Assembly (NCBI GenBank): GCA_965116885.1
Contig: OZ220741.1
Location: 960,001 to 1,024,000, forward strand
Direction of reading: 5' to 3'
DNA from: Candidatus Latescibacterota bacterium
GTDB taxonomy: Bacteria > Latescibacterota > UBA2968
Length of the DNA: 64,000 nucleotides
Shown: positions 1 through 64,000 of the stretch, piece by piece
Layout of the letters: every line of letters begins with the position of its first letter
Position numbering within the stretch: position 1 is the first letter of the stretch
Made by a program: the position numbers and the translations under genes
Notes under the pieces: generated by a model
Told to the model about the DNA's origin: nothing
Database searches by the model: none
What the model saw: only the letters and a program-made list of their open reading frames with translations

Positions 1-1555
1 AAGACTGCACATCCGCATAATCCGACCGCTCAGCCATCTCCGCATAAAAACCGCACCGGGGCTTACCCTGATAAAAAGAACCCGGATGTCCCTGCTCCCA
101 GAACGTCTTGGACGGGCCCAGATAATTATATAGCTCCAAAAAAAGATGCGTATCGTACGCCACCAGACGCAGAGGTGCATTCCGCCCCAAATCTGTACGC
201 GCAAGCGGGCGAATCGCAGAAAGAACCGGACCAATCGCAACACCAACCGTAGCACCATCCGGAACATCGAACGGCAAACTCTCCACCTTCTCATCACCAA
301 CCCAAATCTCATCCACCAGCCCGCAATCGTGCCAGCACACAACGGCTTTGGCACTGCTCCGCGGCGCCATCGCGCCCAGATCCTTCGGCGAATAAAGCAC
401 AATCGCCCGGGAACCATCCTGGACATTGTGACACTGCCCCTCCTCAAAAAGAATCTGATCATTGGACCGCGCGGGCGTTGACCGAAACGACCCGAGCCAG
501 TGATCATCCAGCACATACCGGGAATAAATAACACCCGTCTGATCCGTACCCGTCTTGTGATGCGCGACAAAAACACTCGACTGCCCGGTAATAAAGCGAT
601 TCGTCTGACTGCGAAGTTCCTGAGACGAAACCCCCAGCGCAAACGAAGGACTGTGATACGTGGAAATCCCCACGCCATTTTCCGAATCAGCCGTCTCCAA
701 AAGAAAAAACGTCTCCGGACGGTAATCGAGCGCATCGGACAGCCAATCGGGAAGAACACCCGCCTCAATATATTCCCGAAACGCATCGATCTCCGGCGGC
801 ATCTGGCAAAAAAGCGCGTGCCGGTACGCCCGGCTAAAAGGACCTGCCCAGCGACCCGTAGGCCGATGAATATGCAGGGCTGCTGAAAGACCAATACGCG
901 CGCACATCGCCCTGGCACCAATGCGCGTAGGCTTGTGCTGCACCAGTTCGCCCAGCCTGTGCAACACGCGCATCGCCACATTCGCGTAACCGGGACTATT
1001 AAACTCGTACGCACAACCATTTTGAGTCGTAAAATCCATCCACGCCCGGAACTTCTCATACCCCCGGTTCTCAAACGCCTCATCCCCGAGCAACTCCCCA
1101 CCCAAACACGTATTGGCAATATCCTTAACCACAATATTCGTATAGCGAAAATGAACATCAATCCGCCGAACCTCTTCCAACCCCAGGCGAATACTCTGCC
1201 GGACGCGATTCTGCATATCCTCAGAAAGCGCATTCCCATAATTAATCATCAGTGGAATAAGCTGAAAAAGACAAAACTGAACCGCATTCAAATCCTCCAC
1301 CACCTCATCCTCGCGCTCCCACAGAAAATTTCCCAAATGGGGATCGCCCTCACGCGTCTCCTGACATGCCAGCATCGCATCGAGCACCTTCTCAGCCAAA
1401 TCGACATCCTCACGCGCACCATTCGCCAGAAGATCGTTGGCAAACTCAGCCGCCAGACGCGGCGCGTGATACATCTTGCCCTCTTCCCAGCGAGACAGCA
1501 TAAAAGTCTCAGGATTAAAATTCGGGGGAATAGGAAGGGGTTGAGCTTTAGACAT
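1..1555 (-). CDS. Hypothetical protein, 3'-truncated by the window edge (>500 aa); absent from the ORF track
   Basis: Manual translation from ATG at 1555 (GGAG RBS upstream): MSKAQPLPIPPNFNPETFMLSRWEEGKMYHAPRLAAEF...EFNSPGY..., no stop found down to position 1; the three + strand ORFs here are R/I/H-rich shadows. Confidence 0.85.
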   Translation of the reverse strand, partial: MSKAQPLPIPPNFNPETFMLSRWEEGKMYHAPRLAAEFANDLLANGAREDVDLAEKVLDAMLACQETREGDPHLGNFLWEREDEVVEDLNAVQFCLFQLIPLMINYGNALSEDMQNRVRQSIRLGLEEVRRIDVHFRYTNIVVKDIANTCLGGELLGDEAFENRGYEKFRAWMDFTTQNGCAYEFNSPGYANVAMRVLHRLGELVQHKPTRIGARAMCARIGLSAALHIHRPTGRWAGPFSRAYRHALFCQMPPEIDAFREYIEAGVLPDWLSDALDYRPETFFLLETADSENGVGISTYHSPSFALGVSSQELRSQTNRFITGQSSVFVAHHKTGTDQTGVIYSRYVLDDHWLGSFRSTPARSNDQILFEEGQCHNVQDGSRAIVLYSPKDLGAMAPRSSAKAVVCWHDCGLVDEIWVGDEKVESLPFDVPDGATVGVAIGPVLSAIRPLARTDLGRNAPLRLVAYDTHLFLELYNYLGPSKTFWEQGHPGSFYQGKPRCGFYAEMAERSDYADVQS

Positions 1556-1572
1556 AATGCACTCCGATAGTA

Positions 1573-1601
1573 TTGACACTTCATTAAAAGATGTGTAAAA
1601 T
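1573..1601 (+). promoter_or_regulatory. Sigma70-type promoter for the GH10 gene
   Basis: TTGACA-17 nt-TAAAAT. Confidence 0.7.
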
Positions 1602-1695
1602 GCGATACCCAAAGTAGCCAGAACGCGATGGACTGGCAAGACAAACCCATTCGTCTTGCGATGAACATGTATTCATCCTCTACTCATTTGGCATC

Positions 1696-2937
1696 ATGCA
1701 AAAACACACAAAAATCCTTTTATGTCTCGCACTGGGATTAACACCTATTCTGACCAGTCTTGCCCATGCACAAACCGACCTGGCACGCGCAGACTTTGAT
1801 GGCAATCGGAAGGTTGATATTCAAGACTTTCTCGCATTTGTCGCGGCTTTCGGAAAGACTTCATCGGAGGAAGGTTTTGATAGCAGAATGGACTTTAATG
1901 GCGACAACGCCGTTAATATCCAGGACTTTCTCGCATTTGTCGCGGTTTTCGGTCAATCTGTTGAACTGAAGGACCTGGCCGGTTATCCGGTAGGGGTATC
2001 TCTCCAGACAAAGTATTTGACCGATGATGCCCGGGTATCACTCATCAAAAAAACATTCAGCAGCATAACCGGCGGATGGGAGATGAAGCCGATCTCAACG
2101 GGACCTGGCGCCTATGACTGGCGCAGAGCAGACGCGCTCGTAGATTTTGCGGAAGCCAACAACATGCAGGTCCATGGGCATACGTTGCTGTGGCACAATA
2201 CCGTACCTACCTGGATGGAGAACTTCTCGGGAGACGATGCGGCCTTTGAAGCGGCCATAAAGGAATACATCACAACAGTGGTGCAGCGGTATCGCGGGCG
2301 GGTCGTTAGCTGGGACGTGGTCAACGAAGGCATTGACGGTAGAGGAAAGGTGCGCGACAACTTATTCAGCCAGCGCATGGGGAATGACTATATCGCCCGC
2401 ATGTTTCAGTATGCCCGTGAAGCAGACCCCGATGTATTGCTATTTTACAACGATTACGGCACATCGCAGCCCTGGGCCCGCGCCAAACGCGCTGGCATGC
2501 TAAACATGCTGGACGATTTCCAGACACGCGGTATTCCCATAGACGGAGTCGGTTTGCAAATGCATATTTCCTACAACTCTCCAGACATCTCGACAATACG
2601 AGAAACCATTGACGAGATCATACGACGGGGACTCAAACTACACATCTCCGAACTGGACATCCGCATCAACCCCGATGGCGACCTGTCCGAACCGACTCAA
2701 GAGCGGCTCGAATTGCAAAAAAAGCGCGTCATAGAAATCGTGACAGCTTTCCACCAGGTACCGGAAGCACAGCGGTTTGGCATCACGATATGGGGAATAG
2801 CGGACCCGGACACCTGGCTCATACAGGCTGGCCGAAGTCAGGGCCGTCCCGAATGGCCGCTCTTATTCGATGATCACCTGCAGCCCAAACCGGCTTACGA
2901 TGGATTTGTCGAAGCACTTCAGAACAAAGGATTTTAG
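1696..2937 (+). CDS. Secreted GH10 endo-1,4-beta-xylanase with N-terminal dockerin-like double EF-hand module
   Basis: Signal peptide; two DFxGxxxVxIQDFLAFVAxFG repeats; GH10 motifs HGHTLLWH, WDVVNE (acid/base), LFYNDY, GLQMH, ISELD (nucleophile). Confidence 0.92.
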   Translation: MQKHTKILLCLALGLTPILTSLAHAQTDLARADFDGNRKVDIQDFLAFVAAFGKTSSEEGFDSRMDFNGDNAVNIQDFLAFVAVFGQSVELKDLAGYPVGVSLQTKYLTDDARVSLIKKTFSSITGGWEMKPISTGPGAYDWRRADALVDFAEANNMQVHGHTLLWHNTVPTWMENFSGDDAAFEAAIKEYITTVVQRYRGRVVSWDVVNEGIDGRGKVRDNLFSQRMGNDYIARMFQYAREADPDVLLFYNDYGTSQPWARAKRAGMLNMLDDFQTRGIPIDGVGLQMHISYNSPDISTIRETIDEIIRRGLKLHISELDIRINPDGDLSEPTQERLELQKKRVIEIVTAFHQVPEAQRFGITIWGIADPDTWLIQAGRSQGRPEWPLLFDDHLQPKPAYDGFVEALQNKGF

Positions 2938-3064
2938 CCATAAATATCAGAGTTTTGGAAAAAAAATTGGCGATCCTGCATTCAATGCGACAGCCGATTT
3001 AGACAGCAGCGGTACGATCGACATTCAAGACTTTCTGATTTTTGTTCAGGCTTTTGGCAATTGA
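2933..3064 (+). pseudogene. Dockerin-like EF-hand fragment in the +1 frame directly after the GH10 stop
   Basis: SFGKKIGDPAFNATADLDSSGTIDIQDFLIFVQAFGN matches the GH10 N-terminal repeat; no convincing own start. Confidence 0.6.
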
Positions 3065-3185
3065 CAACCCCTGAAATTCACACTTCACGCCCCTCTTTTT
3101 CATCTGTGGTCATCTGCGCCATCTGCGAAAAACGCTCAAATTATTCGCGTTTTTTTCTACGGATCACACTTCACAGGAGCCTCTC

Positions 3186-4028
3186 ATGGCAACCGCCGAA
3201 ACACCCATCGCGATGCATGAACCATCCCTCTACGAAACAACCAGACGGGCAGACTATCTCGACACCCTCGCCGACATTGACGACCGTCAAATCGCCCAAT
3301 TTCACGAACAGGGATACCTCGCCATTCAACGGGCATTCACGCCGCAACAAATCGAATCCGCGGGCCAGGCCATGTGGGATCTCATCGACGGCAAAAGCCA
3401 GGACTTCAAAGGCGTAATGGCCGAAGCCGCCAAACGCGGGCAATTTTCCGAACTCACAGGCAAAGCGCGCCGCGACAGCGTGCGTAAAATCTGGAAATTC
3501 GTCGATTATGACACCCGGCTCAACGACCTCGCCCACGACCCCAACATCCTCTCCGTACTCTCCCGCATGATGGACGACACACCCGTACTCTTTCAGGACA
3601 TGGGACTGATCAAACCCCCGCACATCGGCCGCGAAAAACCCTGGCATCAGGACTGCGCGTACTTCAACTATCCCGTCGGCACCACCGTCGTCGGCGTATG
3701 GATCGCCATCGATGCCGCTACAGAAGAAAACGGATGCTTGCACATCATCCCCGGCTCACACCGCGAAGGACCCATCCCGCACTTCAGGCGACGCGACTGG
3801 CAAATATGCGACACCGACGTCGCCGTCCCCAGAAACGTCACCGTCCCCCTCAACCCCGGCGGATGCCTCTTCTGGCACGGCATGACCCATCACGGCAGCC
3901 CAACCAACCAATCCGCCCACCGCCGCAGGGCACTGCAATACCACTACCGCCCCGAAAGCACCGTGGAAATGACGGCAAAAGAACGCCTCGCCATCTACGG
4001 CGGCGACGAACTCGGCGTAACGTACTGA
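3186..4028 (+). CDS. Phytanoyl-CoA dioxygenase (PhyH) family Fe(II)/2OG dioxygenase, canonical triad
   Basis: PWHQD, VWIAIDAATEENGCL..IPGSH, HHGS, RRAL; AGGAG RBS. Confidence 0.92.
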   Translation: MATAETPIAMHEPSLYETTRRADYLDTLADIDDRQIAQFHEQGYLAIQRAFTPQQIESAGQAMWDLIDGKSQDFKGVMAEAAKRGQFSELTGKARRDSVRKIWKFVDYDTRLNDLAHDPNILSVLSRMMDDTPVLFQDMGLIKPPHIGREKPWHQDCAYFNYPVGTTVVGVWIAIDAATEENGCLHIIPGSHREGPIPHFRRRDWQICDTDVAVPRNVTVPLNPGGCLFWHGMTHHGSPTNQSAHRRRALQYHYRPESTVEMTAKERLAIYGGDELGVTY

Positions 4029-4037
4029 ATCACTTAT

Positions 4038-4877
4038 TTACAGCTCACTCTTATCTTTCACCTGCGGCTCTCTCGGGAGCGGCACTTGCGGTTGCACAAT
4101 GCGGCGGCGTTGGGGGGTGAGGCGTGCCAGCAACTCTGGCGACGGCTGGTACCCGTGCCGAAAATTCCCCCACGAAGGCCCGTAGCGATACACCGCGATA
4201 CGCCGCGTCCCCGCATTCATCCGCTTTGCCGACCCGTGTGAAAGTCCATCCACAAAAACCAGCGCATCGCCCGCCTTCATAAACACCTCAATCGCGCCCA
4301 CCGTCCCATCCACAGACCTGTCCTCTCCCATCCTCTGCTCATCGTAAAACGGATGTCTGAAATTCGCCTTGTGGCTCCCCGGAATCAACATCGTCCCCCC
4401 ATCGCCCGGACCGATATCCGTCAGCGCCATCAGCACATTCACCTGCCCGCACATAAACCGCCCCCCGTGATACCGGAACTGATTCCTCATAATCGGCGGA
4501 AACCCGCCCGAATGCAACCCAATCGCCTCCCCCGGCTCGCGAAAATTGGCCAAACACTCATCGATAAACATCGGACCGTGATGGTGATCAAACGTCCCCT
4601 CCGCCCCGATAAAAAGCTTCACATGCTCAAACCACGACGGATGATCAATCAGCTTCTCAAACGGCTCGCCCGCCTCGTAAATCTGTTGATAATTGATCCC
4701 CGACGTCACATCGCCATACGCATGACCCTGAACATACCCATACCACTCCCCCGGCTTCAGCGCGGGAATCTCATCCAAACAACCGTTCAACGCCTGAACC
4801 TCATCCGTCGTCAGCGCCCCCTCCATAAGCAGGTACCCGCGCAGGTCAAACAAATAAACATCGAGATCTGGAACCAT
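4038..4877 (-). CDS. PhyH-family Fe(II)/2OG enzyme with HxG motif
   Basis: YLFDLRGYL, LHSGG, LTDIGPGDGGTMLIPGSHK, SHGS, RRIAVYRY; AAGGAG RBS. Confidence 0.88.
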   Translation of the reverse strand: MVPDLDVYLFDLRGYLLMEGALTTDEVQALNGCLDEIPALKPGEWYGYVQGHAYGDVTSGINYQQIYEAGEPFEKLIDHPSWFEHVKLFIGAEGTFDHHHGPMFIDECLANFREPGEAIGLHSGGFPPIMRNQFRYHGGRFMCGQVNVLMALTDIGPGDGGTMLIPGSHKANFRHPFYDEQRMGEDRSVDGTVGAIEVFMKAGDALVFVDGLSHGSAKRMNAGTRRIAVYRYGPSWGNFRHGYQPSPELLARLTPQRRRIVQPQVPLPREPQVKDKSEL

Positions 4878-4961
4878 CGTCACGCTCCTTGTCAATATTA
4901 GCTATGCATATCGCAAGTTATGATAAACTGTTATAGGCTTAAAAGCCATAGCATTTTTGGC

Positions 4962-5100
4962 GGGCGACCACAGGGGGTCGCCCCTACAATCTGGATCGCG
5001 GCTAACACATTGCCGCGATGACGGGCGGGCACGGGGGCACCGCCCCTACAACAACGGGTGGACAGGGCATACGTACGGGCGAGGCATGCCTCGCCCCTAC
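4962..5100. repeat. Cluster of GTAG-type REP palindromes plus a CTGGATCGCGGC..GCCGCGATGAC hairpin element
   Basis: Three hairpins ending CCCCTAC (e.g. GGGCGAGGCATGCCTCGCCCCTAC); the same units recur across the window. Confidence 0.85.
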
Positions 5101-5177
5101 CAACGTAATATTCTTTCTTGCTTCATTCTCATTCAAACCATATAATTTGGAAACACAGTAAAAATGGACATACAACT

Positions 5178-6029
5178 ATGGAACAACAAAACCCCAAAAA
5201 CATGCGTGAACGCACGCCTGAAACCGTTCGCGGTGAAGAAACCGAGGAAGAGCAGATCATCGAGGAAGAAACCCTTGAAGAATCGCAACCCCTGCTCGAA
5301 GAACGGCTCACCCTGCGGAAACCGCTCGGCCTATTATTTGACCTGGGCGACACCCTCTTGACATACCTCAAATTCGACCCAGAAGCCGGGCACGCGGCCA
5401 CACTAAACATCGCCGACAACCCATTGGGCTACACAGTCGAAGACATTGACAACCACATAAAAAGACTCAACCGCGACCTCATACCCCGCAGGGAAAAAGC
5501 ACAGGTAGAATTTCATCCCCACATCATCCAGCGCCACGTCTATGAAGCCCTGCACATCACCTTTGACCGCACCCCTGAAGAAGTCGAACGCGTATTCTGG
5601 CGTGCGGCGACATCGTGGCAGCCCGAACCGGGCATAGAATACGTCCTCGAAATATTGCGAAACAAAAACATCCCAATGGGCATCGTCAGCAACGCCGCAT
5701 TTTGCGGCAACACATTGATATGGGAAATCGAACAACAGGGCCTCGCGGACTACTTTCGCTTCCTCATGTCCAGCGCCGACTACTGGGTACGCAAACCCCA
5801 TCCCCTCCTGTTGGAAACCGCCGCCGCCAAACTCGGATACAAACCCGCCGACTTATGGTATGTGGGCAACTCGCCTCAATACGATATCGCAGCCGCGCAC
5901 AACGCCGGCATGGGCGCCGTATGGTACAACCGTCTGGACGACCCCCTCGACGGACCCGACCCCCATGTCGAAATCAAAAGTTGGCGCGAATTTTTAGAAT
6001 TAGTTGAAGGCTTTTATTTAAAAATATAA
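5178..6029 (+). CDS. HAD-superfamily hydrolase (subfamily IA)
   Basis: LLFDLGDTL motif I, IVSNA motif II, RKPHP, YVGNSPQYDI..A..AGM. Confidence 0.88.
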   Translation: MEQQNPKNMRERTPETVRGEETEEEQIIEEETLEESQPLLEERLTLRKPLGLLFDLGDTLLTYLKFDPEAGHAATLNIADNPLGYTVEDIDNHIKRLNRDLIPRREKAQVEFHPHIIQRHVYEALHITFDRTPEEVERVFWRAATSWQPEPGIEYVLEILRNKNIPMGIVSNAAFCGNTLIWEIEQQGLADYFRFLMSSADYWVRKPHPLLLETAAAKLGYKPADLWYVGNSPQYDIAAAHNAGMGAVWYNRLDDPLDGPDPHVEIKSWREFLELVEGFYLKI

Positions 6030-6043
6030 AGGAGAGAAACACG

Positions 6044-7279
6044 ATGTCCGATTTTTCAATCGCAGAAGCTGTACACAACGCATTTCAAAACCACGCCATC
6101 GTCGATATACACACCCACCTCTATCCCGCCTCCATGGGCGAACTCTACCTGGCCGGACCCGACGAACTCCTCACCTATCACTATCTCAAAGCCGAATGCT
6201 CGCGCATGTTGCCCGAAGGCGTTGCGGTTGACACCTTTAACAACATGCCCACCACAGAACAGGCCGACATCATCTGGCAACAACTCTTCGTCGGCAACAG
6301 CTCCCCAATATCCGAAGCGCAACTCGGCGTCGTCACCGTCATGAACCGCCTGGGACTAAACCCGCGCGCAGAAAACCTGTCCGAATTTCGCGCCTTCCAC
6401 AACTCTAAAACACCCGAAGAATACACCGACATGGTCTTCGAAAGCGCTGGCGTCGCCAGTGTCTATATGACCAACGACCCCCTCGACGACACCGAAGGTC
6501 CCATGTGGCAACAGGGCATCGACATCGACCCGCGCTTCAGAGCAGTCCTGCGCCTCGACAGCGCGCTCATGAACTGGCCCGCCCCCGCCGACAAACTCCG
6601 CGCCCTAAGATACGATGTAGAAGAAAGCCTATCCGACAAAACCTTTGCGGAACTGCGGCGCTACCTCACCGACTGGGCCCAAAAAATGGACGCTCGATAC
6701 ATGGCCATATCGCTCCCCCCGGACTTTGCCTACCCCTCTGAAGACAGCATCTCACAAATGATGGGCAACGTCGTATATCCCACAGCCCGGGAACTCCAGA
6801 TCCCCTCGGCAATGATGATCGGCGTCACCCGGCAAGTCAACCCCATCCTCAAAGACGGCGGCGACAGCCTGGGCAAATGGGACATCGCCAACCTCGAACG
6901 CATCGCACGCGACTGGCCCGACGTCAACTTCCTCATCACCCTCCTCTCGCGCGAAAACCAGCACGAACTCTGCGTCACGGGCCGCAAATTCCCCAACGTA
7001 CACCCCTTTGGCTGCTGGTGGTTCTTGAACAACCCCAGCATCATCCGGGAAATAACAGCCGAACGCCTCGAACTCCTCGGCACCAGCTTTGTACCCCAGC
7101 ACTCCGACGCCCGCATCCTGGACCAGCTCCTCTACAAATGGACCCACTCCATCGGCGTCATCGCCCCCGTGTTCATCGACAAATACGAATCGCTTCGCGC
7201 TGCGGGCTGGCCCCTCACTCCGGCAGACATCCAGCGCGACATCGCCACCATGTTTGGCGGCGGCAAATTACTGGACTAA
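6044..7279 (+). CDS. uxaC: Uronate (glucuronate) isomerase, Bacillus halodurans-type amidohydrolase fold
   Basis: DIHTHL, DELLTYHYL, MTNDP, FGCWWFLNNPSII, PQHSDARILDQL.YKW.H. Confidence 0.88.
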   Translation: MSDFSIAEAVHNAFQNHAIVDIHTHLYPASMGELYLAGPDELLTYHYLKAECSRMLPEGVAVDTFNNMPTTEQADIIWQQLFVGNSSPISEAQLGVVTVMNRLGLNPRAENLSEFRAFHNSKTPEEYTDMVFESAGVASVYMTNDPLDDTEGPMWQQGIDIDPRFRAVLRLDSALMNWPAPADKLRALRYDVEESLSDKTFAELRRYLTDWAQKMDARYMAISLPPDFAYPSEDSISQMMGNVVYPTARELQIPSAMMIGVTRQVNPILKDGGDSLGKWDIANLERIARDWPDVNFLITLLSRENQHELCVTGRKFPNVHPFGCWWFLNNPSIIREITAERLELLGTSFVPQHSDARILDQLLYKWTHSIGVIAPVFIDKYESLRAAGWPLTPADIQRDIATMFGGGKLLD

Positions 7280-7285
7280 TGGCAA

Positions 7286-7325
7286 CTGGATCGCGGACGG
7301 GACGGCACAGGGGCCGTCCCCTACA
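7286..7325. repeat. REP-like palindrome
   Basis: CTGGATCGC..GGGACGGCACAGGGGCCGTCCCCTAC. Confidence 0.8.
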
Positions 7326-7343
7326 ACATGGCAGGATTTATTG

Positions 7344-7871
7344 ATGCATAAGATGACAACTAAAACCTTCTGGATTGCGGTCGCCCTCCTCCTCTTCTCC
7401 GGATCGGGGTTGTGTGCGCCGTATAAAATCTATATCTTTATGGGAGAAACCTGTCCGGTCTCGCGGCATTACACCTTGACACTCAAAGAACTGCACGCAG
7501 AATACGCATCTGAAAAACTCGAATTCATCGGCGTATTCCCCAATCGACTCTCCACCCCAGCCACGATTGCCGCGTTCAAAAAAAAATACGCCTTGCCATT
7601 CACCTGCATCGGGGATTCCATCCACACATGGGTGAACCGACTGGGCGCAACGATCACGCCAGAAGTCGTCGTTGCCGACACATCGAACACCGCCATCTAT
7701 CGGGGTCGCATTGACAACACCTTTGCGGATTTGGGCAAAAGACGCCGCATCGTCACCGCCCACGACCTCACAGATGTACTGAAAGCCCTCAAGAACGAAA
7801 AACCCCCGGTATTTCGCCAGACCCAGGCCATTGGCTGCATCATAACCTCATGGCAAAACACAAAGGAATAA
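7344..7871 (+). CDS. Exported redoxin / thioredoxin-like (AhpC-TSA) protein
   Basis: Signal peptide; CPVS, GATITPEVVV, YRGRID, C-terminal AIGCII; ORF-track start at 7089 overlaps uxaC and was trimmed. Confidence 0.82.
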   Translation: MHKMTTKTFWIAVALLLFSGSGLCAPYKIYIFMGETCPVSRHYTLTLKELHAEYASEKLEFIGVFPNRLSTPATIAAFKKKYALPFTCIGDSIHTWVNRLGATITPEVVVADTSNTAIYRGRIDNTFADLGKRRRIVTAHDLTDVLKALKNEKPPVFRQTQAIGCIITSWQNTKE

Positions 7872-7875
7872 AGCC

Positions 7876-9414
7876 ATGCGACCACTTGCCCTCTCCATAC
7901 TCGCGATCCTCCTCGCCGTTACTTCGCCACGCGCGGAAGCCCCCACCTTTAGCAAAGACGTCTCGTCCATCATATACAACAACTGCACATCGTGCCATCG
8001 AGACGGTGAAATAGGGCCTATGCCCCTCACAAATTACAGCGAAATCTCGGCTTATGCAGACATGATCAAACACGTCACAGAAACCCAGTACATGCCCCCG
8101 TGGAAACCCGATTACAACTACAGCCAGCACATCGGCGCAAGAACACTCACCAAAACAGAAATCAACACAATATCAAACTGGGTCAACGCCGGCTTTCCCC
8201 AGGGCGACATCGCCCTTGAAGCCCCCATGCCGGAATTTCCAACAGGCTCTGTACTCGGCACCCCCGACCTCGTACTCACCATGGCAGAACCCTTTACCAT
8301 CCGCGGCGACAATGAAGACCAGTACCAGGTCTTCGTCATCCCAACCCACCTCACAGAAGACCGGGAAGTCGAAGCCGTTGAATTTCGACCCGGCAACAGC
8401 AGAATCGTTCACCACGCCCTCATCGGCGCCGACATCACGGGCACTGCCCGCCAAAGAGACCTCGAAACCCCGGAATACGGTTACGAATCCTTTGGTGCAT
8501 TCGGCGCGCCAACCGCTGTTGTCCTCCCTGGATATACACCCGGTGCAAAACCCCCGATATATCCCAAAGGCGTTGGACACATACTGCCCAAAAACTCCGA
8601 CTTACTGATCCAGGTACACTACGCACCCTGGCCACTTGCAGAATCCGATCAATCCAGCATCAACATATTCTTCAAAAAAGAACCCATCGAAAGAGAAGTG
8701 GGTTTTATCACCTTCGCACCGCTCACCACGGACGGTGAAAGACTGAGCAGACTATTCAGGGTCCTGCTCGGAGAAGAGCGACACGGCGGCACCCCCGTAG
8801 AAAAAATCCAAATTAGCGATATCTTTATCATCCCGAAAGATCGAATCAAAACATTTCACACGACACTCTTCATCAATCGGGACATCAGCCTCCTGTCCAT
8901 CTATCCGCACATGCACTTGTTGGGCAAATCCTGGGAAATCTATGCCACGGACCCACAGGGCAACCGCACCAACCTCATCCGTATTGAAGACTGGGATTTT
9001 AACTGGCAGGGCAATTACACCTTCACCCAATATCAAAAAATAACTGCGGGATCCCAAATCCACGCCATTACCACCTACGACAACACCACAAACAACCCGC
9101 TCAACCCCAACTATCCCCCCCGCCAATCGACCTGGGGCGAAAAAACCACCGATGAAATGCTCCTGGCTGTCATGGAATACGTACCCTACCGACAAGGCGA
9201 TGAAAACATCGCCCTCACCGTTGGCCGGGGCGGCGAAATAAGCATAGACTTCAACGGCAATGGACAAAAGGACTTTGCCGACTTCCTCCTATTCGTCCAG
9301 AACTTTGGCCTGAGCCGAAGCGACACCAGCTATCAGCGTCACTTTGACCTCAACGAGGATGGACACATCAACTTTACCGACTTTATCATCTTCGCCAATC
9401 AATATGCGCAATAA
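7876..9414 (+). CDS. Secreted copper type II (PHM/DBH-like) monooxygenase with N-terminal c-type heme domain and C-terminal dockerin-like module
   Basis: CTSCH and MPPW; VHH, QVHY, PHMH, DEM copper ligands; DFNGNGQKDFADF and DLNEDGHINFTDF repeats. Confidence 0.82.
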   Translation: MRPLALSILAILLAVTSPRAEAPTFSKDVSSIIYNNCTSCHRDGEIGPMPLTNYSEISAYADMIKHVTETQYMPPWKPDYNYSQHIGARTLTKTEINTISNWVNAGFPQGDIALEAPMPEFPTGSVLGTPDLVLTMAEPFTIRGDNEDQYQVFVIPTHLTEDREVEAVEFRPGNSRIVHHALIGADITGTARQRDLETPEYGYESFGAFGAPTAVVLPGYTPGAKPPIYPKGVGHILPKNSDLLIQVHYAPWPLAESDQSSINIFFKKEPIEREVGFITFAPLTTDGERLSRLFRVLLGEERHGGTPVEKIQISDIFIIPKDRIKTFHTTLFINRDISLLSIYPHMHLLGKSWEIYATDPQGNRTNLIRIEDWDFNWQGNYTFTQYQKITAGSQIHAITTYDNTTNNPLNPNYPPRQSTWGEKTTDEMLLAVMEYVPYRQGDENIALTVGRGGEISIDFNGNGQKDFADFLLFVQNFGLSRSDTSYQRHFDLNEDGHINFTDFIIFANQYAQ

Positions 9415-9420
9415 AAAAAG

Positions 9421-9476
9421 GGCAACCACGAAGGTTGCCCCTACAACAATGGGACTGCACAGGGACCGTCCTCTAC
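9421..9476. repeat. Two GTAG-type REP palindromes between convergent genes
   Basis: GGCAACCACGAAGGTTGCCCCTAC and GGGACTGCACAGGGACCGTCCTCTAC. Confidence 0.75.
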
Positions 9477-10351
9477 GACACAACCCGCGTTGTCTCGCCA
9501 TCGGACGCCAGCAGGGGTAGCTGCCCCCCGTGGTGAACCCCGGGACCGTACAAAACCGCCTGTTGTTCAGGCGTCAACTCACTCACCCAATCGCCATAGC
9601 GTTCCTCGGGCGTAAAATACTTACCCACGGCGCGAGCCGCTGCGCGAGAAGCGTATTTATAAAGCACAGAACGCCGCTCCCCATCGCTGCGCCACGGCAG
9701 CGTACCATGCGTCATCGTCTCCGCAAAAAAGAGCACATCGCCCGCTTGCATCACCGGTTGATAAACCAGCCCCATATCATCCTCTACGGAACGCACCTCA
9801 GCGGGTGTCGGCTCCGCAGTCTTATGACTCCCCGGCACACAGGCAAACCCCCCATCGCCCTCATTCACATCCGTCAACTGCCACGCCACAGTAATACCCC
9901 GACAGAAAATCTTCCCATTCTGCTGGTGATACCACACCGACTGGCTAAACGGCTCCCCGCCACCGTGCAGTGTATGCCCCTCTGCACCCTTGTGCGCGCT
10001 GATCAACAGCGGCCCGTGATCCAGGCGAAAACCCTTGCCGCTAAACTCATTCAAACGACTCACCACAACCGGATGAACCAGCAACTTCCGAAACGGCTCG
10101 CGATAGGGTTCGGGCCAGCCCAACATACCCGTAAGCTCGCGCCTACCCTCTTTACCCGTAAGCGCGGACGACCCTCGCGCCAGACCCCCATCTTCAATAG
10201 ACCGCGTCCTGATCTCATCCCCATAGTGATCAATCGCATCATTGCACGCCTTGACCTCATCTGCGGACAATGCCCCCCGCACGACCAGATAGCCGCGCAG
10301 GTCAAAAAAGTACTTCTCCTCTTCACTCACTGTATAAAGATTGTTGCCCAT
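9473..10351 (-). CDS. PhyH-family Fe(II)/2OG enzyme with HxG motif
   Basis: YFFDLRGYL, FRLDH, LHGGG, GGFACVPGSHK, THGT, RRSVLYKY. Confidence 0.88.
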   Translation of the reverse strand: MGNNLYTVSEEEKYFFDLRGYLVVRGALSADEVKACNDAIDHYGDEIRTRSIEDGGLARGSSALTGKEGRRELTGMLGWPEPYREPFRKLLVHPVVVSRLNEFSGKGFRLDHGPLLISAHKGAEGHTLHGGGEPFSQSVWYHQQNGKIFCRGITVAWQLTDVNEGDGGFACVPGSHKTAEPTPAEVRSVEDDMGLVYQPVMQAGDVLFFAETMTHGTLPWRSDGERRSVLYKYASRAAARAVGKYFTPEERYGDWVSELTPEQQAVLYGPGVHHGGQLPLLASDGETTRVVS

Positions 10352-10374
10352 GGTAAAACGCTCCTATTTTTATA

Positions 10375-11232
10375 CTACCCCTCTATCCGCACGCTCCCAT
10401 CCTCACAGACCTCCAGATACGGCACGCGGCCTTTGTGATTGGAATAGGGACCATACATAACCGACAACTGCTCGGGCGTCATATCCTCGACAATCTCTCG
10501 ATCCCAATAAATCTCCGGCGGCGACACCTCCTGAGAAGGACCGCCCCGCGCACACGTGCGCCCCGTGTATTTGAACAAAATGGACCGCCGCGTCGTATCC
10601 AACTTCCACGGCGTTGCGCCGTGTGCTTGCGCGCTATCCATAAAAAAGACGACATCGCCAGCCTCCACCACCGGCTGCTTAATCAAACCCATATCGTCAT
10701 CTCCAGTACGCACGCCACCTGGCATCGGAAACATCGCCTTGTGACTCGAAGGCACACAGGCAAACCCACCCATCCCCTCTTTGCAATCGTGCAATTGCCA
10801 CGCCACAGTCACACCGCCAACCCAGGTCTTGCCATTTTGATGGTGATACGCGACATGCGGGCGATGCGGCTCGCCATTTCCGTGCATCGTATGGCCCGCC
10901 GTACCCTTATTACTCACAATAAACATCGGACCGTGATCCAGCCGAAACCCTTTATCGCACATCACATTGAGATACTTCACCAGCACCGGGTGTGCCAGCA
11001 TCTCCCGGAAAGGTTCACAATCCGGTTTTGGAAATTCCAGAATACCGGGCAACATAGGACGCCCCGTACCGGCAAAAGCGACCGACTCCCTCGCCGTTGA
11101 ACCGCCGACCTGAACCCGGTCCCAGTAGCGATCCACAATATCATTCGCCCGCGCAACCTCTTCCTTTGACAACACGCCTTTCACGACGAGGTATCCCGTC
11201 AAATCCCAGAAATATCGCTCGCGCGCATCCAT
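10375..11232 (-). CDS. PhyH-family Fe(II)/2OG enzyme with HxN motif, paralog of the adjacent gene
   Basis: YFWDLTGYL, FRLDH, MHGNG, GGFACVPSSHK, AHGA, RRSILFKY. Confidence 0.88.
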   Translation of the reverse strand: MDARERYFWDLTGYLVVKGVLSKEEVARANDIVDRYWDRVQVGGSTARESVAFAGTGRPMLPGILEFPKPDCEPFREMLAHPVLVKYLNVMCDKGFRLDHGPMFIVSNKGTAGHTMHGNGEPHRPHVAYHHQNGKTWVGGVTVAWQLHDCKEGMGGFACVPSSHKAMFPMPGGVRTGDDDMGLIKQPVVEAGDVVFFMDSAQAHGATPWKLDTTRRSILFKYTGRTCARGGPSQEVSPPEIYWDREIVEDMTPEQLSVMYGPYSNHKGRVPYLEVCEDGSVRIEG

Positions 11233-11345
11233 AAGGCTTCTCCTTTTGAGATAGGTAAATACTTTTCAACATGAACATCAATGAACCTGAAATTTCTAAA
11301 AGTCAATTTTTTTCGACAGGGCAGGGTGAGAAAAACGGCTTTTTA

Positions 11346-12215
11346 TCAAAACAAATCCATCTGCACAGGCGCCTCTACAACCTGCTCCGCGGGCCAGGGC
11401 GGCATCTCGCCGACATCTATATCCCCAGACAACATCTGGTGAAAATGGCGCGCCAAATGCGGTGCGTAAAAATCATCGGGCGCGTGCATAAACACAAACG
11501 GCGTTCGCCCCTCGCGTATCCAATTGGCAACCACCGGCACCCACTCTGCAAGAAGCGGCAGATTCTTCTCAACCTCCGGATGACCGACAAACCTCACAAA
11601 AGGAAAACGCCCCGTCGCAAGAAACCGAACGGGAACCTTTGGCTTCTTTCGCTGTGCTTCGCGCCCTGCAACATCATCCGTCTGAGCACTGTGCAACCCC
11701 CGCGTATCAAACACCACGCGATCCACGCCATGACTTTTGAGCACCGCATGCAACTCATTTTCTGCCTCGGCAAAAAACAGATGGTGCCGAATCTCCACAG
11801 CATAAGAAAATGTATCGGGCAGCGTGTCCAAATACCTGTCCAATACCGGCAAATCGCGCGGCCCATAAGAGGGAGGCAACTGCAAAAATGACGGACCCAC
11901 CCGATCCTGTAACACCGTGAGAACATCTACAAACGCGGCCGTCTCCAGTTCGGCATTTCGCAACCGCTTATCGTGGCTAATCGCACGCGGAAACTTGAGC
12001 GCAAAACGAAACCCCGGCGGCGTATCAGCCAGCCAGCGCATCGCGGCCTTATCCGAAGGCAAACCGTAAAAAGTGGTATTCCCCTCCACAGTATTAAACA
12101 CAGAGGCGTATTGCTTCAAAAAATCTTTCTGCACAACATCGGGCGCAAACAACTCGCCCACCCACTCCTTATTGCCCCAAATCGGACAGCCTAAAAAATA
12201 ACGTTCGATACTCAT
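11346..12215 (-). CDS. DUF72 (YecE-like) protein
   Basis: GCPIW, YASVFNTVEGNTTFYGLP, KFPRAISH, FLQLPP, AVEIRH, FMHAPD. Confidence 0.9.
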   Translation of the reverse strand: MSIERYFLGCPIWGNKEWVGELFAPDVVQKDFLKQYASVFNTVEGNTTFYGLPSDKAAMRWLADTPPGFRFALKFPRAISHDKRLRNAELETAAFVDVLTVLQDRVGPSFLQLPPSYGPRDLPVLDRYLDTLPDTFSYAVEIRHHLFFAEAENELHAVLKSHGVDRVVFDTRGLHSAQTDDVAGREAQRKKPKVPVRFLATGRFPFVRFVGHPEVEKNLPLLAEWVPVVANWIREGRTPFVFMHAPDDFYAPHLARHFHQMLSGDIDVGEMPPWPAEQVVEAPVQMDLF

Positions 12216-12223
12216 AACAGCCT

Positions 12224-13792
12224 CTATATAGACCCCTTGCCACCCACCCACAACCCCACAACACACGGCTGATCCTTATCGCTAAACGGATTGACCAAAT
12301 CAGTATTAAACCCACCCCAATCACTCGACTTTTCCATCTCGCCACTGCTCCGCTCACCCGTCAAAATTGCCATCCAATCCACCGCTATCGGTGTCCCCTC
12401 TCCCACATCGGACAAATCGATACGCGTATCGCCGCCCTCGGGTAAATACACCAGATACACATCCCCTGCCAGCGCCAGACAAAGACCGCGCTCCACATAC
12501 TCATTATCCCCAACCATCTGATTAAACGGCAGCCCCTCCAAAAAATCCCGCAACTCCCGATACCTCATCCAGCTCTCTGGCACCGGCTCAAACTTAATCA
12601 AATCCCACGACGTATTGTCATAATAATAACACGGATATGCACCAGCCGCATAAATCGCCCACGTCCACTTCAAAATATCATCCCACTCGGCAGTCGTGCG
12701 CCCGCGATAAGTCTTGAGCTGTTCCTCGGCAAGCTCATACCCGTATTCCACATTCACATAAGGCGTACCCGAATTCCGCATCCTGCGAATCGCCTCTCGA
12801 TTATAGCGCGCCGCATCGGACAAATGCACCTGATCCGTCACAAAATCCGACTGGCGATCCGGTTCAGACAGCGTACCCGCGTTTCGAAGTACAACATCGT
12901 GCACCGTCAGCAAATGCCCATACGCATCTGCCTTGCGAATAATAGCCATGCGATCCAGAACATAATCGTGATCGCCCATCTCGCGAAACAGATTCTTGCT
13001 CTCCTTGCCCACATCCCAGATCACATTCCCAAACGCCTGGTACCGCGCAACCGCATAGCGCCAGAACCGATCATCTGCCTCTGTCTCGCGCGCTGGCCAA
13101 TTCACCTGCTTATTTTGCACCTGCAACATCAGATGAACCACAATCCCCTTCCCGTGCAAATAGCGCATCAAGCGGTCAAAATCGCGAAAAAAATCGATAT
13201 TCATCCGCTCGTGATCCGGCGCATCATTCGCGCCCTCGAACAAATACATCTCCGGAGGACCAAAAAGGTACTCGGGCAACATCTGGCGCGTATCGTCATT
13301 CGGCCTTGAACCAAAACCCGTATGGGCGTACAAATTCATAACAAAACAATTGAACCCCCGGCTCGCAACCAGATCGACATGCCGATAACACCGCTCGGCA
13401 TCTGCCTGGTGATAGCTAAACAACCAATCGCACTCAAAACCCAGATATAAAAACGGCGTACCATCAGACCATGCAAACCGCTGTGGATATTCCGGATCAA
13501 TACCCACCAGACCATGCACATCAGCGTTCTCATTCCCCACACACTGCACACGCCACTCAGCCCCATCCAGCCCCGAATGCTCAGACCGCGAACGCCCCGT
13601 CCAAACACCTTCTACACCCGGACTAAACCGCACAACCCATTTATCCCCATCAAAAAAACCGGGCAAATCTTCAACCACCTCGCCCAGTTCATGAGTAAAA
13701 GTTGCCGTCACCTCGACCGCAAACGGATTTTTATCCCCCACATCCGAATACAATTCAAAATCGCACACCGCGTATTGTTGCACCTCTACCAT
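12224..13792 (-). CDS. DUF5060/DUF4038 putative glycoside hydrolase (apiosidase-like)
   Basis: NPF..V.ATF, GFFDGDKW.VRFSP, DGTPF, YAVARYQAFGNVIWDVGKE, NVEYGYE, YLVYLPEGG. Confidence 0.8.
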   Translation of the reverse strand: MVEVQQYAVCDFELYSDVGDKNPFAVEVTATFTHELGEVVEDLPGFFDGDKWVVRFSPGVEGVWTGRSRSEHSGLDGAEWRVQCVGNENADVHGLVGIDPEYPQRFAWSDGTPFLYLGFECDWLFSYHQADAERCYRHVDLVASRGFNCFVMNLYAHTGFGSRPNDDTRQMLPEYLFGPPEMYLFEGANDAPDHERMNIDFFRDFDRLMRYLHGKGIVVHLMLQVQNKQVNWPARETEADDRFWRYAVARYQAFGNVIWDVGKESKNLFREMGDHDYVLDRMAIIRKADAYGHLLTVHDVVLRNAGTLSEPDRQSDFVTDQVHLSDAARYNREAIRRMRNSGTPYVNVEYGYELAEEQLKTYRGRTTAEWDDILKWTWAIYAAGAYPCYYYDNTSWDLIKFEPVPESWMRYRELRDFLEGLPFNQMVGDNEYVERGLCLALAGDVYLVYLPEGGDTRIDLSDVGEGTPIAVDWMAILTGERSSGEMEKSSDWGGFNTDLVNPFSDKDQPCVVGLWVGGKGSI

Positions 13793-13804
13793 CGGATAAA
13801 TCCC

Positions 13805-13897
13805 CTATTTATAAGACTTAATCACATAATACAACAACACACCCAGCACAATAACCACAACCCCCACCCAGATCAGCGCCCAAAACTGAACATCCAT
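13805..13897 (-). CDS. 30-aa single-pass membrane protein (below ORF-track cutoff)
   Basis: MDVQFWALIWVGVVVIVLGVLLYYVIKSYK; ATG overlaps upstream TGA (TGATG) and the ORF fills the intergenic gap. Confidence 0.65.
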   Translation of the reverse strand: MDVQFWALIWVGVVVIVLGVLLYYVIKSYK

Positions 13898-14706
13898 CAC
13901 TCACCATCCTCAATCGACACATCACGCACATCATCTGTCCAATCAACCCAGATATCATCTCCCGGGGGTTCTTCCTGAAGCTGGGGCATATCGTTCAGCT
14001 TGAAATCGTACAACACCGCCTTTCGGATCTGCCGCGAATAATTGGCCGACGCCATATGCCCAATGCGGTGGTGCCAGAAAACAATATCGCCGGGTTCGCC
14101 ATGCGTCTGATATGAATTCTCGTCACAAGATTGAAACGCCTCTCTATGCTTCTCCATCCGGGGCAATGGCTCCCTGAGATAGCGCGTCTGGTAATCGAAA
14201 AAAAACGTGCGATGGCTCTTAGGCCACACCGTAAAACCACCGCCATCTTCGGGCACATGATCGATATAACCCACCACTGCAAAATTGAACGCATGGGCAT
14301 CCACATGCAAATGACGCGGTTGGCGCGGGACATCGCCATAGGGCAACGTACAATAAATACCGCGCACACCTGCAGGCTCTGGAAAATTCCCCTTACCCAG
14401 CATCTGTTCAGCAGCACCCCACACAACCGGATTCTTTGCCAACAGCTCAATCATCCAGGGCTCTCTGCCCACCTTGCGGTATTGCCAGCGATAACCGCGC
14501 TTGTAATTGCTCTTATCCATTGATTCCTCTTCCGGCTTAATGGGACCGACCCAGGAATCCGGATCATCTTTCTTCAAACTCGGCGGCGGATCGTCCCACA
14601 GGCGTTCCCGCGCACGGGCGCACAACTCCGGATCCAGAGCGCCCTTCTTCACCAGATAGCCCTCGCGTTTAAAAAAACGGATCTCGTCTTCTGTAAGCAC
14701 AGACAT
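13897..14706 (-). CDS. PhyH-family Fe(II)/2OG dioxygenase, canonical triad
   Basis: FFKREGYL, LHVD, GGFTVWPKSH, GDIVFWHHRIGH, R.AVLYDF. Confidence 0.88.
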   Translation of the reverse strand: MSVLTEDEIRFFKREGYLVKKGALDPELCARARERLWDDPPPSLKKDDPDSWVGPIKPEEESMDKSNYKRGYRWQYRKVGREPWMIELLAKNPVVWGAAEQMLGKGNFPEPAGVRGIYCTLPYGDVPRQPRHLHVDAHAFNFAVVGYIDHVPEDGGGFTVWPKSHRTFFFDYQTRYLREPLPRMEKHREAFQSCDENSYQTHGEPGDIVFWHHRIGHMASANYSRQIRKAVLYDFKLNDMPQLQEEPPGDDIWVDWTDDVRDVSIEDGE

Positions 14707-14797
14707 GACTCTCTCCTCTTTTGTGCGAATTGATACTGTCAATCCAATTATAGGCACTTACCTATCGTGAAAAAAGTATAAAGTGACCTGATACAAC

Positions 14798-14828
14798 AAA
14801 AAACCCGGTCTTAATAATGAGACCGGGG
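14798..14828 (-). terminator. Intrinsic terminator
   Basis: CCCGGTCT/AGACCGGG stem followed by a T run on the minus strand, downstream of 14875..15162. Confidence 0.65.
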
Positions 14829-14874
14829 AGAAATTTCATATTTGTAGTGGCGCATTCGAGAAGCCCTTTTCTGT

Positions 14875-15162
14875 TCAGGGCTTAGCAAAGGTCATAATGA
14901 TCGAAACGGCTGTACCGACATTTGCAAGCAACACAACGACCAGCAGGCCAATAAGCCACCTGAAATTGCTGTTATTGCGAGTATCCATGTTGGTCAACCG
15001 GGTGTCCATGTTGGTCAACCGAGTGTCTATATTGGAAAAGCCGTTGTCAACGCGGGTTTCAAGGCCAGTCAAGCGCGTGTTCATTTGTTCAGCAATTCCC
15101 TCGACGCGCGCCAGGCGGGCGTCCATTTCGGACAGTTTGTCTTGTGGTGTCGGAATCTGCAT
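14875..15162 (-). CDS. Small coiled-coil protein with C-terminal membrane anchor
   Basis: Heptad repeats (DTRLTNM) encoded by 21-bp tandem units at 14978-15040; FRWLIGLLVVVLL TM helix. Confidence 0.8.
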   Translation of the reverse strand: MQIPTPQDKLSEMDARLARVEGIAEQMNTRLTGLETRVDNGFSNIDTRLTNMDTRLTNMDTRNNSNFRWLIGLLVVVLLANVGTAVSIIMTFAKP

Positions 15163-15206
15163 GGGTTTCTTTTTTTGTGTGTAGTGGTCTATACTCCGTC
15201 TATGGA

Positions 15207-15235
15207 ATTATACCAGACCTTTTAGAATTAAGCAA
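15207..15235 (-). promoter_or_regulatory. Sigma70-type promoter with extended -10
   Basis: TTGCTT-17 nt-TATAAT, TG dinucleotide before the -10. Confidence 0.6.
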
Positions 15236-15298
15236 GTCCTATCGGCGTTTTTTAGCATTGCCCTGTTATACTTCGCCTGTGTCTTTACTCTAATTTAC

Positions 15299-15649
15299 CT
15301 ACCCCTCATCCCGCTGATACGACGCCGTAATCTCGTGATCTATACCCCCGCGAATATTGAAACGGCTGATCACCTCCATCTCGACCGGATCGCACAGCGC
15401 CACCAGATCGTTCAAAATCTGATTCGTCACAGGCTCCATATAAATCCCCTGATCTCGGAACGACCAGAAATAGTGCTTCAGCGACCGCAACTCCACACAC
15501 CGCTGACCTGGAACATACCAGACCACAATCGTCGCAAAATCCGGCTGCCCCGTCTTGGGACACAGCGACGTAAACTCCGGAAACGTAAACTCAATCGTAT
15601 AACGCCGCTCCGGATTCGGATTGTCAAACGCCTCTAATATGGAACTCAT
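15299..15649 (-). CDS. queF: QueF-type nitrile reductase (preQ1 synthase family), catalytic Cys/Asp intact
   Basis: PEFTSLCPKTGQPDFA, ELRSLKHYF, SFRDQGIYME, RGGI. Confidence 0.88.
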   Translation of the reverse strand: MSSILEAFDNPNPERRYTIEFTFPEFTSLCPKTGQPDFATIVVWYVPGQRCVELRSLKHYFWSFRDQGIYMEPVTNQILNDLVALCDPVEMEVISRFNIRGGIDHEITASYQRDEG

Positions 15650-15703
15650 ACCTCATCCTTCACACTTCACATCTTATCTGCGTTCATCTGCGTCATCTGC
15701 GGA

Positions 15704-16048
15704 TCATACTTCATCCTCGCGCTCGTACATCACAGACACCCGCGTCTCAATCCCCCCCCGCACCGTAAAATCACCCGTCACATCTAACGTCACAGGATCG
15801 CAGGCCGCTACAAAATCATCTACAATCCTATTAACCACACCCTCGTAAAACACCTTCTCATCCCGAAACGACCCCAAATACCGCTTCAGCGACATCTGCT
15901 CCACACATACCTCTCCCGGCACATAAGAAATCGAAATCGCGGCAAAAATCGGCTGCCCCGTCACCGCGTACAGCGCCGTAAACTCCGACGTCTCAAAATC
16001 AATCGTATAAACCCGCCCGCGCTCGGGATTGTCAACACATTCTAACAT
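15704..16048 (-). CDS. QueF paralog lacking catalytic Cys and Asp
   Basis: Colinear with QueF: EFTALYAVTGQPIFA, EQMSLKRYL, SFRDEKVFYE, VRGGI; start at ATG 16048, 4 nt after the upstream stop. Confidence 0.82.
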   Translation of the reverse strand: MLECVDNPERGRVYTIDFETSEFTALYAVTGQPIFAAISISYVPGEVCVEQMSLKRYLGSFRDEKVFYEGVVNRIVDDFVAACDPVTLDVTGDFTVRGGIETRVSVMYEREDEV

Positions 16049-16052
16049 AAAA

Positions 16053-17219
16053 TCACTCAAACGGCACCAGACTCGCGCCCACCGGATCGGGACTCGTGGG
16101 CCGAATCGGCATCTCCTCATAAGAACGATAAGATATATCCAGATGCGGCGTCTCAACCCGTCTATACCCCTCATACCGCGAATCTATCAACGCCTCCAGC
16201 GCACCGGAAATCAGCAACGTGCGCTCAACCGGATACTGCGGTCGCCCCGTCAAAAACATCTGCTGAATATTCAAACTCAAATAACTAAAATGCGCATGCG
16301 GATTATCCGGCAAAAAAACGCGCATATTATCCACCTCTCCCCCGCGCCGCGCCGCAAAACCCCACCCCCGCGTGTACCCATTCAACATAAACGTCGCCGC
16401 CGTCAACCCATCTGCATACTCCAACAAAAAAACAGCCGGATTCTCGCAATGCGCGCGCACATCGCCATCCTCCTTCGCCTCAATATGCGCCACCGCCGCC
16501 GCGTACAAATCGCGATCCCACGCATCCGACGCCCAGACATCATCCCCCTCCAAACACTGCACCGCCACAATCCCCGTCTCCCCGCCCGCCCGGCGCTCAA
16601 CCATACACTGCAGCGTCTCCAGCGCGTGAAAACCATAAGAATCAAGCCCACCAAAAGCCACCGACATCGCCATCTCGATCTCCGTATCCAAATCATACTC
16701 AAGCCACGGCTTGCGCCATGCAAGTGGCAGAGACGACCCCGCCATAAACGGCACCTCTATCTCCCGCGCGCGATCGCACATCCACTTTGCATCGTGCCAA
16801 TTATACGAAAGATGCTTATCGCTAAACACCGGCACAGACCGCCCCGACGAAGCGAACACCCCGCAAATCTGCTCAAAAAAATACTTCCGCGGATACATAT
16901 GTTGCTCCTTCTCATTCCACGGATAATCGCCGTGCTCGCCAATCAGCAACACCCCATCCACCGCCAGTTCATCACCGCCCAAAGTCAACGCCTGATTAAT
17001 ACTCCCGAACATCGGCACACCGTATTCCTCTGCAATCGCGCACCCGATATCATCTCTGAAATGCACCTGATCCAGATACATCGACGCCACATCCACCTCT
17101 GGTGAAAGCAACCCGTCATCTGTTGGAAACCCCTTCAAAAACTTCGTCACAATCACATCGGCATGTGACCGCGGAAAATACGACGTAATCACCGCTGCGA
17201 TTTTCTTTCGATCAGCCAT
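16053..17219 (-). CDS. Conserved hypothetical protein, Gfo/Idh/MocA-like oxidoreductase fold
   Basis: SHADVI, VDGVLLIGEHGDYP, PVFSDKHL, FMAGSSLP, YGFHALE; GGAGG RBS. Confidence 0.7.
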   Translation of the reverse strand: MADRKKIAAVITSYFPRSHADVIVTKFLKGFPTDDGLLSPEVDVASMYLDQVHFRDDIGCAIAEEYGVPMFGSINQALTLGGDELAVDGVLLIGEHGDYPWNEKEQHMYPRKYFFEQICGVFASSGRSVPVFSDKHLSYNWHDAKWMCDRAREIEVPFMAGSSLPLAWRKPWLEYDLDTEIEMAMSVAFGGLDSYGFHALETLQCMVERRAGGETGIVAVQCLEGDDVWASDAWDRDLYAAAVAHIEAKEDGDVRAHCENPAVFLLEYADGLTAATFMLNGYTRGWGFAARRGGEVDNMRVFLPDNPHAHFSYLSLNIQQMFLTGRPQYPVERTLLISGALEALIDSRYEGYRRVETPHLDISYRSYEEMPIRPTSPDPVGASLVPFE

Positions 17220-17295
17220 AGCTTTTCCCTCCTGTCTCGTTGTGTAAACGTTAAATTATACCACAAGGAGTTCAACGACAACAAAAAAAACCTTC

Positions 17296-17367
17296 TGGAT
17301 CGCACGGGACGGCACGGGGGCCGTCCCCTACAACATCATGCCGCAATGACGCATGCCTCGCCCCTAC
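17296..17367. repeat. Composite REP element
   Basis: CTGGATCGC-GGGACGGCACGGGGGCCGTCCCCTAC-ATGCCGCAATGAC-GCATGCCTCGCCCCTAC; near-identical composite at 54271-54340. Confidence 0.8.
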
Positions 17368-17466
17368 ACTGACCACTGACTACTAAATATTCTTACATCC
17401 TCACACCCAAAATTTGGTATCTTAAACACCCTGAACACAACCACAATCTTTACCAGGAGGAATCAC

Positions 17467-18072
17467 TTGACCGAAGTCAAAGCCACCAACATCGTCTGGC
17501 ACGAAGGCCATGTCGCGCGCAAACAGCGCGAAGACCTACTCGAACAAAAAGGCGCACTCATCTGGCTCACCGGACTGCCCAGCTCGGGCAAAAGCACCAT
17601 CGCATTCACCACAGAACACGCCCTGATCGAACGCGGGCGCATGGCCTATGTACTCGACGGCGACAACATCCGCCACGGCCTCAACAAAAACCTCGGATTC
17701 TCAGCCGAAGACCGCGCAGAAAACATCCGCCGCATCGGCGAAGTAGGCAAACTCTTTACCGACGCCGGTATCATCACCCTATCCAGCTTTGTAAGCCCCT
17801 ATCGCACCGACCGCGACAGCGTGCGCGAACTCATGGAAAACAAAAACTTCATCGAAGTATTCATCAACACCCCGCTCGACGTATGTGAAGAACGCGACCC
17901 CAAGGGCCTGTACAAAAAAGCGCGCACAGGTGAAATACCCAACTTCACCGGCATCTCTGACCCCTATGAACCCCCCGAAAACCCCGAACTCGTCATACAC
18001 ACCGTTGACAGCACGCCACAAGAGGCCGCATTGCAAATCATCTCCCTGCTCGAAACGCGCGGAAACATCTGA
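17467..18072 (+). CDS. cysC: Adenylyl-sulfate kinase
   Basis: WLTGLPSSGKST, LDGDNIRHGL, DRAENIRR, RDPKGLY, FTGISDPYE; TTG start with AGGAGG RBS. Confidence 0.96.
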   Translation: MTEVKATNIVWHEGHVARKQREDLLEQKGALIWLTGLPSSGKSTIAFTTEHALIERGRMAYVLDGDNIRHGLNKNLGFSAEDRAENIRRIGEVGKLFTDAGIITLSSFVSPYRTDRDSVRELMENKNFIEVFINTPLDVCEERDPKGLYKKARTGEIPNFTGISDPYEPPENPELVIHTVDSTPQEAALQIISLLETRGNI

Positions 18073-18074
18073 CA

Positions 18075-18734
18075 ATGCCCATCATCGACCTCACCATGCC
18101 CATTGCCGACCACTTCCGCTGGCCCGTTGAGCGCAGCCTAAAAAGCAGTTTTGAAACCGGCGACATGGCGCAAGTGACCCACATGGGATGGGCAGTCCAC
18201 GGATTCACGCACGTCGATGCGCCGCGCCACATGTTCCCGGAAGGACCCACCACCAGCGACACCAAACTCGACCAAATCGTGGGACAAGCCGCAGTCGTCG
18301 ATCTCTCGGGCATCGCGCCGGAAACCCCGATCACCGAAGCGCAGATTCGCGCTGCCGGACAACACATACGATCCGGAGACATCGTCGTCATGAAAACGCG
18401 GTGGGACGAAATAGAATCGCATCAAACCCCCGAATTCTGGACCCGCGCGCCCTACATGTCGCGCGCTGCCGCAAAATGGTTGCGCGCGCAAAACATCCGC
18501 GCCATAGCATTTGACTTTCCGCAGGACTATCCCATTCGCCAATTGCTCAATAACCAGAGAGCACCCCTTTCCGAATTTGTAACCCACGACATCCTCTTGC
18601 GCGAAGGCATTATCCTCATCGAATACATCTGCAACACGGGCATGATAGCAACAGACCGCGTATCCTTCTTCGCCCTACCCTTAAAAATCCCCGAAGCCGA
18701 TGGCGCACCGGCTCGCGTCATCGCAATACCATAA
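18075..18734 (+). CDS. Cyclase family metal hydrolase (kynurenine formamidase-like)
   Basis: IIDLT, HGFTHVDAPRH, ALPLKI..ADGAPARVIA. Confidence 0.88.
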   Translation: MPIIDLTMPIADHFRWPVERSLKSSFETGDMAQVTHMGWAVHGFTHVDAPRHMFPEGPTTSDTKLDQIVGQAAVVDLSGIAPETPITEAQIRAAGQHIRSGDIVVMKTRWDEIESHQTPEFWTRAPYMSRAAAKWLRAQNIRAIAFDFPQDYPIRQLLNNQRAPLSEFVTHDILLREGIILIEYICNTGMIATDRVSFFALPLKIPEADGAPARVIAIP

Positions 18735-18750
18735 CCCCCGGGAAACCACC

Positions 18751-20115
18751 ATGATCTACCACCAACTCTTCGCCCAAATTGACCGCACCGTACGCGTTGG
18801 CGTCATCGGCACCGGACACTACGCCACAGCCCTCGTCACACAATCGCGCGTCGTCGATCAACTCCACGTACCCGTCGTCTGTGACACAAACCCGGACGCA
18901 GCTCAAAATGCATATCATCACGCCGGCCTGGACACCGACAAAACCATCATAGCCGACACCGCCCAACAGGCTGCCGCAGCCATAGAACAGGGCAAATATG
19001 TCATCCTCACCGACGCCATGCAAATGATGGACCTGCCCCTCGACGTCATCGTAGAATCCACAGGCGTCCCGAGTGCAGGTGCGAAACACGGCATAGAAGC
19101 CATTCGACACGGCAAACACGTCGCCATGGTATCCAAAGAAACCGACGTCACCGTCGGACCCATCCTCAAACACCTCGCAGACAAAGCCGGACGCGTCTAT
19201 ACCGCTGTTGACGGGGACCAGCACGGCCTGCTCATGGGCCTTGTACAATGGGCGCGCAGCCTGGGCCTCGAGGTACTCTGCGGAGGCAAATCACTGGACT
19301 CCAACCGCGTTTACGACCCCCAGACCAACGCCATCGTCTGGTCCAAAGGCAAAATCCAGATCCCCGACGAACGCATATTCTCTACCCAAAATCCCTCTGC
19401 CTACATTGCACAACGCCGCCAGATCATGGGCGAACTGGGCGCCATCGCCGGTTATGACGTCACCGAACTCACCATCGCCGCCAATGCTACCGGACTCATC
19501 CCCGACACAGACACCCTGCACACACCCGTAGTCCGCACCGTTGAAATACCCGAAGTCCTCGCACCCCGAGAAGACGGCGGCATCTTATCCCACCGCGGCG
19601 TCATCGACTGCGTCTCCTGCCTGCGCCAGGCAAACGAACCCGGCCTCGGCGGCGGCGTCTTCATCGTCATCGCCTGTGAAAACGCCTACTCCCGCCACAT
19701 CCTCACCACCAAAGGACTCATCCCCAACAAAAAAGGCACCACAGCCCTCATCTACCGACCCTACCACCTCTGCGGCGTTGAAACACCCATCACAACACTC
19801 GTCGCGGGCCTCTTAAACCTGCCCACAGGCACCACCGACTACCACCCGTCCTTCGACATAGTAGGCCGTGCAAAAGAACCCCTCAAAGCCGGCGACCAGA
19901 TCCGCAACGACCACAGCAAAAAAATCGAATACCTCATGCGCCCCGCGCTACCCGTCGCGCCCGACAACCCCCTCCCCTTCCACATGGCCAACGGCAATAC
20001 CCTCACCCGGGACATCCCCGCTGGCGCATTCATCACCGCAAGCGCAATACAACCAAAAGACAACGACCCCCTCTGGACGCTTCGCAAAGAACAAGACGCT
20101 CATTTTTTACAATAA
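18751..20115 (+). CDS. NAD(P)-dependent oxidoreductase, homoserine-dehydrogenase-like with C-terminal SAF domain
   Basis: VGVIGTG, ESTG, KHVAMVSKETDVTVGP, DGDQHG, ANATG, GGGVF, YRPYHL.G.E. Confidence 0.85.
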   Translation: MIYHQLFAQIDRTVRVGVIGTGHYATALVTQSRVVDQLHVPVVCDTNPDAAQNAYHHAGLDTDKTIIADTAQQAAAAIEQGKYVILTDAMQMMDLPLDVIVESTGVPSAGAKHGIEAIRHGKHVAMVSKETDVTVGPILKHLADKAGRVYTAVDGDQHGLLMGLVQWARSLGLEVLCGGKSLDSNRVYDPQTNAIVWSKGKIQIPDERIFSTQNPSAYIAQRRQIMGELGAIAGYDVTELTIAANATGLIPDTDTLHTPVVRTVEIPEVLAPREDGGILSHRGVIDCVSCLRQANEPGLGGGVFIVIACENAYSRHILTTKGLIPNKKGTTALIYRPYHLCGVETPITTLVAGLLNLPTGTTDYHPSFDIVGRAKEPLKAGDQIRNDHSKKIEYLMRPALPVAPDNPLPFHMANGNTLTRDIPAGAFITASAIQPKDNDPLWTLRKEQDAHFLQ

Positions 20116-20148
20116 AAAAAACCGGGTACATCGCAAAGATGTACCCGG
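20113..20148. terminator. Intrinsic terminator between convergent genes
   Basis: CCGGGTACATC-GCAAA-GATGTACCCGG with a T run on the minus strand. Confidence 0.8.
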
Positions 20149-20169
20149 CTGTTCTTTACCTCTGCTCTT

Positions 20170-22848
20170 TCACCCCTTCAAAAAACCCCGCAACACCGTA
20201 TGCAAAATCCCACCATTGCGATAATAATCGATCTCCACCGGCGTATCGATACGCACCGTCGCAGAAAACGACTTCACATTCCCATCCTCATCCGTCGCCG
20301 TCACCGTCACATCTTGCAAAGGCTGCAAATCATCGCTCAGCCCGGTAATATCGTACACCTCCCGCCCCGTAAGCCCCAGCGACTCGGCATTCTCGCCCGC
20401 CACAAACTCCAGCGGCAACACCCCCATACCCACCAGATTGCTGCGGTGAATGCGTTCAAAACTCTCCACAAGCACCGCGCGCACACCCAAAAGTAACGGA
20501 CCCTTAGCCGCCCAATCGCGCGACGACCCCGAACCGTACTCCGCGCCCGCAATCACAATCGACGGCACGCCCGCATCCACATACCGCATCGCCGCATCGT
20601 AAATACTCATCTGCTCACTCGAAGGCAGGTGCACCGTCACACCGCCCTCTGTCCCTGGCGCCAGCGAATTGCGAATGCGAATATTCGCAAACGTACCCCG
20701 CATCATCACCTCGTGATTACCCCGCCGCGAACCATAAGAATTGAAATCCTTCGGCTCAACCCCCTTTGAAATCAAAAACTGCCCCGCCGGACTATCCACC
20801 GCAATCGAACCCGCCGGAGAAATGTGATCCGTCGTCACCGAATCGCCCAATCGCGCCAGCACCCGCGCGCCTTTAATATCTGTAATCGCATCTAACTCAG
20901 GCGACAAATCCACAAAAAACGGCGGCTCCTGCACATAAGTACTCTCCGCCTGCCACCCATAGAGATCCCCCGCTTGCCCACCAACCGCATTCCACATCTC
21001 ATTGCCCTCAAACACATTGCCATAGCGCGCCTCGAACATATCCGGCTTGAGCGCCCGTGCAATCGTATCGCCAATCTCATCCTGACTGGGCCAGACATCG
21101 TGCAAAAACACCGCATTGCCATCCCCATCCACCCCTATCGGCTCCGCAGTCAAATCCAGATCCACCCGCCCCGCCAGGGCATACGCCACAACCAGCGGCG
21201 GCGACGCCAGATAATTCGCCTTCACATGCGGATGCACGCGACCTTCAAAATTGCGATTGCCACTCAACACCGACGCAGCAACCAGGTCATCCTCGTGAAT
21301 CGCGGCAACCACCGGATCGGGCAACGGCCCGCTATTGCCAATACACGTCGTACAGCCATACCCCACCGTATAAAAACCCAACTGCTCCAAATACGGCGTC
21401 AAACCCGCCTGATCGAGATAATCCGACACCACGCGCGAACCCGGCGCCAGACTCGTCTTCACATGCGCGTGAACCTTCAACCCCTTCTCCACCGCCTTCT
21501 TCGCCAACAAACCAGCGGCCACCATCACAGACGGATTGCTCGTATTGGTACAACTCGTAATCGCCGCAATCACCACCGCCCCGTGCCCCAGCTTGCCATT
21601 CGTCCTCTTTTGCACCTCATCATCACTTAGTCCAAAACCACTATTGCCCACCGGTGCGCGCAACGCGCCTTCAAACGCCCCCTTCATCTGCCCCAGCGCA
21701 ATGCGATCCTGCGGGCGTTTTGGACCCGCCAAACTCGGCTCCACCGTACTCAAATCCAGTTCAAGCGTATCCGTAAACCGCGGCTCTGGCGTATCATCTG
21801 TACGGAACAACCCCTGCGCCTTCGCGTACCGCTCAACCACATCCACCTCTTCTGCCGTGCGACCCGTGCGCGCCAAATAATGCAACGTCTCATCATCCAC
21901 CGGGAAAAACCCCATCGTCGCCCCGTATTCCGGCGCCATATTTGCAATCGTCGCGCGATCAGCCAGCCCAATACCCGTCAACCCCGTACCGTAAAACTCC
22001 ACAAACTTATCCACCACGCCCTTCTCGCGCAACATCTGAACCACCGTCAACGTCAAATCCGTCGCCGTCGTACCCTCGGGCAACTGCCCATCCAACTTGA
22101 ACCCGACAACCTCGGGCGTCAGCATATAAATCGGCTGCCCCAGCATCACCGCCTCTGCCTCAATACCCCCCACACCCCAGCCCACCACACCCAGGCCATT
22201 AATCATCGTCGTATGTGAATCTGCCCCCACCAGACTATCGGGAAAAGCCACGCCATCCCGGGCAATAACCCCCTTCGCCAGATACTCCAGATTGACCTGA
22301 TGCACAATACCCGTCAGAGGTGGCACCACCCTGAAACGCTCAAACGCATTCGCACCCCAGCGCAAAAACTCATACCGCTCCCGATTGCGCAAAAACTCGA
22401 TCTCTGCATTTCTCCGCAACGCATCCGAATTTGCAAAACTATCCACCTGCACCGAATGATCCACCACCAGATCCACCGGAATCAACGGCTCAACCCGACT
22501 TGTATCGCCCCCCATGCGCCCCATAGCCGAACGCAACGCCGCCAGATCCACCAGCGAAGGCACACCCGTAAAATCCTGCAACACCACCCGCGCGGGCTTA
22601 AACGGTATCTCTATCGGATTGGGATTGGTCGCATTCCAATTCGCCAGCGCCGCCACATCCTCCTCCCGCACCTGATACCCATCCAGATTTCGCAGTGCCG
22701 CCTCGAGCAGCACCCGCACGGAAAACGGCAAAGTCGATACCGCCCCAATGCCATCAGCTTCCAATCGATCCAGCCGAAAAATTGCCAGATCACCTGCCAT
22801 AGTAGAAAGTGTATCCCGTGAATTCAAAGGATTATGCGTTTGACTCAT
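20170..22848 (-). CDS. acnA: Aconitate hydratase A
   Basis: [68 protein letters not shown]. Confidence 0.98.
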
Positions 22849-22872
22849 AAACAAGTCCTTCTCTAAAAGGTT

Positions 22873-23103
22873 TCAAGCTACTTTCTCAGGAAAATGGTAC
22901 AAAGGTACTGAATGGACAGGCGTACCAGTTGCGACCCGCTCAATCTCGCGGGCAGTCTCTTCGGTAATAATCCTGTCGCCACACACATCGCAAACCAGTG
23001 CCGGAACACCTTCGATTACGACCACCTGGCCATCGCGACGAGAACTAAACACGACGTGTTTATTCAGATATTGACCCTCATGACAAAGCGTACATTTGTT
23101 CAT
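22873..23103 (-). CDS. YgiT/MqsA-type zinc-finger protein (orphan antitoxin-like)
   Basis: CxxC near the N-terminus and VPALVCDVCGD. Confidence 0.82.
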   Translation of the reverse strand: MNKCTLCHEGQYLNKHVVFSSRRDGQVVVIEGVPALVCDVCGDRIITEETAREIERVATGTPVHSVPLYHFPEKVA

Positions 23104-23165
23104 TCTTCACCTCTCTCACCCCAGGGGTGAGAATATTGAATCTATGAATCATTCAGAGCACTACG

Positions 23166-23378
23166 TCAGATAGAGATATCGCTTTTCTCATCTACTATAA
23201 CGATGAGTTGACGCACGATAGGTACCAGTTTGTGGGGAACCTGCATAGCTGTATAACCTTGCTCAAAGGCGGTCTCATCTTCGGCAATGGTCTCTCCTTC
23301 TGTCCGGGATTCGACATGGTCAATGACCTCCTGGACGCGCTTCTGATTCCAACCCTTGGGATATTTATTTTTATCCAA
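23166..23378 (-). CDS. Small antitoxin-like hypothetical protein
   Basis: KYPKGWNQKRVQEVI..E....IAEDE....MQVP..LVP.VR.LI pattern; start uncertain (TTG 23378). Confidence 0.55.
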   Translation of the reverse strand: MDKNKYPKGWNQKRVQEVIDHVESRTEGETIAEDETAFEQGYTAMQVPHKLVPIVRQLIVIVDEKSDISI

Positions 23379-23476
23379 GCTTATATTTTTTTTTGATTGA
23401 GAAACGGCAAAACTACTGGATCGCGGCTCAACTTCACCTACTCCATCGCCTTGCATTAAAAACGGATTTATCACTC

Positions 23477-23869
23477 TTACTTCAGTATATCAACATGTCC
23501 ATAATTGAGCATCTTTGCATCCACCGTCAATAATCGACAGTTATGGACTCTTGCCGTAGCAACAATAATCTGATCCGCTGGATCTTTGTGGAACCCAACG
23601 GGCAATTGAGTTGACTCAATTGCAATTTGCGGCGTCAAATTGAGAAACCGAACGCCTGGATATGAGAGTGCCTGACCCATCCACTCTTCAACTGGACAAG
23701 GCAAGACGAGCCGATTATACTCAACTAATTTAGCAACCTCCCAACACGAAATAGCACTCACCCCAAGGCCTTGAGACTCATACTGTTGCAGCCACGCCAC
23801 TTGCTGGCTGGTGAGATGAGCATCTCCCTGAACCCACCAAATCCAGATGTGTGTATCAAGCACAATCAC
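23477..23869 (-). CDS. vapC: PIN-domain toxin VapC
   Basis: IVLDTHIWIW, SAISCWE, HKDPADQIIVATA, LLTVD; GTG start overlaps upstream TGA. Confidence 0.92.
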   Translation of the reverse strand: MIVLDTHIWIWWVQGDAHLTSQQVAWLQQYESQGLGVSAISCWEVAKLVEYNRLVLPCPVEEWMGQALSYPGVRFLNLTPQIAIESTQLPVGFHKDPADQIIVATARVHNCRLLTVDAKMLNYGHVDILK

Positions 23870-24099
23870 TGTGATACGCTCCAATCTCCATCCGCTACAG
23901 GTTCCGTGGGATCAAAGTATTTTATTGGAGTGCCACGCAGTGGATATCGGTCTTTCTCGCTGCTATTTTCTCCCTGTTCAGACGAAAAAGAGCAGGGAAA
24001 AATAAGGATTTCAACAGGCTCGCCTTCTCGAAAAGGCAAATTCTTAATCACAACTGTTCTATCCTGGCGTATAACCGTTTCAACGCGATGGGCATTCAT
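23866..24099 (-). CDS. Antitoxin partner of VapC
   Basis: LPFREGEPVEILI..YPLRG....Y..P.EPVA..DW; 4-nt overlap with vapC; GGAGG RBS. Confidence 0.78.
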   Translation of the reverse strand: MNAHRVETVIRQDRTVVIKNLPFREGEPVEILIFPCSFSSEQGENSSEKDRYPLRGTPIKYFDPTEPVADGDWSVSQ

Positions 24100-24382
24100 A
24101 TCTCTCACCTCCGGACTGTGATGCCAGCACTGAGCTAAAAAGGTTTGATTGTACATAACAATACAGCGAAAAATTTCAAAAGTCTAATTCCATAAGGCGC
24201 AAGTCATGACACTTTCTTACCAAAGTTGTTAGTAAAAATCAAAAATTCGCATATCGGTTTGTCCGTAAACCAGACAACATGGTCCACATCAAAGAAAAAT
24301 ACCACAACAACCCGTATTTTCAAACTCTTTTTGTACGCTTCGCACTTGATTGGATTGGGAAGAATATATATGTTCTTTCGTT

Positions 24383-24501
24383 GATCGCTGGGACGGCACA
24401 GGGGCCGTCCCCTACATTTACAAACACTGGATCGCGGCTTTAAGCATGCCGCGATGACGGGCGGGCACGACATTCGGGACGGCACAGGGGCCGTCCCCTA
24501 C
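24383..24501. repeat. REP cluster
   Basis: Two GGGACGGCACAGGGGCCGTCCCCTAC copies flanking a CTGGATCGCGGC..GCCGCGATGAC hairpin. Confidence 0.85.
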
Positions 24502-24514
24502 AACTGACAACTAC

Positions 24515-26071
24515 ATGACCAACCAACGCTTTGTCGCACTCATCATCCTGGACGGCTGGGGATTAAACCCGCGCCGGGACCACAACGCTGTGGCCCTTGC
24601 CAGCACCCCGACGATGGACCGCATCTGGGCCAATTATGCCCACACCACCCTCGACACCTCTGGACGCGCAGTCGGCCTCCCCGACGGACTCATGGGCAAC
24701 TCCGAAGTCGGCCACCTCAACCTGGGCGCTGGGCGCACCGTCATGCAAGCCATGACCCAGATCGACGACCGCATACGAGACGGCAGCCTGTACAAAAACG
24801 AAGCCTTAATCGCCGCCATAGACCGCATCAAAAACCACAACCGCAACCTCCACCTCATCGGCCTCGTCTCTGACGGCGGCGTACACTCATGGCCCAGTCA
24901 CTACGAGAGCCTCATCAAAATGGCAGCCGAGCGCGGCCTTCCCCCAGATCGCGTCTTCATCCACGCCTTCACAGATGGGCGCGACACACCGCCCCAAAGC
25001 GCAATCCACCGCATGCGCGAACTCCTCGCCATGTTCAAAACCCACGGCATTGGCCGCGTAGCCTCCATATCCGGACGGTATTACGCCATGGACCGCGACC
25101 ACCGCTGGGAACGCACCCAAATCGCCTATGACCTCCTCACACAGGGCAAAGGCATCCCCGAAGCCGACCCCATCGCAGCCATACAAAACGCCTACAACCG
25201 CGGCGAAACCGACGAATTTATCAAACCCATCGCCATCGCCGGCAACCCCACCATAAAAGACGGAGACAGCGTCATCTTCTTCAACTTCCGCGGCGACAGA
25301 CCCCGGCAACTCACCCGCGCCTTTACACTCAAAAATTTCGACGGCTTTCAACGCCACACCTGGCCCAACGTACACTTCACCACCCTCACCCGATACGAAG
25401 CCGACGTACCCGTCACCGGCATCGCCTATCCCCCCGAAACCCTCTCGCAAAACATGCCCAACATCTGCGGATCGGTCATCGCCCGGGCAAACAAACGACA
25501 GCTGCGCATCGCAGAAACAGAAAAATACGCCCACGTCACCTTCTTCTTCAACGGCCAACGGGAAACCCCCTTTGACGGCGAAGAACGCATCCTCGTACCA
25601 TCCCCCAAAGACGTCCCCACCTACGACCACAAACCCGAAATGAGCGCACCTGAAATCGCAGACCGATTCACAGAAGCCATCGCAACCAACCAATACGACG
25701 CTGCAATATGCAACTTCGCCAACCCCGACATGGTCGGCCACACCGGCATCCTCAACGCCGCCATACAGGCAGTCACCACCGTTGACACATGCCTGGACCG
25801 CGTCCTCAAAGCCATAGAAAAAGCAAACGGCGCAGCCATCGTCACCGCCGATCACGGCAACGCCGAACAAATGATCCACTACGACACTGGCGAACCCCAC
25901 ACCGCCCACACCACCAACCCCGTACCCTTCGTACTCGTTGACCCCACCTACACGGGAAAACTCCGCGAAGGCGGCGCCTTGTGCGACGTCGCCCCCACCC
26001 TGCTCGCCCTCCTCAACCTGCCAAAACCCGCTGAAATGACCGGGAAGGACCTGAGACGAATAGACGAATAG
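24515..26071 (+). CDS. gpmI: 2,3-bisphosphoglycerate-independent phosphoglycerate mutase
   Basis: ILDGWG, MGNSEVGH, SDGGVHS, DGRDT, GRYYAMDRD, AETEKYAHVTFF, NPDMVGHTG, TADHGNAE. Confidence 0.97.
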   Translation: MTNQRFVALIILDGWGLNPRRDHNAVALASTPTMDRIWANYAHTTLDTSGRAVGLPDGLMGNSEVGHLNLGAGRTVMQAMTQIDDRIRDGSLYKNEALIAAIDRIKNHNRNLHLIGLVSDGGVHSWPSHYESLIKMAAERGLPPDRVFIHAFTDGRDTPPQSAIHRMRELLAMFKTHGIGRVASISGRYYAMDRDHRWERTQIAYDLLTQGKGIPEADPIAAIQNAYNRGETDEFIKPIAIAGNPTIKDGDSVIFFNFRGDRPRQLTRAFTLKNFDGFQRHTWPNVHFTTLTRYEADVPVTGIAYPPETLSQNMPNICGSVIARANKRQLRIAETEKYAHVTFFFNGQRETPFDGEERILVPSPKDVPTYDHKPEMSAPEIADRFTEAIATNQYDAAICNFANPDMVGHTGILNAAIQAVTTVDTCLDRVLKAIEKANGAAIVTADHGNAEQMIHYDTGEPHTAHTTNPVPFVLVDPTYTGKLREGGALCDVAPTLLALLNLPKPAEMTGKDLRRIDE

Positions 26072-26205
26072 ACGAATAGACGAATAGACGAATAGACGAA
26101 TCAACGAATAGACGAATCAACGAATAGACGAATCAACGAATAGACGAATCAACGAATAGACGAATCAACGAATAGACGAATCAACGAATAGACGAATAGA
26201 CGAAT
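26054..26205. repeat. 8-bp tandem repeat, 19 units (AGACGAAT / CAACGAAT)
   Basis: 6x AGACGAAT, then 6x (CAACGAAT AGACGAAT), then AGACGAAT; overlaps the gpmI stop. Confidence 0.95.
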
Positions 26206-26240
26206 CCCACCCTACCACCCAACGGCTGGTACTTCCAGCT

Positions 26241-27659
26241 TCACACTTCCCACGCCGGAATCGTTCCCGCAGTTGGGCCATCTTTCACCAGAAGCTGTTT
26301 GCCATCTGTAAAGCCCTCGGGGCGCCCGACCAATTCCCCAACAAGACGGGACCGCCACATTGCGATCTCGTCCGCCCACCCTGGATCATCCGCCAGATTA
26401 TTCATCTCACATGGATCATTTTCCACATCGAAAAACAGCTCTCGCCCCTGCCCTGGCAAATACGCGAACTTGCGTTTGCCATCCGTCACATACTGCATCC
26501 CGCTATTCGACGTAGGCACACTCGCGCACTCGCCATGCACATAATCTCGCCATTCTGCTTGTGAATCGCGAATAATCGGCAACACACTCTCTCCATCCAC
26601 CGTATCCGGAATCGGAACCCCCACTGCATCGAGCAACGTCGGCATAATATCCATCAACTCAACCGGACGCTCGATCACCTGCTCCTGCGGCAACCCCAAA
26701 CCACTGGGAAACTTCATCAACAGCGGAACCCGCGCAGACGGCTCAAAAGGATTGCGCTTTCGCAGCCACTGATGATCCCCCAGCATCTCCCCGTGATCGG
26801 ACGCAAACACCACAATCGTATTATTCGGCAACACGCGACCACTCACCAGACGCGCAATCTGGTGATCGATATGCTCGACACACCCGTAATAGCCCGCCCG
26901 CGTCGCCTTCATAACCGGCGGATCCAGACACAGGCGCCAGCACTCCGGCTGCAACCCCCGCACAGGACCGTCAAAAACCCGCGCCCAATCCCCCACATAC
27001 GGCTCGGGCAAATCCATCGCCATATACTTATCAAAATAATGCGCGGGCGGCGTAACCGGCTGGTGCGGATGGATAAAATTAACCGCCAAAAACCACGGCT
27101 GATCTCCCCTTTGCGAATCGATAAACTCCAGCCCCTTTTGCGTACACCAATTGGTAAAATGCAAATGCTCATCCAAATGCCATGGACGCCCTGGAAAACC
27201 ATTGCTATACATCCCGTGCGCATCGGAAGCCCGGTGCCACGCCGCACCATTCTCGCGCACATACTTCTGATAATCATTATCAACCCCTGAAATCGGACTA
27301 TCCGCCCATTCTGCGGAATCAAACCCGAGCTCCCTCGCAGGCGGACCCCAGTGGGCCTTGCCGGACAGATGGGTGCGATACCCCGCATCGCGCAAAACCC
27401 CGGGCAACGTCGGCCACGGCAGCGGTGCCGATGCATTTTGAAGCGCACCGTGATTGCTCGGCTTGCGCCCCGTAATCACCGTACGGCGAGCCGGCACACA
27501 CACCGGACAAGCCGAATAAGCGTGGCGAAAACGCACCCCCGACGCAGCCATATAGTCCAGATTGGGCGTCTGCAACACGGGATGGCCCTCAATACCCAGG
27601 CAATCGCCGCGCTGCTGATCCGTCATAATAAGTAAAATATTGGGTCTGTTATCTGGCAT
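26241..27659 (-). CDS. Sulfatase (Cys-type formylglycine enzyme)
   Basis: RPNILLIMTDQQR, CVPAR, GKAH, HPH, SDHGEMLGDH. Confidence 0.93.
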   Translation of the reverse strand: MPDNRPNILLIMTDQQRGDCLGIEGHPVLQTPNLDYMAASGVRFRHAYSACPVCVPARRTVITGRKPSNHGALQNASAPLPWPTLPGVLRDAGYRTHLSGKAHWGPPARELGFDSAEWADSPISGVDNDYQKYVRENGAAWHRASDAHGMYSNGFPGRPWHLDEHLHFTNWCTQKGLEFIDSQRGDQPWFLAVNFIHPHQPVTPPAHYFDKYMAMDLPEPYVGDWARVFDGPVRGLQPECWRLCLDPPVMKATRAGYYGCVEHIDHQIARLVSGRVLPNNTIVVFASDHGEMLGDHQWLRKRNPFEPSARVPLLMKFPSGLGLPQEQVIERPVELMDIMPTLLDAVGVPIPDTVDGESVLPIIRDSQAEWRDYVHGECASVPTSNSGMQYVTDGKRKFAYLPGQGRELFFDVENDPCEMNNLADDPGWADEIAMWRSRLVGELVGRPEGFTDGKQLLVKDGPTAGTIPAWEV

Positions 27660-27665
27660 CCTTTT

Positions 27666-28379
27666 TTATCCTTTCTGAAAATGGTGCATACAAATCGCGG
27701 CAGCGGCAGACACATTCAGAGACCCGACAGCACCGCGGGATGGAATGCGGCATACCTCGTCGCACTTATCGCGCGTAAGGCGTCGCATCCCGCTCTCCTC
27801 ATTCCCCAGCACCAGAAGCCAGGAACGATCTGCCGAAAACGCGCTCAAATCCTTCTCCGCATGCTCAGAAGTCCCCAAAACCCACAAACCCGCATCCTTG
27901 GCAACATCCAACGCCCGGCTCAGATTCGTCTGAACAGAAAACGGAACATACTCAACCCCGCCCGAAGCAACATCGTACGCCGCGCCCGTCAACGAAGCGG
28001 AACGATCTCGACTAAGCAAAACACCGCGCACCCCAAAAAAAGCCGCCGTGCGAAAAATCGCACCCAAATTTTGCGGATCCTGAACCGTATCCAGCGCCAA
28101 AAAAAGACCCGCACTATCGGCAAACAACGCCGCGAGATCACAACCCGGATGTTCTTTAACCGCAGCTTCCGCATCTCCCCCGCGAGACCGACCCTGCCGC
28201 ACAGCCCCCTGTTCACCCCGCCCAAAAAACACGCGCACCCCGACCTCCTCTGCCCGTTCCCGCACAGTTCTCCACGCGCCACCGCCCTGTTTGGCAGGCA
28301 ATCGAATCTCGAAAACATCCTGCGGACGCTTTTTCAGCACAGCCAGAATACTGTGCGGATTTTTGAGATAAATCGGCAT
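27666..28379 (-). CDS. rlmB: SPOUT RNA methyltransferase, TrmH/RlmB family
   Basis: LDTVQDPQNLGAIFRTA, VLGNEESG, SLNVSAA. Confidence 0.8.
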   Translation of the reverse strand: MPIYLKNPHSILAVLKKRPQDVFEIRLPAKQGGGAWRTVRERAEEVGVRVFFGRGEQGAVRQGRSRGGDAEAAVKEHPGCDLAALFADSAGLFLALDTVQDPQNLGAIFRTAAFFGVRGVLLSRDRSASLTGAAYDVASGGVEYVPFSVQTNLSRALDVAKDAGLWVLGTSEHAEKDLSAFSADRSWLLVLGNEESGMRRLTRDKCDEVCRIPSRGAVGSLNVSAAAAICMHHFQKG

Positions 28380-28384
28380 TGTCT

Positions 28385-28870
28385 CTATTTGCTCTCAAAC
28401 CTATCGACTCTCGGCACGCGCTCTTCCAACTCAATCTGTGACGTGACGGGCTGCGTTCCAGCGCCGTAAAAATAAACCAGATTCCCACCCGTATATCCCG
28501 CCGCGCACACCAGACCCGCGGTAACAAGACCAAACACGAGATACACATAGCGAATAACACCGACAAATTTCTTCTTTAAAACAAAATGCGTGCGTACCAG
28601 TGCCAGAGCAACAGCTAAAAACGCGGTAACCGTACCCAGCGTATCGTGATCGTCTAAATCTGCGGCAATACCATCGATATGTTGTGCAACCTCGGCAGCA
28701 CTATCCCCTGTGAGTGCGACCGGAATCGCGGTCAAAGCACCCAGTGAAAAAAGCAAAAACCCGGCTCTCAAAAAAAAATCGCGGCCATTTAATATCCCAA
28801 TCGCATCGCAAACAACACCGACGACCAGCAATGCAATGGGAAAATGTGCGATAAGAGGGTGGATATCCAT
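28385..28870 (-). CDS. DUF2231-type membrane protein
   Basis: IHPLIAHFPIALL, four hydrophobic segments, GYTGGNLVYFYG.G. Confidence 0.82.
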   Translation of the reverse strand: MDIHPLIAHFPIALLVVGVVCDAIGILNGRDFFLRAGFLLFSLGALTAIPVALTGDSAAEVAQHIDGIAADLDDHDTLGTVTAFLAVALALVRTHFVLKKKFVGVIRYVYLVFGLVTAGLVCAAGYTGGNLVYFYGAGTQPVTSQIELEERVPRVDRFESK

Positions 28871-28893
28871 GACGGGAAATGAGATCGTTTTCT

Positions 28894-29508
28894 TTATGGG
28901 CGCAAGTCGAGTTGCAGCGGCTCTGCATATCGCGGGTCTGCAACGGGCTGTCCCGGCCACGCGCCTTCCAGGAACGTAATGCTATTATAGAAATCGTCCA
29001 ATGCGATAAACTTTCCATTCTCCTCTGCCCATTCTCGCATGCGGCGGTTGCAACTGTGACGCCATGACAGCACTTCTATATCCCAGCCCCTGCCATGCAT
29101 GCGCTCTATATCCGCGTGAAATCCAACGCCATCGACAAAGCCACTGCCATCGCCCGTGAGCAAGACAGCAATACCCGGTACGCCATTGTAATCTACAGTA
29201 TCTCGAAGCATAATCGTTTGCAAAACTTGATCCACGCCCTGTTCGCTGCCGTGCAAGGCCCCGCGTTCCAACAACTGCACCTCAACATCCTCATTCTCGA
29301 GGCGATTCCACATCTGGCGCAACTCTGGTGGAATAGAGCCAACAGCTATCGCCCGCTCAATCGGTCGGCCTGCATGTGCCAAAGCGAGAAGATTGCGAAA
29401 ATGAATACGCACGCGAGCGCGAGCGGACTCCCCCTCGCGCTCTGCAGCGGTCTCCTGCGCGCTAATAAAAATATTGGAATTATCCAAATAGATGAAAACC
29501 TTCTTCAT
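28894..29508 (-). CDS. NYN (LabA/DUF88 PIN-like) domain protein
   Basis: IYLDNSN, EQGVD, LLTGDG, GW.IEV.SW, FIALDD. Confidence 0.85.
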   Translation of the reverse strand: MKKVFIYLDNSNIFISAQETAAEREGESARARVRIHFRNLLALAHAGRPIERAIAVGSIPPELRQMWNRLENEDVEVQLLERGALHGSEQGVDQVLQTIMLRDTVDYNGVPGIAVLLTGDGSGFVDGVGFHADIERMHGRGWDIEVLSWRHSCNRRMREWAEENGKFIALDDFYNSITFLEGAWPGQPVADPRYAEPLQLDLRP

Positions 29509-29644
29509 GGATCCAATTCTCCTGTGAAACGACCCTGAACTTTCAAAATGTGAAGTAAAAAAACTATTTCAATCCCGCGAAAAATCCATTACAATGGGCG
29601 GATTAAGATATAAACAAACAAGCCCCACCACAAGGAAGGATTGC

Positions 29645-30976
29645 ATGAACGACCGACCAAACATCTTATTTATGCACTCGCACAACACCGGAACCTATAT
29701 TGAACCCTATGGACACGCCGTACCAACGCCACACCTGCAGCAACTATCAGAACAAGGCGTCTTATTTCGACGGGCGTATGCCACGGCCCCCACCTGTTCG
29801 CCCAGCAGAGCCAGCTTCTTAACCGGCATGTATCCCCATACATGTGGCATGACGGGCCTTGCACACCGCGGCTTTGCCATGTCCAATTACGACTGGCATG
29901 CAGCCCGTATCTTCAAGACACATGGCTACTTCACCGCAACCGCAGGCGTGGAACACACCGCGCCGGACCTGGACACCATTGGATACGACGAAATCCTCTC
30001 TGGCCTGGACACAAATTACCCCGGCCAGCCCAAATGGATCGAACCCGCGGATGCCGTCGTAGATTTCATAAAAAACGCACCCCAACAACCCTTCTTCCTC
30101 AACCTCGGCTTAAACGAAACGCACCGGCCATTTCACAGTGCCGAACCCGACAAATACCCCGCAGAACGCGAACAATACTGCATCCCACCCCGGCCCCTGC
30201 CCGACACACCGGAAACCCGCGCCGACACAGCAGACTACAAAGCCTCTGCACGCATCATGGACAACCACTACGGCAACGTACTCGCAGCACTCGAAGAAAC
30301 CGGCCTATCCGACAACACCCTCGTATGCTGCTTTGCCGACCACGGCTTGCAATTTCCGCGCAACATGTGCAACCTGACAGACCACGGCATCGGCGTGTAC
30401 CTCATCATACGCGGACCGGGCGGATTTGAAGGCGGAAAAGTCATAAACGCGATGGTCAGCTTAATGGACCTGTTACCCACCGCATATCGCGCTGCCAGCA
30501 TTGAAATCCCCGCCCACGTACAGGGAAAATCCCTACACCCTCTGATAAATGAAGACAGCCACCGGGAAGAAATCTTTTCAGAAGTCACCTATCACGCCGC
30601 GTATGAACCCATGCGCAGCATCCGCACGGAGCGATACAAATATATCCGGCGATACGACAACCGCGACAAACTCGTATTGCCCAACGTGGATGACACCCCC
30701 ACAAAAGCCTTCTTACTCAAACAAAACTGGGAAAAATTGCCGCGGGATCAGGAAATGTTATACGACCTCATATTTGACCCCGATGAAACGCACAACATCA
30801 TTGACCGGGAAGACATGGCACCTGTGCGGAAGGACCTGAGCCATCGAATGCACGCATGGATGGCAGAAACGAATGACCCCCTCTTGCCAGACGGACACAT
30901 CGCCGCACCGGGCGGATCTAAAGTCAACAACTCCGATGGCCGCTCGCCGAATGAGACGCCGGAGGTTATGGTGTAG
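29645..30976 (+). CDS. Sulfatase (N-sulfoglucosamine sulfohydrolase-like)
   Basis: RPNILF, CSPSRAS..TG, ETHRPF, ADHG, RSIRTERYKYIR. Confidence 0.92.
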   Translation: MNDRPNILFMHSHNTGTYIEPYGHAVPTPHLQQLSEQGVLFRRAYATAPTCSPSRASFLTGMYPHTCGMTGLAHRGFAMSNYDWHAARIFKTHGYFTATAGVEHTAPDLDTIGYDEILSGLDTNYPGQPKWIEPADAVVDFIKNAPQQPFFLNLGLNETHRPFHSAEPDKYPAEREQYCIPPRPLPDTPETRADTADYKASARIMDNHYGNVLAALEETGLSDNTLVCCFADHGLQFPRNMCNLTDHGIGVYLIIRGPGGFEGGKVINAMVSLMDLLPTAYRAASIEIPAHVQGKSLHPLINEDSHREEIFSEVTYHAAYEPMRSIRTERYKYIRRYDNRDKLVLPNVDDTPTKAFLLKQNWEKLPRDQEMLYDLIFDPDETHNIIDREDMAPVRKDLSHRMHAWMAETNDPLLPDGHIAAPGGSKVNNSDGRSPNETPEVMV

Positions 30977-30981
30977 GGCGG

Positions 30982-31065
30982 GGACCTACCCCCTAACCCC
31001 CTTCCTACAAGGAAGGGGGAACCAAGTCTCCCCTCCCCGTCTCGGGGAGGAGCCGGGGGAGGGGT
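30982..31065 (+). repeat. C/G-run double-hairpin repeat, copy 1 of 3
   Basis: CCTACCCCCTAACCCCCTTCCT-nnn-AGGAAGGGGG..CTCCCCGTCTCGGGGAG..CCGGGGGAGGGGT. Confidence 0.85.
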
Positions 31066-31103
31066 TTCAATAAATTTAAAACAACTTCTAAAAGGAGACA
31101 CCC

Positions 31104-32201
31104 ATGAAAATGCAAGCATCGCTACTCTATGAACCGGGAAGGCCATTGGAAGTGGCGGACCTGGACCTGGAAGGACCGAAGGAAGACGAAGTCATGGTGC
31201 GGATGATCGCCACTGGCGTATGTCACAGTTGTTTGCACGTCGTAGATGGCAGCTGGACTGGATTTCCAATGCCCATGGTATTGGGCGATGAAGGGGCTGG
31301 AATCGTCGAAGAAGTGGGACCCGGCGTTCGACATATAAAACCCGGCGACCACGTCATCCTATCCTGGGCATCCACATGCGGGCGCTGTCACTACTGCGCA
31401 ACCGGACTATCGCACCTGTGTGAACGCACCCCCCCGGGCAAAGGCGTATTAATGGACGGCACATCCAGAATGAAAATAAAAGGCCAAACCGTGTACCACT
31501 ACGGACCCGCGTGCAGCTACGCCTCATACTCCGTCATGCCCGCCTCCTGTGCCGTCCCCATCCGGGAAGACATGCCCCTCGAAGTAGCCGCCTTAATCGG
31601 CTGTTCCGTCATGACCGGCGTAGGCTCCGTCATCAACACCGCAGCCGTAACGCCCGGAGCCAGCATAGCCGTATTCGGCACCGGGGGAATTGGCCTCAAC
31701 GTCATACAGGGCGGAACCCTCGTACAGGCACACCCCATCATAGCCGTCGATATCAACCCCGCCAAACTGGAATACGCAAAATCCTTTGGCGCGACACACA
31801 CCATAGACGCCAGCAAAGAAAATCCGGTCGAAGCCATAAAAGACCTCACCGGACGCGGGGCGGATTATTCATTTGTAGCAGTCGGCAACGCGCAAGTCAT
31901 CAATCAAGCCTGGGACTGTCTCGCATCCAGGGGCCAGTGCCTGCTCATCGGCCTGCCCCCAACCGGCTCCACCGTCACATTTGACACCGGCAACCTCCAA
32001 TCCAACGAACGCATCCTGCGCGGCTGCAAATACGGAAGCGCGAGAATCTATGACGACTTCCCGCGCATGGTCGAACTCTACCTCGCCGGAAAACTAAAAA
32101 TCGACGAACTCGTAACCCGGCGATTTGATCTCGAAGGCGCAAACGAAGCATTTGACGCCCTGGCCGCTGGAGAAGTCGCGCGGGGGTTGATCGTCTTCTA
32201 A
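31104..32201 (+). CDS. Zn-dependent alcohol dehydrogenase (MDR, class III-like)
   Basis: GVCHS, LGDEGAG, CGRCHYC..G...LC, IGCSVMTGVG, GTGGIG. Confidence 0.92.
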   Translation: MKMQASLLYEPGRPLEVADLDLEGPKEDEVMVRMIATGVCHSCLHVVDGSWTGFPMPMVLGDEGAGIVEEVGPGVRHIKPGDHVILSWASTCGRCHYCATGLSHLCERTPPGKGVLMDGTSRMKIKGQTVYHYGPACSYASYSVMPASCAVPIREDMPLEVAALIGCSVMTGVGSVINTAAVTPGASIAVFGTGGIGLNVIQGGTLVQAHPIIAVDINPAKLEYAKSFGATHTIDASKENPVEAIKDLTGRGADYSFVAVGNAQVINQAWDCLASRGQCLLIGLPPTGSTVTFDTGNLQSNERILRGCKYGSARIYDDFPRMVELYLAGKLKIDELVTRRFDLEGANEAFDALAAGEVARGLIVF

Positions 32202-32618
32202 TCAAAGACTATCTACGGGACTGGAGGCAGGAAAAATAGTAGTAATAGCGTGCTGCGTAAGCGAATCTGAAAACGAAACCCGGGGAGAATCGGTACGGCT
32301 CGTATCCATAACAGCAGCTGGGGACTCGGGAGACCGTACCGCCGTGGGATCGGACTGCGACTTGCGGATACCCAAAACCGCAAACAGAACAATCCCCATC
32401 GCAAAAGCCATCTGATAAACGGGCCAGCGCACCGGAAATCTGAGAGAACGCAACACATTGAACCCACCGCGTTCTCGCGCAGACATCTGAGCAACAACAG
32501 CATTGCGAATCGCCGGATCGGGTTCAAGACCGCCGGTCCTGGGAACTGCGAGCACTTGCCTCAACACCCCATCCACACTCTCTTTCTTTTTAAACGGAAT
32601 AACCCGCCTCATATCCAT
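32202..32618 (-). CDS. Single-TM protein, probable anti-sigma factor
   Basis: Immediately downstream of the ECF sigma gene; GAGGAG RBS; one TM helix (MAFAMGIVLFAVLGI). Confidence 0.6.
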   Translation of the reverse strand: MDMRRVIPFKKKESVDGVLRQVLAVPRTGGLEPDPAIRNAVVAQMSARERGGFNVLRSLRFPVRWPVYQMAFAMGIVLFAVLGIRKSQSDPTAVRSPESPAAVMDTSRTDSPRVSFSDSLTQHAITTIFPASSPVDSL

Positions 32619-32622
32619 CTCC

Positions 32623-33210
32623 TCATCCACACAGGGAGTTTCGCCCCTGAAGTCTCTCTGCCAACTTCTGCGTAACATGGTGAAGCCTCGATTTAACCGT
32701 CCCCTCCGGACACTGGAGAATCTGGCTAATCTCTCGAATACTGCGACACTCCTGATGCCGCAATAAAAACGTCGTACGCTGATCCACACTGAGCTTATCC
32801 AACTCATCCATCAGCGCGCGCAAAAAAGCCCGTTCATCGCACGCCTTTTCTATGGCATAAGCCCCATCAACCCACCCACAATGCATATCGATATCGGGGT
32901 CATTAACCACAATTTTCCGCACACTCTGCTTGCGATACTCGTTCTTGCACATATTGTGTGCAACCGTATAAAGCCAGGACGCAAAGGCATTGCCCCGCTT
33001 AAAACGGGCGGGCTTCTCGACAATCTTCAAAAACAAATCCTGTAAAAAATCCTGCGCCTTCTCCTCATCTCCCCCCAGCATGCGATGAAAATAGTAAAGC
33101 ATCCGCTTGCTATATCGGGTATAGAGTTCGTCAAATGCGGCCGTATCACTCCGCTGAATGCGGGCCATGAGCTTTTCATCGGAAAGCGTGTGATATTTTC
33201 TCAGGAACAT
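32623..33210 (-). CDS. ECF RNA polymerase sigma factor
   Basis: SDEKLM, AFDELY.RY, AQDFLQDLF, F.SWLYTVAHN, region 4 EIS..L..PEGTVKSRL. Confidence 0.93.
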   Translation of the reverse strand: MFLRKYHTLSDEKLMARIQRSDTAAFDELYTRYSKRMLYYFHRMLGGDEEKAQDFLQDLFLKIVEKPARFKRGNAFASWLYTVAHNMCKNEYRKQSVRKIVVNDPDIDMHCGWVDGAYAIEKACDERAFLRALMDELDKLSVDQRTTFLLRHQECRSIREISQILQCPEGTVKSRLHHVTQKLAERLQGRNSLCG

Positions 33211-33259
33211 AAAAAACCAAACCATGCGTGATTTATAGCGCGTTTCTACTTATTGCATA

Positions 33260-33284
33260 CACCTGTTGTATCAAAAGGTTCAAA
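33260..33284 (-). promoter_or_regulatory. Direct repeat copy 1 / ECF-like promoter upstream of the sigma gene
   Basis: Minus strand TTTGAACCTTTTGATACAACAGGTG; 23/25 identical to 34063-34087. Confidence 0.6.
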
Positions 33285-33290
33285 TTTTTT

Positions 33291-33761
33291 TTACTGCATA
33301 ACATCAGCTTCTACGAAAAACTCGACCTTACAGTTCACAATATGAAATAACGCGAGCATTTGCCGAACAGACTTTCGATAATTGGTCTGGTCGAGAAGGC
33401 GGTAGTATTGCGCGGGCGATGTACCGAGCCGACGAATAATCTCACGGGTACTCAACGGCGACTTCTCCACAGCCTCCCGAACTCGACATGTCAACTCATA
33501 GAGCAACAAATCTGCCATATAACCGGGATCGCGATTGTATTCGAGCACATGATCGATATGAACGGTCCCCTCATCCCCGGAAGCGAGCACATAGACAAAC
33601 CCCTCATTATTCAACTCCGGATCCACATAAACATTGACAACCCAGCGCCCTTTTTGCGGTATTGGTCGCACAACCGCATAGGGAAACACATAGGTATTAT
33701 TGTACGTATAAACCTCAAAAGCCTTCTTCCGATTATTCGGCACAACTCTTCGAATTTTCAA
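33291..33761 (-). CDS. Antitoxin-like protein with C-terminal HTH, partner of DUF4160 protein
   Basis: TTG start overlapping upstream TGA; LSTREIIRRLGTSPAQYYRLLD HTH-like segment. Confidence 0.7.
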   Translation of the reverse strand: MKIRRVVPNNRKKAFEVYTYNNTYVFPYAVVRPIPQKGRWVVNVYVDPELNNEGFVYVLASGDEGTVHIDHVLEYNRDPGYMADLLLYELTCRVREAVEKSPLSTREIIRRLGTSPAQYYRLLDQTNYRKSVRQMLALFHIVNCKVEFFVEADVMQ

Positions 33762-33952
33762 AGCGCTCCCCTATCTTGCAATTCTTGTATATATTTTAAA
33801 ATTTGACCCGTCGGCTTTCCCTTCATCGCCCTATTGTTTTCTAAATCCCACTTAACGACCAGCTTGCCTGACCGATAGACGTGAACGTGCCTTGGGGGAT
33901 GGTCGCCAGCCCAAAACACAAAAATGAAATTTCCTCGCCGAATTCTACCCAT
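33758..33952 (-). CDS. DUF4160-like small toxin candidate
   Basis: F.F...DHPPRHVHV motif, 64 aa, basic. Confidence 0.75.
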   Translation of the reverse strand: MGRIRRGNFIFVFWAGDHPPRHVHVYRSGKLVVKWDLENNRAMKGKPTGQILKYIQELQDRGAL

Positions 33953-33957
33953 TCTTA

Positions 33958-33987
33958 AATGTAACCATACATGGTTACACTTGTCAA
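33958..33987 (-). promoter_or_regulatory. Sigma70 promoter with palindromic operator
   Basis: TTGACA-18 nt-TACATT; perfect inverted repeat TGTAACCAT-AC-ATGGTTACA at 33960-33979. Confidence 0.7.
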
Positions 33988-34062
33988 GAGCGGACACAGA
34001 AGAATTTTGATTTATGTCGTAGAGGGATTTTTGAGTAGGAGGGAAAGGGGAATATTTCTATG

Positions 34063-34087
34063 CATCTGTTGTGTCAAAAGGTTCAAA
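34063..34087 (-). repeat. Direct repeat copy 2 / ECF-like promoter
   Basis: CATCTGTTGTGTCAAAAGGTTCAAA versus CACCTGTTGTATCAAAAGGTTCAAA. Confidence 0.65.
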
Positions 34088-34173
34088 CTATTTTAATTTT
34101 TTATTTATATTGAGGGGAGTGTATGTCATTAATTTTTAATCTATACAACCCCCTCAATTAAATCGGAGACACA

Positions 34174-35283
34174 ATGGAACGAGTAAAACGTCGCGACTTC
34201 ATAAAAAAAGCCGGACTTGCCGGCGGTGCTGCACTATTGGCGGGCTGTGCATCCCCCCAGGAAACCGGAGCACCTGCTGTACAAACGCGCAAAAAATACG
34301 AATGGAAAATGGTCACAACCTGGCCGCCGCACTTTCCCATCCTGGGAGAATCTGCTGAACACATCGCCAAATGGGCAGAAGAAATGTCCGAAGGCCAGCT
34401 CAAAATACAGGTCTATGGCGGCGGCGAACTCATCCCCCCCCTCGAAGGCTTTGACGCCGTCAGCGCGGGAACCGCGGAAATGTGTCACGGCGCCGCGTAT
34501 TACTGGGCGGGAAAAGCGCAGGCAACACAATTCTTTGCCTCTGTACCCTTTGGCATGAACGCCCAACAAATGAACGCCTGGATCACCAGCGGCGGCGGCC
34601 TCGCCTTATGGGAAGAACTCTACGCCCCATTTAACCTCATCCCCATCCCCGCAGGCAACAGCGGCGTACAAATGGGCGGCTGGTTCAACCGCGAAATCAA
34701 CGCCGTAAGCGACTTACAGGGCCTCAAAATGCGCATCCCGGGCCTCGGCGGCAAAGTCATCTCCAAAGCCGGCGGATCCGCTATCTTATCAGCCGGAGCA
34801 GAAATCTTCACCAACCTCGAGCGCGGCGTCATCGACGCAACCGAATGGATCGGACCCTACCACGACGCACTCATGGGCTTTTACAAAGCCGCCAAATACT
34901 ACTACTATCCCGGCTGGCACGAACCCGGCACCGTCATAGAACTCATCATCAACAAATCCGCATATCAGACCCTGCCCAAAAACCTGCAAGACATCGTGCG
35001 AACCGCCGCCGCGCGCGCAAATGCCTGGGCACTATCGGAATTTGAAGCCAAAAACAATGCACATCTGCAAACCCTCACAAAAGACCACAACGTCGTACTA
35101 AAAAGATTCCCCGACGAAGTCCTCAACACACTTCAAAAATATGCTGAGGAAGTCGTAGATGAACTCGTCGCAGCCGATGCCATGAGCAAAAAAGTATATG
35201 AATCATTTGAAGCATTTCGCAAACAAATGAACGGCTGGGCGGCGATATCCGAGAAAATCTATTACGAGAATTTGAGTGCATGA
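34174..35283 (+). CDS. dctP: TRAP transporter substrate-binding protein (TakP-like), Tat lipoprotein signal
   Basis: KRRDFIK..LLAGC, WKMVTTWP, YYW.GK, QMGGWF, GLKMRIPG, YYYPGWHEPG. Confidence 0.93.
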   Translation: MERVKRRDFIKKAGLAGGAALLAGCASPQETGAPAVQTRKKYEWKMVTTWPPHFPILGESAEHIAKWAEEMSEGQLKIQVYGGGELIPPLEGFDAVSAGTAEMCHGAAYYWAGKAQATQFFASVPFGMNAQQMNAWITSGGGLALWEELYAPFNLIPIPAGNSGVQMGGWFNREINAVSDLQGLKMRIPGLGGKVISKAGGSAILSAGAEIFTNLERGVIDATEWIGPYHDALMGFYKAAKYYYYPGWHEPGTVIELIINKSAYQTLPKNLQDIVRTAAARANAWALSEFEAKNNAHLQTLTKDHNVVLKRFPDEVLNTLQKYAEEVVDELVAADAMSKKVYESFEAFRKQMNGWAAISEKIYYENLSA

Positions 35284-35286
35284 CCG

Positions 35287-36606
35287 CTATCCCCCAAAAT
35301 ACCTGGGCAGAGACGTCGCCATCTCGGGAAACGCGATCACGAGCGTCAGCCCGATAAGCTGAATAATAATAAACGGAATAATCCCCCGATAAATATGGCC
35401 CGTGCGGACCTCGGGCGGGGCGACCCCCTTCAGATAAAAAAGTGAAAAACCAAAAGGCGGGGTCAAAAAAGACGTCTGCAAATTCATCGCAATCAGAATA
35501 CCCAACCACAGAAGATCCACCCCCAACGCCACAAAAATAGGCGCCACAACCGGAACAATAATAAACGTAATCTCGATAAAATCGATAAAAAATCCCGCCA
35601 CAAAAATCATAACCATCACAAGCGCGAGAAACGCCCCCGGACTCATATTCGTCGAAAGAATCAAATTCGTCAAATACGCATCCCCGTGCATACCGCGAAA
35701 CACCAGACCAAACGCCGTAGCACCCACCAAAATAATAAAAACCATACACGTCAGATGGGTCGTCTCCACCATCACCGACTTCAGCGTCGCAAAAGAAAAC
35801 TTCTTTTGCAACACCGTCAAAAGCGTCGCGCCAAACGCACCCACGGCCGCTGCCTCGGTAGGTGAAGCAATCCCCGCAAAAATAGAACCCAGCACCGCAA
35901 CAAAGAGAACAGCAGGCAGAACAAACGCCTGAAAAACGCGCCGCACCATCGCCCTGCCGTAAAACTGCGCGAGTTCTTCCTCTGGCATTGCCGGTGCCCA
36001 TTCGGACTTAAAAATCGCGATCAAAACAAGATAAACCACATAGAGCAATACCAGAACAAAACCCGGCACCACAGCACCCACAAACATATCCCAAATCGAA
36101 ACATTCAGCACACTACCCAACAGCACCAGCACAATACTCGGCGGAATAATCTGCCCCAAAGTACCCGACGCCGAAATCGTCCCCGTCGCCACCTCCGCAC
36201 GGTATCCCCGCTTCAGCATCGTTGGCAAACTCAGCAAACCCATCGTAACCACAGTCGCGCCCACAATACCCGTAGAAGCCCCGAACAGCGCCCCCACAGC
36301 AACCACAGAAATCGCCAGACCCCCGCGCAAATGACCAAAAAGCAACGCCATTGTCTCCAACAAATTCTCAGCCAAACCGGACTTCTCCAGCATCACCCCC
36401 ATAAACACAAACAAAGGCACGGCAATCAGCACATAATTCGTCATCACACCCCAGATACGCAGAGGCAAAAGATTGAAAAAAGCGGGACCAAACGTAAAAT
36501 AGCCCAAAATAAAAGAAACACCACCCAGCGTAAACGCAACCGGAAAACCGAGCAAAAGCAAAAGAAAAAGAACGCCAAACAGAATCAAAGGCATCGCCTC
36601 AATCAT
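35287..36606 (-). CDS. dctM: TRAP transporter large permease
   Basis: GFPVAF, AVPLFVFMG, GTLGQIIPPS, SPTEAAAVG, NLQTSFLTPPFG. Confidence 0.95.
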   Translation of the reverse strand: MIEAMPLILFGVLFLLLLLGFPVAFTLGGVSFILGYFTFGPAFFNLLPLRIWGVMTNYVLIAVPLFVFMGVMLEKSGLAENLLETMALLFGHLRGGLAISVVAVGALFGASTGIVGATVVTMGLLSLPTMLKRGYRAEVATGTISASGTLGQIIPPSIVLVLLGSVLNVSIWDMFVGAVVPGFVLVLLYVVYLVLIAIFKSEWAPAMPEEELAQFYGRAMVRRVFQAFVLPAVLFVAVLGSIFAGIASPTEAAAVGAFGATLLTVLQKKFSFATLKSVMVETTHLTCMVFIILVGATAFGLVFRGMHGDAYLTNLILSTNMSPGAFLALVMVMIFVAGFFIDFIEITFIIVPVVAPIFVALGVDLLWLGILIAMNLQTSFLTPPFGFSLFYLKGVAPPEVRTGHIYRGIIPFIIIQLIGLTLVIAFPEMATSLPRYFGG

Positions 36607-37127
36607 CCATCCACCTCCTCATTGTCCCCCAGGACGGAGAGCAAAGACCGACACGCCAGACCCAGCCCCTGTAGCAAAAGCAGAACAAAACCCAGAGGAA
36701 TAGCCGCCTTGAGCACCCACCGCGCGGGCAGACCCCCCGGATTGGGTGACGTCTCCCCAATGTGAAAAGCACTAACCACAAAATACTGCGAACTCACAAT
36801 CACAATAATGCAAAACGGAATCAAAAACAGAACGCTACCAACCAGATTCACCCACGCCTTCTTACGGGCGGAAAACCGACTGTAAAACACATCCACGCGC
36901 ACATGCTGATCGTGCTTGAGCGAATACGCAGCCCCAAGCAAAAAAATAAGCCCGAACAAATGCCATTCCAACTCCTGAACAGCCACCAGGCTATTCTTCA
37001 ACAAATAGCGGGTAAAAACATCGTAACACACCACCGCCACCAGCACAGCGGTAAGCCACGCAATCGCCCTGCCAACGCGCTCATTTAAACCATCGACAAA
37101 TCGGATATATGCTCTTAAAACCTGCAA
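36603..37127 (-). CDS. dctQ: TRAP transporter small permease
   Basis: DVFTRY, QELEWHL, HVRVDVFY; TTG start with GAGGAGG RBS; overlaps dctM start. Confidence 0.92.
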   Translation of the reverse strand: MQVLRAYIRFVDGLNERVGRAIAWLTAVLVAVVCYDVFTRYLLKNSLVAVQELEWHLFGLIFLLGAAYSLKHDQHVRVDVFYSRFSARKKAWVNLVGSVLFLIPFCIIVIVSSQYFVVSAFHIGETSPNPGGLPARWVLKAAIPLGFVLLLLQGLGLACRSLLSVLGDNEEVDG

Positions 37128-37378
37128 AATTTCCTCCTCAAAAAAAGAATCAGGATGTGCAGGATGAAAGGATGAACAGGATAAAATCAAAGCCAGGAGA
37201 AGACAGCGAATAACTTGAGGTTGCTTGTGTAACATCAGAATATAAACAAATTCGCAAAACAGGCAGCAAAATATGACCCTTGGTATAGGATCATTTTTTG
37301 TGTAAATTCAAAATGACATATTAAAATTACACAAAAAACGCGCCCATGAATTACCTCACCCACAAAAAGGAGTAACCC

Positions 37379-38809
37379 ATGCCAAAACAACCGAACATCC
37401 TGCTCTTCATCAGCGACCAGCAGCGCACGGACACCTTGAAATGTTATGGCAACGACTGGATACAATCGCCGCATCAAGACGCATTGGCAGAACGCAGCTT
37501 CGTCTTTGAAAACACCTACGTCACCCAACCCGTATGCACACCCGCGCGCGGATCCCTCATGACCGGCCTGTACCCGCACAACCACGAATGCATGGTCAAC
37601 CGGGACATATTGCGCGACGAAATCCCATCCATCGCAGAAATGCTCCCCGACACCTATCGAAAAGCCATGTTTGGAAAATGGCACCTCGGCGACGACTCCG
37701 TGCGCCAGCACGGCTTTGACGAATGGATCAGCACAGAAGACGACCACCGCAACAAATACTCCCGCCCTGGCCTGCCCTTCAGCAGCTATTACTACTGGAT
37801 GAAAGAACAGGGCATAGAACCCCAAAACAACAGCGCCACCGGAGAAATCATCTTCTCACCGCGCCAGCGATCCCAACTCCCCGCAGAATACCAGATGGGC
37901 ACCTTCATCGCCAACCACTCCGAGCGATTCATCCGGGAAAACACACACCGCCCGTGGCTCCTCGTATTCAGCACATTTGAGCCACACCCCCCAATGACCG
38001 GACCCTACGACGGCATGTACGACCCCGATGCCCTGCCCGTTGGCCCCACCTTCATCAAAAAACCAGAAGGACACGCCTTATTTAACCGCGCCCGCGCAGA
38101 ACACTACCTCAGCAACAGGGTTGAAGGCCAGGACATGCGACAAGAACATTCCTGGCGAAAACTGCGGGCGCAATACTACGGCAACGTAAAAATCATCGAC
38201 GACGCCATCGGCCGCATGGTACAGGCACTGGAAGAAACCGGACAAATGGAAAACACCATCTTTGCCGTCACCAGCGACCACGGCGAAATGGCAGGCGACC
38301 ACGCCATGTTCGAAAAACGCGCATTCTACGAAGAATCCGCGCGCGTCCCCATGATCTTAAGCGTCCCCTATCTCACCCAGACGCAAAAGCGCATCGACGG
38401 CGTCTTTGGACACGCGGACCTGATCGCCACCCTCGTAGAACTCGCCAATCAGCCACTCCCAGACGCCCTCCCGGGCCGCCCGTGTGCCGATGTCTTAACC
38501 GGCGAGGCCGACCTGCGCGACCACACCGCATTCATGGAATGGAACGGCATTGGCGACCGCAACCTGGGCAACCCCAAAATCAACCTCATGGCCACCTTAC
38601 CCTGGCGCTGTGCCGTAACCGGAGACCGATGGAAACTCAACTTATGTGCCGGCGACCAGTGCGAATTATTCGACCTGAACAACGACCCCTATGAAGAAAC
38701 CAACCTCTTTGACGACCCGGCGCACCGCGACCGCGCGCGCGAAATCGCGGCTCGCATTCGCCTGTGGCAACACGAAACAAATGACCACGCGCCATTGCCG
38801 GCGGTATAA
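37379..38809 (+). CDS. Sulfatase (choline-sulfatase-like)
   Basis: PNILLFISDQQR, CTPARGS..TG, GKWHLG, EPHPP, TSDHGEM.GDH. Confidence 0.93.
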   Translation: MPKQPNILLFISDQQRTDTLKCYGNDWIQSPHQDALAERSFVFENTYVTQPVCTPARGSLMTGLYPHNHECMVNRDILRDEIPSIAEMLPDTYRKAMFGKWHLGDDSVRQHGFDEWISTEDDHRNKYSRPGLPFSSYYYWMKEQGIEPQNNSATGEIIFSPRQRSQLPAEYQMGTFIANHSERFIRENTHRPWLLVFSTFEPHPPMTGPYDGMYDPDALPVGPTFIKKPEGHALFNRARAEHYLSNRVEGQDMRQEHSWRKLRAQYYGNVKIIDDAIGRMVQALEETGQMENTIFAVTSDHGEMAGDHAMFEKRAFYEESARVPMILSVPYLTQTQKRIDGVFGHADLIATLVELANQPLPDALPGRPCADVLTGEADLRDHTAFMEWNGIGDRNLGNPKINLMATLPWRCAVTGDRWKLNLCAGDQCELFDLNNDPYEETNLFDDPAHRDRAREIAARIRLWQHETNDHAPLPAV

Positions 38810-38843
38810 AGGCAAAGAAGACAGCGAATAACTTGAGCTGTCT

Positions 38844-38958
38844 CACAGATGAACACAGATAAACACAGATGAAAGGCAAAAACCTCTGGATCGCGGCTAA
38901 CACCATGCCGCGATGACAGGCGGTCACACGTAAGGGCGAGGCATGCCTCGCCCCTACA
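38844..38958. repeat. Composite repeat: 9-bp CACAGATGAA-type units, CTGGATCGCGGC hairpin and GTAG REP
   Basis: Same modules as at 4962-5100 and 51225-51376. Confidence 0.8.
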
Positions 38959-39139
38959 CGGATTAACAATAACAATTTGCCTTGCAAATAAAAAAAGAAT
39001 GGCTATATTGCATACATTGTGAGAACGCGGAATTTCGGGTATTAGCGGAACTTCCCCTTCCCCACCCATTCGGTCCGACTCTCTGGTCCCGTATCAGAAA
39101 GCGGTGTAGTATGTTTCACATCTCTTGAGGAACCCTGCC

Positions 39140-39352
39140 ATGGACGACGCGGCACTGTTAAAACTGCTGGCGGCTGGGATAGACGAAGACGTTGCGGCTA
39201 CACAACTGAACATTTCTCCCCAACAGGTTAAAGGACGAATCAGAGAATATTTGCAAGCAGGCATCTTAAATTGCAATGGCGAACGCGAAACCATCAACTG
39301 GAAAGCCTTTGGCAAATGGAAAAAACTGGCGCGAACCGTTGAAACCGTATAG
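39140..39352 (+). CDS. Small HTH protein (LuxR-like fold)
   Basis: LLKLLAAG...VAA..LNIS...VK.RI; GAGGA RBS; followed by a terminator. Confidence 0.7.
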   Translation: MDDAALLKLLAAGIDEDVAATQLNISPQQVKGRIREYLQAGILNCNGERETINWKAFGKWKKLARTVETV

Positions 39353-39382
39353 AAAAAGCAAAATCGGATTATGTAACAAGAT

Positions 39383-39416
39383 GGGCAGTCGCCTGCGAGC
39401 AACTGCCCGTTTTTTA
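39383..39416 (+). terminator. Intrinsic terminator
   Basis: GGGCAGT..ACTGCCC stem followed by TTTTTT. Confidence 0.75.
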
Positions 39417-39432
39417 TCTGAAGAGCGCAAAA

Positions 39433-40635
39433 ATGGGTAGATTGTGTACCGCCATTCTCTTTCTTTTGCACCTTGCAACACCTGCCTCAGCAACACAGGT
39501 ACAAATGGGTGTAGATGTATTTTTGGAACACCACACCCATCTGGTAGCAGACGCACGGATCGGCCTGATCACCAACCCCACCGGACGCACAAAAACAGGC
39601 ACCACAACAATCGCCGCCCTGCAGCAACACCCGGATATAAACCTCGTCGCCCTATTTGCACTTGAACACGGAATCAAAGCAAAAGCAAAAGCTGGCGAAC
39701 ATGTGCGCGACACGCAAATGGACAGCCTCCCCGTATATTCCCTCTACGGAAGCGGTCGCTCCCTGAAATCCGCACTGGACAACATCGATGTCATAATCTA
39801 CGACATACAGGACGTGGGCAGCAGAGCCTATACCTACATCTGGAGCCTTGCCAAAATCATAAAAGCCGCGGGCGAACACGACAAGCGCGTCATCGTCCTC
39901 GACCGCCCCAATCCCCTCGGCGGACTAATAGTAGATGGCCCCATATCCGAAGAAAAAAGGCTATCCCTGGTCGCGGGCCTATATCCAGTACCCCGCGCGT
40001 ATGGACTCACAGCAGGCGAACTCGCGCGGTATCTCAACCGGGAACACATGCTCGCCTGCTCCCTCACAGTCGTCCCCATGGAAGGCTACCAGCGCAACAC
40101 GCGCTGGATAGACATCGGACGCAACTGGATCCCCCCATCGCCCAATATTCCATCGCCTCAGGCTGCCATAACCTTTGCCGCAACCGGAACCATAGGCGCA
40201 TTGGGAACCCTGCACATCGGCATAGACACCGACATGCCCTTTCAAATCGTTGGCGCGCCGTGGATCAACGCAAAAAAAACAGCCCGCGACCTGAACGCCA
40301 TGCAACTGCCCGGCGTAGAATTTCAACCCCTGATATTTGAACCCGACACATGGCTCTTTCGCAACAAAAAAGTACAGGCTATATTCCTGCACATAACAGA
40401 CCCCATCGCCTTTCGCCCAACGCGCACAGAAGTAGCCATACTCGCCCATCTCGTGGCAACATATCCCGAATTCAAAATCCCAAAAGACCGGTATGAGCGC
40501 TTTGACAGCGCCATGGGAACCAGCACCGTGCGCGAAGCCCTCTTAAAAGGCGACAGCGCGCGGGAAATATGGGAAAAATGGGAATCGGGCCTGGAGAAAT
40601 TCGCTACTGTGAGGGAAAAATACTTTTTGTATTAA
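39433..40635 (+). CDS. namZ: Exo-beta-N-acetylmuramidase NamZ family (DUF1343)
   Basis: GLITNPTG, LFALEHG, YSLYG, YDIQDVGSRAYTY, LDRPNPLGG, PPSPNIP. Confidence 0.85.
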   Translation: MGRLCTAILFLLHLATPASATQVQMGVDVFLEHHTHLVADARIGLITNPTGRTKTGTTTIAALQQHPDINLVALFALEHGIKAKAKAGEHVRDTQMDSLPVYSLYGSGRSLKSALDNIDVIIYDIQDVGSRAYTYIWSLAKIIKAAGEHDKRVIVLDRPNPLGGLIVDGPISEEKRLSLVAGLYPVPRAYGLTAGELARYLNREHMLACSLTVVPMEGYQRNTRWIDIGRNWIPPSPNIPSPQAAITFAATGTIGALGTLHIGIDTDMPFQIVGAPWINAKKTARDLNAMQLPGVEFQPLIFEPDTWLFRNKKVQAIFLHITDPIAFRPTRTEVAILAHLVATYPEFKIPKDRYERFDSAMGTSTVREALLKGDSAREIWEKWESGLEKFATVREKYFLY

Positions 40636-40720
40636 CCTACCCCCCTAACCCCCCTTCCTAAGAGGAAGGGGGGAACCAGGTCTCCCCTCCCCGTGTCGGG
40701 GAGGGGCCGGGGGAGGGGTC
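40635..40720 (+). repeat. C/G-run double-hairpin repeat, copy 2 of 3
   Basis: Aligns to 30982-31065; starts at the namZ stop codon. Confidence 0.85.
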
Positions 40721-40740
40721 AAAATAAAAAGGAGCACCCC

Positions 40741-41364
40741 ATGCCCGGCGTCATCTTCTGGGATGTCGATACCCAATACGACTTCATCATGCCCGACGGC
40801 AAACTCTATGTCACCGCATCGGAAAAGCGCTTGCCAAACCTCAAAAAACTCACAGACTATGCCAGACAGCGGGGCATCCCCATCTACGGCTCGGTTGACA
40901 ACCACCAGATAGCAGACCCCGAAATCTCCGACAACCCGGACTATCGGGAAACCTTTCCCCCCCACTGCATAGCTGGAACCTCTGGACAAAAAAAAGTACC
41001 CGAAACCCAGCCGCAAAACCCCCTCTGGATCGACCCGGACGCCCCGGGCGACCTCATCGGCCAGGTACAAAAACACCGCGGTGAAATCATCTTTCGCAAA
41101 CAGCGCTTTGACGTCTTCACCAACCCCAACGTCGAACCCGTACTCAACGCCGTTAAACCCGACCGCATCGTCCTCTACGGCGTAGCCCTCGACGTCTGCA
41201 ACGCCTACGCCATTAACGGCTTCTTAAAACGCAACACAGCACCCATCTATCTCGTCCTGGACGCAACACAAGCCATCGACCCCGAACGCGGCGACCGCAT
41301 GGTAGCCGAATGGCGACAACAGGGCGTTGAAATCGTATCCACCGAACAAATTATCAACGCATAA
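40741..41364 (+). CDS. Cysteine hydrolase, nicotinamidase/isochorismatase family
   Basis: DVDTQYDF, DNH, FPPHC..GT.G, K, GVALDVC. Confidence 0.88.
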   Translation: MPGVIFWDVDTQYDFIMPDGKLYVTASEKRLPNLKKLTDYARQRGIPIYGSVDNHQIADPEISDNPDYRETFPPHCIAGTSGQKKVPETQPQNPLWIDPDAPGDLIGQVQKHRGEIIFRKQRFDVFTNPNVEPVLNAVKPDRIVLYGVALDVCNAYAINGFLKRNTAPIYLVLDATQAIDPERGDRMVAEWRQQGVEIVSTEQIINA

Positions 41365-41370
41365 AAAAAC

Positions 41371-41433
41371 GGGCGACCACAGGAGGTCGCCCCTACAAAC
41401 ATCAACGTAGGGGACGGCCCCTGTGCCGTCCCG
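41371..41433. repeat. Inverted pair of GTAG REPs
   Basis: GGGCGACCACAGGAGGTCGCCCCTAC..GTAGGGGACGGCCCCTGTGCCGTCCC. Confidence 0.8.
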
Positions 41434-41457
41434 AAATCGTCAACGCATAAAACGCCC

Positions 41458-43242
41458 ATGAACGTCTTCCTCCGCCTCGTCACCTATGTTCGCCCTTACC
41501 TGGGCCGCGTGTGCATCGGCATCGGTGCCACCCTCGTCATGATCGGCCTGGATGCCGCGCAACCCCTGCTCATGCGCGAAGTCATCGACAACATCTTAAC
41601 CCCCTACTTCACAGAAGGGAATTATATTGGCGGCGACTTCTCCGACACAAAAATCGCAGCCGACTTCGACCGCCTCCAATACTACGCCCTGCTCCTCCTC
41701 GGCGTCTATATCCTCCACACCATCTTCAGCTTCATCAACCGCTACCTCCTCAACCGAACGGGCCAGGACATCCTCTTCAGCCTCCGCGTCCAGGTCTATG
41801 ACCACCTCCAGCGCCTGGGACTGCGCTTTTACAACGACCGCAGCACAGGCGAACTCATGTCGCGCGTAACCGCCGACGTCGAATCCCTCCAATACACCGT
41901 CACAGACACCCTGGAACGCGTACTCGTCAATATCGCAACCATCATCATCTACGGCAGCATCCTCTTTGGCCTCAGCTTTGAACTCGCCCTCATTACCCTG
42001 TTGCCCATGCCCATCTACAGCATCCTCATCATCTTTTACAACCGCACCATACGCCCCTATTACACCATGGCGCGCGAACGCATAGCCGACATCAGCGCCC
42101 TCTTGCAAGACAACCTCTCCGGCATCCGCGTCATCAAATGCTTTGCCCGCGAAGGCCACGAACTCTCTCGCTTCACCCAAAAATGCAAAGCCTTCCTCAC
42201 CATCAGCATCACCATCATCAAAACCCGCGTCGCCTTCTTCCCCCTCGCCCGATTCATCATCTCCATGGGGCCCCTCCTCGTCCTCCTCTTTGGCGGGCGA
42301 CAAATCATCTCGGGCGACCTCACCATCGGCACCCTCTTTGCCTTTCAAAGCTTTCTCTGGCGCTTCTACGGCCCCGTAGAAAGCCTCACCCGCATCAACG
42401 ACACCATCGTGCGCGCAGCCGCCTCAGCGCGTCGCATCTTTGAAATCCTGGACACCCAGCCCGAAATAAAAGACACCCCCAACGCCCGCCCCTTTGACCG
42501 CCTGAACGGCCGCGTTGAATTTCAAAACGTCACCTTTGCCTACGAACACGGACCCCCCGTCCTCTATGGCGTATCCCTCATCGCACAACCCGGGCAACTC
42601 ATCGGCCTCGTTGGACCCAGCGGCGCGGGCAAAACCACCATCATCAACCTCATCTGCCGCTTTTACGACCCCGACGCCGGCACCGTGTGCGTTGACGGAC
42701 ATGACCTCAAAAACATGCAACGCGCATCCCTGCGCAGCCAAATCGGCATGGTCTTACAAGAACCCTTCCTCTTCAACGGAACCATCCGAGAAAACATCGC
42801 CTACGGCAAACTCAACGCCACCGAAACCGACATCATCAACGCCGCCATGATGGCCAACGCCCACGACTTCGTCTGCGGATTCCCGGACGCTTATGACACC
42901 CACATAGGCGAACGGGGCGTGCGCTTATCCGGCGGCGAAAAACAGCGCATCTCCATCGCCCGCGCCATCCTCAACGACCCGCGCATCCTCATCCTGGACG
43001 AAGCCACATCTTCTGTTGACACCGAAACCGAAATGCTCATCCAAAACGCCCTCGAACGCCTCATGGAAGGCCGCACCACCTTTGCGATCGCCCATCGCCT
43101 ATCCACCGTGCGCCGCGCCGACTGCCTCTACGTCATCGACCGCGGCAAAATCGTCGAATCCGGCACACACACCCAGCTCCTCGCCAGCGACGGCCTCTAC
43201 GCCCGCCTGTGCGACATGCAATTCGCGTTGGAAGAGGTATGA
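41458..43242 (+). CDS. ABC exporter, fused permease/ATPase
   Basis: TM domain; GPSGAGKTT, LSGGEKQR, LILDEATS, IAHRLST. Confidence 0.95.
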   Translation: MNVFLRLVTYVRPYLGRVCIGIGATLVMIGLDAAQPLLMREVIDNILTPYFTEGNYIGGDFSDTKIAADFDRLQYYALLLLGVYILHTIFSFINRYLLNRTGQDILFSLRVQVYDHLQRLGLRFYNDRSTGELMSRVTADVESLQYTVTDTLERVLVNIATIIIYGSILFGLSFELALITLLPMPIYSILIIFYNRTIRPYYTMARERIADISALLQDNLSGIRVIKCFAREGHELSRFTQKCKAFLTISITIIKTRVAFFPLARFIISMGPLLVLLFGGRQIISGDLTIGTLFAFQSFLWRFYGPVESLTRINDTIVRAAASARRIFEILDTQPEIKDTPNARPFDRLNGRVEFQNVTFAYEHGPPVLYGVSLIAQPGQLIGLVGPSGAGKTTIINLICRFYDPDAGTVCVDGHDLKNMQRASLRSQIGMVLQEPFLFNGTIRENIAYGKLNATETDIINAAMMANAHDFVCGFPDAYDTHIGERGVRLSGGEKQRISIARAILNDPRILILDEATSSVDTETEMLIQNALERLMEGRTTFAIAHRLSTVRRADCLYVIDRGKIVESGTHTQLLASDGLYARLCDMQFALEEV

Positions 43243-43243
43243 C

Positions 43244-43786
43244 ATGGACCTCATGATACAACAACTCATCCCCGAAACCATTGACTTATGTCAAAACGGC
43301 GACAGCCTGGTCCTCTTTGCCGACGGAGAAGAGCGGCACATCGATCACATCGTGCGATGTTTTCCCTTTTCCACGCCCGACCAATGGATCAGCCTCCGCG
43401 ACCGGGACGGAACCGAACTCGGCCTCTTGCCCACACTCGACGGACTAAACACACAATCCCGGGCGCTCATTGAAGAACACCTCAAAGACCGCTACGACAT
43501 CCCCAAAATCCAGACCATACGCAACATCGAAAGCAACAAAGAGGGCGGCACAACCTGGGACATCGACACCAATGCGGGACCTATGAGCTTCACAATCCGC
43601 GGCGACCAGAACCTCAACCTCAACGCATTCCCCGAAATCGTATTCACCGACGCCATCACGCGCAAACGCTACAAAATTCCCGACTATACCAAACTCGACC
43701 GCGTCAGTCAAAAAATCGCCCGCGCGTACCTGCCCATGAGCTCTCGCCACTACTCCGGACGGCGCGGGGGAAGGAGCAGGAGGTGA
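43244..43786 (+). CDS. DUF1854-like protein
   Basis: VRCFPFS.PD.WISL.D.DG.E.G, W.I.TN.G...F, RYKIPD...LD..S; starts 1 nt after the ABC stop. Confidence 0.75.
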   Translation: MDLMIQQLIPETIDLCQNGDSLVLFADGEERHIDHIVRCFPFSTPDQWISLRDRDGTELGLLPTLDGLNTQSRALIEEHLKDRYDIPKIQTIRNIESNKEGGTTWDIDTNAGPMSFTIRGDQNLNLNAFPEIVFTDAITRKRYKIPDYTKLDRVSQKIARAYLPMSSRHYSGRRGGRSRR

Positions 43787-43846
43787 ATTAAAAATTAAAA
43801 ATTAAAACCAAAATCAAAAGCGAGGTAAGGATGCTGTCGCGTACCT

Positions 43847-43880
43847 AAAAAAGCCGACCACAATGTGATCGGCTTTAAAA
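43847..43880. terminator. Probable bidirectional terminator
   Basis: AAAAAGCCGA..TCGGCTTT between convergent genes. Confidence 0.7.
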
Positions 43881-43923
43881 ATAAAGGCTCGGGGCAATGC
43901 GCTCCAGATGGGACAGGTCCTCC

Positions 43924-44181
43924 TCAATAATGATAACGAGCCTGTAGAAAATTAATGCGCTCATGGGCGACGTGATAGACAATGCGGTGTTCGCGTGTCA
44001 AACGACGAGACCAGGTATTGCGGTCAAAGTATTTGAGTGGTTCTGGTTTGCCAATCCCTTTGAAAGGATCTCGCAGGATAGCTTCCACAAGTGTCAAGAC
44101 GCGAAGGGCTGTCTTGCGATCAGTTTGAACCCAATAGTGCAGGTCTGCACGAAATTCTGGATGAAAAACTGCATCACGCAT
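43924..44181 (-). CDS. yoeB: Txe/YoeB family toxin
   Basis: PFKGIGKPEPLK, WSRRLTREHRIVY, C-terminal RYHY. Confidence 0.95.
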   Translation of the reverse strand: MRDAVFHPEFRADLHYWVQTDRKTALRVLTLVEAILRDPFKGIGKPEPLKYFDRNTWSRRLTREHRIVYHVAHERINFLQARYHY

Positions 44182-44183
44182 TA

Positions 44184-44462
44184 TTATTCCAGCCCAACCT
44201 CTCGACGCAAGTCATCAACGGATTGAGCGGGTTCTGTTCCGGCTTTGGCTCGGTTTAGAGCAGTTGCCAATCGTTCCGCATTTTTAGGTGAACTGAGAAG
44301 ATGAGCGGTTTCTATAAGGCTGGAAAGCTCGGACGCAGAAATCAGAGCGACATCTTCATGCCCTCGACGAGTGATAATGACGTAATCATTGTCATCCGTC
44401 ACATCTTTGCAAAGACTGGCAAGCCTATCGCGTGCCTGAGTGCAGGTAAATGTCCTGGTCAT
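44184..44462 (-). CDS. yefM: Phd/YefM family antitoxin
   Basis: AR..LA.L...V, IITRRG, SLIETAHLLSSPKNAERL. Confidence 0.92.
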   Translation of the reverse strand: MTRTFTCTQARDRLASLCKDVTDDNDYVIITRRGHEDVALISASELSSLIETAHLLSSPKNAERLATALNRAKAGTEPAQSVDDLRREVGLE

Positions 44463-44494
44463 ATATTTCATAATAATATCCTGCAAAAAAATGA

Positions 44495-44601
44495 CGGGCG
44501 AGGCATGCCTCGCCCCTACACACTATATCCTTTACAGTACGGGCGAAAAATCTTTCGCCCCTCTTTTTCATCTGCGTTCATCTGCGTTCATCTGCGGATC
44601 A
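44495..44601. repeat. REP palindromes plus 9-bp TTCATCTGCG-type tandem units
   Basis: GGGCGAGGCATGCCTCGCCCCTAC, GGGCGAAAAATCTTTCGCCC, 3x TCATCTGCG. Confidence 0.8.
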
Positions 44602-46068
44602 CCCTTCACCCTTCCCACTTCTTCTCAACCCCATCATCTTCGACGCGATCTCGACCTCCTCGGCAAACGCCTCTGCCTCATCGTCATACGTATCAAACGG
44701 ATCGCGGAAACTCAAATGGAATTCATTCTCCAAATACACCGAATCCCAATCCACAATATACCGCACCCGATTTTGCGACAGCGTCTTCACCATCGCCGCC
44801 CGCGCCTTTGCCCGCGTATCAGCCGGAGGCGTCCCACAAGCCTCTTCAACGCGCTCATCCGTCAGCACCCGCTGCATCTTACCCTGCTGCACCAGATCAA
44901 AATACAACCCGCGATTGGGATCGATATTGTGATACTCCAAATCCAAACTCTGCAACCACGGATCGTTCCAGCTCAAATTCTCCGACTCGCGAAACGCATC
45001 CAACAACCACTTCTTAGCCACCCAATCCAAACGATCTGTCAACTGCATCGGATCGGACGCCAGATCATCAAGCGTGCGCTCCCACTCATCCAGCACCCAA
45101 TCTGACTCCTCATCCAAACCCCTCAAATGGCGTTGCGCCAAATCCAAATACGTGCGCTGTATATCAATAGCCGAAATAGACCGCCCATTCTGCCGGTCCA
45201 AAATCCACTTATGTGTCGGATCCCGCGAAATCTCCTTCAATGCCCACACCGGATCTCCCAGTTCCACATCCTGGGGAAAAATTTTGCGCTCTAAGAGATT
45301 CAGCACCATCGCAGTCGTACCAACCTTCAGAGCCGTCGCATACTCCGACATATTCGAATCGCCCACCAAAAGGTGCAAACGGCGGTACTTGCTGTGATCG
45401 GCCAGCGGTTCATCTCGCGTGTTGATAATCGCGCGAGAAAACTGAATCCACTGATAAATCTCTGTAACAATATGATCGGCACGCTGAGAAATCTGGAAAG
45501 AAATCGCATCCTCTGTATCGGCGGCTTCTCGCACATTTTGCCCATAATAATAAAAACTATCATCATAACTACCCACGCGACCTGCACCGCAAAAAATTTG
45601 GCGCGTCACCAAAAACGGCAACAACGCGGGAATAACAACCGTTGAAAACGGCACATTGCGCCTGACCAGATAATTTTCATGACAGCCAAACGTCGCACCC
45701 GTATAATGATCGATATTATTCTTCAAAAACGAAGCTTCTTTGGCCAACCCCAGCGCGTGCAATGCCCGATACAAAATACAATCGCCCGCCCGATCAAAAG
45801 CCACAATATCCCACAACCCCATACACTCCGGCGTGGCGTATTCCAGATGCCCCATATCGATATAAACCCGCCCCGCATTAAACAAAAAACCCCCATTGCC
45901 CGGGGGTTCATCCCGTCCGCGATAGTGAATATCTACAACCCCTATTCGGTCAACGTGAAAAATGTGATCCTTTACCTTCACCGAAATCGTATCTGGACTC
46001 ACAAAACCCTCGTGCTCGGGTGCCAAACACCCATACTCGGTTTCTATGCCAAAAATGCGATCTCTCAT
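44599..46068 (-). CDS. pafA: Pup/UBact-protein ligase (PafA family)
   Basis: RIFGIETEYG, GRVYIDMGHLEYATPEC (PafA-type), FGCHENY, SQRADH, IINTRDEP, RRLHL.VGDSN, DLEYH, PP.DTRA, VDW. Confidence 0.88.
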   Translation of the reverse strand: MRDRIFGIETEYGCLAPEHEGFVSPDTISVKVKDHIFHVDRIGVVDIHYRGRDEPPGNGGFLFNAGRVYIDMGHLEYATPECMGLWDIVAFDRAGDCILYRALHALGLAKEASFLKNNIDHYTGATFGCHENYLVRRNVPFSTVVIPALLPFLVTRQIFCGAGRVGSYDDSFYYYGQNVREAADTEDAISFQISQRADHIVTEIYQWIQFSRAIINTRDEPLADHSKYRRLHLLVGDSNMSEYATALKVGTTAMVLNLLERKIFPQDVELGDPVWALKEISRDPTHKWILDRQNGRSISAIDIQRTYLDLAQRHLRGLDEESDWVLDEWERTLDDLASDPMQLTDRLDWVAKKWLLDAFRESENLSWNDPWLQSLDLEYHNIDPNRGLYFDLVQQGKMQRVLTDERVEEACGTPPADTRAKARAAMVKTLSQNRVRYIVDWDSVYLENEFHLSFRDPFDTYDDEAEAFAEEVEIASKMMGLRRSGKGEG

Positions 46069-46077
46069 GGGAACCTC

Positions 46078-46872
46078 TCAGTCTGCCTTGAACTGCGCCA
46101 GCGCGGGCGCAATTTCTTCTGCATCGACATTGCGGTACTTATTCTTCCCCAACTGCGACCGCCCCAGCACCACCGCCTCCACCTCCAGATCCACCAACTC
46201 CGTCTCAAGCACATCAGCCACATCGACCGCCCCGGCCACCTGCTCCAACGCGTCAGCATCTGTAGGCACCTCTTCCATCTTCCCAATCCATCGCCCTATT
46301 GCCCAGGCGCGAAGCGCAGCACCTGCGGCATCTGACAAAGACAACGCCCGCGTATCCAACCCCGACAACTCGCGCACCATCATCACATCCGCCTCCACAA
46401 CACCCCCCACAGCAACACATCCCTCGTGCCGATAAAACGCACCATCGTAATCCACCGTATAAAAAATCTGCGCCCCCTCCTGCCCATCCAACTCCGCCAG
46501 AAGCACCCGCGCCAAAAACGGAGACCTCACCACATCGTCAAACCCCGCCTTCATCGCAGGACCCAGACCAAAATACACAATCTGGCGCAACGTCACATCG
46601 TCCTCAGAATAATTAAACCCAATCGAATGCGCCATATCAATCGCAGCCTGCCTGAGCTTCTCGATATCCGTCGAATGCCCAATCGCCGCGAGCCCGATGC
46701 AATCGTACACCTCAAACACCTTTTGCTGACTCTGCGACAGCGTCAGCAACAAAATCCCATCCTCGTACCCCACACCCACAACCGGACTCCCCGTCCGAAT
46801 CTGATCTTCAATATACTCGCGCCGATTCGCAACAGCCTCTGCCCAGCGATACGGCTCATCTGACAACATCAT
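46078..46872 (-). CDS. prcA: 20S proteasome alpha subunit
   Basis: GSPVVGV.Y.DGILL, KVFEVYD.IGLAAIG...D.E.LR, YS..DVT; coupled to prcB. Confidence 0.88.
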   Translation of the reverse strand: MMLSDEPYRWAEAVANRREYIEDQIRTGSPVVGVGYEDGILLLTLSQSQQKVFEVYDCIGLAAIGHSTDIEKLRQAAIDMAHSIGFNYSEDDVTLRQIVYFGLGPAMKAGFDDVVRSPFLARVLLAELDGQEGAQIFYTVDYDGAFYRHEGCVAVGGVVEADVMMVRELSGLDTRALSLSDAAGAALRAWAIGRWIGKMEEVPTDADALEQVAGAVDVADVLETELVDLEVEAVVLGRSQLGKNKYRNVDAEEIAPALAQFKAD

Positions 46873-47672
46873 GCGCGTCCCGCCTCCTCCCCATCCACAT
46901 ATTGAACGTAAAGCTCCCGCAACGCCTCGGTCTCGATCTCCGCCAGACCCGACGCCGTAATCGTCTTCACCGACGGAAAAATATCAGCCGACCGCTCGTA
47001 TCGACCCGTTGCCGAATCGTATTCTGACGCCGTATCCAGAAGCTGAAGCGCGTGCCCGATTGCCGCATCGCGATCCATCTCCACAAACCGCCGACCGCCC
47101 CAGCGATTCAAATAATACATCGCCCCGCGAATCGCCGGCGACCCCGACCCCGTCGTCGTAAAATCGGCACTCTCGAACTGCGCCCCCAGCGCATCGTAAA
47201 AATAAATTTTACCCCGCGCATCCACCTGGTCATACGTCGCAAAAATGGGAATCACAGCACCAATACCCTGCATCGCCATCGGCAAATTATCCTTAATCAA
47301 CAGCGACAACCGGCGCAACTTCGCCTGCAAACTCATCTCCTGAAGCAAACGACGGCGATAATACTGAAACGCATGCTCCAAAATCCGCGCGATCTCAAAC
47401 GCAATAGACGGCGATCCCGAAATCGCCATCACCGAATACGCATCCAGATCGATCACCTTATCCGCGCGGTCGTAAAGCACCATATTGCCCGCCGTAGCGC
47501 GGCGGTCGCCCGCAACGAGCACCCCATCGGCATATTGAAACGCCAGAATCGTCGTCGCATCCGTCGGCACAAAAGGCAAATCGCGCTCGGACTGAACATC
47601 GCCCAAATTCTCACCCGGGAACCGGTAGCCCGTCTGCCGCAGCAAATCGACAAAATCCCCACCCGATTGCAT
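46869..47672 (-). CDS. prcB: 20S proteasome beta subunit with propeptide
   Basis: TTILAF...DGVLVAGDRRAT, DKV (Lys33), TGSGS, DSATG. Confidence 0.92.
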   Translation of the reverse strand: MQSGGDFVDLLRQTGYRFPGENLGDVQSERDLPFVPTDATTILAFQYADGVLVAGDRRATAGNMVLYDRADKVIDLDAYSVMAISGSPSIAFEIARILEHAFQYYRRRLLQEMSLQAKLRRLSLLIKDNLPMAMQGIGAVIPIFATYDQVDARGKIYFYDALGAQFESADFTTTGSGSPAIRGAMYYLNRWGGRRFVEMDRDAAIGHALQLLDTASEYDSATGRYERSADIFPSVKTITASGLAEIETEALRELYVQYVDGEEAGRA

Positions 47673-47675
47673 AAG

Positions 47676-47867
47676 CTACTCGCCTGTACGCTGGCGATAA
47701 CGCCGCGCCTGATTGGGATCAACGCGCCGCATGCGCCGCAGCAAATCGCGCGTGTCTGGCCGCTCCACCTTCGGGCGTGCGGGACCACCATCGCCATCAT
47801 CACCCGGACCAGGACCTCCCGGATCAACTGGCTTCGTCCGTCGCTCAAACTGCAAGACCTTATCCAT
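47676..47867 (-). CDS. ubact: Ubiquitin-like modifier UBact
   Basis: 63 aa, P/G-rich disordered N-terminus, LLRRMRRVDP, C-terminal YRQRTGE fitting the UBact R[T/S]G[E/Q] end; AAGGAGG RBS; lies between dop and prcB. Confidence 0.9.
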   Translation of the reverse strand: MDKVLQFERRTKPVDPGGPGPGDDGDGGPARPKVERPDTRDLLRRMRRVDPNQARRYRQRTGE

Positions 47868-47892
47868 TTACGGCCTCCTTGAAAAAATGTCT

Positions 47893-47977
47893 GACCCCTC
47901 CCCCGGCCCCTCCCCGAGACGGGGAGGGGAGACAGGATCCCCCCTTCCTCTCAGGAAGGGGGTTAGGGGGTAGGTCC
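47893..47977 (-). repeat. C/G-run double-hairpin repeat, copy 3 of 3
   Basis: Reverse complement aligns to 30982-31065; encodes the last codons and stop of dop. Confidence 0.85.
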
Positions 47978-49498
47978 TAATTCCTCCAACGCCTCTAAAA
48001 AACTCTCCAGCGTCTCCGAATTATCGAGCACCTCATTATAACGCGCCACCCGCCCTGCATCCACCAATAATTTCATATCCACTGCATGCTGGCGGCCATT
48101 GCGCTTAAACACAATGCGATCCCAGTTAATCGACGACACATAATCGCCGAACTTCTCCAAACTGCGCCCTCGAAAATACGCCCGCGTACCCGAAGGTGGT
48201 TCCGACATCGCCGTAGCCACCTCATCATCGCCCACCAGACGCACCATCTGCCCCTGCGACTCCATCAAATAATACAACCCCGCATCCCGATCCACATTGC
48301 TATACTCCAGATCCTGACTCTGCATCCAGAACAAATCATCGGGATTATCCCACGCCAGATTCTCCACCTCGCAAAAACTATCGATCAACCACTTCTTTGT
48401 CACCCAATCGCACACACCCACCAGATCCATCGGATCGCGGCTCAACTTCTCCAACACATCGCCCCACGCCGACAACACCCAATCCGTCTCCTGATCCCGC
48501 CCGGCAAACTCGCGCCGTGCCAAATTCAAAAACGCATCCTGAATCTCAACCGCGGGAACGAGGCGATGGCCGGGACCCTCCACCTCAACCAACCACGCAT
48601 GCGACTGATCCCGCGCGATATTCTTCATCGCCGCAATCGAATCCTTCAGCCGATAATCCGGCAAACAATCCGCCTCAATCAAATCGATCACCAGCGCCGT
48701 AGTCCCCACCTTAAGCGCCGTAATATACTCCGACATATTGGCATCGCCCACAATCACATGCAACCGGCGATAGCGCGCTGCATCTGCGTGGGGTTCATCG
48801 CGCGTATTCACAACCGGACGCTTGTGCATCGTATCCACACTCGCGATCACCTCAAAAAACTCTGCGCGCTGCGACAACTGATAAATCGGTGCGCGATCCT
48901 CCCGCTCAACCCCCACCTTGCCGGCCCCGCAAAAAATTTGCCGCGTGGGGAAAAACAGCAACAACCCCTTCAATATACGCTCGAAAGGCACCGAGCGATC
49001 CATCAAATAATTCTCGTGACACCCATAGCTATGCCCTTCAAAATCCGTATTGTTCTTATACATCCGCACAGTGCCCTGATCGAGCATCTCCGTCCGCCGC
49101 TGCGCGCAAATATCCACAATGCGCTCCCCCGCCTTATCCTGTGCCACAAGCTCGAACAAACTCGTACACTCACCCGTCGAATACTCCGGATGCGTATGAT
49201 CGTTGTAAAACCGGGACCCATTGTAAATAATCAAATCACTCTTCAACTCTTTAAACGGAATTTTCCGCTTGCGATCCTGTTGCAAATGCACCTTTTCATC
49301 GACATCATTCAACAGATTTTTAACCTCAAACCCCCGCTCATCCCGACGGGGATTCTCCAGCCGATAATCCCACAACGGAACAAAAGTCCCTTGCTGATAG
49401 CACCGAATCAACTGCATCGACTCTTCGACCACATCGACCCTATCCACCTCGTCAATCGTGATTCCGTATTCTGTTTCTATACCGAATAAGCGCGTCAT
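47963..49498 (-). CDS. dop: Depupylase/deamidase (Dop family)
   Basis: RLFGIETEYG, NGSRFYNDHTHPEYS (Dop-type), YKNNTD..G.SYGCHENY, RPVVNTRDEPHAD, RRLHVIVGDAN, TRAYFRG. Confidence 0.88.
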   Translation of the reverse strand: MTRLFGIETEYGITIDEVDRVDVVEESMQLIRCYQQGTFVPLWDYRLENPRRDERGFEVKNLLNDVDEKVHLQQDRKRKIPFKELKSDLIIYNGSRFYNDHTHPEYSTGECTSLFELVAQDKAGERIVDICAQRRTEMLDQGTVRMYKNNTDFEGHSYGCHENYLMDRSVPFERILKGLLLFFPTRQIFCGAGKVGVEREDRAPIYQLSQRAEFFEVIASVDTMHKRPVVNTRDEPHADAARYRRLHVIVGDANMSEYITALKVGTTALVIDLIEADCLPDYRLKDSIAAMKNIARDQSHAWLVEVEGPGHRLVPAVEIQDAFLNLARREFAGRDQETDWVLSAWGDVLEKLSRDPMDLVGVCDWVTKKWLIDSFCEVENLAWDNPDDLFWMQSQDLEYSNVDRDAGLYYLMESQGQMVRLVGDDEVATAMSEPPSGTRAYFRGRSLEKFGDYVSSINWDRIVFKRNGRQHAVDMKLLVDAGRVARYNEVLDNSETLESFLEALEELGPTP

Positions 49499-49499
49499 A

Positions 49500-51146
49500 T
49501 CACACCACGCCATGCCCGTGGGCGCGTCGTTCTCGCCTGGGGCGAATCGGTGCTGCGCGCACCACATTTTCCGGATCGTAATCCAGCAACTTCAACCAAT
49601 CCTCTGTATTATCCGTCGGCGGGAAAATCTCATTTTCGCTATACTCCGTCTCAATCCCCGCGAGCAAATCGTCAAACCCAATCCCGTCTTCCGCGCCAGA
49701 AGCAATACACCGCTTAATCGCAATCTCCTTCGCACGCTGCGCAATAGACTCGAGAATGGCCCCACTACACAGATCTCCGCGACTCAACACTTCCTTCCGA
49801 CCGCTTCTAAGCGTCACCTCCAAAAAGCGCGTATCATCGCGCCTGGCATATATCTCTGCAATCGCGCGCGCCACCAGATCGTCAACTGCTGCCTGCACAT
49901 TGCCCTCATGCGCGTTCAACACATCTTCTGCAAGCGGCAAATCAGCCGTCAAATAAATACCCAAAATCTCGCGCGCCGCATCCATATCCGGTCGAATAAC
50001 CTTGATCTTGCGATCAATTCTCCCCGGACGCAAAATCGCTGGATCGATCAAATCGGGACGATTGGACGTCAAAATAATCACCACATCTTGCAGAGACTCG
50101 ATCCCATCCATCTCGGAACAAAACATCGGCACAACCGTATTTGAAATATTGTGCGACCGAATTGCCCGCCGCGTCCCCAAAACCGACTCTGCCTCGTCGA
50201 TAAACACCACCGGCAAAAACCCCTCGCGCCGCTTCTCCCGCGCCTGGGAGAAAATCTCGCGCACCTTGCGTTCGGACTCTCCCAACCACATATTCAAAAT
50301 CTCGGGACCCTTAATATGCATAAAGCACGCCTTGAGATTCAGGCCATCTTCCTGCACCTGCCGCTCCAGATTGTACGCCGTCGCCTTCCCAATCAGCGTC
50401 TTGCCGCACCCCGGCGGACCGTACAGCAAAAACCCCTTGGGCGTACTGTACTGAAACCGCTTAAACAACTCCGGATGCAACACCGGCATCTCAATCGTAT
50501 CTTTAATCGCCTGAATCGCATCCTGTTGTCCCCCGATCTTCTCCCACGGCAAATCGGGAACTTCCTCCAGATAAAAATCCTTAACCTCGGAATGCGGCAT
50601 CTTCTCCAGCGCCACGCGAAAATGCGGATCAATCCGCACCTCTTCGCCCGCCTTCAAAGCCTCGGCCTCCAGGTCTGCCCCTCGCAGCAAAACATGCGTC
50701 TGCGAACCGTGTTCTTGCCCCACCTGCAAACGCCCATCGTCCAGCACATCGACAATTTTGCCCACAGTCCCCGACGGAGACTCGCCCATATCGCCCACCA
50801 CGGCAAACGCCTCATTGACCAGCACGCGCGTACCCACCCTCAACCTGCGGTCATCCAGCCGCGAATCCACATTCGCATAATACTCCGCCCCGCCCACCGT
50901 AAGATACGCGATACCATTCTCGGGCGGTGCCAACAGCGTCCCCACCCGATTGGCCGGTGCCGTCACCTTCTCCAGCGCCCCTTCCAGTTCCACAATCGTG
51001 CGCCTCGCCTCCTCAAACGTAATCTCATCCTCCTGAAGTTGCCGGCGCAACTGGTACAACAGGGGCCGCCGTCTATCCGTCTCATCCATCGTCATCAAAA
51101 TCTGATCGATAATCGACAACGACTGAAACGTATGCTGCATATCCAC
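49500..51146 (-). CDS. arc: Proteasome-associated AAA+ ATPase (ARC/Mpa family)
   Basis: N-terminal coiled coil, OB region (VLVNEAF), LEEVPD..W..IGG, GPPGCGKT, IKGPEILN.W.GESER, FIDE, SNRPDLIDPAILRPGRID. Confidence 0.92.
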   Translation of the reverse strand: MDMQHTFQSLSIIDQILMTMDETDRRRPLLYQLRRQLQEDEITFEEARRTIVELEGALEKVTAPANRVGTLLAPPENGIAYLTVGGAEYYANVDSRLDDRRLRVGTRVLVNEAFAVVGDMGESPSGTVGKIVDVLDDGRLQVGQEHGSQTHVLLRGADLEAEALKAGEEVRIDPHFRVALEKMPHSEVKDFYLEEVPDLPWEKIGGQQDAIQAIKDTIEMPVLHPELFKRFQYSTPKGFLLYGPPGCGKTLIGKATAYNLERQVQEDGLNLKACFMHIKGPEILNMWLGESERKVREIFSQAREKRREGFLPVVFIDEAESVLGTRRAIRSHNISNTVVPMFCSEMDGIESLQDVVIILTSNRPDLIDPAILRPGRIDRKIKVIRPDMDAAREILGIYLTADLPLAEDVLNAHEGNVQAAVDDLVARAIAEIYARRDDTRFLEVTLRSGRKEVLSRGDLCSGAILESIAQRAKEIAIKRCIASGAEDGIGFDDLLAGIETEYSENEIFPPTDNTEDWLKLLDYDPENVVRAAPIRPRRERRAHGHGVV

Positions 51147-51224
51147 ATAGTCCTGAAGAAAATCTTCAGGTGACTTTCTCTGACGATCAGAATCATTGGT
51201 ATTGATAGCTGACCCCCTCTCTGT

Positions 51225-51376
51225 CTGGATCAGGATTTACAGGATTTAAGGATGGACAGGATAAAGGCAAAAGCAAAACCTCTGTCTGAATCAGGATTTA
51301 CAGGATTTAAGGATGAACAGGATGAAAGGCAAAAGCAAAACCTCTGGATCGCGGCTCAACCCCATGCCGCGATAAC
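51225..51376. repeat. Duplicated ~60-bp unit of 9-bp AGGAT-periodic repeats plus CTGGATCGCGGC hairpin
   Basis: ATCAGGATTTACAGGATTTAAGGATG(G/A)ACAGGAT..AAAGGCAAAAGCAAAACCTCTG twice; related copy at 37148-37185. Confidence 0.82.
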
Positions 51377-51401
51377 GGATACTATCATTCTTAATTCCTA
51401 A

Positions 51402-51430
51402 TTAATACCATATCTCAAAACCCGTGTCAA
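51402..51430 (-). promoter_or_regulatory. Candidate sigma70 promoter for the proteasome operon
   Basis: TTGACA-17 nt-TATTAA with TG before the -10. Confidence 0.5.
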
Positions 51431-51460
51431 GCTGTGAGACGGGCGAGGCATGCCTCGCCC

Positions 51461-52393
51461 CTACTCCTTCTCCAACTTCTCTAACTTGCGCTCCATATCA
51501 ATTTTAACCTCAGCGACAATATTGGCAATCGGATCCCTCTTCCCCGCTTTAATAACCACGGGCTTATTGATATCAAAATGCACCTTGTGCTCTATCACCA
51601 GCCCGCGCGTCGCATCGATCACCCAGGACCCTCCGCCTGTACCCTTCCCACTGTAATACAAAGAAGCGGCACTCACCTCAATCCATCCCGCGTACGCCAC
51701 CTCACTATCCTCATCAATAGACACCTCCACGCGCCCCTTCTCATTCTTAATACTCTTCACCTCATAAGTACTCTTGATTTTAATCTCCGAATCGCGTCCC
51801 AGCATATCCATACTCGCAAACGGACGCCAAAAAACGCGCTCACCCGTCCAGGTATCGCCCTTATTAACCGGTCCCTCTGGCAAAACCGGTGCAAACGCCG
51901 GCATCGCCCCCTGGTACATATCCGTAATCAAATCCTGTCGCTCCACGCGAAACGCGGGAAAATCTGGCTCGAACTTCTGCACCCTGCCCTCGGGCGTCAC
52001 CTGCCAGAAAAAAACCCTGTCATTAAACATATCAAACGTAAACGGATACTGTTCATACGTCTGCTTCTCACCCAAAAAAATCGCTGCACTCGCCCCCTTT
52101 TTAATCTCAGCGCGAACACCCATCACCCCTTCGGGAATGGTCCGCCCCGGCAATGCCTGCGGCACAACCACCTCTTCATGGCTGCGCCACTCATTATCTA
52201 TAATCACGCGAATATGCCCGCTCTGCATCACAATCTGCTCGCCCATATTGCTGTAATACTCCACCCGAAACTTGTGCTTATATCGCGCCTTGCGCCCTTC
52301 TGGGAATTTCAACGTCAACGCTGTGGGCTGTGCCCAACAATCGGCGGCAACACCGACGAGCAATCCGAGAACAACAGTTAATTTCCAATGCAT
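51461..52393 (-). CDS. Secreted hypothetical beta-rich protein
   Basis: Signal peptide MHWKLTVVLGLLVGVAADCWA; LPEGPV..GDTW, IDATRG; AGGAGG RBS. Confidence 0.75.
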   Translation of the reverse strand: MHWKLTVVLGLLVGVAADCWAQPTALTLKFPEGRKARYKHKFRVEYYSNMGEQIVMQSGHIRVIIDNEWRSHEEVVVPQALPGRTIPEGVMGVRAEIKKGASAAIFLGEKQTYEQYPFTFDMFNDRVFFWQVTPEGRVQKFEPDFPAFRVERQDLITDMYQGAMPAFAPVLPEGPVNKGDTWTGERVFWRPFASMDMLGRDSEIKIKSTYEVKSIKNEKGRVEVSIDEDSEVAYAGWIEVSAASLYYSGKGTGGGSWVIDATRGLVIEHKVHFDINKPVVIKAGKRDPIANIVAEVKIDMERKLEKLEKE

Positions 52394-52431
52394 AAGGACC
52401 TCCTGAATCACGGATAAACACGCATGAGATG

Positions 52432-52938
52432 CTAATCTATTTCGATTCTTTTAAGCACTTCTCGACACAGATCGGCTGATATCCAGATATCGTCATGAGC
52501 GATGATGATCTCCATCAGGGTATTGACTTCAAGAAGGGAAATCAAATTTTCGCGGTAAGCCTGAACAAGTACACCCAATGTCCCTTTGACCTTCAACCCG
52601 AGTTTTTTGGCCTCTTCTCTCGCCTTTAAATCATCGAGTAGAACCAGGCTATCTGCTTCTTGTGTACTGAGATAAATGACTTCCTTTTCTCCCGAATCCA
52701 AAGATAGTGAAGCGATCTCTAATGGCAAATCAGCTACATCCTCAACGATGAGTTGCTTTTGACGGATTGCTATTTCGGCCATCCTCGCATCAATGTGACC
52801 TTGTTTCCCCCCCGCGATAACGACCTCTCGATGAACCTTTGTAGAGATACTTACTTGTCCAAATAGTCGAAAAAGGATATCCAAAGCACCTGTTTTACCC
52901 AGTGCCATCAGAGGGCCAGAATTACAAAAAACCTTCAC
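52432..52938 (-). CDS. DUF3368 PIN-domain protein (toxin-like)
   Basis: NSGPLMAL, LDSGEKE.I, LLDDLKAR, GTLGVL. Confidence 0.88.
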   Translation of the reverse strand: MKVFCNSGPLMALGKTGALDILFRLFGQVSISTKVHREVVIAGGKQGHIDARMAEIAIRQKQLIVEDVADLPLEIASLSLDSGEKEVIYLSTQEADSLVLLDDLKAREEAKKLGLKVKGTLGVLVQAYRENLISLLEVNTLMEIIIAHDDIWISADLCREVLKRIEID

Positions 52939-53198
52939 TCCAGTTCTTCCTGAACCTGGGTTTTACTCCAGCGAGGTTGTATTCCAACGATCCGAGCCTG
53001 ATGTACCATCTCCTGCTCTGTTAGATCGGCGAGTTCTGCTGCTCTACCAATTGATACAAGCCCGCGCTGGTAGAGCAACAGGGCTTCCTGGATTTTGACC
53101 TGAGACAACCCGAGTAACAGAAGCTCTCCCAACCGGTCTTGATAGGCATCCAACTCCGCCATTTTTTGATCGGGAATTTCGACTATTGTTTTCGCCAT
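52935..53198 (-). CDS. UPF0175 family antitoxin-like protein
   Basis: LYQRGLVSIGRAAELA; overlaps the DUF3368 start. Confidence 0.82.
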   Translation of the reverse strand: MAKTIVEIPDQKMAELDAYQDRLGELLLLGLSQVKIQEALLLYQRGLVSIGRAAELADLTEQEMVHQARIVGIQPRWSKTQVQEELE

Positions 53199-53220
53199 CC
53201 GTAAGATCCTTATTCTCAAT

Positions 53221-54231
53221 TCACCGCCTTCGCGTGCGCTTCACCCGCACGGGACGCCCGTTTTTTTCTGCCGACTCCCATGCGGCTTCGGTCAACTGAA
53301 TCACGCGCAAACCGCACACTGGCGGAACCTGAACTTCATCGCGTCCCAAAATCGCATCCACAAAATTTTGATCTGGACTCACAAACCGCGAAGGCAAACT
53401 ATTCGCATCCACCTCTACCGGTGCGCTGCCACCGTATTTGCACGTCACCTTCCCATTGCGAGAATAAATCGCCCCCTTTGTGCCCCAAATCGTAATATCC
53501 TCCCACATCCCGGGACCCGGACCTGTCCCCACAACAGAAAAATTCGCCAACGCACCATTCTCAAACACAATCGACAGCGCCGAATTGATATCCACCTCTG
53601 TATCCAGATAATCCATAAACGCCGACACGCGCGTAGGCGCCTGATCCACCATCCACAGCACAATATCCAGCAAATGGCTCCCTGAATCATTCAACTGCCC
53701 CCCGCCCGACAGCGCGTGAACCTGTCGCCACTTCCCCTGTTGATTCTCGTACCAGTGTTGATCTTGCATCGCCTGAATAAACTGAACCTCTCCGATCTCC
53801 CCGGCCTGAATCTGATTCCGAATAAACCGAAACGTCGGCGCCAGATGCCGTTGATAAGACACCATCAAAACGCGATCCACCTCCTCTGCCTTATCCATCA
53901 CCTGAAACGCGTGATCAACCGTACACACCATCGGCTTCTCTGTCAGCACATGCAAACCCTTATCCAGACTGTCCATAATCTGTTCAAAATGCAACGTATG
54001 CGGCGTAGAAATCTCCGTCGCATCCATCTCCACACTGGCAAGCATCTCCTTGTGATCTGCAAACCTCGGCAACGCTTCTGCCTGCGGCACCCGCTCAAAC
54101 AACCGCGCAAAACTCGCCTCACTCGGATCTGCCAGCGCCACAACCTCCACATCCTGCATCTTCATCAACCGCCCGATGTGGCCGCCCATATTGCCACCGC
54201 ACCCGATCAAGCCCATTCGCACCTTCTCCAT
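53221..54231 (-). CDS. Gfo/Idh/MocA family oxidoreductase
   Basis: GLIGCGG, TPHTLH, HVLTEKPM, GGGQLNDSGSH.LD. Confidence 0.92.
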   Translation of the reverse strand: MEKVRMGLIGCGGNMGGHIGRLMKMQDVEVVALADPSEASFARLFERVPQAEALPRFADHKEMLASVEMDATEISTPHTLHFEQIMDSLDKGLHVLTEKPMVCTVDHAFQVMDKAEEVDRVLMVSYQRHLAPTFRFIRNQIQAGEIGEVQFIQAMQDQHWYENQQGKWRQVHALSGGGQLNDSGSHLLDIVLWMVDQAPTRVSAFMDYLDTEVDINSALSIVFENGALANFSVVGTGPGPGMWEDITIWGTKGAIYSRNGKVTCKYGGSAPVEVDANSLPSRFVSPDQNFVDAILGRDEVQVPPVCGLRVIQLTEAAWESAEKNGRPVRVKRTRRR

Positions 54232-54270
54232 TAAAATCTCCTTTATTTAGGTAAGAGATAAGAGGTGAAA

Positions 54271-54340
54271 GATCGCACGGGACGGCACGGGGGCCGTCCC
54301 CTACAACAACATGCCGCGATGACGCATGCCTCGTCCCTAC
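54271..54340. repeat. Composite REP element
   Basis: Near-identical to 17299-17367. Confidence 0.8.
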
Positions 54341-54409
54341 GGTCACGACACCTTCACACTTCAACCATCGTGCTCGAATATAGTTTCACATATATAATAC
54401 CGCAATAAC

Positions 54410-54448
54410 AAAAAAAGGCCACTGGACAAAATGTCCAATGACCTTTTT
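54410..54448 (-). terminator. Intrinsic terminator
   Basis: Imperfect AGGCCACTGGACA/TGTCCAATGACCT stem flanked by A and T runs. Confidence 0.55.
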
Positions 54449-54532
54449 AAATCGGCACCGTCCCAGGAATCGGCGCCATTCTCACGGGCGTAAAATTTTA
54501 CGCCCCAGCGGGCGGGCACAGGGGCACCGCCC

Positions 54533-56623
54533 CTACTTCAACAGCAGCATCTTCTGGATCGCGGTATTTGGACCCGCTTTGATCTTGGCGATATAAACGC
54601 CACTACCAACGCTGCGGCCCATAAAGTCCTTAGCATCCCACTGGACACTATAGCGACCCGCTGTATAATGCTGACTCACGAGTTGACGAATCTCCTGCCC
54701 AATCGCATCGTAAATGATGATTGATACATCTGCATCAGAAGGCAAATCGTAGGAAATCGTCGTCCTCGGGTTAAACGGATTGGGATAAACAGCCGACGCA
54801 AATTCTGTGGGCATAGTGAAACGCGCGCCCAACAGCACCTCAATCGGATTTGAACGGTTAATCGTCCCATCCAGATCAACCTGCTCGAGAACATAATAAA
54901 CGATCTCGGCAGCGGGAAGGCTGGTATCCTCAAACATATAATCCATCAACTGATCGGTCGTACCAGCACCAGCGATAAGCGCGCTAACCGCCTCGTAGTT
55001 CTCTCCATCCGTACTGCGAAGCACGCGGAAACCCGCATTATTGGTCTGCGAAGCCGTCGCCCAATTGAGCACCACGCGGTTTTCGACCACTGATCCGACA
55101 AACGACGACAACTCAATCGGCACCTGCTCGTCAAATTGAATGGTGACCTCAAGAGGTTCCATCATCCCATCCGCCGAGGCTGTCACCTTCACAACCGTAG
55201 AAACATAACCAGCGGCTGTCAAAGTCAGGACATTACCATCGACCGAATGTTCAAGCGTAGATTGTGGATCATCGCCCACACCATCTAACTGCTCCACAGT
55301 GAATGTAACCGCAGCCCCTTCGGGAAAGCGCACAGGCGTAACCGTAACCACCGCAGTGCCACCGCGCGGGATAGTAACGATGAGGCCAGGTGACACATCC
55401 AGATCCGGACCGTGGTTATACAACACCGGTGCGGGATTCATCAGCATCGACTCTTCGCCGGAAGCCAGAACGGCCCTAAACGACGAAACGCCAACTGAAA
55501 AAGGCACCACCTCGGCACCGGTCGTCAGCTTCAGCGTACCCAAAAAACCACCATTGGACAGCATCACGGCTTCTTCGGAACCGACATCGATCTGATTACC
55601 GGAAATACCCAGCAGCGTCAGACCCTCAGCAGGGTCAAAACCCGTAATCATCGCCGCAGAAGCCGGATCAACGACAAAAACAATACTCGCACCGCCGATA
55701 CCGCCAGCGACATCACCTGCAAACACCTCAATAGCGATATCTTCATTGGCACCAGCACTGCCCGAGAGCATGCCATCATCCATCATATTCATCATGTCCA
55801 TGCCCGCGATATCCAGCGCGGGAATGCGCTGCTCGACAAACTTGATGGTAACCGGACCGGCCGTAGCCATACCGTCACCTGCCGTCACCACCGCCGTTGC
55901 CGGGCCACTCGCCGTCAGCGTCAGTGTGGCACCGTCCTGCGCGGACGTAATATTATCCATCATTTCGCCCTGCACATCAAACGTAATCGTCGCATCGGCG
56001 GGGAAATTCACAGCCGTCAACGTCGTCGTACCCGTGCCACCCGGCGGCACTGGAACCGTCATAGACATATCCATCATATCCATCATAGACATGTCTGTTG
56101 TCTCCAACCTGGGAACAGCATTGAAAGACAAGGGCGCCATCATCGCCGTGGTAATATTATCCGTATCTGTAGGATTGGCAGCACCGGCCAGATTCATAAT
56201 ACTGACACCAACGGTAAATTCGGTACTCGCCATCAAACCCTCTACGGGCGACAGCGTAACAGTCCCGAAATAATCGTTGGTCAAAGTACCAGAAGGAACA
56301 GCACCAAAAGAAACCGTGCTCGCCGTTGTACCCAGAGCAAAAAATCCCGTAGCAGGAGCCGCGCTTGTAACCGTCAGCTTATCCGTATCAAAAGTCACCA
56401 CACCACCGACAATAGGACCTGCCAACCCGGAAATAAATATCTCAACGACAACATCGGTACCCGCAACTGCAGTACCCGATGTATTGCCATCATTCATTTT
56501 ATTGTCACTGGCATCAATATCAACGCCTACAACAGCGTTGGCATTGGGGCCCGCAGAAGCTTGCCCCACAAAAGCCAGCAACGCAAGAGCAGTAAAAAAT
56601 AACAAGCCTTTTTTCAAGAACAT
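54533..56623 (-). CDS. Secreted/surface protein with cohesin-like and Ig-like domains and C-terminal FlgD-Ig (T9SS type A-like) sorting domain
   Basis: Signal peptide; PIELSSF..W.TAS..NNAGF module; YPNPFNP.T.I.Y.L..WD......VGSGVY..KMLLLK. Confidence 0.85.
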   Translation of the reverse strand: MFLKKGLLFFTALALLAFVGQASAGPNANAVVGVDIDASDNKMNDGNTSGTAVAGTDVVVEIFISGLAGPIVGGVVTFDTDKLTVTSAAPATGFFALGTTASTVSFGAVPSGTLTNDYFGTVTLSPVEGLMASTEFTVGVSIMNLAGAANPTDTDNITTAMMAPLSFNAVPRLETTDMSMMDMMDMSMTVPVPPGGTGTTTLTAVNFPADATITFDVQGEMMDNITSAQDGATLTLTASGPATAVVTAGDGMATAGPVTIKFVEQRIPALDIAGMDMMNMMDDGMLSGSAGANEDIAIEVFAGDVAGGIGGASIVFVVDPASAAMITGFDPAEGLTLLGISGNQIDVGSEEAVMLSNGGFLGTLKLTTGAEVVPFSVGVSSFRAVLASGEESMLMNPAPVLYNHGPDLDVSPGLIVTIPRGGTAVVTVTPVRFPEGAAVTFTVEQLDGVGDDPQSTLEHSVDGNVLTLTAAGYVSTVVKVTASADGMMEPLEVTIQFDEQVPIELSSFVGSVVENRVVLNWATASQTNNAGFRVLRSTDGENYEAVSALIAGAGTTDQLMDYMFEDTSLPAAEIVYYVLEQVDLDGTINRSNPIEVLLGARFTMPTEFASAVYPNPFNPRTTISYDLPSDADVSIIIYDAIGQEIRQLVSQHYTAGRYSVQWDAKDFMGRSVGSGVYIAKIKAGPNTAIQKMLLLK

Positions 56624-56677
56624 TTGCAAAACTCCTTCGCTGAAAACTACTCCATGTAAGTTCTGAGGGGAAATAGG

Positions 56678-56705
56678 TAGGGGGCGAAAGATTTTTCGCC
56701 CCTAC
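56678..56705. repeat. Self-complementary GTAG REP
   Basis: GTAGGGGGCGAAAGATTTTTCGCCCCTAC; equivalent at 60444-60471. Confidence 0.8.
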
Positions 56706-56714
56706 CAAAACGAA

Positions 56715-59700
56715 TTACTTGAGCAGCATCAGCTTCCGCACATCCTGGAACTTCCCTGCCGAAATCTGGTAGAAATAAATCCCACTCGAAACCGGCACCC
56801 CGCGATCATCCATACCGTCCCAACGGACTTGATAGCGACCGACCAACTGCGGTTCAGAAACCATAAGCGTCCGAACCACCTGACCCACCACATTGTAAAT
56901 CTGGAGCGTCACGTCGGCAGACTCGGCCAATTCATAACCGATCGTTGTTTCGGGGTTAAACGGATTGGGGAAATTCTGGAGCAGTGCAAACTCTGTAGGC
57001 GTCGTCTGAATATCCAGCACACCGCCGGCCAATGGATTGGCGAGCTGACTCGGATCAAACACCAGGCCGTCGGCAATCTCAAACCGCGCATTATCTTCAA
57101 AATCGCGCAACACGCGGAACACCAACCGGACAACATCGCCATCGCCAGAAACCTCCGAGCCATTGACGATACTATTCATAACGTGAACCTGACCGGCCTC
57201 AGGCGATAAGCTCCTGAACAGCGGGGTCTCGCCACCTGTGGACTTCAGCAAATCCTCAGTAGCCGGCACCGCTTCTACATACTCGAACTTCTCAGCGTCG
57301 TAGTGCAGCACAAACCCATAACCCATCAGAGCCTGTACATTGGCCAGAGACACATCCACAAACATCGTCTCGCCAGCCACCACGCGATCACTGCCCAAAC
57401 GCAACAAGAACTCGGCATTCTCATTTACGCCAAGAACAGGCGTAACCAGAGACTTGCCAGCCGGACCTGTCGCTTCTTTGCCATAAGAGCCAAAGAACAG
57501 AATGAAGTCATCGAAATTGACCACCGTATCATCATTCAGGTCAGACTGAATAAAGACTCTCCATTCCTCGCGCGTCGAGGTGGCCTCACTCTTATTAAAC
57601 GCCATCGTAAAGGCCACAAAGTCTTCAAAGTCAACCAACAGCGGCGTCATAGCCCCGTACCTGCCGAGCTTCACGACAAAAACGGGATTGCCATCGGCAT
57701 CCACAAACAGCCTGCGCTTCGGTGCAAGCTCAACCACCAGAGGCGGTACAATCGACGTCATGTTGGTGCCGTCCATCACAACCACATCTATCAGCACCGC
57801 AGGCACGCCCTGATCAATCAGAGACTCGATCAAAACCTGGGGAACCGTTAAACCGGTCGAACCAGGAGGAAGAGCCCCGCCAACCAGTGCGGTGACATCA
57901 ATCGGCGGTGCTTCTGCACCGACGACACTCGCCATAACCTTGTAGCCCGTCACATGCGGAATCATAATCGCGTGACCGCGATACATCACAGCATCCATAC
58001 CGCCATCATCTGCGGACGCCGTCCAGGTAATAACCCCGGTATCCGGATCGGCAGCAACATCGGTCACAGCAGCAGGCGCTGTATCATCAATCGCAGCCGC
58101 CATACCTTCCGATGCCGTAATCGGAGACGAAACAATGGGACTAAGATGTCCACCCGTGCGGATATTCTGCGGAACAGCCACATTGCCACCGATCAAAACA
58201 CTCAAATCGGGATCCAGCGCCGCAAACACCACATTCTGCCTGCCGCCAGTAAGCGAATTAATATAATCAGCAGAAGGCATCAGCATCTCGACAAGCTCAT
58301 CCTCGGTGACAACCCGATTGGGATCCATACCCAGGAACTGAACCAACTGTTGCATGCTCTCCTTGGAGAACACGCGCTTGCCAGCAGGCGTAGGCTCATT
58401 CGAATCCATACCCTTCTCAGCAGCAACGCCCCAACGCGTCGCATTGGCATCCGTCACCGGAACAACCGCGCGCGTCATACCTTCTTCATCATCATTATCC
58501 ATCGCATCGATAACAGCCCAGGGAACCCACTTCGCCATTGGCGTATCGGTCGTCACCACATTGCCATCGGCATCCATCGCGGTATTCACCATCATCTCGC
58601 GATACACGCGATACTGACTCACATCAGCGTGATTCGCCGAATTGGCAAAACTCACCATCACATAGTGACCGTTATCCCCTTCCTGATCCTGCACAACCAC
58701 ACTCGCAGGTGCAGCGGGCAACACTTGCGTAAACGACACCTCAACCGCAGACGTCGTAACGCCAGCGCCAGAAGCCGTCACCGACACACTAACCGTGCCC
58801 GTAGCCTTCAGCGTCAGAACATTGCCGTCTGCCGACGCTGTAAGATAAGGATGGTCCGCCGGATCGACATTAAACGTAATCTCGGCACCTTCGGGGAAAC
58901 CCGTTGCAACGACCATTGCCATTGCAGTGCCAACCTCAGTCTGCGGAACCATAACCTCAGCCGCATCTGAACCAACAGTGGGCATCGCCCGGAACAGAAT
59001 ACTAATCGCCTCGGTCATCATCCCACCGGCAGAGGCCGTCACCGACACCATCGCAGACCCCTCACCGCTCGCCGTAATCGTCACCATATCACCATCGGTA
59101 TCGGAGGCAATCGAAGCGGTACCGGAAGTCTTGCTTATCGCATAAGTAACGACACCCTCCAGACCCACTGCCGTAACCGTCACCGACTTCATCCCACCCT
59201 CGGGAATAATCACATCCGTCGCATCCGCCTTCACATAAGGATCGGGATTCGAGAACGTAATCGTTATCGAAGCAGACGACATACCATCGGAAGCCATCAC
59301 CGTCACATCGCCGGGCGTCTCCGCCGTAAGCGTCAAAACGGCACCATCTTCCATAGCCTGAAAATCGGCAGTCGCTTCATAAGAAAACTTGATCACTGCA
59401 TCTTCGGGAAAATCGACAGCCGTCACCATCACGGTAGCCGGAACACCAAAATCATCAAACTCAACCTCGGTGCTCTCCGTCTCCAGCATGGGTACCGGAC
59501 CACCGCTGACCATCACAGCATCGCCAGCAGCAGCCATAGCCCGCATCCCTGCAGGCGTAAACACATTAACCGAAGCATTAATGGAAACCATCGCCCCATC
59601 GTAAGCAGGACTTAGGGTCAACGTCACAGTGCCAAAACTGCCATCTGTCAGCATCGTAGGCGCGCCAATAAGCGTAAGACTCATACCGACAATGCCGTCC

Positions 59701-60413
59701 GGAGACACATTCAGACCAGCAGCAGGCATACCACCAGTAATCGCCGCCACAGCGGGATCGACCATAATGGTAATCTCGCCACCAACGACTGGGCCTTCCA
59801 ACCCATCAACAGCGACATTGACAACAACTTCATCGCCAGCAGCAACAGGACCCTCGCCGACACGCATCAGGGAAACGGACAAATTGTCATAACCCGGCAT
59901 CATACCAGTGCCGCCATTATCACCACCACCGTTGCCATTACCCCCGGTACCACCTTCATTAAACGTAAGCGAAGCTGACAAGGGAAGTGATGTGCTCTGA
60001 CCAACACCCATATGAATGGTGACCCCTGTAATGCCAACGGAAAATTCCACATCCGTTACATCTGACAGGGGAGTAAAGGTAAACGTAGCTTCTGCCGGCA
60101 CCTGCAGCGGTGTTCCAGGAAGAGAAACTATGGAAACCGTAGAACCGGACACGAGAAGGCCCGGGGGCGCAGCAATACTTAAAAGAGAAGAATCAAATGA
60201 AAACTCGAGATCCAGGGCTTGCGCAGTGGCAAGCAGAGGATTATCGGCAACGCCCGTCGTGGAAACCTTAACCATAACGGCGTCCATTCCAGAAGCCTCG
60301 CCTGCGGTGCCATCCGTAACATGCGAAAGCGACACACTCTGTGCAGAAGCCTGTCCTGCAAACATCAGCAATGCCAACGCAGTCATAAACAAAAGACTTT
60401 TTTTCAAAAACAT
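56715..60413 (-). CDS. Large surface protein: cohesin/Ig-like repeats, dockerin-like pair, cohesin-like domain, FlgD-Ig tail
   Basis: Signal peptide; VDFEDF / DLNDDTVVNFDDF; VDVSLANV..LMGYGF.L.YD..KF; LLQNFPNPFNPET..KLMLLK. Confidence 0.85.
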   Translation of the reverse strand: MFLKKSLLFMTALALLMFAGQASAQSVSLSHVTDGTAGEASGMDAVMVKVSTTGVADNPLLATAQALDLEFSFDSSLLSIAAPPGLLVSGSTVSIVSLPGTPLQVPAEATFTFTPLSDVTDVEFSVGITGVTIHMGVGQSTSLPLSASLTFNEGGTGGNGNGGGDNGGTGMMPGYDNLSVSLMRVGEGPVAAGDEVVVNVAVDGLEGPVVGGEITIMVDPAVAAITGGMPAAGLNVSPDGIVGMSLTLIGAPTMLTDGSFGTVTLTLSPAYDGAMVSINASVNVFTPAGMRAMAAAGDAVMVSGGPVPMLETESTEVEFDDFGVPATVMVTAVDFPEDAVIKFSYEATADFQAMEDGAVLTLTAETPGDVTVMASDGMSSASITITFSNPDPYVKADATDVIIPEGGMKSVTVTAVGLEGVVTYAISKTSGTASIASDTDGDMVTITASGEGSAMVSVTASAGGMMTEAISILFRAMPTVGSDAAEVMVPQTEVGTAMAMVVATGFPEGAEITFNVDPADHPYLTASADGNVLTLKATGTVSVSVTASGAGVTTSAVEVSFTQVLPAAPASVVVQDQEGDNGHYVMVSFANSANHADVSQYRVYREMMVNTAMDADGNVVTTDTPMAKWVPWAVIDAMDNDDEEGMTRAVVPVTDANATRWGVAAEKGMDSNEPTPAGKRVFSKESMQQLVQFLGMDPNRVVTEDELVEMLMPSADYINSLTGGRQNVVFAALDPDLSVLIGGNVAVPQNIRTGGHLSPIVSSPITASEGMAAAIDDTAPAAVTDVAADPDTGVITWTASADDGGMDAVMYRGHAIMIPHVTGYKVMASVVGAEAPPIDVTALVGGALPPGSTGLTVPQVLIESLIDQGVPAVLIDVVVMDGTNMTSIVPPLVVELAPKRRLFVDADGNPVFVVKLGRYGAMTPLLVDFEDFVAFTMAFNKSEATSTREEWRVFIQSDLNDDTVVNFDDFILFFGSYGKEATGPAGKSLVTPVLGVNENAEFLLRLGSDRVVAGETMFVDVSLANVQALMGYGFVLHYDAEKFEYVEAVPATEDLLKSTGGETPLFRSLSPEAGQVHVMNSIVNGSEVSGDGDVVRLVFRVLRDFEDNARFEIADGLVFDPSQLANPLAGGVLDIQTTPTEFALLQNFPNPFNPETTIGYELAESADVTLQIYNVVGQVVRTLMVSEPQLVGRYQVRWDGMDDRGVPVSSGIYFYQISAGKFQDVRKLMLLK

Positions 60414-60443
60414 TACAAACTCCTCTATTGAAAATGGAATCGG

Positions 60444-60471
60444 GTAGGGGCGAAAAATCTTTCGCCCCTAC
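60444..60471. repeat. Self-complementary GTAG REP
   Basis: GTAGGGGCGAAAAATCTTTCGCCCCTAC. Confidence 0.8.
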
Positions 60472-60486
60472 TGATCCATCGGCGAA

Positions 60487-63400
60487 TTACTTGAGCAGCA
60501 TCAGCTTCCGCACATCGCTGAACTTCCCGTCTGCCGCAATCTGGTAGAAGTAAATCCCACTCGAAACCGGCACACCGCGATCATCCATCCCGTTCCAGCG
60601 AATCTGATAACGACCCGCATTCTGAGCCTCAGAGGCGACCAGCGTCCGAACCACCTGACCCAACACATTGTAAATCTGGAGGGTCACATCGGCGGACTCG
60701 GCCAAATCGTACTTAATGGTCGTATCCGGGTTAAATGGATTGGGGAAGTTCTGGTGCAAAGCGAACTCTCTGGGCGTGCTCTGGAGTTCCAACACACCCG
60801 CGACCACCGCCGGGTTCTGAAGCTGACTCGGGTCAAAGACCAGACCGTTGGCAATCTCAAACCGGGCGTTATCCTCAAACTCGCGCAACACGCGGAACAC
60901 AAACCGGACAACGTCACCATCGCCGGAAACCGCTGTACCGTGGATCACACCGTTGACAACTTCAACCTGACCGTCGGCAACCATGTGATGGAACAGCTTG
61001 CTTTCTCCACCTGTTGACGTGAGCAAATCTTCATCGGCAGGCGCCACACTCACAAACTCGAACTTATCCGTCTCGTAATTGAGCGTGAATCCATAGCCCA
61101 TCAAAGCAGCGACATTGGCAAGCGACACATCCACAGCCATCAACTCGCCAGCAACCACGCGCTCACTACCCAGACTCAGCGAAAACTCAGCATTCTCGTT
61201 GATACCGGGAAGCAGTACGAGAGGCTTGGTAGCCGGACCAACAGCTTCTCTGCCCCAGGAAGCGATGAAAATGAGATAGTCGTCAATATTGACCATACCA
61301 TCATCGTTGACATCTGCCTGGACATTGTAATTCGCATCGCCTTCGCTGCTACCCCACGCAGCTAAGAGAGCCAGATAGTCATTCGTGTTAACGACCATAT
61401 CTGCGTCAGAGATCAGATACACGGGATCGCCATTTGAATCGACATAACTTCTGCGACCTGCCAGCTCTTCATAGACAACATCGAGACTTGCAGAATACTG
61501 ACCACTCGTAGCCGTCACCGACGCAGTACCTGACCCGCTCAGTGGAACTGTCAACGGAGCATAGCCATCGGCATCTGCCGTCACATCAACCGAACCAAGC
61601 GCAGAGGTAAAGGTAACCGTATCGCCCTCATTCAAACCCTCAGCGCGAACCGTTACATTTACCGAGCCGCCAGCAGGAATCATCACAGTATTACCCGCCT
61701 GATCCCCATCCTGACCGGGAACCCAGAGCGTAAGGGAAAGATCCAGAGGCGCGCGAACAGCGAACATCGCAGTAGATTTGATGTTCTGGCTTCGCGTATC
61801 ATCAGCGTCTAAGGACGTATTATCCACCCTGACCTGGATCGACACCTGTTTGGCATTGGAAGGCGCTGTAACAGGGAAAGTCTCACCCGCCACCTCTATC
61901 GTCCATTCAAACGGAGGCAGGCTTATATCGGGCAAGGAACGCAGCGTAATATCAAATCCGTTTTTATAATTGAACCCGTTTGTGACACCGTCCACTTTAA
62001 CGTTCACCCGGGTATCCAGGATATTCAACGAGTCTGAAGCTCCAGCAGCAGCTTTTGCAGGCGCAGCCCTGTAAGCCTTCACAGAGGGGTTGCCATGCCG
62101 GTCAACCGGGATCACCCGAAGGGCGAAATCACCCCAAACCTCCGATGCTGGACCATCGACGCCATCTTCCCAGGCGGTTATCTCAAACTTGTTGAAGTCT
62201 GCCGCATCGACGGTAAGATCCTCTATCGCACCACTAAAGGCTGCAACTGACGTACCGCCCATACCAGCATTCCGGTGCTCAACCATAATTTTGAGACCGT
62301 CCATCGTCTTATTCGACTTGGCGAAAACCGTGCGCTCGCCGAGTTTCCAGTCACCGGCAGCGAGCGTGGCAGAACCATCACCATTATCGGTCACCCCACC
62401 ACCGTGGAACATCACGGATGAAGCAGCACCGTCTGCATCCCAGGCACTGATACGCACTTCTTCTGCCAGCATATTATTTTCATCCCTGTTCTTATACGTC
62501 AATGCTGGACGGTCATCATCATCGTTATCAGGCGTACCATTATTATCCCACGCCTTCAGCCGCAGATGAAACGCCTGACCAGCAACCACGGAGTCGCTTG
62601 CAGCATCTTCTGCCATATCAGTGGGATCAAAATTTCTGATCGTGAACATATTCGCCTTCGGATTGTCGAATTGCGCGTCAAACACAAAATCTGCGGATGC
62701 TGCCGAAGGCGTCTCGAAAGCATTCCCCGCAAGATCGCGCGCAAAAATCGTCAGCGTATAGGTCTTCGTCGCATCAAAAGCCTCACTGACCAAAATCTGA
62801 TGTTCGCCCTTGGCCAGATTACCCATCTCCTCAACAATATCGCTACCACTGGAAGGATCATACGTCACCGAAAGAGAATCCACGGCTTCCTTCAGCGTAA
62901 CGACCGGGTGACGCGTGGCATCGTTAATCTTATTGTCATCATCTTCGAGAAGATCATTTCTCGGGAACCAATCAGAAATCGTCGGCGGCTTCTGATCGTG
63001 AACGACATTATCAATGACCACCTTGGTTTTGTTACCCACCTGATCTGTCGCCACAACCACGAGATTGATCTTCGTACCACCCTGACCCGTTGCTGTCAAC
63101 TTATTGTTGGACGCTTTTCTAAACTTGAGACCCACCGTGTTGTAGATGATCGTATCGCCAACAGACGTTGCACCGTGTCTCGCGACAATCTCACTGAGAT
63201 CCAGATTCCGATCATCATCCGGCGTCCACAGAACGATTGCAGCATCGCTAATCTCATCTACGTCATTGGCATTTTCGGCGCCGTCGGCATAGACATACAG
63301 CGAGTCAACATCTTCATCCAACCTGATGCGCAGCGGATTGAGGAATTCATCCCAGTTCGTATCGGCGTGATCACCTGTGATACGATCACCAGCAGCGGGA

Positions 63401-64000
63401 TACAGAACATGAACCCCGGGCCGTCGGGTATCTGCGGTGAGAGTTTTTGCCACATGACCAGAGAAGTTACCAGCCTGATCCTTTGTCCTCACGCGGGCGC
63501 GAATTCCCACGTAATCCGGCTCAAACTTGGTGGAATTCTTCTTTATTTCCACACCATCTCTCGTGTGACCATCAGCCGTTGCCTGGGTTTTAATTGTCCC
63601 TTCATTCAGCGTCAAAGAGGTGCGCAATGCATCGCCAGCCGCGGCACTGATCTGAGCTTGCGTAAAGTTCGCTGTCTTCAGTGTTGCAGCTTTTGCATTT
63701 CCAGATGCATCATCATTGCCAAGGGTCTGAATCTGAATCTGCATACCACCATCTCTGATGAAACGCTGCTGAGCAGTAATGGGCACTTCGACCTTAAGCA
63801 CATCGCCTATCATTGCCTCAGCACCCGATGCATCATCATCACTATTATTGAGGGTAATATTAAGCTCGGAGGCTTCGTTGTCGGGAGCCAGAAGGTCAAT
63901 TTTTATGAGCTTCCCATCACCCACGGATTGATCTGCACCAGGGGTTGCAGGATTGCTGAAAACCTTTTTCTTCGTGTCATTGCTATTGAGCCTGTATGTA
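60487..64000 (-). CDS. Large surface protein, 5'-truncated; Ig-like repeats, dockerin-like pair, cohesin-like domain, FlgD-Ig tail
   Basis: Frame stays open from 63924 to the window end; D.AGN Ig-like motifs; DVNDDGMVNIDDY; C-terminal region closely matches 56715..60413. Confidence 0.85.
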   Translation of the reverse strand, partial: TYRLNSNDTKKKVFSNPATPGADQSVGDGKLIKIDLLAPDNEASELNITLNNSDDDASGAEAMIGDVLKVEVPITAQQRFIRDGGMQIQIQTLGNDDASGNAKAATLKTANFTQAQISAAAGDALRTSLTLNEGTIKTQATADGHTRDGVEIKKNSTKFEPDYVGIRARVRTKDQAGNFSGHVAKTLTADTRRPGVHVLYPAAGDRITGDHADTNWDEFLNPLRIRLDEDVDSLYVYADGAENANDVDEISDAAIVLWTPDDDRNLDLSEIVARHGATSVGDTIIYNTVGLKFRKASNNKLTATGQGGTKINLVVVATDQVGNKTKVVIDNVVHDQKPPTISDWFPRNDLLEDDDNKINDATRHPVVTLKEAVDSLSVTYDPSSGSDIVEEMGNLAKGEHQILVSEAFDATKTYTLTIFARDLAGNAFETPSAASADFVFDAQFDNPKANMFTIRNFDPTDMAEDAASDSVVAGQAFHLRLKAWDNNGTPDNDDDDRPALTYKNRDENNMLAEEVRISAWDADGAASSVMFHGGGVTDNGDGSATLAAGDWKLGERTVFAKSNKTMDGLKIMVEHRNAGMGGTSVAAFSGAIEDLTVDAADFNKFEITAWEDGVDGPASEVWGDFALRVIPVDRHGNPSVKAYRAAPAKAAAGASDSLNILDTRVNVKVDGVTNGFNYKNGFDITLRSLPDISLPPFEWTIEVAGETFPVTAPSNAKQVSIQVRVDNTSLDADDTRSQNIKSTAMFAVRAPLDLSLTLWVPGQDGDQAGNTVMIPAGGSVNVTVRAEGLNEGDTVTFTSALGSVDVTADADGYAPLTVPLSGSGTASVTATSGQYSASLDVVYEELAGRRSYVDSNGDPVYLISDADMVVNTNDYLALLAAWGSSEGDANYNVQADVNDDGMVNIDDYLIFIASWGREAVGPATKPLVLLPGINENAEFSLSLGSERVVAGELMAVDVSLANVAALMGYGFTLNYETDKFEFVSVAPADEDLLTSTGGESKLFHHMVADGQVEVVNGVIHGTAVSGDGDVVRFVFRVLREFEDNARFEIANGLVFDPSQLQNPAVVAGVLELQSTPREFALHQNFPNPFNPDTTIKYDLAESADVTLQIYNVLGQVVRTLVASEAQNAGRYQIRWNGMDDRGVPVSSGIYFYQIAADGKFSDVRKLMLLK

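Follow-up and report, generated by a model that had tools for sequence, protein, structure and literature searches.

A conserved QueF paralogue lacking the catalytic cysteine lies directly upstream of a normal-looking queF gene in Latescibacterota

Why should a bacterium keep a QueF that has lost its catalytic cysteine directly ahead of a second QueF that still has it? The question is raised by a 64,000-nt stretch of a Candidatus Latescibacterota contig, here called the window, in which two queF genes lie in tandem on the minus strand. The original prediction for this locus was a split bimodular (E. coli-type) QueF, with a catalytically dead paralogue upstream of a divergent active copy. Our preferred reading, to which a probability of roughly one half is given, is that the product of the upstream gene is a conserved QueF paralogue without catalytic function, a pseudoenzyme, that most likely co-assembles with the product of the downstream gene as a structural or regulatory ligand-binding subunit.

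Gene order and boundaries

The upstream copy, referred to below as pseudo-QueF (15704..16048, minus strand, 114 aa), and the downstream copy (15299..15649, minus strand, 116 aa) each encode a single-domain protein. Both open reading frames are intact and both match Pfam family PF14489 (QueF; E 3e-27, 95.1 bits against a cutoff of 27.3, for pseudo-QueF and E 4e-29 for the downstream copy), and the predicted tandem of two full-length T-fold queF genes therefore stands. The mechanical reading frame of pseudo-QueF reaches 16174; its start was set at the MLxCV position, where relatives begin, because the longer frame overlaps the upstream gene. The spacer between the two genes (15650..15703, minus strand) is 54 nt and contains a purine-rich, Shine-Dalgarno-like stretch, AAGGATGAGG, directly ahead of the ATG of the downstream copy. 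A gene for a 388-aa protein (16053..17219, minus strand) ends 4 nt ahead of the ATG of pseudo-QueF. The two QueF proteins are 49% identical (55/112 positions, no gaps, E 4e-41).

The order 388-aa gene, pseudo-QueF, downstream copy was found on the same strand at 21/21 related Latescibacterota loci and thus, with the window, in 22/22 genomes, which settles a check on the adjacency of Cys-less queF and queF that had been proposed with the original prediction. Gene spacing was taken from these 21 loci and the window, with start codons picked by script. An overlap of 4 nt between the queF genes was found in 12/22 genomes and one of 1 nt in one more (1/22), and in some genomes the genes are separated by as many as 128 nt, so that translational coupling would not be universal. 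Counts in a promoter and terminator scan were no higher than in shuffles.

Catalytic residues of the two copies

Residues were scored as in the methods of PMC5372742, using Cys55, Asp62, Glu97 and the QueF motif with its Glu78 (numbering of B. subtilis QueF), with residue roles as given in passages of PMC13740343 and PMC5372742. The published motif pattern is E(S/L)K(S/A)hK(L/Y)(Y/F/W) and includes the lysine that binds the NADPH 2′-phosphate. Pseudo-QueF aligned without gaps to B. subtilis QueF (PDB 4F8B/4FGC, E 8e-21), with Tyr27 at Cys55, Ile34 at Asp62, Glu50 at Glu78 and Glu69 at Glu97. The catalytic nucleophile and the proton donor are thus both missing, and this alignment confirmed the C-to-Y and D-to-I changes as well as the retention of E..SLK.Y, FYE and RGGI that had been read from the sequence before. 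Three further changes had been overlooked: the NADPH 2′-phosphate ligand Lys80 is Met52, the family-invariant Pro56 is Ala28 and the pocket residue Phe33 is Val5. The substrate-anchoring Glu97 (E69), the motif Glu78 (E50), Lys83, Tyr85, the Arg and RGG(I) are kept. The motif, EQMSLKRY, agrees with the published pattern at 5/8 positions and so falls short of it.

Without its thiol nucleophile, proton donor and NADPH 2′-phosphate lysine, pseudo-QueF should be incapable of NADPH-dependent nitrile reduction. Passages of PMC13740343 report that the E. coli variants C190A and C190S still turn preQ0 into preQ1, so a missing cysteine by itself may not equal zero activity. With 127.6 bits, pseudo-QueF also exceeds the curated cutoff (86.9) of the NCBIfam model for unimodular preQ1 synthase, TIGR03139, and members of its cluster are accordingly named preQ(1) synthase by NCBI; this score is a mark of homology, not of activity. 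Pseudo-QueF probably does not act as an enzyme but as a ligand binder or as a partner without catalytic function.

The downstream copy scores 166.6 bits against the same TIGR03139 cutoff, and its Cys30, Asp37, Glu53 and Glu72, equivalent to Cys55, Asp62, Glu78 and Glu97, are present in 22/22 genomes. Its motif, ELRSLKHY, fits the published pattern at 6/8 positions and carries a conservative but rare Arg at Lys80, a column held by Lys in 98% of 128 canonical representatives. In GIYME, Phe95 is replaced by Tyr and His96 by Met, the latter a residue found at that position in 14/149 other family representatives. The kept Cys, Asp and Glu and the wording of both motifs are as the original prediction had them, and 27/29 family-conserved columns are kept. 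Its description as especially divergent is not supported, however: the relatives of the downstream copy form an unbroken gradient, between 95% and 58% identity, that passes into ordinary QueFs, and judged by its residues it has the appearance of a normal preQ0 reductase.

Conservation of the Cys-less clade

Among homologue clusters down to about 50% identity, the Cys55 position is without Cys in 62/104 (61 Tyr, 1 His). In a 50%-identity library the pseudo-QueF clade forms a single cluster (172 bits), and the next match falls to 109 bits. In 29 columns, at least 85% of the 128 canonical representatives share the conserved residue; of these columns, 78 sequences of the clade keep 24 and change five. 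Cys55, present in 100% of the canonical representatives, is replaced by Tyr in 78/78 sequences, and Asp62, likewise present in 100%, by Ile or Val in 78/78; Lys80 is Met in 76/78, Pro56 is Ala or Glu and Phe95 is Tyr, Phe or Ser. Glu78, Glu97, Lys83, Tyr85, the Arg and RGG were found in 78/78.

The reading frame of pseudo-QueF is intact in 22/22 genomes, and the codon for the Tyr at the Cys55 position varies synonymously between TAC (19) and TAT (3). Pairwise dN/dS was calculated by NG86. For pseudo-QueF, 170 of 231 pairs were usable; their median was 0.249, the values ran from 0.10 to 0.78, and none reached 1. The medians of the downstream copy and the 388-aa neighbour were lower, at 0.103 (161 pairs) and 0.124 (174 pairs). 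Pseudo-QueF is therefore under purifying selection, with non-synonymous evolution about 2.4 times faster than in the downstream copy. The conserved adjacency, the dN/dS of 0.25 and the synonymous variation of the Tyr codon agree with the earlier view that the upstream copy is intact, non-catalytic, functional and not decaying.

A search of the ESM Atlas for look-alikes of pseudo-QueF outside PF14489 gave none above chance (best score 0.79). In phage genomes, 23 records contained QueF homologues, all below 60% identity and reaching at most 48% among the 15 matches listed.

Proposed assembly of the two copies

The preferred reading can be set out as follows. Pseudo-QueF keeps the T-fold, the residues from which the oligomeric barrel is built and both of the glutamates by which the 7-deazaguanine base is held, and may still bind a base of this kind. 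It would be made together with the downstream copy from one transcript, often by coupled translation, and its subunits would join those of the downstream copy in a mixed T-fold oligomer, whose rings would either contain both proteins or be of one kind each, a Cys-less ring stacked on a catalytic one. Within this oligomer it would serve as a structural or regulatory subunit that binds ligand and does not reduce it, and the downstream gene would provide the preQ0-to-preQ1 activity. Co-assembly is considered the likeliest mode because the active sites of QueF lie between neighbouring subunits of the ring. According to passages of PMC5372742, unimodular QueF is a homodecamer with 10 active sites at its inter-subunit interfaces, and a paralogue that keeps the fold should therefore be sterically able to enter the assembly.

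A natural single chain that joins two such modules, P0129, was found in public metagenome assemblies. This 304-aa protein, whose 90% cluster occurs on 10 contigs, consists of two TIGR03139-type modules. The N-module (EFTMLTP...HPVF / NLLSFRKY) is without Cys, Asp, motif Glu and motif Lys, and the C-module (EFTSLCP...QPDY / ELKSLKQY / HME) is canonical. As in the gene pair, a unimodular-type module lacking Cys, Asp and Lys80 is followed by a canonical one, and the C-module shares the Met at the His96 position with the downstream copy. The Cys-less-first, catalytic-second order pointed out in the original prediction thus recurs in one polypeptide, which supplies an argument of the Rosetta-stone type that the two modules cooperate. 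P0129 differs from the pair in being a single chain and in the loss of Glu78 (Asn) from its N-module, which shares only 29% identity with the window's pseudo-QueF, and its C-module does not group with the downstream clade in the tree. In an AlphaFold2 model (pTM 0.46), the C-module had a pLDDT of about 96 and the N-module only 53–70, so that the packing of the modules is unreadable.

Complex prediction for the downstream copy with pseudo-QueF gave a median score of 0.36, compared with 0.17 in the single control; the difference falls short of the required margin of 0.20, and the prediction counts neither way on binding. In a mirror-tree analysis, in which distances of pseudo-QueF and the downstream copy were compared by a partial Mantel test given the 388-aa neighbour, no signal beyond shared phylogeny was detected (partial r 0.175, reached by 414/5000 permutations).

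Two observations on ring geometry and composition weigh against co-assembly: rings of five cannot alternate 1:1, and the downstream copy has all the residues needed to work as a homo-oligomer. In addition, since pseudo-QueF is without Lys80, a mixed ring would contain a weakened site at the live neighbour besides the dead site of pseudo-QueF itself, and the benefit of such a ring is unclear.

A bolder form of the co-assembly reading, possible but on balance unlikely, is that the pair forms an obligate hetero-oligomeric QueF in which a ligand-binding, non-reducing subunit gates or tunes preQ0 reduction, one way being to sense preQ0 or preQ1 at its dead sites. Together with P0129, the pair would then represent an independent, still-unfused re-run of the route of duplication, inactivation and fusion by which bimodular QueF came about. 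If so, the evolution of asymmetric T-fold enzymes would become testable in extant proteins.

Alternative readings

The alternative that survives best, although doubtful, is that pseudo-QueF acts alone as a homo-oligomeric T-fold protein and that its adjacency to the downstream copy reflects shared regulation only. It could be a binder or carrier of 7-deazaguanine bases, serving as buffer, chaperone or sensor for preQ0, or it could carry out a new chemistry on a purine- or pterin-like substrate by means of the invariant Tyr or of a clade-specific Cys4 beside the Phe33 position. The Tyr at the Cys55 position is fixed rather than variable (58/59 in alignment A1, besides the 78/78 above), which suggests a role for the Tyr itself, and the base-binding Glu97 is invariant on the Cys side of a site that cannot reduce. 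Residues 4 and 5 are a clade-specific Cys-Val in place of x-Phe (53 and 54 of 59 in alignment A1). The separate Cys-less branch in three trees (see below) is compatible with an old lineage of distinct function, and the mirror-tree result shows no specific co-evolution with the downstream copy. Against independent action stand the strict tandem linkage, with its frequent 4-nt overlaps, and the covalent joining of a similar dead module to a live one in P0129. Cys4 is missing from 6/59 clade members and from three distant Cys-less sequences and is thus not essential, and no neighbouring gene points to another pathway.

It is improbable that both copies, perhaps with the 388-aa neighbour, use some substrate that is not preQ0. 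This reading would account for the conservation of the trio, for the changes at Lys80 (Arg in one copy, Met in the other) and Phe95 in both copies and for the long stem branches of both clades. It also fits the surroundings of the genes. No other que gene was found among the 50 ORFs of the window, as originally stated, nor was one found among 27 ORFs of four distant loci. An Rfam scan of the whole window gave no family at threshold, the preQ1 riboswitch included, and at a relaxed threshold the region 14700–17600 gave no preQ1 riboswitch and three weak matches (E 1.1–3.5) far under gathering scores. A queF gene, however, often stands alone in genomes. The downstream copy keeps all the catalytic and preQ0-contacting residues listed in passages of PMC13740343, and its relatives grade into ordinary QueFs without a break.

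The 388-aa protein lends this reading little. It had no sequence match in Pfam, NCBIfam or the PDB. Its AlphaFold2 model (pLDDT 94.5) had GenD2 (6nor) and glucose-fructose oxidoreductase as top Foldseek matches, with TM 0.59 query-normalized and 0.65 target-normalized, and the fold is predicted to be GFO/IDH/MocA oxidoreductase-like. The family, with at least 8000 homologues in many phyla, extends far beyond the queF pair and has associations of its own, a phosphotriesterase-family gene preceding it in distant loci. A functional link between this protein and the pair, which it adjoins in all 22 genomes, is putative and unproven.

Still less probable is that the pair is, as the original prediction had it, a split version of the bimodular QueF (YqcD-type; E. 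coli and V. cholerae, PDB 3BP1, 3S19) or a stage on the way to it; pseudo-QueF would then be the motif-donating N-module. In these enzymes a Cys-less T-fold module likewise precedes the catalytic one, the active site is located between these modules, and according to passages of PMC5372742 they arose by duplication and loss of Cys from the N-module; pseudo-QueF, moreover, keeps the motif Glu78. By profile, however, both copies are of unimodular type: each exceeds the TIGR03139 cutoff, whereas against TIGR03138 they reach only 48.8 and 50.6 bits, far from the cutoff of 293.45, and match only C-module positions of about 179–254. Bimodular QueF is one chain of about 280 aa, in contrast to the two genes found here. 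In the V. cholerae N-module the residue equivalent to Lys80 is Lys96, a ligand of the NADPH 2′-phosphate (passages of PMC13740343), whereas pseudo-QueF has lost this lysine and is therefore ill suited as the NADPH-binding half of a split enzyme. The downstream copy has a complete motif of its own and needs no donor, and neither copy fits the published motif at all eight positions.

That the upstream copy is a decaying duplicate without function is scarcely credible: three functional residues are missing and the gene evolves faster than its neighbour, but the intact frames, the dN/dS values, the retained columns and the fixation of the replacement residues themselves all contradict it.

Related systems and implications

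Among the closest known systems is the unimodular (YkvM-type) QueF of B. subtilis (PDB 4F8B/4FGC/5UDG), which has the same single T-fold domain and to which both genes align without gaps. Pseudo-QueF differs from it in lacking Cys55, Asp62 and Lys80, and in the downstream copy no catalytic or binding residue is missing. At about 115 aa, both copies are shorter than the 165-aa B. subtilis protein, whose extensions at the N and C termini they lack, and two paralogous genes are present in place of the single gene that encodes the B. subtilis homodecamer. QueF-Like (QueF-L) proteins of Crenarchaeota keep the catalytic Cys and use the thioimide for amidino transfer on tRNA-bound preQ0. The bacterial pseudo-QueF has Tyr at the Cys position and does not belong with them; passages of PMC5699537 describe QueF-L as an archaeosine synthase that is a homodecameric T-fold protein of the QueF family, does not reduce preQ0 and has no NADPH site. 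The eukaryotic tRNA-guanine transglycosylase QTRT1/QTRT2, whose heteromeric nature is given in the title of a cited reference, belongs to the same pathway and combines an active with a paralogous subunit, but it is a TIM barrel, catalyzes a different step and is an experimentally proven heterodimer.

In a full-text literature search, in which subscription journals were thinly covered, no Cys-less QueF paralogue, heteromeric QueF or QueF pseudoenzyme was found. Because pseudo-QueF passes the TIGR03139 "equivalog" cutoff, a genome with the pair is counted as having two reductases. Pseudo-QueF shares its pathway with the eukaryotic active/inactive transglycosylase pair, in which QTRT2 is non-catalytic; to our knowledge, bacterial pseudoenzyme subunits are seldom documented. 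The duplication and loss of Cys that gave rise to bimodular QueF would have had the same outcome within the unimodular lineage, here at a two-gene stage and in P0129 at a fused stage, and the pair and P0129 offer living material on how homomeric ring enzymes turn asymmetric. The fixed Tyr, Ile and Met replacements amount to a natural experiment on the QueF pocket, in an enzyme that, according to passages of PMC13740343, is being engineered as a nitrile reductase.

Phylogeny and origin

Trees were built from 115–133 columns with 8–10 of the 22 pairs and the first 45–60 canonical representatives. Fragments and proteins longer than 200 aa were left out, as were, from the later trees, the long-branch rows P0121, P0149 and P0176. 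In three trees the Cys-less proteins fell on one side of a branch, with SH-aLRT values of 99 and 98, and of 88.8 with seven diagnostic columns masked. A tree in which the pseudo-QueF and downstream clades were forced to be sisters was not rejected (p-AU 0.65), its log-likelihood being 8.7 above that of the free quick tree. With so few columns, an old lineage and a local duplication are both compatible with the sequences. Gene conversion between pseudo-QueF and the downstream copy blurs the distinction further.

Gene arrangement and family assignment

Three closely spaced genes were read from the minus strand: a gene for a 388-aa protein (16053..17219), the upstream Cys-less QueF paralogue of 114 aa (the dead copy, 15704..16048), which follows after a 4-nt gap, and the downstream QueF of 116 aa (the live copy, 15299..15649), which follows after a further 54 nt. 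The dead and live copies matched Pfam PF14489 (QueF) with E values of 3e-27 and 4e-29, respectively, and reading of the ORFs and profiles confirmed the coordinates and motifs first reported for both. Against NCBIfam TIGR03139 (unimodular preQ1 synthase; curated cutoff 86.9 bits) they scored 127.6 and 166.6 bits, and against the bimodular model TIGR03138 (cutoff 293 bits) 48.8 and 50.6 bits. The two proteins are 49% identical in a gap-free alignment. The original prediction had called the pair a split bimodular QueF of E. coli type. Judged by its profile scores and by the absence of the motif lysine, the dead copy is not a YqcD-type N-module. QueF-L was also rejected, since QueF-L retains the catalytic Cys, whereas the dead copy has Tyr at that position.

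Residues lost and retained

The dead copy aligned gap-free to B. subtilis QueF (PDB 4F8B, E 8e-21), the numbering of which is used here. In QueF, as described in passages of the 2026 review PMC13740343 and of PMC5372742, Cys55 forms the covalent thioimide, Asp62 is the proton donor, Glu97 and Glu78 hold the 7-deazaguanine base, and NADPH is bound by the QueF motif, whose lysine (V. cholerae Lys96, equivalent to Lys80) coordinates the 2′-phosphate. An exhaustive search of the library supplied 128 canonical representatives of the family, which were set against 78 dead-clade and 22 live-clade sequences for residue comparison, and a column was considered conserved if the same residue occurred in ≥85% of the canonical set (29 columns). 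The dead clade kept 24 of the 29 and changed five: Cys55 to Tyr (78/78), Pro56 to Ala/Glu, Asp62 to Ile/Val (78/78), Lys80 to Met (76/78) and Phe95 to Tyr/Phe/Ser. Glu78, Glu97, Lys83, Tyr85 and the RGG motif were present in all 78, so that exactly the chemistry and cofactor residues were lost, while the fold and base-binding residues were kept. For the Tyr at position 55, 19 genomes use the codon TAC and 3 use TAT. Near the N-terminus, the dead clade carries a specific Cys-Val (53 and 54 of 59 sequences) where canonical members have x-Phe (Phe33, a pocket residue).

According to the methods of PMC5372742, sequences lacking Cys55, Asp62, Glu97 or the motif "were considered non-QueF"; by this statement the dead copy is a QueF-family homologue, not a QueF, although its score lies above the NCBIfam equivalog cutoff. 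NCBI gives one member of the dead copy's 90% cluster the name preQ(1) synthase, which is probably wrong for a Cys-less protein.

The live clade kept 27 of the 29 columns, with Lys80 to Arg and Phe95 to Tyr (each 22/22) as the changes. Homologues of the live copy (5741 matches) formed an unbroken gradient from 95% to 58% identity; the ELRSLKHY/IYMEP signature was limited to the 15 closest clusters (77–95% identity), the next relatives having EL(K/R)SLK.Y/IFFE, and Met occupied the His96 position in 14 of 149 family representatives. The live copy, which had been called divergent, is on this gradient an ordinary member, and nothing suggests a function other than preQ0 reductase.

Conservation and selection

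Among 5.8 billion protein clusters searched, 104 were homologous to the dead copy. At the position of the nucleophile, 62 of these had a residue other than Cys (61 Tyr, 1 His), 41 had Cys and 1 was truncated; the Cys-less clusters reached down to ~50% identity to the query. In a 50%-identity library the dead clade formed one representative (172 bits), and the next match fell to 109 bits. Patterns specific to the dead clade, run once against 185,579 species genomes, matched 21 loci, every one labeled Candidatus Latescibacterota. Some MAGs in the public records of the dead copy's 90% cluster are labeled Gemmatimonadota, in contrast to these 21 loci, and their taxonomy is possibly inconsistent.

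Using tblastn, the order and orientation 388-aa gene, dead copy, live copy were found in 21/21 loci, while neighbors beyond the trio differed in the more distant loci. Identities to the window proteins were 67–93% (dead copy), 80–97% (live copy) and 74–97% (388-aa protein). Reading frames of the dead and live copies were intact in all 22 genomes (window included); with start codons chosen by script, the two genes overlapped by 4 nt in 12 genomes and by 1 nt in 1, and were separated elsewhere by 8–128 nt. Median pairwise dN/dS (Nei-Gojobori, pairs with 0.05 < dS < 1.5 only) was 0.249 (range 0.10–0.78) over the 170 usable pairs of 231 for the dead copy, 0.103 for the live copy (161 pairs) and 0.124 for the 388-aa gene (174 pairs). 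Purifying selection acts on the dead copy, ~2.4 times more relaxed than on the live copy, and the dead copy is not a decaying gene.

The searchable full-text literature, which covers few subscription journals, yielded no paper describing a QueF paralogue without Cys or a heteromeric QueF. The dead copy is real, conserved and apparently undescribed, and offers a neat evolutionary parallel; so far it is confined to one candidate phylum and a few metagenomic sequences, and its mechanism is a proposal.

Origin and apparent gene conversion

In quick maximum-likelihood trees, all Cys-less sequences fell on one side of a branch (SH-aLRT 99 and 98; 88.8 after masking seven diagnostic columns), which is compatible with the dead clade being an old separate lineage, and the live clade was nested among Latescibacterota-like canonical QueFs. 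The dead clade may also be a local duplication: a tree forcing the dead and live clades together was not rejected (p-AU 0.65, log-likelihood 8.7 above the free quick search). Neither origin is singled out by these trees, because they rest on ~115 columns and are blurred by gene conversion. Two dead copies (L011:7995-8345 and L017:8001-8354) carry the N-terminal NPNPERRYTIEF of the live copy and retain Tyr, Ile and Met further on, and that of L011 also has LEAF in place of xCV, an apparent trace of gene conversion between the tandem paralogues.

Natural fusion and proposed mode of action

One protein among the 150 best family representatives (P0129, 304 aa) consisted of two TIGR03139-type modules; the two proteins in its 90% cluster were seen on 8 and 2 contigs (10 in total) of public assemblies. 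The N-module (EFTMLTP...HPVF, NLLSFRKY) has Cys55 changed to Thr, Asp62 to Val, Glu78 to Asn and Lys80 to Leu and retains the Glu97 equivalent and RGGI, while the C-module is canonical (EFTSLCP...QPDY, ELKSLKQY, HME). P0129 differs from the classical YqcD-type bimodular QueF, and both of its modules are of unimodular type. The unimodular lineage thus includes one chain with the dead-first, live-second order, and such a fusion is conventionally read as indirect evidence that dead and live modules of this kind act together. Three short Cys-less representatives (P0062, P0064 and P0136) have the same triple change (Cys55, Asp62, Lys80), and P0064 is labeled Gemmatimonadota at NCBI.

Passages of PMC5372742 and PMC13740343 describe unimodular QueF as a decamer built from two rings of five, whose ten active sites lie where subunits meet, and in bimodular QueF the motif and the Cys/Asp/Glu97 residues lie on different modules. 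By homology, one subunit would supply Cys55, Asp62 and Glu97 and its neighbor the motif, and a dead paralogue that kept the fold and is probably made with the live subunit could enter such an assembly. On these grounds we favor, at a probability of roughly 0.5, a mixed oligomer whose dead subunit would be a non-reducing, base-binding structural or regulatory component; that the two proteins bind is what we infer from their being conserved, co-encoded and sometimes fused. Against a mixed oligomer, a dead copy lacking Lys80 on its motif side would weaken the site of its live neighbor, 1:1 alternation is impossible in five-membered rings, the live copy seems self-sufficient, and a mirror-tree test found no specific co-evolution signal between the copies. 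In the main rival reading, less probable in our estimate, the dead copy would bind a base on its own or would be an enzyme whose new chemistry is built around the fixed Tyr.

Genomic context and the 388-aa neighbor

No other queuosine gene was found among the 50 ORFs of the window, as originally reported, nor among 27 scanned ORFs (of 53 listed) in four distant loci, and an Rfam search of the window gave no family, preQ1 riboswitches included. The 388-aa protein had no sequence match in Pfam, NCBIfam or PDB and is a member of a large uncharacterized family (at least 8000 hypothetical proteins in several phyla). Its predicted model (pLDDT 94.5) has a GFO/IDH/MocA oxidoreductase-like fold, with GenD2 (6nor) as best match (TM 0.59 query-normalized, 0.65 target-normalized, 15% identity); the N-terminal strand-loop, AAVITSYFPRSHAD, has no obvious Gly-rich dinucleotide motif. 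In the three most distant loci (L018–L020) the order was phosphotriesterase-family gene, 388-aa gene, dead copy, live copy, M42 peptidase, with the PF02126 gene immediately preceding the 388-aa gene in the same orientation (L018:5714-6808, L019:5647-6804, L020:1527-2555). This placement suggests separate functional ties for the 388-aa protein. Because its family extends far beyond the queF pair, its link to the pair was treated as syntenic and not as an established functional one.

A 95-aa ORF (14875..15162, minus strand) has repeated DTRLTNM heptad-like units, a hydrophobic C-terminal segment and only weak coiled-coil family matches; it lies downstream of the queF pair, at variable distance, in 5 of the 21 related loci.

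Other features of the window

A Pup-proteasome-type cluster (44599..51146, minus strand) contains two Pup-ligase family genes, two proteasome subunits and an AAA ATPase with proteasomal OB domains. Between them lies a 63-aa ORF (47676..47867, minus strand) ending in ...RQRTGE, which we take to resemble a Pup/UBact-type modifier.

The window encodes five paralogues of the PhyH (phytanoyl-CoA dioxygenase) family, three sulfatases, a GH10 xylanase and an apiosidase-like hydrolase, with segments noted at 3186..4895, 9473..11232, 13897..14757, 26241..27659, 29594..30976 and 37379..38809, and also three large surface proteins of cohesin/FlgD-Ig/Por-tail type (54533..63924). This set is a signature of a polysaccharide-degrading lifestyle.

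GC skew of the plus strand was −0.13 to −0.37 in every 2-kb bin of 1..64000, and third-codon-position skew on the coding strand was −0.56 for plus-strand and +0.46 for minus-strand genes. Close relatives share this extreme asymmetry (locus skews 0.20–0.28), and more distant ones show less of it (0.04–0.22). It has the look of a very strong mutational bias tied to replication in this lineage of Latescibacterota.
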